NCBI RefSeq assembly: GCF_018977255.1
Contig: NW_024704742.1
Span: 13,518,001 to 13,582,000 of the forward strand
Direction: 5' to 3'
Origin: Callorhinchus milii
Lineage: Eukaryota
DNA: 64,000 nt
The number at the start of each line of letters is the position of its first letter. The first letter of the stretch is position 1. A program made the position numbers and the translations under genes. Under the pieces are notes generated by a model, which was not told where the DNA came from, searched no databases, and saw nothing but the letters and a program-made list of their open reading frames with translations. Below are positions 1 through 64,000 of this stretch, in pieces.

Positions 1-42
1 TTACTAGGGGCTCAGTTATAGTGTGTTATTACTGTGACAGGT

Positions 43-362
43 GGAATCCTGTAGCTCAGTAGCTAGAGCACTCGCTCCTCGAGAGGAGCTGGGTTTGATT
101 CCCAGGAAGGGCGAAACATTCAACAAGTTTCCTTACTCCACATGCCTTTGTTTACCAAGCAGTAAGTAGGAACCCAGTTATTAGTTGATTAATAATAATA
201 ATTTAGTGACTCAATCCACCACTGTTTGTAGGACACTGCTGTGCGCAATTGGCTGCCACGTTTCACCCACAAAAGACACAGTCAATTCACTTAACAGTAT
301 ATTCTGTGAAGTATATTCTCAAAAGACGTGATAAGACACTATTAAATGCAAGAAATATTATT
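43..362 (+). mobile_element. tRNA-derived Deu-type SINE, long variant
   Basis: Head tcctgtagctcagt..tagagcactcgc (A box) and ggtttgattccc (B box); core tgtttgtaggacactgctgtgcgcaattggctgcc; (ATT)n tail. Confidence 0.85.
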
Positions 363-725
363 ATATTGCTGTATTTCAGTTCATGATGACTCTGTCTCAG
401 TGGTGCACACAGACGCACTCGCTCACTCTGCAGAATGTCAAGCCTCGGCCAAAGGGGAAGAAAGAGAGTAAGGAGGAATATCTGAGGAACACACAGTAAG
501 TCTCCAGTCTTTTGATCAGTGATCAGAGGGTAAAAGGTATAAAAATTGATATAAGTATTTAAATGGTGTACTAGAGTCACAGAATGATATGGTATGGTAA
601 CTGGCCACTCGGCCAACTGGGGCATGGGGTGGTGATAGGTGCACCCTGACAGGTGCACCCTGACAGGCACACAATGACAGGCACATTACTGACAGGCACA
701 CAGTGATGGGCACACAGTGACAGGG

Positions 726-1190
726 ACAACAACAACAAATGATATATATACACAGCGCTTTTCACATCGGGAGGATGTCCCAAGGCGCAGGACAGTGAGC
801 GATTTGAACTCGAGCAGGGGTTTGGGATCAGGAGGGATGGAAGGCAGGGAAGATAGGGGTATGAAGGTGACAGAGGGCACGGTCGAAGCGAGATGAAGTG
901 ACCATGGGATAGAGTTCCAAAGAGTGGGGGTAGGAGAGGCTGAAGGCCTGACCGCCGATGGTAGGGTGGGCCAGGCGGGTGGGGGACATGGAGCAGGCCA
1001 GATTCTGCTGAGCGGAGGGAGTGGACAGGTTGAAAAGGGGTTAGCAGGTCACAGAGGTAAGGGGGAGCAAGGCCATGGAGGGCCGTGAAGGCGAGGATGA
1101 GGATTTTCAACTCTATCTTCTGAGGAACGGGGAGCCAGTGGAGTCGGGTGAGCATGGTGGTGATGGGGGTCATTGTGTCAAGGACACGGG
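726..1190 (-). mobile_element. L2 LINE 3' fragment
   Basis: ORF 577..1173 contains the L2 ORF2 C-terminal motif LHWLPVPQKIELKILILAFTALHGLAPPYL. The minus strand ends gggacatcctcccgatgtgaaaagcgct plus (TTG)n. Confidence 0.85.
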
Positions 1191-1368
1191 GTGGAATGTG
1201 CGAGTATTGACTGAAGCCTCAGGGTGACTCTGTGGCTCCTGTTTGGCGCCAGCTGCTTTGTGGGTTATCTCAGGCAGGTCGCTGAACCCAACACGTTGGA
1301 CATTGATAGTCACATGTCACAAGTCCTGCCGCTGGTCACTAAAACCAACATGCTTCCCTCTGTGCCAG

Positions 1369-1521
1369 TGGCTCCCTGGAGATGGGGCTGGAGTCGATGC
1401 TCAAAGCTGCAGGACCCAATCTGCTCATTCTAAAGATTTCCCACTGTCCGACTCTCCTGACTGACCGCTCATTGTGGCTAGCTAGCTGTTACTGTCGTGC
1501 CCTGCAAGCCGTGACATATAG
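1369..1521 (+). CDS. FBXO41: FBXO41 internal coding exon (first in window; upstream exons lie outside the window)
   Basis: Acceptor ccctctgtgccag and donor gtgagt; 153 nt, phase 2-2. Translates GSLEMGLESMLKAAGPNLLILKISHCPTLLTDRSLWLASCYCRALQAVTY(R), matching my recollection of vertebrate FBXO41. Confidence 0.93.
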
Positions 1522-1909
1522 GTGAGTGTGCGAGAGTGCCAGTGTGAGTATGTGCCTCCACTACTTCGCCCTCCTCACACACAACACTGTTGAAACCCTT
1601 ATCCATGCTTTCATGCCTCGATTATTCCTCCGTCTCCCAACTCCACTGTTCACAACATCCAACCGATTCAGAACTCCACTCCCATATCCTCACATTCTAA
1701 ACTCCGTACCCCTTCAGCGCAGTCCTCGCCAGGTACCACTGGCTCCCCATTGAACCAGTCCTCGACAGACTACACTGGCTCCCTATTACACGCACTAAAC
1801 TCCGTAACCCCATCACCCCAGTCCTCATCTCCACAAACGGTTTCTCCTCTAGCCCCCGCACTGTCTTGTGCGGTGTTCCTCTGGGCTGTGCCCTTGGTCC
1901 CGTCCTCTT

Positions 1910-4312
1910 CAATAGGGAAAGGGAAAAAGGAGGTTGCAATACTCATTAGGGATACGGTCACGGTCCTGGAAAAGGACGATGTGTCAGAGGGTCCAAAAAT
2001 TTAATCTATTTGTTTAGAGTTACAGAGCAGAAAAGGAGCTGTTACTCTGTTAGGTATTTACTATAGACCTCCAAATAGTGGGAAGGAAATAGATGAGCAA
2101 ATCTGCAAGCAGATTTCGGAGAGATGCAAAACCAATAGAGTAGTGATAATGAGGGACTTCAATTATCCTAATATAGACTGGGAAACACACAGTGTAAAGG
2201 GCAAGGAGGGAGAGGAATTCCTGAAATATGTGCAGGAGAACTTTCTGGATCAGCATTTTTCCAGCCCAATAAGGAAGGAAGCAGTGCTGGATTTAGTACT
2301 GGGAAATGAAGTGGGGCAAGTGGAGCAGGTTTCAGTAGGAGAGCATCTGGATAACAGTGATAACAATATCATTAGGTTTAGAATATTTATGGAAAAGGAC
2401 AACAATCAATCAAAGGTAAAGACCCTCAACTGGAAACGGGCTGATTTCAGTGAGCTAAAAAGGGACCTGGCCAAGATAGATTGGAAAGAAAGATTGCCGG
2501 TAAGGCAGCAAACAAACAATGGGAAGCCTTCAAGGAAGAGATAGTTCGGGGACAGAGCAAATACATTCCCACAAAGGGGAAAGGTAGGACAGTCAAACCT
2601 CTCTGGATGACTAAGGAAATTGGGATTACAATAAAACAGAAGAAGGAGGCTTATGACAAATGTCAGGTCCAAAACACACAGGATAATCAAATAGAATATA
2701 GGAAGTACAGAGAAGTGAAAAGGGAAATAAGGGCGAAGAGATTGTGCGAGAAAAGATTAGCAGGAAACATAAAAGGGAACCCTAAGGTATTTTATAAACA
2801 TATCAAGAATAAAAGGTTAGTCAAAACCTTTTAGGGTTTATCCAATTAGGGACCCTAGTGGAAATCTTCTTGTTGAGGCAGAGGGTATGGCTGATGTACT
2901 AAATAATCACTTTGCAACTGTCTTCACAAAAGAAGACGATGCAACCAATGCCACAATATCGCAGGTGTGTGAACAGAAATGGGATATGATAAAAATCAAC
3001 GGAGAGGGGGGACTAAAAAGGCTGTCGGTGCTCAACATAGGTGCGTCTTGGTCCAGATGGGATGCATTCTAGGTTACTGAGGGAAGCAAAGGTGGAAATA
3101 GCGGAAGCTCTGACCACAATCTTTCAATCCTCTTTGGACACTGGAGTGGTGCCAGAGGACTGGAAGGTTGCAAATGTTACTCCCCTGTACAAAAAGGGGC
3201 AGAAGGACAAACCTGAGAACCACAGGCCAATCAGCCTAACATCATTAATAGGGAAACTTCTGGAGACTATAATCTGGGACAATATAAATTCTCACTTAGA
3301 AAAATATGGCTTAATAAAGGACAGTCAACATGGATTTGTTAAAGGCAGATCGTGTCTGAAAATCCTAATAGAATTTTTTGATGGATTGATGAAGGAAGTG
3401 CAGAAGACGTAGTTTATCTAGTTTTTCAAAAGGCATTTGACAAAGTGCCACATAAGAAACTTATAAACAAAATAGAAGCCCACGGTATTAAAGGGACTGT
3501 GGCAACATGGATCCAGAACTGGCTAGGAGACAGAAAGCAGAGAGTGGTAGTGAACGGTTGCTTTTCTGACTGGAGGGAGGTGTGTTAGTGGTGTCCCTCA
3601 GCGGTGGGTATTCTTTCTGATCTATATTAACGATCTGGATGTGGATACTGGGAGCACAATTTCCAAATTTGCAGACGATACTAAGCTAGGAAAAGTAGTT
3701 AATGCTGAGGAAGATAGCACCAGACTCCAAGAGGACTTAGACAGATTGGTAAAATGGGCAGAAACGTGGCAGATGAGGTTTAATGTGGAGAAATACGACG
3801 TGTTGCATTTTGGTAGGAAGAATGAGGAGAGGCAGTTATAAGTTAGATGGTACAATCTTAAAGGGGGCAAATGAACAGAGAAACATGGGGGTCCACATAA
3901 GCAAATCTCTGAAGGTGGCAAGACAGATAGATAAAGCTGTTAAAAAAGCATATGGGATACTAGGTTTTATAAATAGGAGCATAGAATTCAAAAGTCAGGA
4001 GGTTATGTTGAATATTTATAAAATGCTGGTATGGCCTCAGTTGGAGTACTGCATTCAGTTCTGGGCATCGCACTTTAGGAAAGATGTTAGGGCATTGGAG
4101 AGTGCAAAGGAGGTTTACCAGGATGGTACCAGTAATGAAGGACATTAATTATGAGGAGAGGTTGTTCGGATCTGGAATACATTACCTGAAAGGGAAGCCG
4201 ATTCCACAACAACTTTTATGAGAGAAGTAGATGGGTATTTGGGGAGGACAAGATTGCAGGGCTATGGAGAGAAAGCGGGCCAGTGGGATTGAGTTGGATT
4301 GCTCTTCGGAGC
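1910..4312 (+). mobile_element. CR1 LINE, 5'-truncated decayed ORF2 (endonuclease and RT) with 3' end
   Basis: Frameshifted ORFs carry [55 protein letters not shown] and LEYCIQFW. Confidence 0.92.
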
Positions 4313-4329
4313 TGGGTCAACTTCCACAT

Positions 4330-5270
4330 TATGCGGATGACATCTCTCTACCTCCAATCTTGACTCCAAAGCCACTGCTGTCTTGACAGAATGTCTGTCA
4401 GACAGCAGGTCCTGGTTGAGAGCTAACTTGCTATAGTTGAATGTCAACAACACCAAGGCCCTCCTGATTGTTTCCTGTCAGGTCCTTCACACCTCAGGCA
4501 CTGACAGCATCACCATCCATGGTTGCACACTCCACCTTGCTAAGCCGGTCCGGAACTTTGGCATCTTGTTTGACCCTCAACTATGCTTTCCACCCAACAT
4601 CCATGCCATGTCCCGCTCTGCATTCCCCCACCTCCACAACATTGCCTGGCTCCGCCACTGCCTTCCCCTCAAGCCGTCAAAATCCTGATTCATCAAGGCT
4701 GGATTATGCCAACTCCCTGCTAGTCAGCCTTCCCAACACTTCCCTCCACAAGCCTCAGATCATCCGGAACTCTGCAGCTCCTGTCCTTTCCCGCACCAGG
4801 CTCTGTGACCCTATCAACCCCACCCGCGCCCAGCTCCACTGGCTCCCCATCCCCCAGAGGATATAGTTCAAAATCTTTGTTTTCACCTTCAAAGCCCTCC
4901 ACACAACCTTGTCCCTCCCTACATCTGTGACCGGCTAACCCCTTATTCACCTGTACTCTTGCTCTGCTCAGCAGGCTCCGGCTTGCTCCAAGTCCCTCGC
5001 CTGGCCCGCCCCACCATTCGTGGTTGGGCCTTCAGCCTCTCTGCCCCCCACCCTCTGGAAATCCATTCCACATTCCCTTAGCCTCGCTCCTTCCCTTGCC
5101 TCCTTCAAGGTATGTCTCAAGATCCTGCTCTACGACTGTGTTTTCGGGCACCCTCCCTGCCTGCCACCCACCCTTCAGCTCAGCTACAAATCCATGACAG
5201 TCCAGCATAGTGGAACGTCCTCCCGACATGAAGGGCACTGTCCAAATGTAATTTTGTATTGTGTTGCATA
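4330..5270 (+). mobile_element. L2 LINE 3' fragment
   Basis: Motifs YADD, RNFGILFDPQL, SRLDYANSLL and LHWLPIPQRI; L2 3' end ggaacgtcctcccgacatgaagggcact. Confidence 0.87.
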
Positions 5271-5309
5271 GCATCCCGATCACATTATTTCTTGCCACTA
5301 CTGTTTCAC

Positions 5310-8300
5310 AGCGAGTGTGAGAGTGTGCCAGAGTGAGAGTGTGCAAGAATGAGAGTGTGCCTGAGTGAGAGTGTACCAGTGAGCCAGAGTGAAAGTGCAA
5401 GAGTAAGAGTGTGCCAATATGCCAGAGTAAGAGTGTGCAAGAGTGAGAGTATGCCAGTGAGCCTGAGTAAGAGAGTGCAACAGTACCAGTGTGCCAGAGT
5501 GAGTGTGCAAGAGTGACAGTGTGCTATAGTGAGAGTCTGCCAGTGTGAGAGTGTGCCACAGTGAGAGTGTGCAAGAGTAAGAGTGTGCCAATATACAGAG
5601 TAAGAATGTGACAGTGTGATAGTGCGCCAATGTGCCAGAGTAAGTGTGCCAGTGTACCAGAGTGAGACTATGCCAGAGTGAGAGTTGCAGAGCGAGTGTC
5701 AAGTGAGTGTGCAATTGTGCCAGTGTGAGTGTGCAATACTGAGTGTCCCAGAGTGAGAGTGTGCAAGAGTAAGAGTATGCCAGTGTGCCAGAGTGAGAGT
5801 GGGCAAGATTGAGAGTGTGCCAGTGTGCCAGAATGAGTATATGCCAGAGTGACAGTGTGACAGAGTGAAAGTGTGCCAGAGTGAGAGTGTGCCAGTGTAA
5901 GAATGAGTATATGCCAGTGTGCCAGAGTGAGACTGTGCCAGAGTGAGAGTATGCCAGAGCGAATGTCAAGAGTGAGAGTGTGCAATTGTGCCCAAGTGAA
6001 TTGTGCGAGTGAGAGTGTGCAACAGTGCCAGTGTGAGAGGGTGCCAGTGAGAGGGTGCCAGAATGACAGTATCAGATTGTGCCAGTGCGACAGTGTGCCA
6101 GAGTGAGAGTGTGCTACTGTGAGTGTGTCAATGTGAGAGTGAGCCAGTGTGCCAGAGCGAGAGTGTGCCAATGTGCCAAAGTGAGAGTGTGCCAGAGTGA
6201 GTGTACCAAAGTGAGAGTGTGCCAGAGTGAGTGAACCAAAGTGAGAGTGTGCCAGAGTCAGAGCATGCCAATGTGCCACAGTGAGAATGTACCAGAGTGA
6301 GAGTGTGTCAATGTGAGAGTGAGGGTGTGACAGTGTGAGAGTTTGCCAGTGATAGTTTGTGTGTGACAGTGTGCCAGAGTGAGTGTGCCAGTGTGAGAGT
6401 GTGCCAATGTGCCAAAGTGAGAGTGTGCCAGAGTGAGTGTACCAAAGTGAGAGTGTGCCAGTGACAGTGTGAGAATGTGTCAGAGTGACAGTTTGAGTGT
6501 GACAGTGTGCCATAGTGAGAGTGTGCCAGAGTGAGAGTGTGCCAGTGAAAGTGTGCCAATGTGCCAAAGTGAGAGTGTGCCAGAGTGAGTGTACCAAAGT
6601 GACAGTGTGAGAATGTGCCAGAGTGACAGTTTGAGTGTGACTGTGTGCCAGAGTGACAGTTTGAGTGTGCAAGAGTGACAGTTTGAGTGTGACTGCGTGC
6701 CAGAGTGAGAGTGTGCAAGAGTGACAGTTTGAGAGGGTGCCAGTGCGACAGTGTGCCAGAGTGAGAGTGTGCTACTGTGAGTGTGTCAATGTGAGAGTGA
6801 GCCAGTGTGCCAGAGTAGAGAGTGACAGGGTGAGAGAGTGACAGTGCGAGAGTGTGCCAATGTGCCAAAGTGAGAGTGTGCCAGAGTGAGTGTACCAAAG
6901 TGAGAGTGTGCCAGAGTGAGTGAACCAAAGTGAGAGTGTGCCAGAGTCAGAGCATGCCAATGTGCCACAGTGAGAATGTACCAGAGTGAGAGTGTGTCAA
7001 TGTGAGAGTGAGGGTGTGACAGTGTGAGAGTTTGCCAGTGATAGTTTGTGTGTGACAGTGTGCCAGAGTGAGTGTGCCAGTGTGAGAGTGTGCCAATGTG
7101 CCAAAGTGAGAGTGTGCCAGAGTGAGTGTACCAAAGTGAGAGTGTGCCAGTGACAGTGTGAGAATGTGTCAGAGTGACAGTTTGAGTGTGACAGTGTGCC
7201 ATAGTGAGAGTGTGCCAGAGTGAGAGTGTGCCAGTGAAAGTGTGCCAATGTGCCAAAGTGAGAGTGTGCCAGAGTGAGTGTACCAAAGTGACAGTGTGAG
7301 AATGTGCCAGAGTGACAGTTTGAGTGTGACTGTGTGCCAGAGTGACAGTTTGAGTGTGCAAGAGTGACAGTTTGAGTGTGACTGTGTGCCAGAGTGAGAG
7401 TGTGCAAGAGTGACAGTTTGAGAGGGTGCCAGTGCGACAATGTGCCAGAGTGAGTGTGTCAATGCGAGTGAGCCAGTGTGCCAGAGTAGAGAGTGACAGG
7501 GTGAGAGAGTGACAGTGTGAGAGTGTGCCAGTGTGAGAGGGTGCCTGTGGGAGTGTGCCAGAATGACAGTGTTAGATTGTGCCAGTGCAACAGTGTGCCA
7601 GAGTGAGAGTGTGCCAGAGTGAGTGAACCAAAGTGAGAGTGTGCCAGAGTCAGAGCATGCCAATGTGCCACAGTGAGAATGTACCAGAGTGAGAGTACCA
7701 GAGTGAGAGTGTGTCAATGTGAGAGTGAGGATGTGACAGTGTGAGAGTTTGCCAGTGATAGTTTGAGTGTGACAGTGTGCCAGAGTGAGTGTGCCAGTGT
7801 GAGAGTGTGCCAAAGTGAGAGTGTGCCAGAGTGAGTGTACCAAAGTGAGAGTGTGCCAGAGTGAGTGTACCAAAGTGAGAGTGTGCCAGAGTGACAGTGT
7901 GAGAACGTGTCAGAGTGACAGTTTGAGTGTGACAGTGTGTCAGAGTGAGTGTGCCAATGTGAGAGTGTATCAGTCAGAGCATGCCAATGTCCCAGAGTGA
8001 GAGTGTGCCAGTGTGCCAGAGTGAGAGTGTACAAGAATGACTGTTTGAGAGGGTGCCAGTGTGACAATGTGCCAGAGTGAGTGTGCCAATGCGAGTGAGC
8101 CAGTGTGCCAGAGTAGAGAGTGACAGTGTGAGAGAGTGACAGTTTGAGAGTGTGCCAGAGTGATAGTATGAGTGTGATAGTGTGCCAGAGTGAGTGTGTG
8201 CGAGAGTGAGTGTGCCAGAGTGAGAGTGTGGCAGAGTGAGAGTGTGCCAGAGTGAGAGTGTGCCAGAGTGTGTGACGGTGTGACAGAGTGATTGTGTGAT

Positions 8301-9470
8301 AGTGTGCCAGAGTGAGAATGTGCCAAAGTGACAGTGTGCCAGAGTGACAGTGTGAGAATGTGCCAGAGTGACAGTTTGTGTGTGACTGTGTGCCAGAGAG
8401 TGTGCCAGAGTGAGAGTGTGCCAGAGTGAGAGTGTGCCAGAGTGAGAGTGTGCCAGAGTGAGAGTGTGCCAGAGTGAGAGTGTGCCAGAGGGAGAGTGTG
8501 CCAGAGTGAGAGTGCGACAGTGTGACAGAGTGACTGTGTGACAGAGTGACAGTGTGGATTGTGTGACAATATGACAGACTGACAGTGTGCCAGAGTGAGT
8601 GTGCTGGAGTGAAAGTTTGACAAAGTGACAGTTTGAGAGTGTGCCAGAGTGAGCGTGCGACAGAGTGAGCAAGCGACAGAGTGACAGTGTGACTAGAGTG
8701 GATAGTGTGACAGTATGATAGAGTGACAGTGCCAGAATGAGAGTGTGACAGAGTGAGAATGCGACAGTGACAGTGTGACAAGAGTGGATAGTGTGACAAT
8801 GTAACAGAGTGAGAGTGTACCAGAGTGAGAGTGTACCAGAGTGAGAGTGTACCAGAGTGAGAGTGTACCAGAGTGAGAGTGTGCCACTGTGTCAGAGTGA
8901 GGGTGTGCTAGACTGAGAGTGTGCCAGAATGAGTGTGGCAGAGTGACTGTGTGCCAAAGTGATAATGTGACAATATGACAGTGTGCCAGAGCGACAATGT
9001 GACATAGTGACAGTGTGACAGAGTGAACTTGTGCCAGAGTGACAGTGTGACATAGTGGCAGTGTGTCAGAGTCACAGTGTGACACAGTGGCAGTGTGATA
9101 GACAGTGTGACAGAGTGAGTGTGCCAGAGTGAGTCTGTCAAAATGAGTGTGACGGAGTGAGTGTGAGAATGTGCCAGTGTGACAGTGACAATGTGCCAGA
9201 GTGACAATGTGCCAGAGTGAGTGTGCCAGAGTAACAGTGTGCCAGAGTGAGTGTGCCAGTGTGAGCGTGTGAAAGTGACATTGTGACAGAGTGTGAGTGT
9301 GCCAGAGTGCGTGTGCCTGAATAACAGTGTACAAGAATGAATGTGCCAGAGTGAGAGTTTGCCAGGGTGACAGTGTACCAGAGTGAGTGTGCCAGAGTAA
9401 CAGTGTGCCAGAGTGAGTGTGCCAGAATGAGTGAGCGTGTATGACAGTATGTGAGAGTATCAGAAGTGAG
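5310..9470. repeat. ~4.1 kb minisatellite, ~14-16 bp unit GAGTGTGCCAGAGTGA, with a 689 bp higher-order duplication
   Basis: Tandem units are directly visible and near-perfect at 8400-8510. Sequence from 6161 recurs at 6850. Confidence 0.95.
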
Positions 9471-9484
9471 TGTGTTTGCATGTA

Positions 9485-9625
9485 TGTGGATATGGGGCTG
9501 TGTGTGTGTGGATATGGGGCTGTGTTTGTGTGGATATGGGGTTGTGTGTGTGGATATGGGGCTGTGGTGTATGTGTGGATATGGGGCTGTGGTGTATGTG
9601 TGGATATGGGGCACGTGTGTGGATG
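9485..9625 (+). repeat. GTGGATATGGGGCTGTGTGTGT tandem array upstream of the 96-nt exon
   Basis: About six visible units. Confidence 0.9.
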
Positions 9626-9785
9626 TGTGTCACTGAGTGTCTGTCAGTGAGTGAGAGTGGGTCAGAGTGATTCTGTGTCAGAATGAGTGTAAGAATGTGT
9701 GACTGTGTGTGCGAGAGTGAGAATGTGAATGTCAGAGTAAGTGTAACAGTGCGTGTGATTGACGTCTTTCTGTGGTTGGTTTCAG

Positions 9786-9881
9786 GAGCTCCACTGATCC
9801 TGTTGGTCATGAAGTGATCTGGGCTTTGGGAGCCGGGTGTCGAGACATCATCTCCCTGCAGGTGGCACCATTACACCCATG
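9786..9881 (+). CDS. FBXO41: FBXO41 coding exon
   Basis: Acceptor ggtttcag and donor gtgaga; 96 nt, phase 2-2. Translates (R)SSTDPVGHEVIWALGAGCRDIISLQVAPLHP(C), in frame with both neighbouring exons. Confidence 0.93.
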
Positions 9882-9889
9882 GTGAGACG

Positions 9890-10520
9890 ATAGCACAGCC
9901 TGATATCCACACACACATAGCACCATCTCCACACACACGCACATACACACGCAGCCCAATATCTACACACGCAGCCCCATATCCACACACACACACACAC
10001 ACACACACGTACAGCCGCATATCCACACACACACAGCCCCATATCCATATATACACACAGCCCCATATCCACATACACAAACATGCAGCCCCACATCCAC
10101 ACACACACACACAGAGCCCATATCCACACACACACACAGTCTCATATCCACACACACACCTCAGCCCCATATCCACACACACAGCCCCATATCCACATAC
10201 AGCACCATATCCACACACACATCACAGCTGCGCATCCACACACACCACCCCATATCCACACACAGCACAACCCCATATCCACACATACACCACAGCTCCA
10301 AATCTGCACACAAACACAGTCCCATATCCACATGCACACAAGTGCAGCTCCATATCCACACACACACACACAAACAAATACAGCCACATATCCACACACA
10401 CAGCCCCATATCCACATACACAAACATGCAGCCCATATCCACACACACATAGCCCCATATCCACACACACACAGCCCCATATCCACCCACCCACACACAC
10501 ACAGCCCCATATCCACACTG
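9890..10520 (-). repeat. The same unit in inverted orientation (ACACACAGCCCCATATCCAC)n downstream of the exon
   Basis: More than twenty visible units; reverse complement of the 9485-9625 unit. Confidence 0.92.
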
Positions 10521-10585
10521 ACACTGTACAGTGTATGATATATATTGTGTTTGAAGCCTGTATATACACACACATACTTTGTGAA

Positions 10586-12110
10586 GTCCTTTAGCTTAGT
10601 GGTTAGAGCACTCACCTTGTAAATAAGAAGACTTGAGTTCGATACCCAGACCAGGCAAAATGTTGGATGTTTCCTTACTCCACACAACTCTGTTTACCTT
10701 GCAGTAAGTAGAAACCTGTTTATTAGTTGATTGGTGCATCGCTTTCTGGGGATAATAAACCCTTGACAAAATAATAATAATAATAATAATTTGGTCACTC
10801 AGTCCATGACTGTCTATGGTGTGGTTTATATGGACTTTCAGAAGGCATTCGATAAGGTTCCACACGAAAGATAATTAGCGAAAATGGAAGTACATGGAAT
10901 CGGAGGTTAACCTTGTGACTTGGCTTAGTAATTGGTTGGGAGGAAGGAAACAAAGAGTAGGGATAAAGGGAGCGTTCTCTGATTGGTGGGACTTGACAAG
11001 TGATGTTCCCCAGTGGTCTATACTGGGACCTCAGCTATTCGCTATATATATAAATGACTTGGCTGAAGGAATAGAAAGTTATATATCCAAGACTACACTA
11101 AGCTAGGAGGCTCAGTAAGTTGTGTAGATGGGAGTAGGAAGTTACAAAGGGACTTGGACAGATTAGAGTGGGCAAAGTTGTGGCAGATGGAGTTCAATGT
11201 AGGGAAGTGCAAGGTCACCCACTATGGACTGAAAAAAAATAAAGCAGAATATTTTCTTAATGAGGAGAAATTAAAAACTGTGGAGGACCAAAGAAATTTG
11301 GGTGTCCATATCCACAAATCACTAAAAACTAGTGCCCAGGTGTAATCAAAATGGCGAATGGAATGTTGTCCTTTATCTCAAAGGGTCTGGAATACAAAGG
11401 GGAAGAAATGATGCTTCAGCTGTATAGAGCGTTAGTTAGACCCCATCTGGAGTACTGCGTTCAGTTTTGGGCACTCACCGCAGGAAAGATATATTGACCC
11501 TGGAGGGGGTGCAGCGCAGGTTCACCAGAATGTTACCAGGCCAAAAAGGCTTAAGTTACGAGGAAAGGCTGCGTAAACTTGGGTATTCCCTTGAGTTTAG
11601 AAGGTTTAGGGGTGATTTTGATAGAGGTGTTTAAGACAATAAAGGGGTTTGATAGGATAGATACAGAGAAGCTATTTCCTCTGGTCGGAGAATCCAAAAC
11701 AAGAGGGCATAGTCTTCAAATTAGAAACAGGCCATTTAAGAGTGAATTCAGGGAGCATTTTTTCACTCAAAGGGGGGTAAAAATCTAGAATTCTCTCCCC
11801 CAAAAAGCTGTGGATGCTGGATCCATCCACACCTTCAAGAGTGAGGTTGACAGATTGAAAGGATTAGTTGAGGTACAGATCAGCCATGATCTAATTAAAT
11901 GGCAGAACAGGCTTGAAAGGCTGAATGGCCTCCTCCTGTTCCTATGTTCCTATGACAGTTTGTGGGATGTCGATGTGTAATACTGGCTGCCACATTTTGC
12001 CTACAAAGTATAGTCAATTTACTTTACATTATATTCTGTGAAGCACTTTGAGATGTCTTGAAGACTTGATTAGGCGCGATATCAAAGCAAGTTTATTATT
12101 ATATCATTAT
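10586..12110 (+). mobile_element. SINE (10586-10810 and 11952-12110) split by an inserted CR1 3' fragment (~10812-11951)
   Basis: The SINE head stops at ccatgactgt and resumes at atgacagtttgtggga. Between them lie CR1 RT motifs (DFQKAFDKV, WQMEFNVGKC, LEYCVQFW) and a (CCTATGTT) tail. Confidence 0.85.
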
Positions 12111-12339
12111 TACTCACAGTGTCCAAAATGGCCCACAAACTCACATGTACTCAGACACGTGTATTAACACACATATATTCACACACTTATACTCACAAAC
12201 ATGTATTTACACAATGGGACTCACTCTCATACACATACTTACACAGTGTTTAGCATAATCACATGTGTACTCACCCTCCTTTACACATGTGTGGTCACTC
12301 TCTCACACACAAACTCATTCTGCCATATTTTATTCCCAG

Positions 12340-12458
12340 CCAACAACCTACTCGCTTCAACAACCGTAGTCTGCAGATGATTGGTCGCTGCTGGCCTCAC
12401 CTCCGTGCACTGGGAGTGGGCGGTGCTGGATGTGGTTTACAGGGACTATCCTCTCTAG
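12340..12458 (+). CDS. FBXO41: FBXO41 coding exon
   Basis: Acceptor tttattcccag and donor gtaact; 119 nt, phase 2-1. Translates QQPTRFNNRSLQMIGRCWPHLRALGVGGAGCGLQGLSSL (within ORF 12263..12520). Confidence 0.94.
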
Positions 12459-12524
12459 GTAACTGCCTCGAGAAGCTATATTGTCTCTGGAGGGGGTGCT
12501 GGGCAGATTCACCAGAATGATAAA

Positions 12525-12785
12525 ATAATAATAATAATAATAATCCTTGCATTTGATATAGCGCTTTTCACGTCGGGAGGACGTCCCAAAGCGCTTCACA
12601 GAATAGACTGTAAAGTGAATTGACTGTATATTTGTGGGCGAACGCGGCAGCCAATTGCGCACAGCAATGTCCCACAAACAGTCGTAGATTGAAAATGACC
12701 AATTTATTATTGTTTTTGTTTTGGAGGGATTATTATTAGGCGTGTGGAGTAAGGAAACTTGCCCAAGGTTTCGCCCTGCCTGGAA
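12525..12785 (-). mobile_element. Young SINE, short variant, 5'-truncated
   Basis: (AAT)n followed by ccttgcatttgatatagcgcttttcacgtcgggaggacgtcccaaagcgcttcac; nearly identical to copies at 46318, 55212 and 57723. Confidence 0.9.
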
Positions 12786-12948
12786 AAGGCTTAAAGGGTT
12801 AAATTATGAGGACAGGTACCATAAACATAAATGGTCTCTCTTCCCTTGAGTTTAGAAGGTTGAAGGGTGATCTGATTGAGATGTTTAAAATAATAAAAGA
12901 GATTTGATAGGGTAGATACAGAGAACCTATTTCCTCTGGTGGGGAATC

Positions 12949-14834
12949 TGAGCTCTGAGTGCCTTCTCATAATGGGCGATTTCAACCTCCACCTAAACTC
13001 CCCTTGCACCACTTCTGCCGACTTCGCTGCCCTCCTCTCCTCCCTAAACCTTACCCTCCATATAAATTCACCCACCCACAATCGTGGTCATGCACTTGAT
13101 CTCGTCATCACCCACGGCCTTGACATGTCCGACCTCAGCATAGTGGACAAGGCCATTTCGGACCACTTTTTCATCTCCTTCTCCTCTCACATCCCTCTCT
13201 CCTCCACCAAGCCCTCAACCATCCTCTACCGCCCTTGGAAAAGGCTACCCCCGAGACCCTCAAAAAGGCCCTCTCATTATCAAACATCCTATCCCTCTGG
13301 CCTTCCACCCACGGAGATCCTGAAGCAGCCGTCCAGCTGCTCCATGATTGCCTCTCCTCCACCTTCAACTCCCTGATCCCTCTAAAATCCAGGACTATCT
13401 CCAAACCCACCCAATCCCCCTGGTATAACAACTATCTCCGCCGCAAAAAACCCAAACGTGTCTGCTCGAGCGCAGATGGCAGAAAACTGGCCTGACAGTT
13501 CACCACCAACTGTGGCTCGAGCATCTCCACAGCTACCGCCATTCTTTGACACGCGCAAAAATGGCCTTCTACTCCAACATCATCTTGGAGGCTAAACACA
13601 ACCCCAAAATCCTTTTTTCCACCACCCACCATCTCCTCCATGACCCCCCTCAGGCCTCCTCAATGCCAAGTGCAAGGAGGTCATGGACTTCTTTTCATCT
13701 AAAATATTTAACATCCGCCAGACAGCCTCATCCACCACCTTGTCACCCACCACCGTGCCCTCTCTGTCCCCCTCACCTGCCTCATCATCCGCTCCTACCA
13801 CCACTCCCATTCTACATTCCTACCTCCCCATCTCTAACCTCTTCTCTCTCACCCACCATCACTTCCATGAAACCCACCACCTGCTGCCTCGACCCCCTCC
13901 CCACCAACTTATTAGTCACCCAGCTCCCCTTCCTCTGCCCACTACTGGCTGACATCATCAACCAGTCCCTCTCCTCCGGATCAGTCCCTGCCTCCCTCAA
14001 AACTGCTGTCATCACCCCCCTCTTGAAAAAACCCTCCCTATATCCCTCAAACCCCAGCCGTTACTGCCCTATTTCTAATCTGCCCTTCCTCTCAAAAGTT
14101 CTATAATGTATTGTTGCCAATCAACATCGCACACACCTCTCCTCCCACTCCCTCTTCGAACCCCTCCATTCCGGTTGCCTCACCAGCATCGCTTTCTTTC
14201 ACCTCCGACGCATCGCCCGTCTCCTCCAATACCTCTCCCCAAAAGCCGCTGAAACCCTGGTCCATGCCTTTGTCACCTAAGTGACAAAGTTACTACTCTA
14301 ACGCCCTCCTCGTCAGTCTCCTCTCCACTACCATCCATAAAATCCAAATCATTCAAAACTCTGCCGCCTGCATTCTCACCCGCACGAAACTCCGCTTCCC
14401 GATTACTCCAGTCCTTGCCAGACTGCACTGGCTGCCAATCCCAAAGAGGATCGACTTGTATTCAAGTCCCTGCACTCCTCTGCACCCCCCTTACCTCTCT
14501 GACCTCTTCTCTCCTCAAAACAGTACCCGTTGCCTTTGTTCCTCCGGATCTGGCCTGCTCCTTGCCCCCCGAGTCCTCCGCTCCACGCTCGGCGGCTGTG
14601 CCTTCAACCACTATGCCCCAAGGCTCTGGAACTGCCTTCCTCACTCCTTCGTCTCACTCCATTCCTTCCCATTTTCAGGTCTCTGCTGAAGACCTTTCTT
14701 TTCAACCGTGCCTTTGGTCACCTTCCGCGCCCCCTCCCCCTGGCTCGGTCCCAGGATCCGTTACTCTAAAGCCCTCTGAGAAGTTGTCCGGCGTGGAGGG
14801 CGCTACATAAATCCAAGTTGTTGTTGTTATTGTT
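12949..14834 (+). mobile_element. L2 LINE with internal RT deletion, inserted into a CR1 3' fragment (12786-12948 and 14835-15080)
   Basis: Endonuclease motifs GDFNLH, PTHNRGHALDLVI and SDHF; RT start CCLDPLPT and PISNLPFLSKVL, then a jump near 14180 to AFFHLRRIARL. (TTG)n tail. GAATC duplicated at 12944-12948 and 14835-14839. Confidence 0.9.
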
Positions 14835-15084
14835 GAATCCAGAACAAAGGGGTATCATCTTAAAATTAGACCTAGGCCATTTAGGAGTGAAATTAGGAGG
14901 CAGTTTTTCACCTAAAGTGAAGTGGAAATCTGGAATTCTCTCCCCCAAAAGGTTGTGGATGCTGGACCCATTCAGATTGTGAATAGATATTTGTTAGGTC
15001 AGGGTTATAAGGGATACAGTGCAAGGGTGGGTAACTGGAATTGAGGTACAGATCATCCCTGATCATATAGAATGGCAGAATAAT

Positions 15085-15527
15085 CATCCCCACCCTCACC
15101 CCCTCTCACCATCATTTCCACCCGCACCCCACCTCACCCTCACCCCTCCTCACCCTCACCCCCACCACCCTTACCCCAACCCTCATCCCCCACCACCCTT
15201 ACCCCAACCCTCATCCCCCTCACCCTCACCCCCACCCTCATCCCCACCTTCACACCTCCTCACCCTCACCCCCACCCTCACCCACACCCTCACCCTCACC
15301 CACACCCTCACCCCCCACCCTCATTCCATCCACACCCTCACCCCCCCACCCGCACTCCACCCACATCCTCACCCCTCCACCTTCACCCCACCCACACCCT
15401 AACCCCACCACCCTCACCTCCCACCCCTCAACCCCACCACCCTCACCCTCTCCCCCCACCCTCACACCCACCCTCACCCCACCCTCACTTACCTCATCCG
15501 CCTATCCCTCCCCCCACCCTCACCCCA
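15085..15527. repeat. C-rich (CACCCT/CACCCC)n low-complexity repeat
   Basis: Directly visible; almost no G on the + strand. Confidence 0.9.
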
Positions 15528-15884
15528 CTGATAACAGTGATGGGTTTCAGTGTGCGTGAGATACCCAGTGACGAAAAACCAAAACTGATGTGTGGTTGAC
15601 GTGTAGTCGCTGTTTGGTTGGTGTGTGGTTAGCGTGTGGTTGTGTGGTCAGCGAGTGATTAACATTTGGTTGGCTTGCAGGTGTCATGTGGTCAGCATCA
15701 GTTGGTGTATGCAGTTGTCAGTTGGTGTATGGCCAGCACATGATTAGCCTGAGGTCAGTGTGTGGTTGATGTGTGATTAGCATGTGGTTGACATGTGGTC
15801 GACATGTGGTCAACCTGTAGTTAGTGTGTAGTTGGCCTGTGTGCCGTATTATGTGGCCTCACAGTCTGTATCAATCTTCTTCAG

Positions 15885-16043
15885 CTCGAAACTGTATCCG
15901 TCTCCAAGTACTGGAACTCGATCACGTGACTGAAATCAACCAGGAAGTGGCCGCTGAAGTTTGCCGCGAGGGACTGAAAGGCCTGGAGATGTTGGTGCTC
16001 ATGTCCTCCCCCATCACCCCCAAAGCTCTGCTCCACTTTAACA
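15885..16043 (+). CDS. FBXO41: FBXO41 coding exon
   Basis: Acceptor tcttcttcag and donor gtgagt; 159 nt, phase 1-1. Translates (A)RNCIRLQVLELDHVTEINQEVAAEVCREGLKGLEMLVLMSSPITPKALLHFN(S). Confidence 0.95.
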
Positions 16044-16199
16044 GTGAGTCGCCATCACATCGGCTGGACACCCGCTCAGTACACAATAATCGCACCAGCC
16101 TTACACAAGTGAAACAAACAGTGTGTGAGAGAGTGTGAGTTTGAGAGAACAAGTGTGGGAGAGCCAGAGCGAGTGGGAGTGTGCGAGTGTGTGTGATTC

Positions 16200-16990
16200 T
16201 ATCCAGGTTTACACTACGCTAGGAGGTGTGCTAAATTGTGAGGATATCAGTGGAAAATTGCAGAGGGACATTGACAGATTACAAGTCTGACAAAAGGAGT
16301 TCAATGTGACAAAATGGGAGGTGGTTCATTTTGGACCTAAGAATGTCAAGTTGGACTACATTCATGATGGAGAAACACTTAGCAGGTTAATGAGCAAAGT
16401 GATCTAGCTGTTCAGGTTCTTAAATCTTTAAAAAGTAGTACACAGGTGCAGAAGGTAATCACAAGGGGATTTGAAATACAAGAGTCAGGAAGTGCTGTTA
16501 CAGTATACAATGCTGGTCAGATACATATGGAGTATTTTGTGCTGACCACATCGAGTCCCTGACCAGGACTTGCCTTCCTCTACCTCCGTCACATTGCCTG
16601 CCTCCGACTGTACCCAACCCCAGACACAGCTGAAAAGTCGTCCATTATCTCGTCATCTCCTGACTGGACTTCTCAAATGCCCTCCTCGCTGTCTCCACAG
16701 CTTTCAGCCCCTATGCCCCGAAACTCTGGAAGACTCTTCCTCTACCCCTCCACCTTCTTGCCTCTTCCTTCCCCATCTTCATATTGCGCCTGAAGACCTT
16801 CCTCTTCGACTGTGCCTATGGTCATCTCATCCCAGCTTGGTGTTGTGCTCCACCACTGTCAAGTGCTCTGGGACACTATCTTACATGAGGTGTGCTGTGT
16901 AAATGCAAGTTGTTGTTGTTTTGGGCACCAACCCTTAGTAAGGATATATTTGCTTGAGAGTGTGTTGATTTATTAGAATGATTCCTGGTG
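16200..16990 (+). mobile_element. Decayed CR1 RT fragment interrupted by an L2 3' fragment (~16545-16920)
   Basis: CR1-like ttgcagagggacattgacagatt and ggagtattttgtgc...ttgggcacc flank L2 sequence that ends gtgctgtgtaaatgcaagttgttgttgtt. Confidence 0.7.
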
Positions 16991-17016
16991 AAGTTTTTTT
17001 TAGTCAGCTGGGAACA

Positions 17017-17520
17017 TGCTTAGAAGTATCCAAATCAAGCTGAGAATTCCATGCATCCCACCTATTCATGAAATTCCAGATAAATTGTTGGCGTGAAATG
17101 CGTACTCTCTCCCTGGAGGGACACATGCTGCTTACCTAATTCCGTAAAGTATTAGGCACGGGTTGGCAAGAGCCATGGCTTGGAGAATCTCAGAGTATGT
17201 GTTGGGGTAACTGCTAGATCTAACCAGCTAAAACTGCATAGGTTGCCATTAAGAGCACTGTCTGACAAGCTTTCCTGCTGCTTATCCAACTTGGACCACC
17301 CTACCCGTTTGCTTTGGCTGTAGGGTTAACAGGAGCTGAGTGGGATGACTCCCTGCCCCCAGTGACTGCTCTGCCCTTCCAGGTCCTGCCAATGATCCAG
17401 GTGCTGTTATCAGCAGTGCCCTGGAATACTGTGGACCCGCCTGGCTCAGGAACCGGACTAGAGACCAGCACAGAGGGCTGGCTCGATTCCGACATTCCGT
17501 TGCCAAACATGTCACCCTGG
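17017..17520. repeat. Unclassified repeat, copy A (copy B at 22491-22745)
   Basis: Shared blocks agtatccaaa.caagctgagaattc.atg.atcccaccta and aggagctgagtggga...actagagacc...cagagggctggctcgattc. Confidence 0.8.
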
Positions 17521-17632
17521 AGCCAGTTCAGCACCAAGGAGATCCTATGCCCTACCCCAAGGAGGACAGTCACTATTTGGTCATTTGACATCCGACAAGG
17601 GTGGGATTGAGGCTCACTGGGGGGATGGCAGG

Positions 17633-19270
17633 TATCATAGGATTATACAGCACAAAGGGAGGCCATTTGGCCCATCTTGCCTTTGCTGGCTCTTTTAAAA
17701 GAGCTATGCAAATCAATCCCACTCCCCCGCGCTCTCCCCATAGCCCTGCAAACTTGTCCTCCGCAATAAATATCCAGTTCTCTCTTAAAAGTTGTTATCG
17801 AATTGGCTTCCACCACCCTTTCAGGCAATGCATTCCAGATCTGAACAACTCGCTGTGTGAAAAAATTTCTTCTCACCTCCCCTCAGTTTGTTTTAACAAC
17901 TATTTTAAATCAGTGCCATTGGGTTACCGATCCACCCTCCAGTGGAAATAGATTCTCCTTGTTCACACTGTCAAATCTCCTCATAATTTTGAAAACTTCT
18001 ATTCAGTCTCCTCTTAAGCTTCTCTGCTCCAAGGAGAATAATCCTAGCTTCTCGAGTCTCTCCTGATAACTGAAGTCCCTCATTCCTGGTACCATCCTGG
18101 TAGATCTCCTTTGCACCCTCTCCAAAGCCTTGACATTCTTCCTAAAGTGTGGTTCCCAGAACTGAACACAGTACTCTAACTGAGGCCTAACCAGTGTTTT
18201 ATAAAGGTCCATCATAACTTCATGACTTGTGTATTCTATGCCCCTAGAGCACTCGCCTCACCAGCAAGAGACCTGGGTTTGATTCCTGGAGGATGAAACG
18301 TTGGCCAAGTTTCCTTATCACAGCTGATGATAATCCCTCAAGAAAAAAAAACAATAATAATTTGGTCACTTCAATCCATGACTGTTTGCGGGACCCCACT
18401 GTGCGCAATTGTTTGCTGCGTTTCCCATAAATATACAGTCAATTCACTTTACAGTATATTCTGTGAGGCGCTTTGAGACATCTAGAAGACGTGAAAAGCC
18501 CTATATCAGATGCAAAAATTATTATTAAACGTCATCTGCCACGTGTCTGCGCATTTTACCAGTCTGCCTGTGTCCATTTGCAATCTGTTACTATCCTCCT
18601 CACTGTTTACTATTTTCCTAGTTTAGTATCATCTGCAAACTTGGAAATTGTATTCCCTGTACCCAAGTCCAGGTCATTTATGTAGATCCAAAACAGCAGT
18701 GGTCCCAATACTGACCCCTGGGGGACACCACTGCACACTTCCCTCCAGTCAGAAAAACAACTGTTCACCACCACTCTCTGCTTTCTGACTTCCAGCCAGT
18801 TCTGTATCCATGCTGCCACTGTCCTTTTAATACCATAGGCTTCTTTTTCCTTACAAGCCTCTGATATGGCACTTTATCAAACTCCTTTTGAAAATCCATA
18901 TAAACTACATCAACTGCACTACCTTCATCCACCCTCTCCATTACTCCGTAACAGGTTTGTTAGACATGATTTGCCTTTTAATAAACCCATGTTGGCTGTC
19001 CTTTATTAACCCATATTTTTCTAAGTGAAAAATTATTTTGTTCTGGATTATAGTCTCTAGAAGTTTCCCTACTACTGATGTTAGGCTGACTGGCCTGTAG
19101 TTCCCAGGTTTATCCTTCTGCCCCTTTTTAGTACAGTCCTCTGGCACCACCCTGGTGTCCAAGGAGGATCGAAAAATTGTGGCCAGAGCCTCCGTTATTT
19201 CCACCCTTACCTCTCTCAGTAACCTAGGATGCATCACGTCCGGACCAGATGACTTATCTACCTTGGTACC
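17633..19270 (-). mobile_element. CR1 LINE 3' half with a + strand SINE inserted at ~18243-18525
   Basis: Minus-strand ORFs carry [47 protein letters not shown] and GPDVMHPRLLRE. Confidence 0.92.
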
Positions 19271-19449
19271 AGGAACTCCCTGTGAGCTTCCTGGTGGCAA
19301 CACAGCTCATCACAAAATGTTTGAGATAATTGCCACTGTCTTCCTGTCCAGAGTTCAGGTGTACATCCTTTCCCACTGCACCAAGGTTCCATAAGTTGGA
19401 GGTGCGGAGTTTGCTTAAAGTATGATAAAAGGATGTAAAAATACAACAC

Positions 19450-20030
19450 TTGGACAGTATTCTCTGGAGTTCAGGAGGCTAAGGGCTGATCTGATCGAAG
19501 TGTATAACATTAGGAAGGGATTTGACAATATGCTGAATAGTTAGTGTTTCCTCTGACAAGAGAATTGAGGACGAGAGGCCATCATCTTAAACTTGAGGCT
19601 AAAGCGTTTAGAAGTGAAATAATAAAGTGATGGGAGTATGGAATTCATTCTCCCAGAGGACAGTACAGGCAAAGTCAACAGAAGAATTTAAAAGGCAAAT
19701 AGATAAATAATTGATGGACAGGGTATTAGCAGATATAGAGAGAGGGCGCTGAGATGGAATTGAGTTGTGGATCAGCTTCGATCTTATAATAATAATAATC
19801 CTTGCATTTGATATAGATTTGATTATCACGTTTTATCACGCTTCACAGTAAAGTGAATTGACTATTTCGTGAGCGAAACATGACAATCAATTGTGTACAG
19901 CAGTGTCCCACAAATAGTCGTGGATTGAGTGACCATATTATTCTTTTTGTTTAGTTTTTTGGGAGGGATTGTTACCCCTGGAAAAGTGATCCTCCGATCA
20001 ACAACTGGTTTCCTACTTACTGCTAGGTAA
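19450..20030. mobile_element. CR1 3' remnant (+, ~19450-19785) abutting a SINE (-, ~19788-20030)
   Basis: CR1-like ttctctggagttcaggaggctaagggctgatctgatcgaagtg, followed by the SINE tail (AAT)n ccttgcatttgatatag. Confidence 0.75.
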
Positions 20031-20083
20031 CCATGTTTCTATGTGAGAGAGAGTGTGACAATAATTCAGTGTCTCTTTGCTAG

Positions 20084-20199
20084 GTGTTTGCCGTGATCTG
20101 AAGTCCATCGTGGTTCATATTGCGATCGCCGACTACTTTGAGGAGCCGGATATGCCTGAGGCACGCAAGCTGTTTGAGGAGATGGTGAATAAACTTCAG
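20084..20199 (+). CDS. FBXO41: FBXO41 penultimate coding exon
   Basis: Acceptor ctctttgctag and donor gtaacg; 116 nt, phase 1-0. Translates VCRDLKSIVVHIAIADYFEEPDMPEARKLFEEMVNKLQ. Confidence 0.94.
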
Positions 20200-20379
20200 G
20201 TAACGTGAACAACAACTGGCATTTGTGTAGTGCCCTTCACAGGGCAGCGTTTCAGTTGAACCCCATGGAATCAATCCCCTGACTATTCCCCCACTGTGCG
20301 TGTACTCCCCCTCCCCCCGCCCCATCCCGAGTACATACTCAGCCAATTTACTCGAGCGTATATAGTAATAAATATGCTG

Positions 20380-21215
20380 TATGCAGATAACACCAACTCT
20401 GCCTCCACTCTCGACTCCAGGACCAAGACCACTCTGTCTTGACTGATTGCCTGTCAGATCAAGTCATGAATGAGAGCCAACTTCCTACAGTTGAATGTTA
20501 ACAACGCAGCGCCGCCTCACCTCAGCACTGAAAGCACCAATCCTCCACCTTACGGAGCCAGTGCAGAACCTCTGTTTTGTTCGAATGTCAACTGTCATTT
20601 AAACCCCACATCTGTGCCCTGACTCATTCATGTTTCCCCTACCTCTGCAACATTGCCTGCCTGTGATGCTGCCTCTCCCCTCAGGCCCTTATCCATGCTT
20701 CCATTATGTCTGGGCTTCACTACACCAACTCTCTGCACTCCCCAAACTTCCCTCCACAAGCTGCAGACCATCCAACAATCTGCAGCTCGTGTCCCACACT
20801 GGGCTCCGTGACCCTATCACCCCCATCCTGAGGGGTCCTGTAGCTCAGTGGTTGGAGTGCTCGCCTCGCAAGCGAGAGGACCTGAGTTCAATTCCTGGTA
20901 AGGCGAAATGTTGTGCAAGTTTTGTTACTCCACACCACTCTGTTTACCTAACAGTAAGTAGGAACCTGGTCATTGGTCGATTAGCAGATCGCTTTTCCGG
21001 GGGGTAACAATTTCTTAATGGATTGAGGCAGAGAGTTCCAGAGTCTCGGGGTGCAGTGACTGAAACCACAGCCACCGATGTGGAACAGAGGGAACGAGGG
21101 ATGTGAAGAATATGGTCACTCAATCTATCACTGTTTGTGGGACACTGCAGGGCACAATTGGCTGTCATGTTTCACCCACAAAATATAGTCAATTCACTTT
21201 ACAGTATGCTCTGTG
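20380..21215 (+). mobile_element. Decayed L2 fragment (20380-20830) followed by a long-variant SINE (20831-21215)
   Basis: L2 tatgcagataacacc and gccaacttcctacagttgaatgtt; SINE head ggtcctgtagctcagtggttggagtgctcgc and gagttcaattcc. Confidence 0.78.
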
Positions 21216-21289
21216 AATGTCATTCGAGGGGAGGGAGCAAATAGTGGGGTCAGAAGTAAGTAAGTCGAAGAGGGAGGTACCAAGGAATT

Positions 21290-22440
21290 AAATGATGTGT
21301 ACAGGTGTAAAGATGTTGAAATCGATCCGTCTTGTAATAGGAAACCAGTGGAACCTGACAAAGCCTGGGATGATGGAGGTACAGAGTTAGGTGAGGATAT
21401 GAGTAGTAGTAATTAATTTGATTTTAAGACTGCTGAGAGCTGTGGAGACCAGCGAGGAGGGCTTTTGAATAATCAAGGTGGGTGGTGACCAATGCCTGGA
21501 TAGCGGTTTCGGCACATTGGGTGTGAGGTACGGTGTGAGGTGCGTATGAGGTACAGTGTGACATGGGTGTAAGGTTCAATATGAGGTGGATGAGAGGTGG
21601 GTGTGAGGTACGGTGTGAGGCGGGTGTGAGGTGGGCGTGAATTGCGGTGTGAGGTTCGGTGTGAAGCAGGTGTGAGGGGGGTATGAGTTGGGTGTGAGGT
21701 AAGGTATGAGTTAGGTGGGTGTGAGGTACAGTGTGAGGCGGGTATGAGTTGGGTGTGAAGTAAGGTATGAGTTGGGTGTGAGGTGCGTATGAGGTACGGT
21801 GTGTCGTAGGTGTGAGGTGCATATGAGGTACGGTGTGACATGGGTATGAGGTTCACTATGAGGTGGATGAGAGGTGGGTGTGAGATACGGTGTGAGGCGG
21901 GTGTGAGGTGGGCGTGAATTGCGGTGTGAGGTGGGTGTGAGGTACGGTGTGAGGTGGCTGTGAGGTGGGTGTAAGGTACGGTGTGAGGCGGGTGTAAGAT
22001 GGACGTGAATTGCGGTGTGAGGCGGGTATGAGTTGGGTGTGAGGTGGTACAGTGTGAGGTAGTACAGTGTGAGGTGGGTGTGAAGTGGTACAGTGTGAGG
22101 TGGGTGTGAGGTGAGTGTGAGGTACGGTGTGAAGTGGGTGTGAGGTACGGTGTGAGGTGGGTGTGTAGTACAGTGTGAGGTGGGTTTGAGGTACGGTGTG
22201 AAGTGGGTGTGAGGTGGGTGGAGGAAAGCGATCCTGGTCAGGAACCGGACATGCGGTTGGAAGTACAGCAATGGGTCGAACCTGATGCCAAGGTTACACA
22301 CAGGTTCAGTAAATCAAAAAAATAGGCCGGAGAGTTTAAGGCTGGAGCTGCGAGTCAGAAGACACTGACAGGAGCCATGGAGTATGGCTTCCATCTTGTC
22401 AACATTCAGCTGCAGAAATTTGGCGCTTATTCAGACCTTT
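21290..22440 (-). mobile_element. L2 fragment split by an internal ~700 bp (GGTGTGAGGT..)n minisatellite (21520-22220)
   Basis: Minus-strand ORFs read NLGIRFDPLLYFQPHVRFLTRIAFLH before the repeat and AETAIQALVTTHLDYSKALLAGL after it. Confidence 0.82.
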
Positions 22441-22490
22441 GCTTTTTTGGGGGTCTGTCTTGACACATATTGAAATCCATCACTGTGCCT

Positions 22491-22745
22491 GTGCTTAAGA
22501 GTATCCAAACCAAGCTGAGAATTCTATGAATCCCACCTACACATGGAAATCACAGCTTTGCCTTGCAGGGTCAGGAGCTGAGTGGGAGGATTCCCTACCC
22601 TCAGTGACTGGTCTGTCCTTCCAGGTCCTGCCGATGAGCCAGGCTGGGCTGTGCTGTATTAGCAGCGCCCCGTAGTCTGGCCCAGGAACCAGACTAGAGA
22701 CCGTAACAGAGGGCTGGCTCGATTCTGTCATTTTGTTGCCAACGG
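22491..22745. repeat. Unclassified repeat, copy B (internally deleted relative to copy A)
   Basis: Direct similarity to 17017-17080 and 17330-17510. Confidence 0.8.
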
Positions 22746-23224
22746 GTTAGGGTTAGGTCACCTGTTAGTTCAGCTGTTTGTGGGAAAATTGCTGTGCAGA
22801 ATATAGCGACACTATATTTACTGCGCAACTTTAGATGTTTGTAGATAACCATAAAAATTCAAGTTTGTTTTGTTATTTAAAACTATTAATGCATCGTAAT
22901 AATAATCTTTGCTTAATATAACACCTTATATAACCTTATCACCTTATAACACCTTAATATAACGCCAGGATCCATTACTGTAAAGCATTCTGAGACGCCA
23001 TCCAGCGTGGAGGGCGCTATATAAATCCAAGTTGTTGTTGTTATCACACCTTCGAGATGTCTCAAAGCACAGAATATACTGTAAAGTGAATTGACTATAT
23101 CTTGTAGCCAAAACACGGCAGTCAATTGCGCACAGAAGTGTCCCACAAACAGTCGTGGATTGGGTGACCAGATTATTTTTTTTTAGCTAATTTCATAAAG
23201 ATATTGTTTTGTTTTCATCCTCAG

Positions 23225-23284
23225 GCTCTGAAAAAAAGACCAGGTTTTGCAAAAATTCTTCATATCAAAGCTGAAGGAATGTGA
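23225..23284 (+). CDS. FBXO41: FBXO41 last coding exon, up to the TGA stop
   Basis: Acceptor gttttcatcctcag, phase 0. Translates ALKKRPGFAKILHIKAEGM*, resembling the recalled human C-terminus ALRRRPGFSKILHIKVEGGC. Confidence 0.93.
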   Translation, partial: ALKKRPGFAKILHIKAEGM

Positions 23285-23289
23285 AGTGT

Positions 23290-23640
23290 CCAGTAACCAA
23301 CTGAGACCAGTAACTATTGGTCCAACACCAATAATTAACCAGCGAACACCAGTAACTAACCAGCCAACATAAGTAACTAGCTAACCAACATCAGTAACTA
23401 ACTAATCAATACCAGTAACTAATCAATACCAGTAACTAACCAGCCAACACCAGTAACTAACCAGCCAACACCAGTAAGTATCCAGCCAACACCAGTAACT
23501 AACCAGCCAACACCAGTAACTAACCAGCCAACACCAGTAAGTATCCAGCCAACACAGTAACTAACCAGCCAACACAGTAACTAGCCAGCCAACACAGTAA
23601 CTAACCAGTCAACACAGTAACTAACTGACCAAAACCAGTA
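23290..23640. repeat. ~20-21 bp tandem repeat CCAGTAACTAACCAGCCAACA
   Basis: Directly visible; starts a few bases after the FBXO41 stop codon. Confidence 0.92.
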
Positions 23641-23900
23641 TAGACCACACCCACTCTCTGAATACACCACACCCACACTCCATATAGACCGCACCCACTC
23701 TCCATATAGACCACAGCCACTCTCCATATAGACCACACCCACTCTCCATATAGGCCACACCCACTCCCATATAGACCACACCCACTCTCCATATAGGCTA
23801 CACCCACTCTCCATATAGGCCACACCCACCCACTCTCCATATAGGCCACACCCACCACTCTCCATATAGACCATACCCACTCTTCATGTAGACCACAACC
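23640..23900. repeat. ~22 bp tandem repeat CCATATAGACCACACCCACTCT
   Basis: Directly visible; abuts the previous array. Confidence 0.92.
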
Positions 23901-24344
23901 AGGCTCTACAGGTGGCCTTGCACCCGTTCTGACATTGTCCTCATCCACCAGTCAATGTCCCGAGGTGCTGTACAAGTATTTCCCGACTGGCCAGAAGCAC
24001 AAACATTTTTCCATTTCCACATCTTAAATCTTGTCGTCCTGCCTCCTTGACCACACCAATCATCACAGTGTAATATTTGTCCACACAGTCTGCCCGACAC
24101 AGTCATCAAAGCCAGGGCTCTGGTGGGTTACATTGTCTGAGCGGTGACAGTGCACACGCAATGAAGATTTTTGTTCTAATTTCGATGCCTGGGTGTGCTT
24201 AATCGTCTTAAATTGGTGTCTCTGGTTCTGCTCACAATCGGAGTCAAATCTCCTGCTCACATCTACCTCATTGACGCCTCTCGGCCCTGAGGGTAGGGGC
24301 TCAGGCCGAACCACAGGCTGCACAGAGAGGACTAAGGAGCAGAC

Positions 24345-27300
24345 TGTGTGTGTCACTGTGTGTTTGTGGGTATCACTCTGTGTGTGTGTCACTGTATGTG
24401 TCATTATGAGTGTCCATCACCGTGTGTGCGTCACCGTGTGTGTGACGGTGTGTGTGTGCGTCACTGTGTGTGTGCGTGTGTCACTGTGTGTGGGTGTCAC
24501 CTTGTGTCACCCTGCGTGTGTCATTGTGTGAGGGTGTGTGTGTGTGTCACTGTATATGTGTGTGTCACTGTGTGTGTGAGGGTCTCACTGTTTGAGGGTG
24601 TCACTGTGCATGTGAGAGTGTCTCTGTGTGTGTGTCACTATGTGTGTGTTTGTCACTGTGAGGGTGTTGCTGTGTGTGTGAGGGTATCATGATATGTGTG
24701 TTTTTCACGGTGTGTGAGTGTCACTGTGTGTGTGGGTGTCACTGTGTGTGTGGGTGTCACTGTGTGTGAGGTTGTCACTGAATCATAGAATTATACAGCA
24801 CAGAAGGAGGCCAATCGGTCCATCATGTCTGTTGAGGCCTAACCAGTGTTTTATAAAACACTATGTGTCAGGGTGTCACTGTGTGTGTGGAGGTGTCACT
24901 GTGTATGTGGGTTTTACTGCAAGTGTCACTGTGTGTGTGAGGTTGTCCCTGTGTGAGTGAGGGTGCCACTGTGTGTGAGTGCCACCATGTGTGGCTGTCA
25001 CTGTGTGTGGGTGTCACTGTGAGTGTGACACTGTGTGTGGGTGGGGGAGTCACTATGTGTGGGTGTCACTGTGTGAGTGTTGCTGTGTGTGAGGCTGTCA
25101 CTATGTGGATGTTACTGTGTGTGGGTTTCACTGTGAGAGTGTCACTGTGTGGGTGTCACTATGTTGGTGTCACAGTGTGAGTGTCACTGTGTGTGGGTGT
25201 CACTGTGTGTGGGTGTCACTGTGTGTGAGGGTGTCACTGTGTGTGAGGGTGTCACTGTGTATTTGGGTGTCACAGTGTGTCACTGTGTTTGTGAGTGTCA
25301 CTGTGTGTCACTGTGAGTGTCGTGTGCATATCACTGTGTGTGAGTGTCATTGTGTGTTAGCGTTTCACTGTGTGGGTGTCATTGGGTGGGTGTCATTGTG
25401 TGTGAGTGTCACTGTGTATGAGGGTTTTTTTCACTGTGTATGGGTGTCACTGTGTGTGTGAGGTGTCACTGTATGTGTGTGGGTGTCACTATGTCTATGT
25501 GGGTGTCATTGTGTGTGAGGGTGTCACTGGGTGAGGGTGTCACTGTGTGTGTGTGCCAATGTGTTTGTATGTGTCACTGTTTGTGAGGGTGTCACTGGGT
25601 GTGGATGTCACTGTGCGTGAGGGTGCCACTGGGTGTGTGAGTGTCACTGTGCGTTTGAGTGTCACTGTGTGATTGTCACTGTGTGTGGGTGTCACTGCTT
25701 GTGTGTGGATGTCACTGTGCATGAGTGTCATTGTGTGTGTGTGTGTGTCACTGTGTATATGTGTTACTGTGTGTGTGCCTGGGTGCCACTGTGTGTGACG
25801 GTGTCATTATGTGTGTGTGTGTGTCATTGTGTGTATGTCACTGTGTGAGTGTCGCTCTGTGTGTTTCACTGTGTGCGGGTTCACTGTGTGTGTGTGGGTG
25901 TCACTGTGTATGTGAATGTGTCAGTGTGTGTATGGGTGTCACTGTGATTCTCACTGTGTCAATGTGTGGGTATCATTGTGTGTGTGTGTCACTGTGTGTG
26001 TGAGGGTGTCACTGTGTGTGTGGGTGTCACTGAATGTGTGAGGGTGTCACTGTGTGTGTGGGTGTCACTGTGTGAGTGTCACTGTGTGTGTGAGAATGTC
26101 ACTGTGTGGATGGGTGTCACTGTTTATGTCGGTGTCACTGTGTGTGGGTGTCACTGAATGTGAGGGTGTCACTGTGTGTGGGTGTCACTGCGAGGGTGTC
26201 ACTGTGCGTGAGGGTGTCACTGTGTGTGTGTCACTGTGTCTGGGTGTTACTGAATGTGTGAGGGTATCACTGTATGTGGGTGTCACTGTATGTGTGTGGA
26301 TGTCACTTTGTGTAAGGATGTCACTGTGTGTGAGGGTGATACTGTGTATGTGTGTCACTGTGGGTGTTTGTATCATTGTATGTGTGTGGGTGTCACTGTG
26401 TATGTGAGTGTCACTGTGTGTGAGTGTGTCACTGTGTGTGGTGAGTGTCACTGTGTGTGAGAGTGTCACTGTGTGGGAGTGTCACTGTGTCTGGGTTCAC
26501 TGTGTGAGGATGTCACTGTGTGTCTGGGGATGTCAATGTACGTGGGTGTCACCATATGTGTTTGTATGTCACTGTGTGTGAGGGTGTCACTGTTTGTGAG
26601 GGTGTCACTGTTTGTGGGTGTCACTGTGTGTGAGGGTGTCACTGTGTGTAGGTATCATTGTGTGTGCGTGTCACTGTGTAAGGGTGTCACTGTGTGAGGG
26701 TGTCACTGTGTGAGGATGTCACTGTGTGTCTGTCACTGTGTGTTGGTGTCACTGAATGTGTGAGTGTGTCACTGTGTGTGGGTATCACAGTATGTGTGTG
26801 GGTGTCACTGTATGTGTCTGGGTGTCATTTTGTGAGGGTGTCACTGTGTGTGGGTGTCACTGTGTGACGGTGTCAAAGTGTGTGTGTTATTGTGTTTGTG
26901 TCACTGTGTGTATGTGGCTGTCACTATATGTAAAGATGTCACTGTGTGTGTGAGGGTGGCACTGTGTGTGTGGGTGTGACTGTGTGAGGGTGACACTGTG
27001 CAGTGGGTGACACTATGTGAGTTTCACTGTATGTGGGTGTCAATCTCACTGTGTGTGAGGGTGTCACTGTGTCTGGGTGTCATTGAATGTGTTTGTATGT
27101 CACTGTGTATGAGGGTGTCACTATGTATGTGGGTGTCACCATATGTGTTTGTATGTCACTGTGTATGAGGTTGTCACTCTGTGTGAGGGTGTCACTGTGT
27201 GTGGGGGGCGTGTCACTGTGTGTGTGATGGTGTCACTGTGTGTGGGTGTCACTGTGTCTGTGGGTGTTACGTATGAGGACGTCACTGTGTGTGAGGATGT

Positions 27301-30300
27301 CACTGTGTGTGTGAGGGTGTTACTGTGTGTGGGTGTCACTGAATGTGCGTGGGTGTCATTGTGTGTGGGAGGGTTTCATTGTGTGAGGGTGTCACTGTCT
27401 ATAAGGGTGTCATTGTGTGTGTATGGGTGTCGCTGTGTGTGAGTGTCACTGAGCTTGTGAGGGTTTCATTGTGTGTGACGGTGTCATTGTAGGTGTGGGT
27501 GTCACTGAGTCTGTATGGGTGTCACTCTGTGTGTGTGAATGTCACTGTGTGAGGGTGTCACTGTGTGAGGGTGTCACTATTTGTGAGGGTGTCATTGTGG
27601 GTGAGGTTGTCACTGTGTGTGAGGGTTTCACTGTCTGTGAGGATGTCACTGTGTGTGTATGGGTGTTACTGTGTGTGTGAGTGTCTCTGTGTGTGGGTGT
27701 CACTGACTGTGAGAGTGTGCGAGGGTGTCATTGTGTATGAGGTTGTCTCCGTATGTGAGGGTGTCACTGTGTTGGGGATATCACTGTGTGTGAGGGTATC
27801 ACAGTGTGTGTCACTATGTGTCACTGTGGGTATCACTGTGTGAGGATGTCACTGTGTGTGTATGGGTGTTACTGTGTGTGTGAGTGTCTCTGTGTGTGGG
27901 TGTCACTGACTGTGAGAGTGTGCGAGGGTGTCATTGTGTATGAGGTTGTCTCCGTATTTGAGGGTGTCACTGTGTTGGGGCTATCATTGTGTGTGAGGGT
28001 GTCACTATGTTTGAGGGTGTCACTGTGTGTGAAGGTGTCACTGTGTGAGGGTTTCACTGTGTGTGGGGGTGTCACTGTGTGTGCCGATATCACTGTGTGT
28101 ATGAAGGTGTCACTTTGTGTGTGAGTGTCATTGTGTCTGTGGGTATCACTGAATGTGTGAGAGTATCATTGTGTGTCTGAGGATGTTATTGTGTGTGTGG
28201 GTATCATTGTGCGTGTGAGGGTGTCACTGTGTGTGAGGGTGTCATTGTGTGTGTGGGATATCGCTGTCTTTGAGGGTCTCATTGTGTGTGTGAGGGTTTT
28301 ATTGTGTTTGTATGGGTGTCACTGTGTTGTGTGAGTGTCACTGTGTGTGGAGGTATCACTGTGTGTGAGTGTCATTGAGTGTGTGAGAATGTGCGAGGGT
28401 GTCCTTGTGTGTGAGGGTGTTCTTGTGTGTGAGGGTGTCACTGTATGTGAGAGTGTCACTATGTGTGGGGATATCACTGAGTGGGTGTCACTATGTGTGA
28501 GGGTGTCATTGTGTGTGAGGGGTGCCACTGTGTGTGAGGGTACCACTGTGTGGGGATGTGATTCTGTGTAAGAGTGTTACTATGTGTGGGGGTGTCACTG
28601 TGTGTGGGTGTCACTGAGTGTGTGAGGGTATCACTGTGTGTAGGTGTCACTGTGTCTGTGAGGGTGTCTCTGTGTGTGTGAATGTCACTGTGTCTGTTGG
28701 TGTCACTGAATGTGTGGGTGTGTCACTGAGTGTGAGTGTGACTATATATGTGTGGGTGTCACTATGTGTGGGTATCATTGTGTGTGTATTGGTGTCACTG
28801 TGTGTGTGAGGGTGTCATTGTGTATGTGAGGGTGTCACTGTGTGTGGGTATCACTGTGTGTGTATTGGTGTCACTGTGTGTGTGAGGGTGTCATTGTGTA
28901 TGTGAGGGTGTCACTGTGTGTGGGGGTATCACTGTGTGTGAGGGTGTCACTGTGTGTGGGGGTTTCACTGTCTGTGAGGATGTCACTGTGTGTATGGGTG
29001 TTACTGTGTGTGTGAGTGTCTCTGTGTGTGGGTGTCACTGACTGTGAGAGTGTGTGAGGGTGTCATTGTGTATGAGGTTGTCTCCGTATGTGAGGGTGTC
29101 ACTGTGTTGGGGATATCACTGTGTGTGAGGGTGTCACTATGTGTGAGGGTCTCATTGTGTGTGAGGGTGTCACTATGTGTGAGGGTCTCATTGTGTGTGA
29201 GGGTGTCACTGTGTGTGGGGGTTTCACTGTCTGTGAGGATGTCACTGTGTGTGTGGGTGTCACTGACTGTGTGAGAGTGTGTGAGGGTGTCATTGTGTAT
29301 GAGGGTGTCACTGAATGTGTGAGGGTGTCATTGTGTGTCTGAGGATGTTATTGTGAGTGTGGGTATCATTGTGCGTGTGAGGGTGTCACTGTGTGAGAGT
29401 GTCATTGTGTGTGTGAGGATATCGCTGTCTTTGAGGGTGTCATTGTGCGTGTGAGGGTGTCACTGTGTGTGAGGGTGTCATTGTGTGTGTGAGGGTTTTA
29501 TTGTGTTTGTATGGGTGTCACTGTGTTGTGTGAGTGTCACTGTGTGTGGAGGTATCACTGTGTGTGAGTGTCATTGAGTGTGTGAGAATGTGCGAGGGTG
29601 TCCTTGTGTGTGAGGGTGTTCTTGTGTGTGAGGGTGTCACTGTATGTGAGAGTGTCACTGTGTGTGCGGATATCACTGAGTGGGTGTCACTATGTGTGAG
29701 GGTGTCATTGTGTGTGAGGGGTGCCACTGTGTGTGAGGGTACCACTGTGTGGGGATGTGATTCTGTGTAAGAGTGTTACTATGTGGGGGTGTCACTGAGT
29801 GTGTGAGGGTATCACTGTGTGTAGGTGTCACTGTGTCTGTGAGGGTGTCTCTGTGTGTGTGAGTGTCACTGTGTCTGTTGGTGTCACTGAATGTGTGGGT
29901 GTGTCACTGAGTGTGAGTGTGACTATATATGTGTGGGTATCACTATGTGTGGATATCATTGTGTATGTGAGGGTGTCATTGTGTGTGTGAGGGTATCATT
30001 GTGTGTGTATAGGTGTCACTGTGTGTGAGGGTGTCACTGTGTGTGTATATGTGTCACTGTATGTGATGGTGTCACTGTGTGATGGTGTCACTGTGTGAGG
30101 GTGTTATGACTATGTGTGAGGGTATCATTGTGTGGGTGTGACTGTATGTGTAGGTGTCACTGTGTGGGTGTCACTGTGTGTGCGTATCATTGTGTGTATG
30201 TTGGTGTCACTTAGTGTGAGGGTGTCGCTGTGTGTGTGAGGGTGTCACTGTGTGTGTATGGGTGTCACTGTATGTGAGGGTGTCACTGGGGATATCACTA

Positions 30301-30580
30301 TGTGAGGGTGTCGCTGTGTGATGGTGTCATTGTGTGTGAGGGTGTCACGTTGTGTGGGGGTATCACTGTGTGTGAGGGTCACTGTGTGGGGGTATCACTG
30401 TGTGTGAGTGTGTCACTGTGTGGGGGTATCACTGTGTGTGAGTGTGTCACTGTGTGGGGGTATCACTGTGTGTGAGGGTGTCACTGTGTGTGGTTGTCGA
30501 TGTGAGGGTGTCGCTGTGTGTGGTTGTCGATGTGAGGGTGTCGCTGTGTGTGGTTGTCGATGTGTGAGGGTGTCACTGTG
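24345..30580. repeat. ~6.2 kb GT-rich minisatellite (GGGTGTCACTGTGTGTGA-like unit) with higher-order duplications
   Basis: Directly visible. ORFs 28335..28571 and 29534..29770 are near-identical, 1199 bp apart. Confidence 0.95.
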
Positions 30581-31235
30581 TTACTTTGTGAGGTCGTTGC
30601 TTCAGGATATTCACTGCACCTCAGAAACTGCACAGTTGGGTTGAAGCTAAATGGATTTGGTGCTATATCAATCCCAGTATTTATTGAAGACAAGGACACG
30701 TCTCTGGGGAAGTTACAGAAATGAGAAATCAGCAACCCAATCACGAGCCAGAGTTTTAGTTACCACAAAATTAACATGCGATTGTCTCTCATTAACATCG
30801 TAGAAATGACAGCACAGTGTGTGGAGCTCACACTGGAGCCAAAGTGTCTTATAGCTCCTGAAATCCATCAAAACTGCTAATTTGCCTTCACACAGCATCA
30901 CACCCTGTGGTGAACGACTTCCCCACGGGCTTGGAATCAGCCCAGTGTTTTTCCTTTCTTACAAAGTATTTGGCATTGGAACCAGAATCAGAGCCAGGAA
31001 TATCTCAGTGAGACTTCACGTTGAAATGGAATTTAAACTGAATTTCTGATTTGAACCCATGATGGATGAGAGCTTTTCTGCAGGGCAGTTTGACGTGAGA
31101 AATGGAAGTCACAAGAGAGAGGGGAAGGAGTGATGGTAAATGTTGGTGCTCAGCCACTGTGTTGCAGTTTCATGGCATCACTTTGACCTGTTTCTCTACT
31201 CATCTTAGATGTCAATTGAACTGAACTGAGTTTAT

Positions 31236-31382
31236 CAAAAGGCAAAGTACTGCAGATGCTGGAAATCTGAAATCAGTTCTGACGAAAGGTCATCGACCTG
31301 AAACGTTAACTCACTTTTCTCTCTCCATAAATGCTGCCTGACCTATTGCATGTTCCCAGCGACTTCTGTTTATATTTATGAT
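31236..31382 (+). mobile_element. Penelope-like-element-derived short insertion carrying a minimal hammerhead ribozyme motif
   Basis: CTGACGA at 31279-31285, stem AGGTC/GACCT, then GAAACGT at 31300-31306. Flanked by the 10 bp direct repeat CTGAGTTTAT (31226-31235 and 31383-31392). Confidence 0.75.
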
Positions 31383-32138
31383 CTGAGTTTATGTTCTTTG
31401 TATTGCTAATGTGGTGCAGTCCTTTGTGGGGAATTTTTTTATTGAACCAAATGGGGGCCTAGAAGTGTCAACTGTGTAATCTTTTATCAGGAGCTGAGCC
31501 TAAGTAGTGTGTCAGCGCTCAAAGCTCTGAGTACTGACAGTTGTAACTTACGGCAGCTATCCTAATAACAAAATAGAAAACAGTTCATCTTTGTCTGAGG
31601 ATGAAGCCATTCTGATCTGTACTGGGCAGCTTATTACTGAAATGATTTGCTGATGAATGCATACTTTGTGGCTGAATTTTTTCTGCAGTCGAACTATCTT
31701 TGCCTGTGTTAAACTGCAAACTGAAGTGCTCTCTCTGCACAGTCTGGCAGCCCTGCTGCTGCTCATATGACATAAGGACATATGACATTGGCACCTTTCA
31801 CCTGCATGAATGCTACAATACATGATAAAATCTGTCCCAACAAAAAGCTGATTTGGGGTAAAATGGTGCGTTGTCCTGTTTCTGAGCCCAGCCCAAGGCA
31901 ATAGGATCAGATTAACATGTTTCCAGTTGTTCAGACAATCGGTGGTTGTGGACACACTACTTTGCATTATATTGTCACTCCTGTCACATTTTGGGAGTTT
32001 AATGCTGGAGGCAATGTGTACAGGAAATTCCAAAGTCTCCTTGTTAGCAAAAAAACGCTGGTACATACATTATATACATTTTAGTATCTTTGTGAAAAAA
32101 TGCAAACAGAAACTGAGGAATAATTTTAAAAAGAAGGA

Positions 32139-32162
32139 AATAAAAATATATTTAAAAATAAA
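32139..32162 (+). promoter_or_regulatory. Candidate FBXO41 polyadenylation signals (two AATAAA)
   Basis: AATAAA at 32139-32144 and 32157-32162 are the first canonical signals I saw after the stop codon. They end a unique, UTR-like segment at ~30600-32170. No transcript evidence. Confidence 0.4.
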
Positions 32163-32352
32163 GAAACAGTAATTCCTGCAGGAGCTGGCCTCATGAGCAG
32201 TCAGAGGCCACAGCTGAATAGCTTAAAAACTAACACAGTGTAGTTACTACTTTGACTATGATATTCCACACCCCAACAACTGTCCGTGAAAATATTCCTC
32301 CTACCCCCCCCACCTCCTGCTTCCTTGCTAATTATCGTATTGCTAATTATCA

Positions 32353-32680
32353 TGGAGTCCTGTAGTGAAGTGGTTAGAGCACTCGCCTAGCAAGTGAGAG
32401 GACCTGGGTTTGATTCCCGGCAGGGCAAAATGTTAGGCAAGTTTCCACATGCCTAGGTATAGCAGTAAGTAGGAACCCGGTTGTTAGTTGATTGGCGAAT
32501 TGCTGTTCCGGAGGTAATAATTACATCAAAAAACAATAATTGGTCACTGAATCCATGACTGTCTGTACACAATAGGCTGCCGCATTTCGCCAATAAAATA
32601 TATAGTCACAACACTTTACAGTATATTCTATGAAGCGCTTTCAGACATTTTGAAGATGTGATAATGAAAGGATGATTATT
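32353..32680 (+). mobile_element. SINE, long variant
   Basis: Head ggagtcctgtagtgaagtggttagagcactcgc, B box gggtttgattccc, internal gcagtaagtaggaaccc segment, ATT tail. Confidence 0.85.
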
Positions 32681-32734
32681 ACTACATACCTCAATCAGGT
32701 CTGTAAATATAAAAGCAAGTCCCAATGTGTTTGA

Positions 32735-34280
32735 TATGGGAAGGTCCTGTCTGACAAAGTTACTGGAGTATGTTGACAGGAACAACAGGGATTTTCAGAA
32801 GGTTTTCGACAAGGTTCCACACAAACAATTTGTGGCTCAGGTCAGGGGATGTGGGATCAAGGAGACAACAGCCAAATAGATAGAGAAGTTTCTAAAGGGG
32901 AGAAAACAATTGGATGGATAGATATGGTGAGTGATGTACCTCAGGGATCTGTTCTGGAACCCCAACTATTCACATTGTATATCAAAGATTTGGACCTAGG
33001 AATATATAGTGAGAAATATCAAGATGATACAAAGGTAGGGGGAATAGTTCAAAATGAAATACAGGTGTATTTGTATTTCATCTGAGTGGGCAGACAAATG
33101 GCAGATTGAGTTCAATGGAAAAGGTGTGAGGTAGTTTATTTCAGGCGTAAAAATATAGGAGGAACCTATACTTAAAAGGGATAAATCTTAAAGGGGTAGA
33201 AGAACAGAGGGACTAAGTGGTATAGGTTCACAGGTCACTGAAAGCAGTGACCCAGCTGGATAAGATCGATTAAAAAAGCCAATGCAGCCTTAGGCTTATA
33301 GCTAGGAGAATAGAGTTATGAGATCATGTTGAATCTGTACAAAACAATGATCAGGCTACAATCGTAATACTTTCTGCAGCTCCTCATTGTAGGAAAGATG
33401 TAAAGGTGCAGTTACAATAAACATTTACCAGGATATTGCCTGGAATGAGGAAATAGAGTTACAGGGAAAGGCTTGACAAACTGGGCCTGGATTTTCTATG
33501 GAGCTCAGAAGTCTGAGAAGAGATCTAATAGAGGCATATAATATGATGGGAGGCTTAGAAAGGGTGGACAGGAAAAGATTATTTCTGGTGGTAGGCAGTC
33601 TAGAACGAGAGGGCATAGTTTTAGAATCAGAACAGACCTGAAATTCGGAGGAATTTTCTGACACGGAAAGTGAGCATTGAGAGTGTGGCATTCTCTGCAA
33701 CTGTCATTAGTGGTGAGCAGCAACCATGTCTACAGATGGTTAAGAGGGAATAAATTATAATAATAATATCCTTGCATTTGATATAGCGCTGTTTCACGTC
33801 TTCTAGACGTCTCAAAACGCTTCACAGAATAGACTGTAAAATGAATTGACTGTATATTTGTGGGCGAAATGCGGCAGACAATTGTGCACAAACAGTGTCC
33901 CACAAGCAGTCGTGGTTTGAGTGACCAATTTATTATTGTTTTTTTTCTTGAGGGATTATTATCAGGTGTGTGGAGTAAGGAAACTTGGCCAATGTTTCAC
34001 CCTGCCGGGAATTGAACTCAGGTCTCTCGCTTACAAAGCTAGTGCTCTAACCACTGAGCTACAGGAAGTTGAGGGATATGGGGAAAAAGCCGGGATATAC
34101 AAGGGATAGTCCATCCACATTAAAGTATATCCTGTGAAGCTCTTTGAGATGTCTCAACAATGTGATAAGGCACTATATCAAATGCAAGGATTATTTATCA
34201 CAGGAATGGGAACTCTTGTAAAAGTATAAAAACCAGCTGGACTGGATGCACTGAATGGTCTGTTTCTGAGCTGGACCATT
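32735..34280 (+). mobile_element. Old CR1 3' fragment with a minus-strand SINE inserted at ~33755-34065
   Basis: Motifs DFQKVFDKVPH, VPQGSVLEPQLF and DDTKVGG; full SINE with tRNA head on the minus strand. Confidence 0.82.
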
Positions 34281-34559
34281 TATGAATCTATTAAAAATAA
34301 TGAAGGGATTTGGCAGGTTAGAGAGTAGATGACTCTTACTCTGCAGATGGATTATTGGAAAGGCAGATTCTTAAAATTGGAGCTAAAATAATTTTCTGAT
34401 AAAAGCACAGGGATTACATATTACAGTAATCCTGTGAAGTGCTTTGTGATGTCATTTTGGCATGAAAGGCATTCTAGCAAATATCAGGAATTTTATTGCT
34501 ATAACTGAGGCTAGAAAGCTCACACTGAGGCTTGTGAAGATGTTCACCACAAGCTGTAG

Positions 34560-35230
34560 AACCATAGAAATGTATGGCACAGAAGAATGCCATTCAGCCC
34601 ATTGTGTCTATGCTGGCTCCAAGAGCAATTCCTTTCAGTCCCATTTACCTGCCCTATTCTCACACTCCGGTAGTTGACTCCTTTTCAGATATGTCTATTT
34701 CCCTCTTGAAGGCCAATAATAATAATCCTTGCTTTCGATATAACGCCTTATCATGACTTTGAGACATCTCAAGTACTTCCCAGGAAATACTACAAAGTGA
34801 ATTTGGCTGTATTTTGCGGACAAACCCTGGCAGACAATTTTGCACAGCAGTGTGCCACAAAGAATCATGGATTCGGTGACCAAATTATTATTATTATTTT
34901 TAAAGTTATTTATTTTTACTTTTATAGTCCCATAAAAATGATCTGCCAATCGAATAACAACTGGGTTCTTGCTTACTGCGAGGTAAATAGAGGAGTGTGG
35001 AGTAAGGAAATTTGTCCAACGTTTTGCAGTAATCGAACCCAGGTCCTCTCGCTTGCGAGGAGAGTACTCTAACCAATATGGATTCTGCCTCAGCCGGTAG
35101 TGCATTCCATATCCTAACTAGCCTGTGCGTGAAAAACATTCTCCTAATTTACTCCTCATTTACTAACTCTTAAATTGATGCCCTCTAGTCACTGACTCAC
35201 CGACTAGTGGAAATAATGTCTCCCTATTGA
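34560..35230 (-). mobile_element. CR1 3' end interrupted by a long-variant SINE (~34715-35075)
   Basis: CR1 tail complement accatagaaatgtatggcacagaagaatgccattcagccc; FFTHRLVRIWNALP; SINE core in between. Confidence 0.78.
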
Positions 35231-35729
35231 CTCTGCGCAAACCACCTCTGCTCTCATGTCATCTCTTGCGAGTTTGCAACGGGATGCTTCTTAAGGAATC
35301 CATTCATTCCTGCACAGTGACTGCTGCAGGAAAGATTACTTTAATTGTTAATTTGAGGTATTCATCGAACTGTGTCCTGTGAGATCCTATTGTTTGTGAA
35401 TATTGCACGTTGCTATCTGCATCCGAGCTCTGAGACTAGTGGGGACCAACCACATCAATGTGAATATTTATGATATAGCAGTCTTCAACTGAACTCATTC
35501 CTCATTACTATGCTGAAATGTTAACTTGTGTTTTAAAAGTAGATTGACCTTTTTATAAGTATATATTTAGTCTTGATCAGTGATGTTGATTGAAAGCAGA
35601 AATGCCAGTACAATTAAGTAAGTTCAATATTTATATCATGTGCGAGAGATTTTACAAATACAAGTGTATCAAATGTGTCTACATGTAATGAAAGATTATG
35701 TCCATCTACTTCAACCAAACTGCCTTTTG

Positions 35730-35872
35730 TAAACTAGACTGTATCTCTCTAAACTAGACTGTATCTCAAAACTAGACTGTATCTCTAAACTAGACTGTAT
35801 CTCTAAACTAGACTGTATCTCTCTAGACTGTATCTCTCTAAACTGGACTGTATCTCACTAAAGTAGACTGTA
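35730..35872. repeat. ~18-20 bp tandem repeat TAAACTAGACTGTATCTC(TC)
   Basis: About seven visible units, decaying into TC/TATC low-complexity sequence. Confidence 0.9.
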
Positions 35873-36489
35873 CCTTTCTGTCTGTCTGTATCTTTCTCTC
35901 TGTCTGTATCTCACTCTGTTTCCCTCGCTCGCTATCTGGCTGCATCTCTCTCTCCGTATGTCTGTTGGTATATCTCTGCCTGTTATCTGTCTACATATCT
36001 CTCTGTATATCTCTCTGTATCTCTATCAATTAACTTTACAGTACCATGAACTGCTTTGAGACATCACAACAACTGATAAGGCGTTATATCAAATGCAAGG
36101 ATTATTATTACCAGTATCTCTATCCATCTGTATCTGTATCTGTTCTCCTGAGGATATAAAACATTTCTTATTGTTGCCGTGTGTAAAGCACAATTAGACA
36201 TGTGGCTGAGTATGACAATGTGACCGGGTTTTGCAATGTGACAGAGAGGCTTAGACTTGCATTATTTGTACCATTTTCATGAGATGCACTTTTGTAACTA
36301 AACGTTGGCTGTTTATTTGCTTCATTGTCACAAAACGATTCCTTTGTTCCTGTCACTGCCTTTGCTCTGATTACCTGTGACTGGCATTGAATTACACAGT
36401 GCATCATTACAGGATTGAAACAGACCAATCCCCCAACTCGTCCAGGCCAGTGTTCATACCCAATACAAGCTTCCGCCCCTGTAAACACC

Positions 36490-39400
36490 TCCACCCCTCT
36501 ATTCCCCTCTCCCACACCCTCCCCCTCTCCATTCCGCTCTCCCACACACACTATTCCCCACTCCCACACACTCTCTATTCCCCTCTCCCACACACCCCTT
36601 TATTCCGCTCTACCAAAAAACTCTCTAATGCCGTCTCCCACACACGCTTTTATTCCCATCTCCCACACCTGTCTATTCCCCTCTCCCACAACCTCTATTC
36701 CATTCTCCCACATTCCCCTATCCCACACAACCCTCTATTCCCCTCTCGCACATCTCTCCTTCCCCTCTCCTACACCACTCTATTCCCTCTCCCACACACT
36801 CTCTAATCCCCTCCCATACACCCTTTTATTCCCCTCTTCTACAACCCTCTATTGCCCTCTCTCCCAAAAAACCCTCTTATCCCCTCTCCCACATACCCTT
36901 TTATTCCTTTTTCCCACACCTGTCTAGTCCCCTCTCCCACACACCCTTTTATTCCATTCTCTCACGCACCCATCTTTTCCCTTTTCCTACACTCCTCTGT
37001 TCCCCTCTCCCCCATACCCTCCATTCCCCTCCCACACACCCTTTTATTCCACTCTCACACACACACATCTTTTCCCCTCTCCTACACCCCTCTTTTCCTT
37101 TATTGCACACCCTCTATTCCCCTCTCCCACACCCCTCTATTCCCCACTCCCACACCCCTTTGTTCCCTTTTCACACCCCTCTATTCCACTCTCCAAAACA
37201 CCGTCGATCCCCCTCTCCCACACAGCCCTCCAATCCCCTCTCCCACACACCTGTTTATTCCCATCTCCCACACATCCCTTTCTTCCACTCTCCCACACCC
37301 CTCTATTTCGCTCTCCCACACATCCCTCTAATCCCCTCTCCCACACACCCTTTTATTTCCATCTCCCACACCCCTCTACTCTCCCACATCATTTTTCCCC
37401 CTCTCCCACACATCCATTTATTCCCCTTTCGCACACATCCCTATATTCCCCTCCTACATGCTTCTATTCCCCACTCCCACACACCCTCCATTCCCCTCTG
37501 CCACACACCCCTTTATTCCCCTCTCCCACACCCCTCTATTCCACTCTCCCAAAAAAACTTGATTCCCCTCTCTCACACAGCATCTATTCCCTCCTCCCAC
37601 ACAGCCCTTTATTCCCCTTTTGACCATACCCTTCTATTCCCCTCTCCCACACCCTTCTGTTGCCCACTCCCACACACTCTCTATTCCCCTCTCTCACACA
37701 TCCCTTTATTCCCATTTCCTACAAACCTCAATTGCACTCTCCCACTCACCCTCTATTTCGCTCTCCTACAACCCCGTATTTACTCTCCCATACCCCTCTA
37801 TTACCCTCTCCCACACACACTTCATTCCCATCTCCTACACAACCGCTATTCATCTCTCCCAAAAAAATCACCTCTCCCACACACCCTTTTACCACACCTG
37901 TCTATTCCTCTCTCCCACCACCTCTATTCTGCTCTCCCACACCCCTCTATTCCCCTCTCGCACACACACCTCTATTCCACTTCCACACACCCCTCTATGC
38001 CCATCTCCCACACACACTCTATTCCCCTCTCCCACATAGCCCTTTATTCCCCTCTCCCACATAGCCCTTTATTCCCCTCTCCCACATAATCCTTTATTCC
38101 CCTCTCCCACATACCCTCTAATTCTCTCTCACATGCACCTCCTATTCCATTATCCTATAACTCTATTCCGCTCTCCTACAGCCTTCTATTACCCTCTCCC
38201 ACACAATCACTATTCCTCTATCACAAAACACCTTCTCCTACTGCTCCCACACCCATCTGCTCCCCTTTCCCACACACCTGTTTATTCCAGTCTCCCACAC
38301 CTGTCTATTCCCCTCTCCCACAAGCTCTATTCCCCTCTCCCACACACCCCTATGTTCCACGCTCCCAAAAAAACTCTACTCCCCTCTCTCACACACTCTA
38401 TTCTCCTCTCCCACATGCTGTTTTATTCCTGTCTCCCACACTCATCTATTTCCCTCTCCCACTCCTCTCCCGCACACCACTCTATTCCACTCTCCTACAC
38501 CCCTCTATTCCGCACTCCCACACACCCTCTATTCCCCTCTCCCATACATCCTTTTATTCCCCTTTCCCACACATCCCTTTATTTCCCTCTCCCACACAGC
38601 TCTCTCATCCCCTCTCCCACTCACCCTTTTATTCCAGTCTCCCACACATGTCTATTCCCCTCTTCCACAAGCTCTATTCCCATCTCCCACACCCCTCTAT
38701 TCGCCTGTTGCACACACCCCTCTATTCCACTCTAAAAACCCTCTATTCCCCTCTCTCACATGGCATCTATTCCCCTCTCCCACATAGCCCTCTAATCCTG
38801 TCCCATACACCTGTTTATTCCCATCTCCCACAAACCCCTTTATTCCATTCTCCCACAACCCTCTATTCTGCTCTCCCACACACTGTCTATTCCCCTCTCC
38901 CACACAGTCCTCTAATCCCCTCTCCCACACACCCTTTTATTCCCGTCTCCCACACCCACCTATTCCCCACTCCCACACATCCTTTTATTCCCCTATCGCA
39001 CACACCCCTTTATTCCCCTATCGCACACAACACTCTTATCCCCTCTCCTACACCACTCTGTTCACCTCTCACACACATCCCTTTGTTCTCCTCTCCTGCA
39101 ACTCTCTATTCCCCTCTCCTATTCACCCTCTCTTGCAACCCTATCTTACCCTCTCCCACACACACTTTGTTCCTCTCTCCGACACAACCGCTATTCCTCT
39201 CTCCCACAGAAGCCCTCTAAACCCCTCTCCCATACACTTTTATTCCCCTCTCCCACATACACTCTATTTCCCCTCTCCCACATACGCTCTATTCCCCTCT
39301 CCTACACTGCTCTATTTCCCTCTCACATGCCTCTATTTCCTGCTCCCACACACCGTCTATTCCCCTTTCCCACACACCCCTTTATTCTGCTCCCCTACAG

Positions 39401-42400
39401 CTCTCTATTTCCCGCTCCCACACACCCTTTATTCTCCTCTCCCACACAACCGCTATTCCACTCTCCGAAAAAAAACCTCATTCTCCTCTCCCACACCCAT
39501 CTAATCCCTTCTCCCACACAGCCCTCTATTCCCCTCTCCTATACACCCTCTATTCCCCTCTCCCGCACACCCTTGTTTTCCCTCTCCCACACAACCGCTA
39601 TTCCTCTCTCCCAAAAAACCTTCTACTCCCCACTCCCACATCCATCTATTCCCCTCTCCCACACATCCCTTTATTCTGCTCTCCCACAATCCTCTATTCC
39701 CATCTCCCACACACCACTATTCCCCTCTCCCATACAACTGCTATTCCTCTCTCCCGAAAACCCCTTACCCACACCCATCTATTCCCCTCTCCCACACCCA
39801 TCGTTTCCGCTATCCCACACATCCCTCTATTCCCCTCTCTCACACAGTATCTATTGCCCTCAGCCACACAGCCGTCTCCCGCTTTTATTCATGATTCCCA
39901 GATCATCTATTCCCACCTCACACACACCCCTCTATTCCACTCTCACTAAAAAACCTCTATTCCCCTCTCTCACATAGCATCTATTCCCCTTTTCTACATC
40001 TTTCTATTCCCCAATCCCACACATCCTCTATTCCCCTCTCCTACAACCCTCTATTCCACTCTCCCACAACCCTCTATTCCCCTCTCCCACACCCATCTAT
40101 TCCCTTCTCCCACACAGCCCTCTAATCCCCTTTCTCACACACCCTTTTATTCCCATCTCCCACATACCTCTATTTCCTTCTCCCGCACACCCCTTTATTA
40201 GGCTCTCCCACAACCCTCTATTCCCATCTCCCACACACCATCTGTTACCCTCTCCCACACACCCCTCAATTCCCCTATCCCACACATTCTCTATTCCTCA
40301 CTACTTTCCCCCTCTATTCCACTCTCCCGCACACTCCTTTATTCCCCTCTCCCACAACCCTCTATTCCATTCTCCCACATAGCCTCTGTTTTGCTCTCCC
40401 ACACACCCTCTACTCCAATAATCTCTTATAATCCTATGTTCCCCTTTCCCAATCACCCTCTATTCTCCTCTCCCACTCACCCTTTATTACCCTCTTGCAC
40501 CCCTTTTTTCCCTCTCCCACACAACCGATATTCCTCTATCCCAAAAAACCTATTCCCTGCTCCTAAACCCACCTATTCCCCTCTCCCACACGGCTCTCTA
40601 ATTCCCCCCTACGCAACCTTTTGTTTCAGTCTCCCACAGCTGTCTATTTCCCTCTCCCACAAGCTCAATTTTCCCTCCCACACACCCCTCTGTACCCCTC
40701 TCCCACAACCTCTATGCCCCTCTCCTACAACCCTCTATTCCCCACTTCCACATGCTCTATTCCTCTCTCCCACACAACCTCTATTTCCCTTTCCCACACA
40801 CACTCTTCCCCTCTCCCACAACCTCTATTCCTGCTACCACACCCTCTATTCCCCTCTCCCACAACCTCTATTCCCAATACCACACCCTCTGTTCCCCTCT
40901 CCCACACACCTCCTATTCACATCTCCCACACTATTCCCTTTCCTACACAGCCACTGTTTCCTTCTCCCACATCCTCTTTTCCCCGCTCTCCCACACACAC
41001 TCTATTCCCCTCTTGCACACACACAGTTTTCCCCTCTCGCGCACAGCCTCTATTCCACACTCCCAAATCCTCCATTGCCGTCTAACACACACACACTATT
41101 CCCATCTCCCAAACCCTCTACTTCCCTCTCCCCCACACACTCTATTCCCCTCTCACACACCCGCTATTTCATTCTCCTACACGCCGCTCTATTGCCTTCT
41201 CCCACACACACACTCTATTCCCCTTTCCCACACACCCTATTCCACTCATCCACACATCTCTATTCCCCTCTCCTACACAACCTATTCCCCTTTCCCACAC
41301 ATCCATTAATCCCCTCTCCTACATCTTCTTTTCCCCCCTCTCCCACACACACTTTTCCCCTCTCCCACACACACTCTATTCCACACTCCCAAACACTATA
41401 TTCTCCTCTCCCACACACACCCTAGTCCCCTCTTCCGCACCCTCTATACCCCTATCTCTGACACCCTCTATTCCACTCTCCCACAGCTGCTATTCCCCTC
41501 TCCCACACCCTTCGATATCTTTCTGCCGCACCTTCTATTCCCCACTTACACAATCCCTATTATCCTCATCCATACCCATCTATTCCCCTCTTCTACATGC
41601 CCCTCTATTCCCTTCTCCCACACACCCTTTTTCCCTTTTCCCACTTATTCCCCTCTCCTACACCCATCTATTCCCCACTCATGCACCCCTCTATTCCACT
41701 CTCCCACACACCCTCTATTTCCCTCTCCCATACACCCTTTATTGCCCTCTCGGACACCCTCTTATGCCCACTCTCCCACACAATCTCTATTTTCCTCTAC
41801 CACACTCTCAATTCCCCTCTCTCCCACACCCTCTATTCCCTTCTACCATACCATCTATTCTCCTCGCCCACACACCTTCTATTCCCCTCTCCTACACCAT
41901 CTTATCCCTTCTCCTACACACCCTCTATTGCCCTCTCCAACACTCTCTATTCCCCTCTTCTACACACCGTCTATTCCCATCTCCCACACACTGTATTCCT
42001 CTTTCCTACACATCCACTATTCCCCTCTCCCACATCCTCTTTTCCCCGTGCTCCCACACACGCTTGATTTCTCTCTCCCACACACACTCTGTTCCCCTCT
42101 CCCAAACCCTCTATTCCCCTCTTCCGCACCCTTCTATATGCTTCTGCCACACCTTCTTTTCCCCTCTCCCACACGCGCCTCTATTCCCTTTCCCCACACA
42201 CCTTCTAATCCCCTCTCCCAATGCTCTTTTCCGCTCTCCTACATCCCTGTATTCCCTACTTCCACATTCCTCTGTTCACCTTTCCCACACCCCTCTATTC
42301 CCCGCTCCCACACACCCTCTCTACCGCTATGCCACACCCTCCATTCGCATCTCCCACACACCCTCTGTCCAACACCCATCTATTCCCTTCTCCCACAAAC

Positions 42401-43410
42401 CATCTATATAAAATGATCAAATAGGGAAGTTGGAAGAAATTTTTTCATGCACAGAGTAATGGGAATGTGGAAAATACTACCACAAGGAGTTTTTGAGGCA
42501 AATAGCATAGATGTATTTCAGGGAAAGCAAGATAACCTATTTCTCCCTCAACTTAGTTGAAGAAGGGCAGGAGGAGGCTCATGTGGAGCACAAACACCAG
42601 CATAGACTAGTTGGGCCGAATGGCCTGTTTCTGTGCTGTATATTCTAATGTAAACCGTTTATTCCCCTCTCCCACATACCCACTATTCCCCTTGTGCACA
42701 CTTTTATTCCCTCCTCCCAAATATCCGTTTGTTCATGTCTCTCATAGTGTCGATTCCCCTCTCTCATACAGCCCTATATTCCCCTTTCCCACACCACCTC
42801 TGTTCCCCTCTTCTACATACCCTCTAATCCCCTCTCCCACACCCATCAATATCCCTCTTCTCTTCTCTTCTCTTCTCCCACAAACACTATTCCCCACTCC
42901 CACACCCTCTGTTCCCTCCTCTCCCACACACCCTCTATTCCCCTCTCCCACACCCATCAATATCCCTCTCCCACTCTCTATTCCCCTCCATGATACATCC
43001 TCTATTGCCCTCTCCCACATACCCTCTATTCCCCTCTCCTCCACACCCTTTATTCCCCTCTCCCACACCTCTCTATTCCCTTCTCCCACACCCTCTATTC
43101 CACTCTCCCACACACCCCCTAATCCCCTCTCCCAGACACCCTCTATTTGCCTCTCCTATACCCCTGTATTCCACTCTCCCACTTTATTCCCCTCTCCCAC
43201 ACACCCTCTGTTACCCAATCGCACACACTCTATTCCCGTCTCCTAAACTCCTCTATTCCCCTCTCACACATCCATCTATTCCCCTCTTCCACACCCCTCT
43301 ATTCCCCTCTCACACACCCATCTATTCCCCTCTTCCACACCCCTCTATTCCCCTCTCCCACACTCCCTCTATTTTCTTCTCCCACAACCTCTTTTCCACT
43401 CTCCTACACC
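36490..43410. repeat. ~6.9 kb pyrimidine-rich minisatellite (CTCTATTCCCCTCTCCCACAC-like unit), interrupted by a CR1 3' end at ~42430-42650
   Basis: Directly visible diverged units. The insert ends ttgggccgaatggcctgtttctgtgctgtatattct. Confidence 0.95.
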
Positions 43411-43414
43411 TCTG

Positions 43415-43760
43415 TGATGATAAAACTCGGAAGAGACAAGGACGGGAGTTCCCTGTAGACTCTGATGGAGAAAGGAGAGGGTGGGTCCATCCCACCCAAC
43501 CCCTCCTTTCTCTGTCGGAGTCCACAGGGGCTGTATATTATCCTGTACTGTCTACACTGTGGGCAACAAGTTCATTTTGTGGCAGTCTGCAACGAGTTGT
43601 CCTACAAAAAGGTGGGGCACACTTCAAGGCAATGCCCCTCCTCCAACCGTTGTCGCCTTCGTGGGAAAGAGGGACACCTGTACAGGTGTGGCCCCAAAAG
43701 AGTGTGTAACAACTGCCCGAGTCACAGCAGCCCGAGGCCGGGAGTAGGGCACAGCATTGG
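43415..43760 (+). mobile_element. Decayed Tx1/L1-clade ORF1 (ZCCHC3-like) fragment with three CCHC zinc knuckles
   Basis: ORF 43465..43803 has one intact CX2CX4HX4C (CLHCGQQVHFVAVC) and two decayed knuckles (KKVGHTSRQC, CRLRGKEGHLYRC). Upstream KLGRDKDG and IPPNPSFL. Confidence 0.7.
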
Positions 43761-44099
43761 AGCAGCCACAGGAGGAAGAGATCCAGAAGGAGATGGAAAC
43801 TGACTACCGAATCAAATGCAAGGATTATTATTATTACCGAGTAACCTCAGCCAAGGAGGAGGAAAACATCACCTCCTGTACCCGTGACTGCTCCTATCTG
43901 GAAGAGAAGGAACACCAGGACGCCAGCAACCGGGAGTCTGGGAATGGGAATGTGGTCCGCAACCCCCAACCCAGTGAGCACAGAGGGTGCGCATGGACAG
44001 CGGCTACAGGTCCCCAAACAAACACCAACATCACAAACCAGAACAGAAGCGAGAGGTGAAAACCAACAAAACAGAGGGGAGAAACCCTGACACGAGGAT

Positions 44100-44630
44100 C
44101 TCTTTCTCATTCGCCCTCTCTCTCTCTGTCTCTCTCTCTCACACTCAGTCTCTCTCTCTCTCTCGCTCACTCAGTCTCTCTCTCTCTCTCGCTCACTCAG
44201 TCTCTCTCTCTCTCTCGCTCACTCAGTCTCTCTCTCTCTCTCGCTCACTCAGTCTCTCTCTCTCTCTCTCTCTCTCTTTCTCAAGTCTCTCTCCCTCAGT
44301 ATATCTCCATCTCTCTCTCACTCTCTCTCTCAGTCTCTCGCTAACTCAGTCTATCTCTCTCTCTCTCTCTCTCACTCTCTCTCTCTCTCTCTGTGTCTCT
44401 CAGCCTTTCTATCTCTCAGTCTCTCTCTCTCTCAGTCTCAGTATTTCTCTCTCTATCAGTCTCTCTCTGTCTCTCTCTATCTCTCTCACACAGTCTCTCT
44501 CTTTCACTCTCTCTCAGTCTCTCTCTCTCTGTCTCACTCAGTCTCTCTCCCTCTCTCTCTCGCTTTCTCAGTCTCTCTCCCTCTCAGTCTATCTCCGTCT
44601 CTCTCTCTCTCTCTCCCTCTCCCCCCCCCC
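44100..44630. repeat. Compound (TC)n microsatellite with CACTCAG spacers
   Basis: Directly visible. Confidence 0.95.
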
Positions 44631-44659
44631 ACACTGAGAGAGATGTAATGTTATAATTT

Positions 44660-44945
44660 TTTTTGAAATTATCAAAATGTGTTCAGCGGTGTGTATGAGT
44701 TCCTGTGCAGCTTTTTCAAAAAGAAATAAAATTTTAAACTATACATTTTAATCATTTAATTTTTTCAATTTTTTTTAATTTTACTAATTAAAAATTTAAA
44801 ATGGAGTATTATAAAATTTTTAAACTTATCAAACTGTGTTTAGGAGTGTGCAAGAGTTCCTGTGCAGCTTTTTCAAAAATAAATTAAATTTCAAAACTAT
44901 ACATTTTAATAATTTAATTTTTTTCAATTTTTTTTAGTTTACTGA
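44660..44945. repeat. AT-rich 157 bp tandem dimer
   Basis: gagttcctgtgcagctttttcaaaaa occurs at 44697 and 44854, with matching flanks. Confidence 0.88.
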
Positions 44946-44959
44946 TTTCAAAGCTGAAC

Positions 44960-45810
44960 AAGATAGATTACAGGAGGATTTGACCATATTTCGGAATTGG
45001 GCAAATCGATGGCAAGTGAAATTCAATGTGGAAAAATGTAATGTACTTCACATGGGGACAAAAAAAATCCAGGAAGGGACTATTATTTGAACAGAAGGAA
45101 AATAATATGTATGGAAAATGAAAAGGACCTGGGGGTTCTGATTGACAAAAAATTGAAGCGCTCGCAGCAATGCTCTGTGGCATTGAACAAAGCAAACCAG
45201 ATGTTAGGATGTATCAAAAGAAAATAGCAAGCCGAAATAGTGGTATAATCCTGACACTGTATAAATCATTGGTGAGACTGTACCTTGAATACTATGTACA
45301 GTTCTGGTCACCTCAGTATAACAAGGATATGGGAGAAATCGAGAGGATTCAGAGGAGAGTGACCAGAATGATTGAGGGAATGGAGGGACTGGACTATGAA
45401 GAGAGACTAAGTAAATTGGGCTTGTTCACACTGGAAAAAAAGATTGAGAGGACATATAATTGCTGTTTTTAAGATTCTAAAAGGGCGAGACAATATAGAT
45501 CATAACAGGCTGTTTCAACCAGTTCAGAATAGTGAAACCAAAGGACATGGTCTGGATTGAAGGGGCGTAAATTCAGAATGAATCTATGGGAACACTATTT
45601 CAGTGAGCGAATAGTAAACCTGTGGAACAGGCTCCCTAGGGAGATGGTTGAAGCAGGAAATGTTGATTCCTTCAAACACAGATTAGATAGTTTTCTTTTA
45701 GGAAAAAACATTGTGGGATATAGTACATAGGTAGCTTGGGACATTGTGCCAGGAAGGCTCACTAGATGGACCTTGGTCTTTTTTTCATCTAGCAGGTCTT
45801 ACGTTCCTGA
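44960..45810 (+). mobile_element. CR1 3' fragment (second family)
   Basis: Motifs WQVKFNVEKCNVLH, LYKSLVRLYLEYYVQFWSP and YEERLSKLGLFTLEK; 3' end gatggaccttggtcttt. Confidence 0.87.
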
Positions 45811-45959
45811 CTGACTAACTCACGCATGATCACGGACAATAGTATAACAATTATTTAATTGAGTCTCAATTTGGAAGCGGTTTCCACAATTCTGCATACT
45901 ATTAACCTTTAATTCAAAATGGTCTTACAAACTAAGACTGGGTGAAATTTCAGGCTTTA

Positions 45960-46960
45960 CATAAGAACATAAGAAATAGGAGGAGTAGGCCGTTCAGCCC
46001 CTCAAGCCTGCCCCGCCATTTAATAAGATCATGGCTGATCTAACCTAATTCAGTTTACCCGCCCTTTCCCCATATCCCGTAATCCCTTTAGTTTTTAGAA
46101 ATCTATCGATCTCAGTCTTGAATATGTTCAAGGACTGAGTATCCACAGCTTTCTGGGGTAGAATAAATTCACTATCCTCTGAGTGAAGAAATGTTTTCTC
46201 AACTCAGTTCTAAAGGGCTGACCTTTAATCCTGAAACTATGACCCCTAGTTTTAGATTCTCCAACCAGGGGAAACAGTCTCACATTATTTACCCTGTCAA
46301 AACCCTTAAGAGTCTTATAATAATAATAATAATCCTTGCATTTGATATAGCGCTTTTCATGTCAGGAGGACATCCCAAACCGCTTCACAGAACACACTGT
46401 AAAGTGAAATGACTGTATATTTGTGGGCGAACGCGGCAGCCAATTGCGCACAGCAATGTCCCGCAAACAGTTGTAGATTGAAAATGACCAATTTATTATT
46501 GTTTTTGGAGGGATTATTATTAGGTGTGTGGAGTAAGGAAACTTGCCCAAGGTTTCGCCCTGCCTGGAATTGAACTCAGGTCTCTCACTTGCAAAGCGAG
46601 TGCTCTAACCACTGAGCTACAGGACTCCACAGGTTATAGGTTTCTATAAGATCACCTCTAATTCTTCTATATTCTAGAGAATATAGGCCTAGTTTACTCA
46701 GCCTCTCATCTTAGGTCAACTCCCTCATCCCAGGAACCAACCTAGTGAACCTACGTTACACCCCCTCTAAGGCGAGTATATCCTTTCTTAGATAAGGAGA
46801 CCAAAACTGCACACCAGGTGCGGTCTCACCAAGGCCCTATACAATTGCAATAAGATTTCCCTACTCTTGTACTCTAACCCCTTTACAATAAACGCTAACA
46901 TGCTATTAGCCTTTCTAATTGTTTGCTGTACCTGCATACTAACTTTCTTTAGATATGAAA
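45960..46960 (-). mobile_element. CR1 3' fragment with a full-length young SINE (-) at ~46318-46629
   Basis: Tail acataagaacataagaaataggaggagtaggcc; KANSMLAFIVKGLEYKSRE; the SINE is complete from tRNA head to (ATT)n. Confidence 0.88.
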
Positions 46961-46964
46961 GGTA

Positions 46965-49900
46965 AGAACATAAGAATTTTCTTGGCCAAAGAAGACCAAG
47001 GTCCATCCAGTTCACCTTCCACCATCCTGGCAGTTTCTTGACCGGTCGGGTCCCAAACTATATACTGTATCCTGAGATATTATTTTCCAGCAGAAACTAT
47101 TTAATTTGTTCTTGAAACAAATAACATTTTCTGCTTCCTTGTCTCCTAGGAAGCCTGTTCCATAAGTTTACTATTCACTTACTACTACTGTTCAATACAA
47201 GATAAAATAGTTTATCAGTTTATCACAATCTATTCCCTTCAGAATCAAGATTGCAATCATATCACCCCTCAACCTTCTCTTCTCCAGTGTGAACATGCCC
47301 AGTTTATCTAATCATTCTTCGTTGTCCAGTCTCTCCATCCCCTCAATCATTTTGGTTGCCCTCCTCTGCTGCAAAATCCTTTTTATATTGTGGTGACCAG
47401 AATTACACACAGTGATTTATAAATTGGCAGGATTACCCCACTATTTTGGCTCAATATTGTCCTTTTGATACAGCCTAGCATCTGGTTTGCCTTACTCACT
47501 GCTACCAAGCACTGTTGGGATAGCTCCAATTTATCAGGATCCCCAGGTCCTTTTCATTTTACCATTTAAATAACAGTACCTTCCTGGATTTTCTTGTCCC
47601 CATGTGAAGCACTTTGTATTTATCTACATTAAGTTTCATCTGCCATTGATCTGCCCAATTCCCAAGAATGTTCAATACCTTTTTTTAAAAAAAAGTAACA
47701 TCTGCCTTTCCCCAGTCACCACTCCAGTATCCAGTGATTTCTGAAGGATTTGTGCAATTTCCTTCTACCTTAATTTGTACAGTTGTTTGGCAACCATTCG
47801 GGTAGTGATATGTATTGTATCATAACTTGCCTCTGCAACACCACCGAGTTCTCTTTTCAGATCCAATAACCCCTCTTTACTAAAAAGTGAGACAAAAAAC
47901 ATACTTTGTACTTCTGCAACTTGGGTAGCATTATTTGTCATATTTTCAGCTGATATGACTTTCTATTTTATCCCTCATTTTTCTCTTAGTGTAAAAGAAA
48001 AATTATATTGTTATCCTTGCCATGTTCAGTTCAAAAATTTTCTTTGCCATTCTGATACCCGTTTTACAATCCTGGCATGCCTTCTGGTAATGAGTCAATT
48101 TTTCCGCTGTGCCATTTTGTTCATGGTCTTAGATGCCTTTTTTTCCTCTACGAGTTATTTTGTGCCCATTCAACTAGGCAGAAGTGCCCTTAAGATGGGT
48201 AATTTTGCTTTGCATGGGTACGCATTGGTCCATTGCATTCTGAATCACATCCTTGAATGAGCTCCATAGTTCCTCTGCTCCCTTAGCCATGTTTAAACCT
48301 GCCAGGCCGACTCTGACAAGACTTCACAATTGCATAATTTAGTCTTAAAATTTGGCAACTTTGTTTTTATATCCTTACCAATCCATGTAATACCAAATGT
48401 GGTAACATTATGATCACTATTGCTTAATCCCTCACCCACCTTTGTGTTGGAGATTTGATTATCCTGATTACTCATAACCTAATCCAAAATGTTATTTCCC
48501 CTTGTTGGTTCCTTTACAAACTGAGTCATAAAACACTTCTTTTAACTCTAGAAATTCCTTCTGTATCTTACCAGTAGACATTAACATTCCAATCAATTCC
48601 TGGTCAGTTAAAATTTCCAACTGTTACGGTTGGTCCCTTACTAGTCACCTTCCTTATCTCATCCCAGACTTCCAGATCAAGGCTGTCACCCTGGTTTAGG
48701 GGTCTATAGCAAACACCCAATAATAGTTTACCTCTATTGCCATCTATTAATTCTACCCAAAGTGATTCTGAGGCTGCCCTCTTCGTTTTTTATATCCTCC
48801 CTCACTTGTGCCTCAATACTGGAGTGAATATAAACTTTAGCTATATATATTAAGGTAATAATAAATATTTAAAGTTAAGAGATAGAGAGAGAGATAGAGA
48901 TTTATAGCCACATCACCTCCTCTTTTCCCGATAGGCTCCCTCCTAAACGGTGTGAATCCTTCCAGATTTGTATTCCATTGATTGGAATCATTCCACCATT
49001 AATTCTAATGATGCTAATAATGTGCAATCTGTGGCCTCTTCAAGACCTTCCAGGTGGCAGATCTTGTTGGCCAGACTTCTTGCATTAATACAAGCACAGT
49101 TCCATTGTCTGTTGCTTTTCCCCTTTATTTTGTTAGTATCATTAGTTTCATTTTCTTCCACTAATGGAGGTGGATCTGTTATACTTTGGTTTATGCTTCC
49201 ATTGGTATACTTTAAGGTTTTGCCTAATTGGTTCAGGTGCTCTCTTAAAGCTACTGAAACCACCCCTGTGTAAACATACCCTTACCAAACTCTCTATCCT
49301 GCCTGCCAACATCTCCACCACATTTTGTTCAGGTGGAACCCATCTGGTCTGTATAGGTGCCCCAATTCCAAAAGGTGCTCCACTGTCCGAGGAACTTAAA
49401 ACCTGATTCCCTGCACTATGCTTTAGCCATGCATTGGACTGCCTTATTGCCCTCTATTTCTCCTCACTAGCACGCTGGTATTGGGAGTAATTCTGAAAAA
49501 AACTACACTTGAGGTCTTTCCCTTTAGCTTCCTTCCTAATAGCCCTGAATTTAGCATGTAGGACTTCTGGCCTACTTCTGTTATTTCTTCCTACACGGAT
49601 GATCACGATTGGTTCCTTACCCGCTTCAAGCATTTTGTCAACCCAGGATGTCAGATCCTGAACTTGTGCACTCAGGAGTCAAGTTAATATTCAATTTTCT
49701 GGATAAGGTTTGCACAGAATTCTGTCTGTAAACCGAATCATCGAATCCCCCAAAACAACTTGTCTGGTTTTCTTTCTCTTTTCCCCTCCTTCTCTGATAG
49801 GCTGCTGGACAGTCTTGAGGATGACACATCCTTGCCTTTCTCAGCCAGCTCTTCAGTTTTCATATTGCCTCTCTCCAGATGAAACTGTTTGAGAGCACCA

Positions 49901-50200
49901 GGGATGCCTGCTCCTGCCTCATTACCTGACCACGACTTCCGGAGCCTTTTTTTTAAAAAAGAGACCCACCACCTCTTTTAGGTACTGGGGACTCCTCCTA
50001 CTCTGCTTCGTCTCCTTTAATAAAAATAAAAATAATAAAAATCTCATCCTCTCTTATACTTTGATGCGTGGCCAGTCACTCACTAAGACTAACCATTTCA
50101 GCCTTGAGTGCATTGACCAGTTTGCAGTTGTTGCAAATGAATCTCTCTACAACCTGGGATTGGAAGTAACCTAACATCTGTTACTTTATCCATACTGCTG
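46965..50200 (-). mobile_element. Long decayed CR1 with ORF1 remnant, endonuclease and partly deleted RT
   Basis: 3' end resembles the 44960-45810 family. Minus-strand motifs LSNSDHNVTTF and CINARSLANK. Esterase-like ORF1 traces (DGFHLNK) near 49330 and a Cys-rich trace near 50120. Confidence 0.75.
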
Positions 50201-50364
50201 CTTACATTCTTTTTCTTTTTGGCTTCATTAAAATTAACACATAGCAGTAGAAAGTCAAAGAATGACATTAACATTTGTGTCGGGGGAAATTATTTCCACC
50301 AGTTACTGGTGAGTCAGTAACCAGAGGTCTTCAAGTTTAGGATTATTTCAAATTTATGCCTCAG

Positions 50365-50680
50365 CCTGGTACACGGGTAGCACTCTCACCTCTGAATCAG
50401 AAGACTGTGGGTACAAGCTACATGTCATAATTTGGAATCATAGACTAAAATGACATTCCAATGCAGTGCTGGGGGTGTGCCCATCCTTTGATGTTAAACT
50501 GTCCTGGCCTACAATCCCCCAAATAGTATTGGTCACTCAATCCATGGCTGTTATTACTGTGTGCAATTGGCTGAGGTTTGCCCACAAAATACAGTTAATC
50601 CACTTTATAGTATATCCTGTGAGGAGCTTTGAGGTGTCTCAACAATGTGGTAAAATGCTATATCAAATGCATTATTATTG
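50365..50680 (+). mobile_element. Older Deu-type SINE with a different tRNA head
   Basis: ggtagcactctcacctctgaatcagaagactgtgggt head, ctgtgtgcaattggctg core, atcaaatgcattattatt tail. A related head occurs at ~51716-51910. Confidence 0.65.
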
Positions 50681-51274
50681 AAAAATAAGAGAGGTTAGGA
50701 GATTTTTTTTAAATGGAGGATTTTAATAGGTCATGGAACACACTGCTATAAATGATGCTTGAAACAAAACCCACAATAGCTTTTAAAAGGGATTTAGACA
50801 AACATTTGAAATGGAAATTTATAAAAGAGTATGGACAAGGAGTGTGACTATACCGACAGATCCTACAGTGAGTCAGCATAGGCCTGATAGGACGAATGGC
50901 CTTTTAAAAAATTATTTCATATGATTAGAAAAGTGTGCAACAATAATGCCTGTGCTCTTATCAGTTCATGAAATTATACCAAGCCTATACAATTGCTGTA
51001 TTGTATTTAGAGTAGTCAGCGTTGTCTACAGAGACTCAATGCAAAGTCCAGTTGATTGATAATAATTGAACTTTATTCTGGTTGCAGGATGTTGAAGTGC
51101 CCAACATGCTCTTTCAAAAATGGCTCCTTGGTTCTATTTGAAGTCAGGGGAAACATCGACTTCTCTTTTGAATGAAAAGTAATACTTTGTACTTTCCCAA
51201 AACAGACTTTAACCTATATTAACTTTCCTTATTTTATTTAGTTTCCAGAAACATTTCTAATCATTAATGTACAG

Positions 51275-51483
51275 TAATAATAATAATCCCTCCAAAACAA
51301 AAAACAATAATAAATTTGTCATTTTCAATCCACGACTGTTTGTGGGACACTGCTGTGTGCAATTGGCTGCCGCGTTTCACCCACAAACATATGGTCAATT
51401 CATTTTACAGTATATTCTGTGAAGGGCTTTGAGACATCTGGAAAACATGAAAAGCGTTATATCAAATGCAAGGATTATTATTA
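51275..51483 (+). mobile_element. SINE 3' half
   Basis: aataatccctccaaaac through atcaaatgcaaggattattatt. Confidence 0.85.
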
Positions 51484-54234
51484 TGAGTGATGATCACTTG
51501 TAAAATGTAGAAGATGGTGGCACTACTTATAACAAACTGTGCATGTTAGATCCCCTGATTATTCTCTCCCAGAGCATTCATGAAACATGCTTATGGGAAC
51601 TCCATTCCCAGAAAGAATGGGATTTAATTCCTACTTCCTTATCAAGGAATCCCATTGAAAATCCCATGGGTTTCACCTTGCATTGTATAAAATGCCTCTG
51701 CCAATCTGTGTGTTGGCTTGGCTCAGTAGTAGCACTTTTGCCTATGAGTAAAAAGGTTGTGGGTTCAAATCCCACATTGGGACTTCAATTTAGATAGTCT
51801 AAGTTGACACTCCAATGCAGTGCTGGCAGAGTGTTGCATTGTCGGAGGTGAAGACTAAAGTTAAAATGAGATCCTGTCTGCCTGTTCAGATGGAGGTTAA
51901 TGATCCATGGATGGCCTTGAAAGTAAAGACAAGGATCTTGAATTTGATTCTCTGAGGGATGGGGAGCCAGTGGAGTCGGGCGAGGGTGGGAGTGATGGGG
52001 TCATGGAGCCTGGTGCCACAGAGCCAAATAAGTCACTCATTTCATGGCTTTTGTACATTGCCTACAAATACACAGTTGCTCCATTTCAGTGATTCCTATG
52101 AAGTGATTTGAAAAGCCACTATATCAAATGCAAGCATGATTTATTATTATTTCTATCATTAGTGTGCTTTGGCAATAATGCCATTGTTATGGAAGAATTA
52201 AACAGAAAATAACTTACCAGATTCAGTTTGAGGATGGTTACAATGCTTCAAACAGTTATGAAATGCATATTTAAATTTGATGTCATGACTTATTAGTTAG
52301 CAATAAATGAATATGCATAAAAATAAAAAGTATATTCAGATGTTTAAATAGTAATTATGCTAATGGACACAATAAGATAAGCCCAACATTTATAAATTTG
52401 CTTATTGGCATCAATCCACCAATATTAGAATCTAGCAGAATCAAAGCTTTTCACTTAATGTCAATAAAAAAGCTATTATTTAACAGTGCCCCAGACATCT
52501 GCCTCTAATAAGCCACACAACATATTAACACCCTTAGGAAACCAAATACACAATTACCAGTGAAGCGTTCATTGAATGACATAAATCTTACATTATTTAA
52601 GTGACGTAATGAATGATACAGTCATCTTAGCTCATTTGGACACGAAAGCTATTTATATTGATAAGTGATGTACAGTCAGTAATCAATAAACATTTACAAA
52701 GCCTAATTTGAAATAAGTATTGGAGCAAAATTTTATTTATGGAATAAAATAGTTGTATGCAGTTCTCCAGTTTTGAGAACCACATACAACTCCATTGATT
52801 AGGAATTATATATTGTTATCTGGAGAACACAGTTGCCTATTACTTTACTGCATCTGGTCTGACCTAACTGATAGTTCTTGACTTCAAATTCATCTTTACC
52901 TCATAAAATCCATTTAATACACTTCTCTTTTCACACAAAGGTGCTATAACTTCATAACTAGTACCATCTTAGTTAGAAAATCAAAAACAGTATCTTTAAA
53001 AGATGGACAAACTTGGACTACAGTGCCCCATTGGAGCTTTGGTTCACAGCATTGAGGACCTGTATTTATCTCTAATTCTTAATGATGAACCAGCTATGCT
53101 GGTCAGCCATTGATAGCACCTTATATTACCAAATCTTCCTGGATTTTCCAAATGTCTCTCCTCTGAGCTAGTTCATTTCCTAGAGAAACATTATTTCTCA
53201 TCTCTCTTCCACAGATTTAGAGGTAAGGAGGAAAAGGCTCTTCAGTCCATTGATCTTTTACTTACCAAAGTACCTATGTTTTAGTATCCTTTAGTCTTCC
53301 AAATCCAATATCAAGCAGTTTCTTAAAGAACTCAAGTAATAAAATCCTCTGGAATGCAAGTTATCAACAACAACAATTTATATAGCACCTTTAACATCAG
53401 GAGGACATGAGGGATTGGGTCACACTCAAAAAGATTTATTTTAACAAGGGAGCTCCTCCTTTGTACATCCAGCTTCTCCAGACTTTCCTCTCACATTTGC
53501 AAGCCCCAGCTTTATACTTGTGCTCAATTATCCCTAAGGGCTAGTGCCCAATTATCACAAATGCCAAGCAAGTCTTATTGGAGTCCAGCCCTTGTTAGTT
53601 TCCTTTAACATAGGCTGATCACCAATAGCCATAAAAGTTGAGATCTCACACATCCATTTATTGGGCTATTTTCATTTAGAATTTATCATTTATTGGGCTA
53701 GTTTCACACAGATGTGCTTCCAGTGTGCTTTAATGAGTTTCCATTCATTAAAATCAGACCAATGTGTCTACAGTTGACAGGTAAGTTCTGTCATTCACTC
53801 CACAAATGTTTGGACTGAATTTGTCCTTTCCAGTGTTATTTGTAACCCTAATCATGTTGTCTCACAAATCTCCCAGTTGAATGGAAATCTTTAAAGCTGT
53901 TATCAGTAGATCTGGTATAATTTCCCAATACAATCTAATTTATTAGCATTCCCACCAGACCAGATATAGAAACCTCCAACACAAGGAAGAATTGTAAATT
54001 CCAATTTATTTTAGCCTCTGGAGTAATAGATGTTGTAATCTAGTTGCAATTAATTATCTATAAGATCCAGACACCTTCACAATATGGACATTAACCAAAT
54101 TAAAACTCTGTGATGCATGATGGATTTGTTTCCATCGCCTTGGAATGTCCTCCCAACGTGAAAGGCGCTATACAGATGTAATTTTGTTGTTGTTGTTGTT
54201 CATTGCCGAATGGGATGAATTACAACAATAGCAA

Positions 54235-54760
54235 AATTACTTTGTAAAGTGTCTTTCATGTCAGGAGGGACGTCCCAAGATCCTGAACAGTCTGGAATCA
54301 GGATCCGTGTATGGCGGCAGGGTTGGGATGAGGGAGGGCAGAGAGGTAGGAGAGCAGCTGAAGGCACGGTCGAAAAAGGAGGGTCTTGAGTCGTGTCTTG
54401 AAAGAGGCAAGGAAGGGACCAAGACGAAGGGGCTGCGGGATGGAGTTCCAAAGGGTGTGGGCAGAGAGGCTGAAAGCCTGAATGCCGATAGTAGGGTTGG
54501 TCGGGTGGGTGACATGTCGCAGGCTGGAGTGTGATGAATGGAGGGAGTGGACAGGTTGTCAGGGGTTTAGTAGGTCAGAGAGGCAGGAGGGGGCAAAGCC
54601 GTGGAGAGCCTTGAAAGTGAGGAAGAGGAGTTTGAATTCTATCCTCTGAGGGATGGAGAGCCAGTGGAGCCAGGTGAGGGTGGAGTTACGGAGCCTGGTG
54701 CGGGAGAGGACACAGGCTGCAGAGTTCTGGATGATCTGCAGCTTGTGGAGGGAATTAATC
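54235..54760 (-). mobile_element. L2 3' fragment
   Basis: ORF 54559..54843 has LHKLQIIQNSAACVLSRT and LHWLSIPQRIEFKLLFLTFKALHG; L2 3' end present. Confidence 0.87.
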
Positions 54761-54769
54761 AACAAGGAA

Positions 54770-57290
54770 CGGAAAGCAGAAGGCCAATCGGCCCATCGTG
54801 TCTGTGCCAGCTCTTTGAAAAGAGCTATCCAAATCAATCCCACTCCCCTGTTCTCTCCCCATAGCCCTACAAACTTGTCCTCTCCAAATAATTATCTACT
54901 ATTAAAAGTTGTTATTGAGTCGTCTTCCACCACCCTTTCAGGCAATGCATTCCAAATCCGAACAACTTGCTGTGTGAAAAAATTTCTCCTCACCTTCCCT
55001 CTGTTTCGTTTAACAACTATTTTAAATCAGTGTCCTTGGGTTACCGATCCACCCATCAGTGGAAATTGTTTCTCCTTGTTCACCCTATCAAATTCCGTTA
55101 TAATTTTGAAAACTTTTTATTAAGTCTCCTCTTAACCTTCTCTGCTCCAAGAAAAATAATCCTAGCTTCTCTAGCCTCTCCTGATAACTGAAGTCTCTCA
55201 TTCCTGGTACCATAATAATAATAATAATCCTTGCATTTGATATAGCACTTTTCACGTCGGGAGGATGTCCCAAAGCGCTTCACAGAACACACTGTAAAGT
55301 GAACTGACTGTATATTTGTGGGCAAACACGGCAGTCAATTGTGCACAGCAATGTCCCGCAAACAGTCGTAGATTGAAAATGACCAATTTTATTATTGTTT
55401 TTGGTTTTGGAGGGATTATTATTAGGCTCTGTGTGGAGTAAGGAAACTTGCCCAAGGTTTCGCCCTCTGCCTGGAATTGAACTCAGGTCTCTCGCTTGCA
55501 AAGCGCGTGCTCTAACCACTGAGCTACAGGACTCCACTATTACCATACTAGTAATAATGATAATAATAATAATCCTTGCATTTGATACAGTGCTTTTCAT
55601 GTCGGGAGGACGTCCCAAAGTGCTTCACAGAACACACTGTAAAGTGAATTGACTGTATATTTGTGGGTGAGCGCGGCAGCCAATTGCGCACAGCAATGTC
55701 CCACAAACAGTCACAGATTGAAAATGACCAATTTAATTATTGTTTTTGGTTTTTGGAGGGATTATTATTATTAGGCGTGTGGAGTAAGGAAACTTGCCCA
55801 AGGTTTCGCCCTGCCTGTAAATCTCCTTTGCATCTTCTCCAATGCCTTGATATCCTTCCTAAAGTGTGGAGCCCAGAACTGAACACAGTCTCTAGCTGAG
55901 GCCTAACCAGTGTTTTATAAAGGTTCATCATAACTTCCTGACTTTTGTATTCTATTCCCCTATTTATAAAGCCTAGTGTCCTGTATGCTTTTTTTTAACA
56001 GCTTTATCTACCTGTCCTGTCACCTTCAAAGATTTGCTTATATGAACCCCCAGGTCTCTCTGTTCCTTCACCCCCTTTAAGATTGTACCATCAGTTTATA
56101 TTGCCTCTCCTCATTCTTCCTCCAAAAATGCATCACTTTGCATTTCTCCACATTAAACTTCATCTGCCGCGCATTTCACCAGTCTGTCTATGTCCATTTG
56201 CAGTTTGCTACTATCCGCCTCACAGTTTACTACTTTTCCTAGCTTAGTATCATCTGCAAACTTGGAAATTGTACTCTCTGTACCCAAGTCCAGGTCTTTA
56301 TATAGATCAAAAACAGCAGTGGTCCCAATACTGACCGCTGGGGGACACCACTGCACACTTCCCTCCAGTCAGAAAAACAACTGTTCACCACCACTCTCTG
56401 CTTTCTGTCTCCCAGCCAGTTCTGTATCCATGCTGCCACTGTCCTTTTAATACCATGGGCTTCTGTTTTGTTTACAAGTCTCTTATTTGGCACTTTATCA
56501 AACGCTTTTTAAAAACATATAAACTACATCAACTGCACTACCTCATCCACCCTCTCTGTTACTTCATCAGAAGCTCTGTCAGGTTTGTTAGACATGATTT
56601 GCCTTTAACAAATCAGCGTTGGCTGTCCTTTATTAACTATATTTTTCACAGTGAAAATAGTGACCTATATATAGCCTCTAGAGGTTTCCCCACTACCGAA
56701 TGTTAGGCTGACTGACCTGTAGTTCCCGGATTTATCCTTCTGCCCCTTTTTGTTCAGGGGATTAACATTTGCAACCCTCCAGTTCTCTGGCACCACCCCG
56801 GTGTCCAAGGAGGTTTGAAAAATTGTGGCCATAGCCTCCATTATTTCCACCCTTACTTTCCTCAGTAGCATCGTGTCCGGACCAGGTGTCTAATCTACCT
56901 TGAACACTGACAACCTTTTTAGTACCTCCTCTTGGTTTATTCTTATTTTATCCAATTTCTTTAGCCTCTCCTTCAATACTGTGGCATTGGCTGCATCCTC
57001 CTCTTTTGTGAAGACAGATGCAAAGTACTCATTCAGTACGTCAGCCATGCCCTCTGCCTCCACAAGATTTCCTCTTTGGTCCCTAATTGGACCCAGCCTA
57101 CCTTTGACTAACCTTTTATTCTTCATATGCTTATAAAATATCTTAGGGTTCCCTTTTATGTTACCTGCTAATCTTTTCTCATATAATCTCTTTTCTGCTC
57201 TTATTTCCTTTTTCATTTCTCCTTTGTACTTTCTATATTCTATTTGATTATCTTCTGTATTTTTGATCTGACATTTATCATAAGCCTCCA
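54770..57290 (-). mobile_element. CR1 LINE 3' part (same family as 1910-4312 and 17633-19270) holding two tandem young SINEs (55212-55536 and 55552-55815)
   Basis: Motifs EKRLAGNIKGNPKIFYKH, PENWRVANV and [10 protein letters not shown]; two head-to-tail SINEs on the minus strand. Confidence 0.92.
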
Positions 57291-57722
57291 CCTTCAGCTG
57301 ACAATGGCAGGAGTTTGATATGCACATCTGAAGGGCTGACGCTCGTACAGCAGGCCTGATGGAGTGCTTAGTTCCCTGGTGAGTTATCACAATGTATCCT
57401 GGAGGTCAGCAGGGAGGTGCATCTCTTCAATGGCCAAACTCTACTATAGTGAGCACCCTCATATTTTCTGCCGATTCTGAGGGAGTTTGTTTTTGTGAAG
57501 TTCGATTTTATGTCATCTTATTATCAGAAGACACTGACTAACAAACTAAAGCAAAGTTTCAGCTGATCTGCAAATTACTTTCCAGTATATGTGGCTCAAC
57601 TCTGTCCTGTTGTCTCTTTGGAAATTTTAAATTCCTTAAGGCTTAATTTTTTAATCTGTTCAGTTGTCAACGTGTAATCTTGTGATATAGGTTGATACTT
57701 TGATTTCTGGTAATTATTCAGG

Positions 57723-57985
57723 TAATAATAATAATAATAATAATCCTTGCATTTTGTATAGCGCTTTTCACGTCGGGAGGACGTCCCAAAGCACTTCACA
57801 GAACACACTGTAAAGTGAATTGACTATATTTGTGGGCGAACACGGCAGCCAATTGCGCACAGCAATGTCCCACAAACAGTCGTAGATTGAAAATGCCCAA
57901 TTTATTATTGTTTTGTTTTGGAGGGATTATTATTAGGCGTGTGGAGTAAGGAAACTTGCCCAAGGTTTCGCCCTGCCTGGAATTG
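57723..57985 (-). mobile_element. Young SINE, short variant, 5'-truncated
   Basis: Near-identical to 12525-12785. Confidence 0.9.
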
Positions 57986-58519
57986 AAGTTCGAAGGAAAT
58001 GATATTAAAAGGAACTCAATTTGTTTTTTATACATCCACCAAAGGCTATATCAAAACAAACATATTCTGTGCTTCAATTGAAGGTACCCATTTGAGAACA
58101 TTTAGCAAGCTCCATTTATAAAGCAAACAGAACCCATGATTTGAAAACAATTTTTAAAGGTTATTGTTTAGCAGGCCATTGGTGAAGCAGGAATGTTTAT
58201 ATTTGCTTAATCTGGCCATCATATAATGATTATAAGTTCAAACAGGTTAGAGGAAGAACAAATATGAGATGGAGAATGATATTTGATCCCACAAGATGAA
58301 GTTAATTGGAATCAAAAAGAGGGCATCAGTGATATCTGAAATGGGATACCCAAGCTACCTAAGCGATAAGAAGGAAGATAGGAAAATGCAATAAAAAAAA
58401 GATAGGATAATTGCATTTAGCTATTGTCAACCGTAGTTGGTGTCGGGAAGCAACATTACAATAGAATGGAGAAGGCACGTTGTTACATTATGATTGGCAG
58501 AAACATGCAATTGACCAAC

Positions 58520-58760
58520 AACAAGTTCTGGATTATCTGCAGCCTGTGGAGGGAGGTGTTGGGAAGGCCGACAAACATAGTTTGCATAGTCGAGCCTGGA
58601 GGTGATAAAGGCATGAACAGTGTTTCAGTGGCCTGAGGGGTGAGGTAGTGGTGAAGTTGGGCAATGTTATGGAGGTGAGGGAAGGCAGAGTGGGTCATGG
58701 CTTGGATGTGGGGATGAAAAGACAGTTGAGGGTCGAACAAGACACCAAGGTTCCTGACTG
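58520..58760 (-). mobile_element. L2 fragment
   Basis: ORF 58483..58740 reads FDPQLSFHPHIQAMTHSAFPHLHNIAQL. Confidence 0.8.
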
Positions 58761-58762
58761 GT

Positions 58763-59400
58763 GGTTTTCACTTCATTGGCAAAGTCATGCAACATGTAAA
58801 GTAATTGCTGGGAATTAAGCAGCGATTTCATATTCCACATCATCCACAGTCTATGAGTATTGTAGAGTGTGAATTGCTCCCTGAAAACAATACTTACAAA
58901 ATGGTGGAAAGCTTCAGTTGGTCATGGTGCTTATGAGTTTGCATTTCACCCCCTCACAAACTATTGGGTTTTCAACCCATGAATTAATGATTGGCTGCAT
59001 TCTTAAAATGCCTGAACATTTGTGGACAAATGGATTGTCAGCACCTGAAACTCAGGGTATAACACAAGAAAATGACATGTGCTCATTACTGTCTCATCTA
59101 CAAGAAGTTCCTAATTATGTTGCATATAATATTGCAGCATCCATAAGTCTAATAAGATGATTTTTGACCAAAATGTTTGTGAAGAACAGTGGGAAATTGA
59201 ACAAAAGGTGTGCTACTTAAAGTTCATAATTCAGTGGGTCAATTTGGTACTATATGTACTGGCCCCTTTTACTTTGTTAATCGAGTCAGTCCTGCAGTTT
59301 ATCAAATTTCTATTCCCACCTCATGTGGCAATCAAAAACTCTACTGGTATCATATTAGCAAACTGAAACTGTTTAAAGCAAAGGATCTTATGACTCAGTC
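58763..59400 (+). mobile_element. Decayed LTR-retroelement or retroviral integrase (core C-terminal half plus GPY/F tail)
   Basis: GFHFIGKVMQHVK*LLGIKQRFHIPHHPQSMSIVE, then VLMSLHFTPSQTIGFSTHELMIG and TGPFYFVNRVSPAVYQI...WYHISKLK, spread across frameshifts. Confidence 0.8.
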
Positions 59401-60559
59401 CTCACAAGTACCAACCAAAATGGTTCATCACAACTCATGAATCTGCTATGATTATCTCCCTTGTTGCCTCCTGTGCAGTGACTTCTCCTGGGACTTACCC
59501 TTTCCTCCAACAACCCTCCGACCCACAAAGCCGATCTTCACCTTCCATTTTAGCAGACAAGAACAATTTAGTCAGCTGTTTATTCCACAATAACAGCCAA
59601 TACCTGCACAGAGGACCTCAACACAAACATTGGCAACACATTCAGTGTGCGTTGGGTGTGGTGAAGCACAAGCATTGGGACAATCATTATCACCAAATGT
59701 TAAAAGGAGAAAGAAACACAATTGAATGGGTGATAGCAGTTAAACTGAAAACATTAGGGAACAAAACAGAACATGAATGGGGATATGGACCGGATTAGGA
59801 ATAGGGCCGGCTGATTTCTGTGTAAAAGAGACTTTGTTGCAAAGAAAGAACAAACATGGACTGATTAGGAGTGGTTTCAGTGAAACCACTGTTGTCATCT
59901 GGTGAGGGGTTGATGCAGGCACAGTAGCAGGGAGTCAGGCGGCCGTATGGCAGGTGAAGGGTGTGTCAGTGAAGGAGAGAGATAGCCACCATTTTATACA
60001 GGGACGGAGAGAGAAAAACTCCGAGATGTCTGTGTAAGTGACTCAGAGAGACAGAGACAAAACGATTGTCTGTTTAAAAGACTCAGAGATACAGAGAGGA
60101 GAGAGGAAGATACTGAGGCAAAGGAGAAGGAGGGCAGATCAACAACGTACACAAAGCGGTATATAGCTCAATAATCCCCCAGATAAAGTTGATAATTCAC
60201 TTCACAGCCGTTGGTGGGACCTTGCTGTATTCAAAATTGGCTGCCATGGTTGCCTACAAATAACAACAACAACTTACATTTATATAGCGCCCTTCATGCA
60301 GGGCAGCACCTCATAGCACTTAAACAACAACAGCAGATTACATTTGTACAGTGCCTTTCACACTGGGAGGAGCACTGGGTGAAAATACAAACTGCAACAG
60401 CAGTAACAACAACTTCCATTTATATGGTGAGCACCCTTTGCACATCTCAGAGCACTTAACAATGTTGTAGTCTAGCCAGGGGAAAGGGGGCATGATCAAA
60501 GCGATATCATCGTATGACAAGGGATTGAGGCAGTGAGTTCCAGAGGTATGGGGCGTAGT

Positions 60560-60830
60560 GGCTTACATTATTACATTCTGTTACATTCTTACACCATGTT
60601 TTGCATTCTGTTAGTGTTACGTTGTATTACATTCTGTTACAGTGTTATATTCTGTTACAGTGTTACATTCTGTTACAGTATTACAGTCTGTTACAGTGTT
60701 ACAGTCTGTTACATTCTGTTACAGTGTTGCATTGTGTTACAGCCTGGTACAGTCTGTTACAGGCTGCTACAGTCTGGTGCAGTCCGTTTCATTCCGTTAC
60801 AGTATTGCAGCATTACAGTGTTACGAATAG
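60560..60830. repeat. (TGTTACAG/TGTTACATTC)n tandem repeat
   Basis: Directly visible. Confidence 0.9.
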
Positions 60831-60848
60831 CATGTGCTCCAATGTTTT

Positions 60849-61060
60849 AAATAATAATAATAATAATCCTTGCATTTGATATAGCGCTTTTCACGTCTTC
60901 TAGACATCTCAAAGCGCTTCACAGAATATACTGTAAAGTGAATTGACTGTATATTTGTGGACGAAACGTGGCAGCCAATTGCGCACTGCAATGTCCACAA
61001 ACAGTCGTGGATTGAGTGACCAAATTATTATTTTATTTATATTTTTACTTGAGGGATTTT
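60849..61060 (-). mobile_element. SINE 3' half
   Basis: (AAT)n ccttgcatttgatatagcgcttttcacgtc plus core. Confidence 0.87.
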
Positions 61061-62544
61061 TTAAAATACGTTTAACTTGTCATCACTCAAAAGATGAAAA
61101 GTTCCGGCACTTGGCACACAAGTACATGGTAAGAGGGTAGTACATTCTCCACTCTTAATAGCTCTTCTGAACAATTATTAGAATATTGACAATTTTTGTT
61201 GAACTTTTGGCCCATTGTACTTGAAAGTATAACCTCTGGGACCTCAAACCTTCAAAGCAGATGTAAATAATGGACAAGGTCACTTGCCATGGTTTTCCTT
61301 TGGATAATTATCTCCAAGTAATTGTTCAAAATCCCCCTCCAGCAATCCTCCAGTCTCATCTCTAAGTAGTCCCATACCTTTGATTGTTCTACTTTAATTT
61401 GTTTATAAAAGACTTTACAATTATCCTTCCCATAAGAGGCCATGCTTTTTCATATTCCCTCTTAGACTTCTTAATCTTCATTTCTTCCTTTTGATTTCCA
61501 TGTGTGTTGTCAGATCCAGATTGCATTCATTGGAAGCTGGTCGGGTTGATATTCTGGAAGGATGAGATCAAATGGCCCAAAAGATCTATGAGGAGAAACT
61601 CATTCAAATATTCAAATTTTGGCAAATTCTTAAATACAGCCTTAATTTTGAACTATGGTGGCGAATCTGCTATGATTTTTCCCAAATAAGGTCCTGCCTG
61701 TTCAGGTGGACATTAAAGATCCCACAGCATGATAGAGAAGGGAGTGTATATGAGAGGAAGAGGTGACTTTAGGAGCATTGCAGTTCACAGCTGCATTATT
61801 TCTGGTATAAACACAGCATGTACAGTCTCTGCGGGCTTCTCCATGACATCCTTTCAATGCTCTCAAACTTTTCCCCAGGCAGTATAAATCTAGCTTTCCA
61901 TTCCATATCACTTTGGCATAAGCGCACATAGCATTACTCCTATGATTGAAATAATTCTTATGGGCAATACAATTAAAATGACACTTAAAGGGAAAACTGA
62001 AAAAATATTAGCAGACAGAGATTATTTGGCATATTAGAAATTGGGCTAAATTTTGTCCAACAAATTCTCAATTATGGAACAACTTTACTCACAAATATAG
62101 TCCTTGATGATCTTCACAAAATTTACTGACACAAAATTTATTTGACTGCTCATGACCTTGTTTTACGAAATGAGCCACTAGAAAATGTTTCAATATAGTG
62201 TAGCTGCATGCTTTATACAGTATCTTATAACTATAATGCCTCAGCAGCACAAAACAAAGGCCTCAGGATCTAAAGGCAACCTGAGCTTCCTTTCCGTTCT
62301 CGTGATCTGAACACAATGTCATATATTGATAGACCAGCAATGTGTGGTACAGGACAGTGCAGGTCACCATTGCACATTAAAAAGGGTCGAGACCATTTAT
62401 GCCTCTTTCCAACATACAATAAAAGACTTAATCATGTCAAACTTAGTGAATGGGGAACATTTTAATGTTTAATGCAAATGCAAAAATGCAAACGCAAGGA
62501 TTATTATTTATCACATCAAATGTTTGCTGGATATGGTGGAGGAT

Positions 62545-62992
62545 ATGGTCGAATTCAAGATCCTCATCCTCACCTACAAGGCCATTCACGGCCTTGCTCC
62601 CTCCTACCTCTCTGACCTACTATCCCCCTACTTACCTGCCCGTACACTCCGTTCCTCTGGCTCCGGTCTGCTCCACATCCCCCACCCCAACCGCCCTACC
62701 ATCGGTGGTCGGGCCTTCAGCCTCTCAGCCCCTAGGCTCTGGAACTCCATCCCCCAGTGCCTTCACCGCCTCCTCCCTTTCCTCCTTCAAGGCCGGTCTC
62801 AAGACCTTTCTCTTTGACCGTGCCTTCAGCTCCCCTCTCGACTCTCTACCCCCTCCTCGCTCCCTCCCTTTCCTCCCCTCACCCTGACCATTTCCCCCCT
62901 GCTCAGGTCCTGACCCAACTGTACAGCACCTTGGGACATCCTCCCGACGTGAAAAGCGCACTATAAATGGAATCTTGTTGCTGTTGTTGTTG
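62545..62992 (+). mobile_element. L2 3' fragment
   Basis: VEFKILILTYKAIHGLAPSYLSDLL...GGRAFSLSAPRLWNSIP; 3' end gggacatcctcccgacgtgaaaagcgc plus (TTG)n. Confidence 0.9.
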
Positions 62993-63419
62993 AGGTGGAT
63001 CCTGCCCCCTCCATTATACAACAACCCTTACCCTCATTGTACAACATTCATCAAAAAATGTAAAATTTAAATCATGCATAAAACTCTGAGCCGGTGTTTT
63101 AAGTGATGTTTTACAAAAATTGATAATTTTCGTGGTTATCAGTGATACGTCTCCTGAAGCAAACAACCAAAGTTGCCTTCAGCTTTTAAGCCTTAAGCGT
63201 TAGCCTTTGATCAGTCCTCACAGCTGCAGTTGTAAATCTTGACAGTTTTGTCTCTCCAGACATTGCAAACCATGTTATCACTGCTAACAATTTAGAGAAG
63301 CTGATCAAATTGCCGGAAGCCATCTGTTATGTTGTTGTGACATAACCTGTAGTCCATATTTCAGACAGCCCAGGAGCTCTGGTTATTGTACCTTATTGCA
63401 AGAGGCAGCAGACATTACT

Positions 63420-63650
63420 CATAATAATAATCCTTGCATTTCATATAATGCCTTGTCATGTCAAAACATTTCAAAGCACTTCACAGAGTTTTCTGTAAAG
63501 TGTACTGACTGTATATTTGTAGGTAAACACGGTAGCCAATTTGCACACAGTAATGACCAACAAGAAAGCAATCATAAAGTGAATGACTGATTGTTTTATC
63601 TGAGGATCGTTGACTAGGACATCGGGAGAAACCCCTTTCTCTTTTTGAAT
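63420..63650 (-). mobile_element. Older SINE retaining more of the Deu-like central domain
   Basis: SINE tail at 63420; the minus strand reads aaaagagaaaggggtttctcccgatgtcctagtcaa, resembling the recalled Deu-domain core. Confidence 0.65.
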
Positions 63651-63859
63651 TTACTCATCAGTTTCATCAGTGCATTCATCAGAATTCCCTCTAATTCCCT
63701 TGTGATGTGGTCAATGTTTCAATGCCCACCGCCCCCTTCCATGTTCTTTTATGAATGAGAGTGACTGTATGTTTTTATTCCTTTTGTGTTGTAAAATAGA
63801 TATAGAAGTTACCAACCACCTATAGTTATGTGCTAAAATGTACATTAGTTTCTAAATCA

Positions 63860-64000
63860 ACAACAGAACCGACCGTTCTGATGAAGGTTTGCGGACCCGA
63901 AATGTTGACTCACTTTCCTTTCTCCATAGATGCTACCTGACCTGCTGAGTGTTCCCAGCGACTTCTGTTTTTGTTTCAAACTTGTTTCAAACAGCATCTG
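63860..64000 (+). mobile_element. Second Penelope-type hammerhead-bearing repeat (runs to the window end)
   Basis: CTGATGA at 63878-63884, stem GGTT/GACC, GAAA at 63899-63902. The downstream actcacttt..tctccata.atgct.cctgacct...tgttcccagcgacttctgttt matches 31309-31371. Confidence 0.72.

What the first reader, a model, noticed from the sequence alone, without database searches (positions are those of the whole stretch)
31226..31392. Minimal hammerhead ribozyme cassette, TSD-flanked, in sense orientation within the putative FBXO41 3' UTR
Seen: AGTT-CTGACGA-A-AGGTC(atc)GACCT-GAAA-CGT-T-AACT. This gives stem I AGUU/AACU, the CUGANGA and GAAA core, stem II, and a self-complementary ACGU in place of stem III. 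It sits in a 147 bp insert bounded by an exact 10 bp duplication (CTGAGTTTAT). Established: Penelope-like elements carry minimal type I hammerheads with palindromic stem III that cleave as dimers, and 3' UTR hammerheads are known in rodent Clec2 genes. Inference: if the mRNA extends to the AATAAA at 32139, it carries a potential self-cleaving site upstream of the poly(A) tail. Caveats: the triplet here is GUU (weaker than GUC), the motif is monomeric, and the repeat is probably abundant in the genome, so it may be neutral.
Basis: partly seen in the sequence, partly recalled or inferred. Interest (0 to 1): 0.7.

Follow-up and report, generated by a model that had tools for sequence, protein, structure and literature searches.

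The report
Penelope retroelement fragment with minimal hammerhead
The motif is real, but it is the tail end of one of thousands of broken copies of a Penelope-like jumping gene that landed about 8 kb downstream of the FBXO41 coding sequence, a well-described kind of element, and nothing shows that it cuts the FBXO41 message.

Summary
Observation confirmed. A 147-bp insert (31236-31382) lies between exact 10-bp duplications. It carries CUGACGA...GAAA with a 4-bp helix I, a 5-bp helix II and a palindromic ACGU, on the FBXO41 strand.

It is one copy of an abundant repeat: at least 3,698 first-look candidates and 1,836 exact core motifs in this ~0.99 Gb genome. Longer copies place the same module about 225-240 nt downstream of a reverse-transcriptase/GIY-YIG ORF, so the family is a Penelope-like element (PLE).

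The first 38 nt of the insert are the PLE "tail", inverted. The remaining ~104 nt are the PLE 3' end, starting exactly at the hammerhead. That boundary recurs in 29 of 42 sampled copies.

The motif fits the published metazoan PLE "min-HHR", including the extra base before helix II. The exception is A-U in place of G10.1-C11.1; a larger sister subfamily has G-C. No Rfam hammerhead model matches.

Folding favours an inactive hairpin. Published min-HHRs do not cleave as monomers.

The site is 8.0 kb past the FBXO41 stop, beyond ~6.7 kb of tandem repeats. Membership in the 3' UTR could not be shown.

This scan found the same kind before in shark genomes. Verdict: ordinary, and probably neutral.

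The parts
31226..31235 (.). Left copy of the target-site duplication, CTGAGTTTAT
   Evidence: It is one of only two exact occurrences in the window. In 10 of 19 same-architecture copies elsewhere, the flanks share an exact repeat of 8-12 nt. Only 4 of 342 mismatched-flank controls do.
31236..31273 (-). 38-nt PLE 'tail', inverted relative to the hammerhead module
   Evidence: In other copies the same 38 nt follow the 3' module in direct orientation (L023; L084; 5 of 12 loci). In others they lie at the outer end of an inverted arm (L016, L017, L027, L036). This matches the published 30-40 bp tail (Craig et al. 2021, passages; Frangieh et al. 2024).
31274..31312 (+). Minimal type I hammerhead motif. 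Helix I is 31275-78 with 31308-11; CUGACGA is 31279-85; the unpaired A is 31286; helix II is 31287-91 with 31295-99; GAA is 31300-02; palindromic ACGU is 31303-06; U17 is 31307.
   Evidence: This stretch shows no difference from the column majority of 70 other copies. The pattern CTGANGA-N(10-20)-GAAACGTTAACTC has 344 exact genome matches, and the reversed-pattern control has 0.
31313..31382 (+). The rest of the PLE 3' terminal module. The family ends at ...CTTCTGTTTTTATTT; the last 5 nt here, ATGAT, are not shared with other copies.
   Evidence: Alignments. All 7 substitutions relative to the majority fall in this part.
31383..31392 (.). Right copy of the target-site duplication, CTGAGTTTAT
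23222..23284 (+). End of the last FBXO41 coding exon, with stop codon TGA at 23282-23284 (context)
   Evidence: tblastn with shark and ray FBXO41 proteins P0005 and P0007: 7 exons from 377 to 23281 on the + strand. Sequence read.
23322..30581 (.). Tandem-repeat arrays between the stop codon and the insert (context)
   Evidence: Tandem Repeats Finder: 23322-23640 (21 bp x 15.6 copies), 23639-23901 (22 bp x 11.7 copies), 24436-30581 (18/36-bp unit, about 172-340 copies).
32139..32144 (+). First AATAAA or ATTAAA after the FBXO41 stop codon (context); a second AATAAA is at 32157
   Evidence: sequence read.
63873..63975 (+). Second, decayed solo copy of the same 3' module. It is of the G-C helix II subfamily and also begins at the hammerhead.
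   Evidence: BLAST: 80% identity over 102 nt. Motif CTGATGAAGGTTTGCGGACCCGAAATGTT.

Best explanation
The 147-bp insert is a dead-on-arrival, heavily truncated insertion of a Penelope-like retrotransposon (PLE). It consists of a 38-nt inverted 'tail' joined to the ~104-nt 3' terminal module of the element, and that module carries the family's minimal hammerhead (min-HHR). It was made by target-primed reverse transcription, which left a 10-bp target-site duplication. The two-armed form fits the published PLE mechanism, in which the GIY-YIG endonuclease cuts both DNA strands, both strands are extended, and reverse transcription starts at two internal sites that flank the tail. The hammerhead is there because it is part of the PLE 3' module. 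At this locus it most likely does nothing, because a single min-HHR has no helix III and needs a second copy, and probably the element's protein, to cleave. Shown here: repeat membership, the link to PLEs, the architecture, the duplication, and intact motif boxes. Inferred: the insertion mechanism, taken from the literature, and neutrality. One further inference concerns the recurrent 5' end exactly at the hammerhead start: it suggests that many template RNAs begin there, for example from a promoter inside the pseudo-LTR, so that reverse transcriptase runs off after about 104 nt.
For: Abundance. There are 57 matches among the 40 scored of 3,698 first-look candidates. Exact-pattern counts are 344, and 992 + 495 + 298 + 51 = 1,836 for the four variants of the closing pair of helix II. 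All reversed-pattern controls gave 0.

Link to PLEs. In long copies (L036, L072, L084) the module lies about 225-240 nt after the stop of an ORF that ends in a GIY-YIG-like domain. The 470-aa ORF P0121 shows a YIDD motif and ...VVYCIHCSRCGPLYIGES.... It has 185 homologues at E<=1e-10, many with precomputed RVT_1 and GIY-YIG domains. Homologue P0141 scores RVT_1 at 8e-7 and GIY-YIG at 2.3e-5.

Tail and inverted arms: matching passages in PMC8557442 and PMC11167929.

Target-site duplications. In 10 of 19 copies with the same architecture, the flanks share repeats of 8-12 nt, against 4 of 342 controls.

Discrete 5' end at the hammerhead start. It is seen in 23 of 30 pattern-derived loci of the A-U subfamily (these include the window's own copy and one duplicated pair) and in 6 of 12 of the G-C subfamily (read by eye from the printed flanks).

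Min-HHR features match those listed by Cervera and De la Pena 2014.

No sign of use at this locus. The HHR-like monomer fold scores +0.2 kcal/mol against an MFE of -9.2 for an alternative hairpin. The double-hammerhead dimer scores -10.9 against a dimer MFE of -23.1.
Against: The window copy itself has no ORF, so the PLE assignment rests on homology of its 104-nt module to longer copies. Pfam gave no significant hit for three ORF fragments, and only GIY-YIG at E=0.13, below the cut-off, for P0121. All three CpGs and every other position of the 38-nt motif are unchanged, while 7 substitutions fall in the adjacent 66 nt. That could hint at constraint. However, several of those differences are shared with other copies and so look like subfamily variants, and the contrast is not significant by my rough estimate. 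Covariation support for the helices within the sampled copies is weak: 8 double-change cells against 3.4 +/- 1.6 in shuffles, with 6 of 500 shuffles reaching the observed value, and related copies inflate this measure. The samples of copies were chosen by similarity or by an intact motif, so they are not an unbiased census.
Confidence: 0.85

Rival explanations
1. Exapted ribozyme. The copy lies in a long FBXO41 3' UTR and self-cleaves in vivo, either by pairing with other PLE hammerhead transcripts or with the help of PLE protein. That would remove the poly(A) tail and lower FBXO41 expression.
For: It is on the same strand as FBXO41. No AATAAA or ATTAAA occurs between the stop codon and 32139, so the site lies upstream of the first canonical signal. 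The motif boxes and all three CpGs are intact. A preprint reports that retrozyme copies overlapping exons tend to lie in 3' UTRs in Xenopus (passage).
Against: The site is 8.0 kb past the stop codon and behind about 6.7 kb of tandem repeats. The copy is a monomer; the nearest other copy is 32.5 kb away. Helix I and the palindrome have only 4 bp each. Predicted folds favour a non-catalytic hairpin. Single min-HHRs did not cleave detectably in vitro and dimers cleaved poorly. No reads began or ended at the hammerhead site in anole RNA-seq. The motif is simply the family's commonest form.
Confidence: 0.03
2. A separate non-autonomous family. On this reading the 147-bp unit (tail + hammerhead module) is a SINE-like or retrozyme-like element with its own master copies, mobilised in trans by PLE enzymes, and not an independently truncated PLE insertion.
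For: 19 of the 30 best genome hits to the whole insert share the tail + module architecture. The 5' end of the module is discrete. The literature describes non-autonomous derivatives of PLE pseudo-LTRs (abstract and passages).
Against: The junction between tail and module differs in length and sequence from copy to copy, with 0 to about 25 extra nt. That points to independent joining events and not descent from one master. Among loci picked only by the motif, the architecture is rare: 3 of 30, including the window's own copy. The 19 of 30 were selected by similarity to the full insert. There is no tandem arrangement at this locus.
Confidence: 0.1
3. At the family level the motif is not mainly a ribozyme. 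The conserved structure would serve as part of the RNA module that the PLE protein binds to start reverse transcription, and cleavage would be incidental.
For: In the anole element, catalytic hammerhead mutants did not change insertion in vitro, and the minimal template overlaps the hammerhead region. PLE clades without hammerheads proliferate well. Here the module from the hammerhead start to the tail is the unit retained in most copies. The predicted monomer fold pairs the catalytic box with the cleavage-site strand.
Against: The catalytic boxes CUGANGA and GAAA, the C3/G8 positions and the NUH triplet are kept in both subfamilies. Published PLE hammerheads do cleave as dimers or with protein.
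Confidence: 0.15

Closest known systems
Minimal hammerhead ribozymes (min-HHR) in the pseudo-LTRs of metazoan Penelope-like elements (Cervera and De la Pena 2014, PMC4209133)
   Same: A type I motif with CUGANGA and GAAA boxes. Helix I is short (4 bp). There is one unpaired base between positions 9 and 10.1. There is no helix III loop, only palindromic 15.1-16.1 (ACGU). It lies in sense, downstream of the RT/GIY-YIG ORF. Thousands of mostly solo copies exist, and some lie in opposite-strand pairs.
   Different: Helix II closes with A-U instead of the usual G10.1-C11.1 in the window's subfamily. Helix II has 5 bp with a 3-nt loop, whereas the Schistosoma examples have 7-8 bp. The main text of that paper does not mention cartilaginous fish; I did not read its supplements.
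PLE insertion architecture with a 30-40 bp 'tail' and inverted 5'-truncated arms (Craig et al. 2021, PMC8557442; Frangieh et al. 2024, PMC11167929)
   Same: A 38-nt tail is present at one end only. Related loci have inverted arms. Target-site duplications vary in length. The module 3' ends either before or after the tail, as expected from two reverse-transcription start sites.
   Different: Here the inverted arm is reduced to the tail alone, and the direct arm stops exactly at the hammerhead start. I did not find that recurrent boundary described in the parts of the papers I read.
Animal non-LTR retrozymes (Cervera and De la Pena 2020, PMC7229834, search listing only; Li et al. 2026 preprint, abstract and passages)
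   Same: Short non-coding units related to PLE pseudo-LTRs that carry type I hammerheads.
   Different: Retrozymes are tandem repeats that give circular RNAs. This locus holds a single unit with a target-site duplication and no tandem partner.
Discontinuous hammerhead in rodent Clec2 3' UTRs (described in the review PMC6765202, passage)
   Same: A hammerhead motif located between a stop codon and a polyadenylation signal, in sense.
   Different: The Clec2 ribozyme is a complete split hammerhead that cleaves in vitro. This one is an incomplete min-HHR from a repeat, its membership in the UTR is unproven, and no cleavage is expected from a monomer.

Membership tests
Metazoan PLE min-HHR (Cervera and De la Pena 2014) | Catalytic boxes CUGANGA and GAAA in type I order, with C3 and G8 present | tested here: met
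   CTGACGA is at 31279-31285 and GAAA at 31300-31303.
Metazoan PLE min-HHR (Cervera and De la Pena 2014) | [quoted passage not shown] | tested here: met
   A at 31286. It is kept in 62 of 64 aligned copies; two have a gap there. It is also present in both subfamily patterns.
Metazoan PLE min-HHR (Cervera and De la Pena 2014) | Highly conserved G10.1-C11.1 pair closing helix II | tested here: not met
   The window copy has A-U (31287 with 31299). Genome counts with the rest of the motif fixed are G..C 992, A..U 495, G..U 298 and A..C 51. The pair is therefore kept by a double change between two subfamilies. That is one event, not independent replication.
Metazoan PLE min-HHR (Cervera and De la Pena 2014) | Palindromic 15.2-16.2 with no helix III loop (dimer design) | tested here: met
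   ACGT at 31303-31306. The C-G pair is standard in 54 of 64 copies and the A-U pair in 62 of 64.
Metazoan PLE min-HHR (Cervera and De la Pena 2014) | Short helix I (4-5 bp) and an NUH cleavage triplet | tested here: met
   AGTT pairs with AACT (4 bp), and the next pair is a C/C mismatch. The triplet is GUU. In helix I, 85.9% of cells are paired across 64 copies.
Metazoan PLE min-HHR (Cervera and De la Pena 2014) | Families full of covariation and compensatory changes | tested here: inconclusive
   There are 8 double-change cells in 3 of 11 pairs, against 3.4 +/- 1.6 in shuffles (6 of 500 reach the observed value). Pairs with a double change number 3 against 2.7 (263 of 500). The copies are related and were partly chosen by motif.
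Metazoan PLE min-HHR (Cervera and De la Pena 2014) | Self-cleavage, as dimer or with cofactors | not testable with these tools
   Only thermodynamic predictions were possible, and they do not favour the catalytic fold.
Penelope-like element (canonical, endonuclease-bearing) | A single ORF with reverse transcriptase followed by a C-terminal GIY-YIG endonuclease | tested here: met
   This holds for long family copies, not for the window copy. P0121 has YIDD and GIY-YIG-like motifs. Its homologues carry RVT_1 plus GIY-YIG. P0121's own Pfam GIY-YIG hit is only E=0.13.
Penelope-like element (canonical, endonuclease-bearing) | A 30-40 bp tail at one end, and inverted or tandem partial copies | tested here: met
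   The 38-nt tail is at 31236-31273. Inverted arms are seen in L016, L017, L027, L036 and L044, among others.
Rfam hammerhead families | A score against a curated covariance model | tested here: not met
   No hammerhead family appeared among matches up to E=10 in 30000-33000 or in 31255-31330. This is expected for a motif that has no helix III hairpin.
Non-LTR retrozyme | Tandem head-to-tail repeats of the hammerhead unit | tested here: not met
   There is one unit at this locus, and the only other copy in the window is 32.5 kb away.
3' UTR hammerhead (Clec2 type) | The site lies inside the mature mRNA between the stop codon and the poly(A) site, and it cleaves | not testable with these tools
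   The position is compatible, but no run on record as RNA was available, so the extent of the transcript is unknown.

The most novel reading that the evidence does not exclude
The intact hammerhead copy lies inside an unusually long, repeat-filled FBXO41 3' UTR. It is cleaved in neurons when PLE protein or other PLE hammerhead transcripts supply the missing half of helix III. On this reading, activity of a retroelement family would tune the stability of a host mRNA.
Probability: 0.03. Interest if true: 0.6.

Novelty: new member of a known kind. Interest (0 to 1): 0.15.

Why it matters
It matters little for the locus itself, because the finding is explained as an ordinary retroelement fragment. 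It does add a cartilaginous-fish-type PLE family with two hammerhead subfamilies that differ by a compensating change at the closing pair of helix II. It also documents a sharp, recurrent 5' end of short copies exactly at the hammerhead start. [quoted passage not shown]

Tried and rejected
RNA evidence. The look-up of sequencing runs listed no RNA holder: 12 runs hold the stretch, and none is on record as RNA. I laid contigs of four runs whose kind is only guessed. Contigs cover 30650-31265 and 31298-32388. One 59-nt contig spans 31244-31302 without a difference. Cover continues at similar depth past 32139 to about 33785 in three of the runs. No contig bridges the whole insert. This shows neither transcription nor a transcript end, so I do not use it either way.

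Rfam. No hammerhead hit appeared at E<=10 in a 3-kb search or in a 76-nt search.

Pfam. There was no hit for the short GIY-YIG ORF fragments or for the 470-aa ORF at E<=0.01.

L083. This locus was fetched for a reported 913-aa open frame. It gave only a 320-aa frame running off the stretch, and I dropped it.

Test for copies that begin at the predicted cleavage site. The two hits that started at query base 3 were fetched; one has a deleted hammerhead and the other an intact one, and neither has a clean cleavage-site end. The test therefore remains undone.

Lunse, Weinberg and Breaker (RNA Biol, PMC5785218) is not held. I know it only through the review PMC6765202.

Earlier notes for this genome: none.

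Literature searches for this family: 'hammerhead ribozyme' + 'elephant shark' gave 0 papers. 'hammerhead ribozyme' + 'Penelope' + 'Chondrichthyes' gave 3 papers, and I saw none of them describe this family (listing and passages only).

Full report
1. What is in the sequence. The + strand at 31274-31312 reads CAGTTCTGACGAAAGGTCATCGACCTGAAACGTTAACTC. In hammerhead terms the parts are these. Helix I is AGUU (31275-78) with AACU (31308-11). The box C3-A9, CUGACGA, is at 31279-85. One extra A is at 31286. Helix II is AGGUC (31287-91) with GACCU (31295-99), closed by the loop AUC. G12-A14 are at 31300-02. The self-complementary ACGU is at 31303-06 and U17 at 31307, so a cut would fall between 31307 and 31308. 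A pattern of the two boxes with the 3' flank occurs once in 64 kb, against 0.00 expected. A looser pattern occurs twice, against 0.02 expected. CTGAGTTTAT occurs only at 31226-35 and 31383-92, which bounds a 147-bp insert.

2. It is a copy of an abundant repeat. A search of the window's own ~991.5 Mb genome with the insert gave 3,698 first-look candidates. 40 of them were scored, and they gave 57 matches. Exact-pattern counts are 344 for CTGANGA-N(10-20)-GAAACGTTAACTC. For the motif with the four variants of the closing pair of helix II, the counts are 992 (G..C), 495 (A..U), 298 (G..U) and 51 (A..C). Every reversed-pattern control gave 0. A second, decayed copy lies in the window at 63873-63975.

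3. The repeat is the 3' end of a Penelope-like element. In longer copies (L036, L072, L084) the hammerhead module follows, after about 225-240 nt, the stop of an ORF whose end reads like a GIY-YIG nuclease. The longest frame I translated (P0121, 470 aa) contains YIDD and ...VVYCIHCSRCGPLYIGESKRRLGDRFAEH.... It has 185 homologues at E<=1e-10, and the best named ones are from sharks and rays. Many of them have precomputed RVT_1 and GIY-YIG domains. Homologue P0141 scores RVT_1 at 8e-7 and GIY-YIG at 2.3e-5 in my own scan, while P0121 itself reaches only E=0.13 for GIY-YIG. Reverse transcriptase followed by a C-terminal GIY-YIG endonuclease is the canonical PLE architecture (Craig et al. 2021, passages).

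4. Anatomy of the insert. The first 38 nt (31236-31273) and the rest are separate modules.
- In 19 of the 30 best hits the two modules are joined as they are here, but with a junction that varies by 0 to about 25 nt.
- In other copies the 38 nt lie on the opposite strand, directly after the 3' module (L023, L084, and 5 of 12 loci).
- In still others they lie at the outer end of an inverted arm that faces a direct arm (L016, L017, L027/28, L036).
This is the published PLE signature: an inverted 5'-truncated copy next to the direct one, and a 30-40 bp 'tail' at one end only. Frangieh et al. 2024 showed in vitro that the anole PLE protein cuts and extends both DNA strands, and that reverse transcription starts at two internal sites that flank the tail. 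The window insert therefore reads as an inverted arm reduced to the tail, joined to a direct arm of about 104 nt.
Target-site duplications of variable length are typical of such copies: in 10 of 19, the flanks share repeats of 8-12 nt, against 4 of 342 mismatched controls.

5. A sharp 5' end. Among loci picked only by an intact motif, the homology to long copies stops within 6 nt of the hammerhead start in 23 of 30 loci of the A-U subfamily. That set includes the window's own copy and one duplicated pair. The same holds in 6 of 12 loci of the G-C subfamily (read by eye). The remaining 13 of 42 continue into the element's 3' UTR. Random 5' truncation would not give this pattern. My inference, which is not shown, is that many template RNAs start there, for example from a promoter in the pseudo-LTR, and the reverse transcriptase runs off. 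The boundary is not the hammerhead cleavage site, which lies about 34 nt further downstream.

6. Is it a hammerhead of the known kind? Cervera and De la Pena 2014 (main text read) define metazoan PLE min-HHRs by these features: the two boxes; a short helix I (4-5 bp); an unpaired base between positions 9 and 10.1; a conserved G10.1-C11.1 pair; and palindromic 15.2-16.2 without a helix III loop.
- All of these are met here except G10.1-C11.1, which is A-U in this copy and its subfamily.
- The larger sister subfamily (GGGUC-GUG-GACCC) has G-C, and G..U intermediates are common while A..C is rare. The pair is thus kept through a double change. This is one event between two lineages that also differ in the loop, so it is suggestive only.
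- On 64 aligned copies, 88.5% of cells are paired. Double changes are few: 8 cells, with 6 of 500 shuffles reaching that number. This is weak evidence, as expected for decaying copies of a few masters.
- No Rfam hammerhead model matches at E<=10, which is expected for a motif with no helix III hairpin.

7. Will it cut here? Three lines of evidence bear on this.
- Predicted folding: the 48-nt core prefers a hairpin that pairs UGACG of the catalytic box with CGUUA around the cleavage site (-9.2 kcal/mol). The helix I + II arrangement scores +0.2. A double-hammerhead dimer scores -10.9, against -23.1 for the best dimer and -18.4 for two monomers.
- Published tests: there was no detectable cleavage for a single min-HHR and low cleavage for dimers. 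The anole PLE hammerhead cleaved only with the element's protein, its mutants did not affect insertion, and no RNA-seq ends mapped at the site.
- This copy: it is a monomer, and the nearest other copy is 32.5 kb away. Its module is 92.3% identical to the column majority of 70 other copies. All 7 substitutions lie outside the motif, but several of them are shared with other copies, so I see no significant sign of constraint.

8. Gene context. Seven FBXO41 exons map on the + strand from 377 to 23281, at 80-91% identity to shark and ray proteins. The stop codon is at 23282-84. Tandem arrays begin 38 nt later and fill 23322-23901 and 24436-30581. The first AATAAA or ATTAAA after the stop is at 32139. 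The motif is thus in sense, 8.0 kb downstream of the stop and upstream of the first canonical signal. That is compatible with a very long 3' UTR, but it is not evidence for one. No run on record as RNA was available (see the field on what was tried and rejected).

9. Verdict. The element is an ordinary truncated PLE insertion of a kind described since 2014. This scan noted the same kind before in shark genomes. The suggested role in FBXO41 mRNA is unsupported and unlikely.

Noticed in passing
window 23322-30581: Tandem repeats start 38 nt after the FBXO41 stop codon: a 21-bp array, a 22-bp array, and a ~6.1-kb GT-rich 18/36-bp minisatellite. In six-frame translation they give long Cys/Val-rich pseudo-frames. 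There is no AATAAA or ATTAAA in the whole 8.85 kb after the stop.
   Followed up: partly
window 20834-20906 (+), 32356-32428 (+), 33997-34068 (-), 46555-46626 (-), 55467-55529 (-): Five matches to the tRNA model lie above the gathering score. They are probably heads of tRNA-derived SINEs, since contig depth over 32330-32665 and 33674-34000 is hundreds to thousands of times that of the flanks.
   Followed up: no
window 32567-32602: One contig of run X1 shows six A-to-G differences within 36 nt next to the SINE. Such a cluster could be RNA editing, a paralogous copy or an allele, and the run's kind is only guessed (table 3).
   Followed up: no
window 18610-19306 (-) and 32676-33085 (+): ORF fragments have LINE-type reverse-transcriptase motifs, for example ...[12 protein letters not shown]... 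and ...VPQGSVLEPQLF.... They look like ordinary decayed LINE copies.
   Followed up: no
window 5000-10700 (-) and 36100-44700 (+): There are dense sets of overlapping long stop-free frames in all three frames of one strand. This suggests further low-complexity or tandem-repeat tracts like the one at 24-30 kb.
   Followed up: no
Related loci L043-L072 and L085-L096: Short PLE copies end at their 5' side exactly at the first base or bases of the hammerhead helix I in 29 of 42 loci. I did not find this boundary described in the parts of the PLE papers I read.
   Followed up: partly
window 31279-31309 (RNA fold): The catalytic box UGACG can pair with CGUUA at the cleavage site, giving a hairpin that encloses helix II (-9.2 kcal/mol). 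A similar but shorter pairing (GACG with CGUU) is predicted in two of the three G-C subfamily copies folded. It may be an 'off' conformer of the family's hammerhead.
   Followed up: partly
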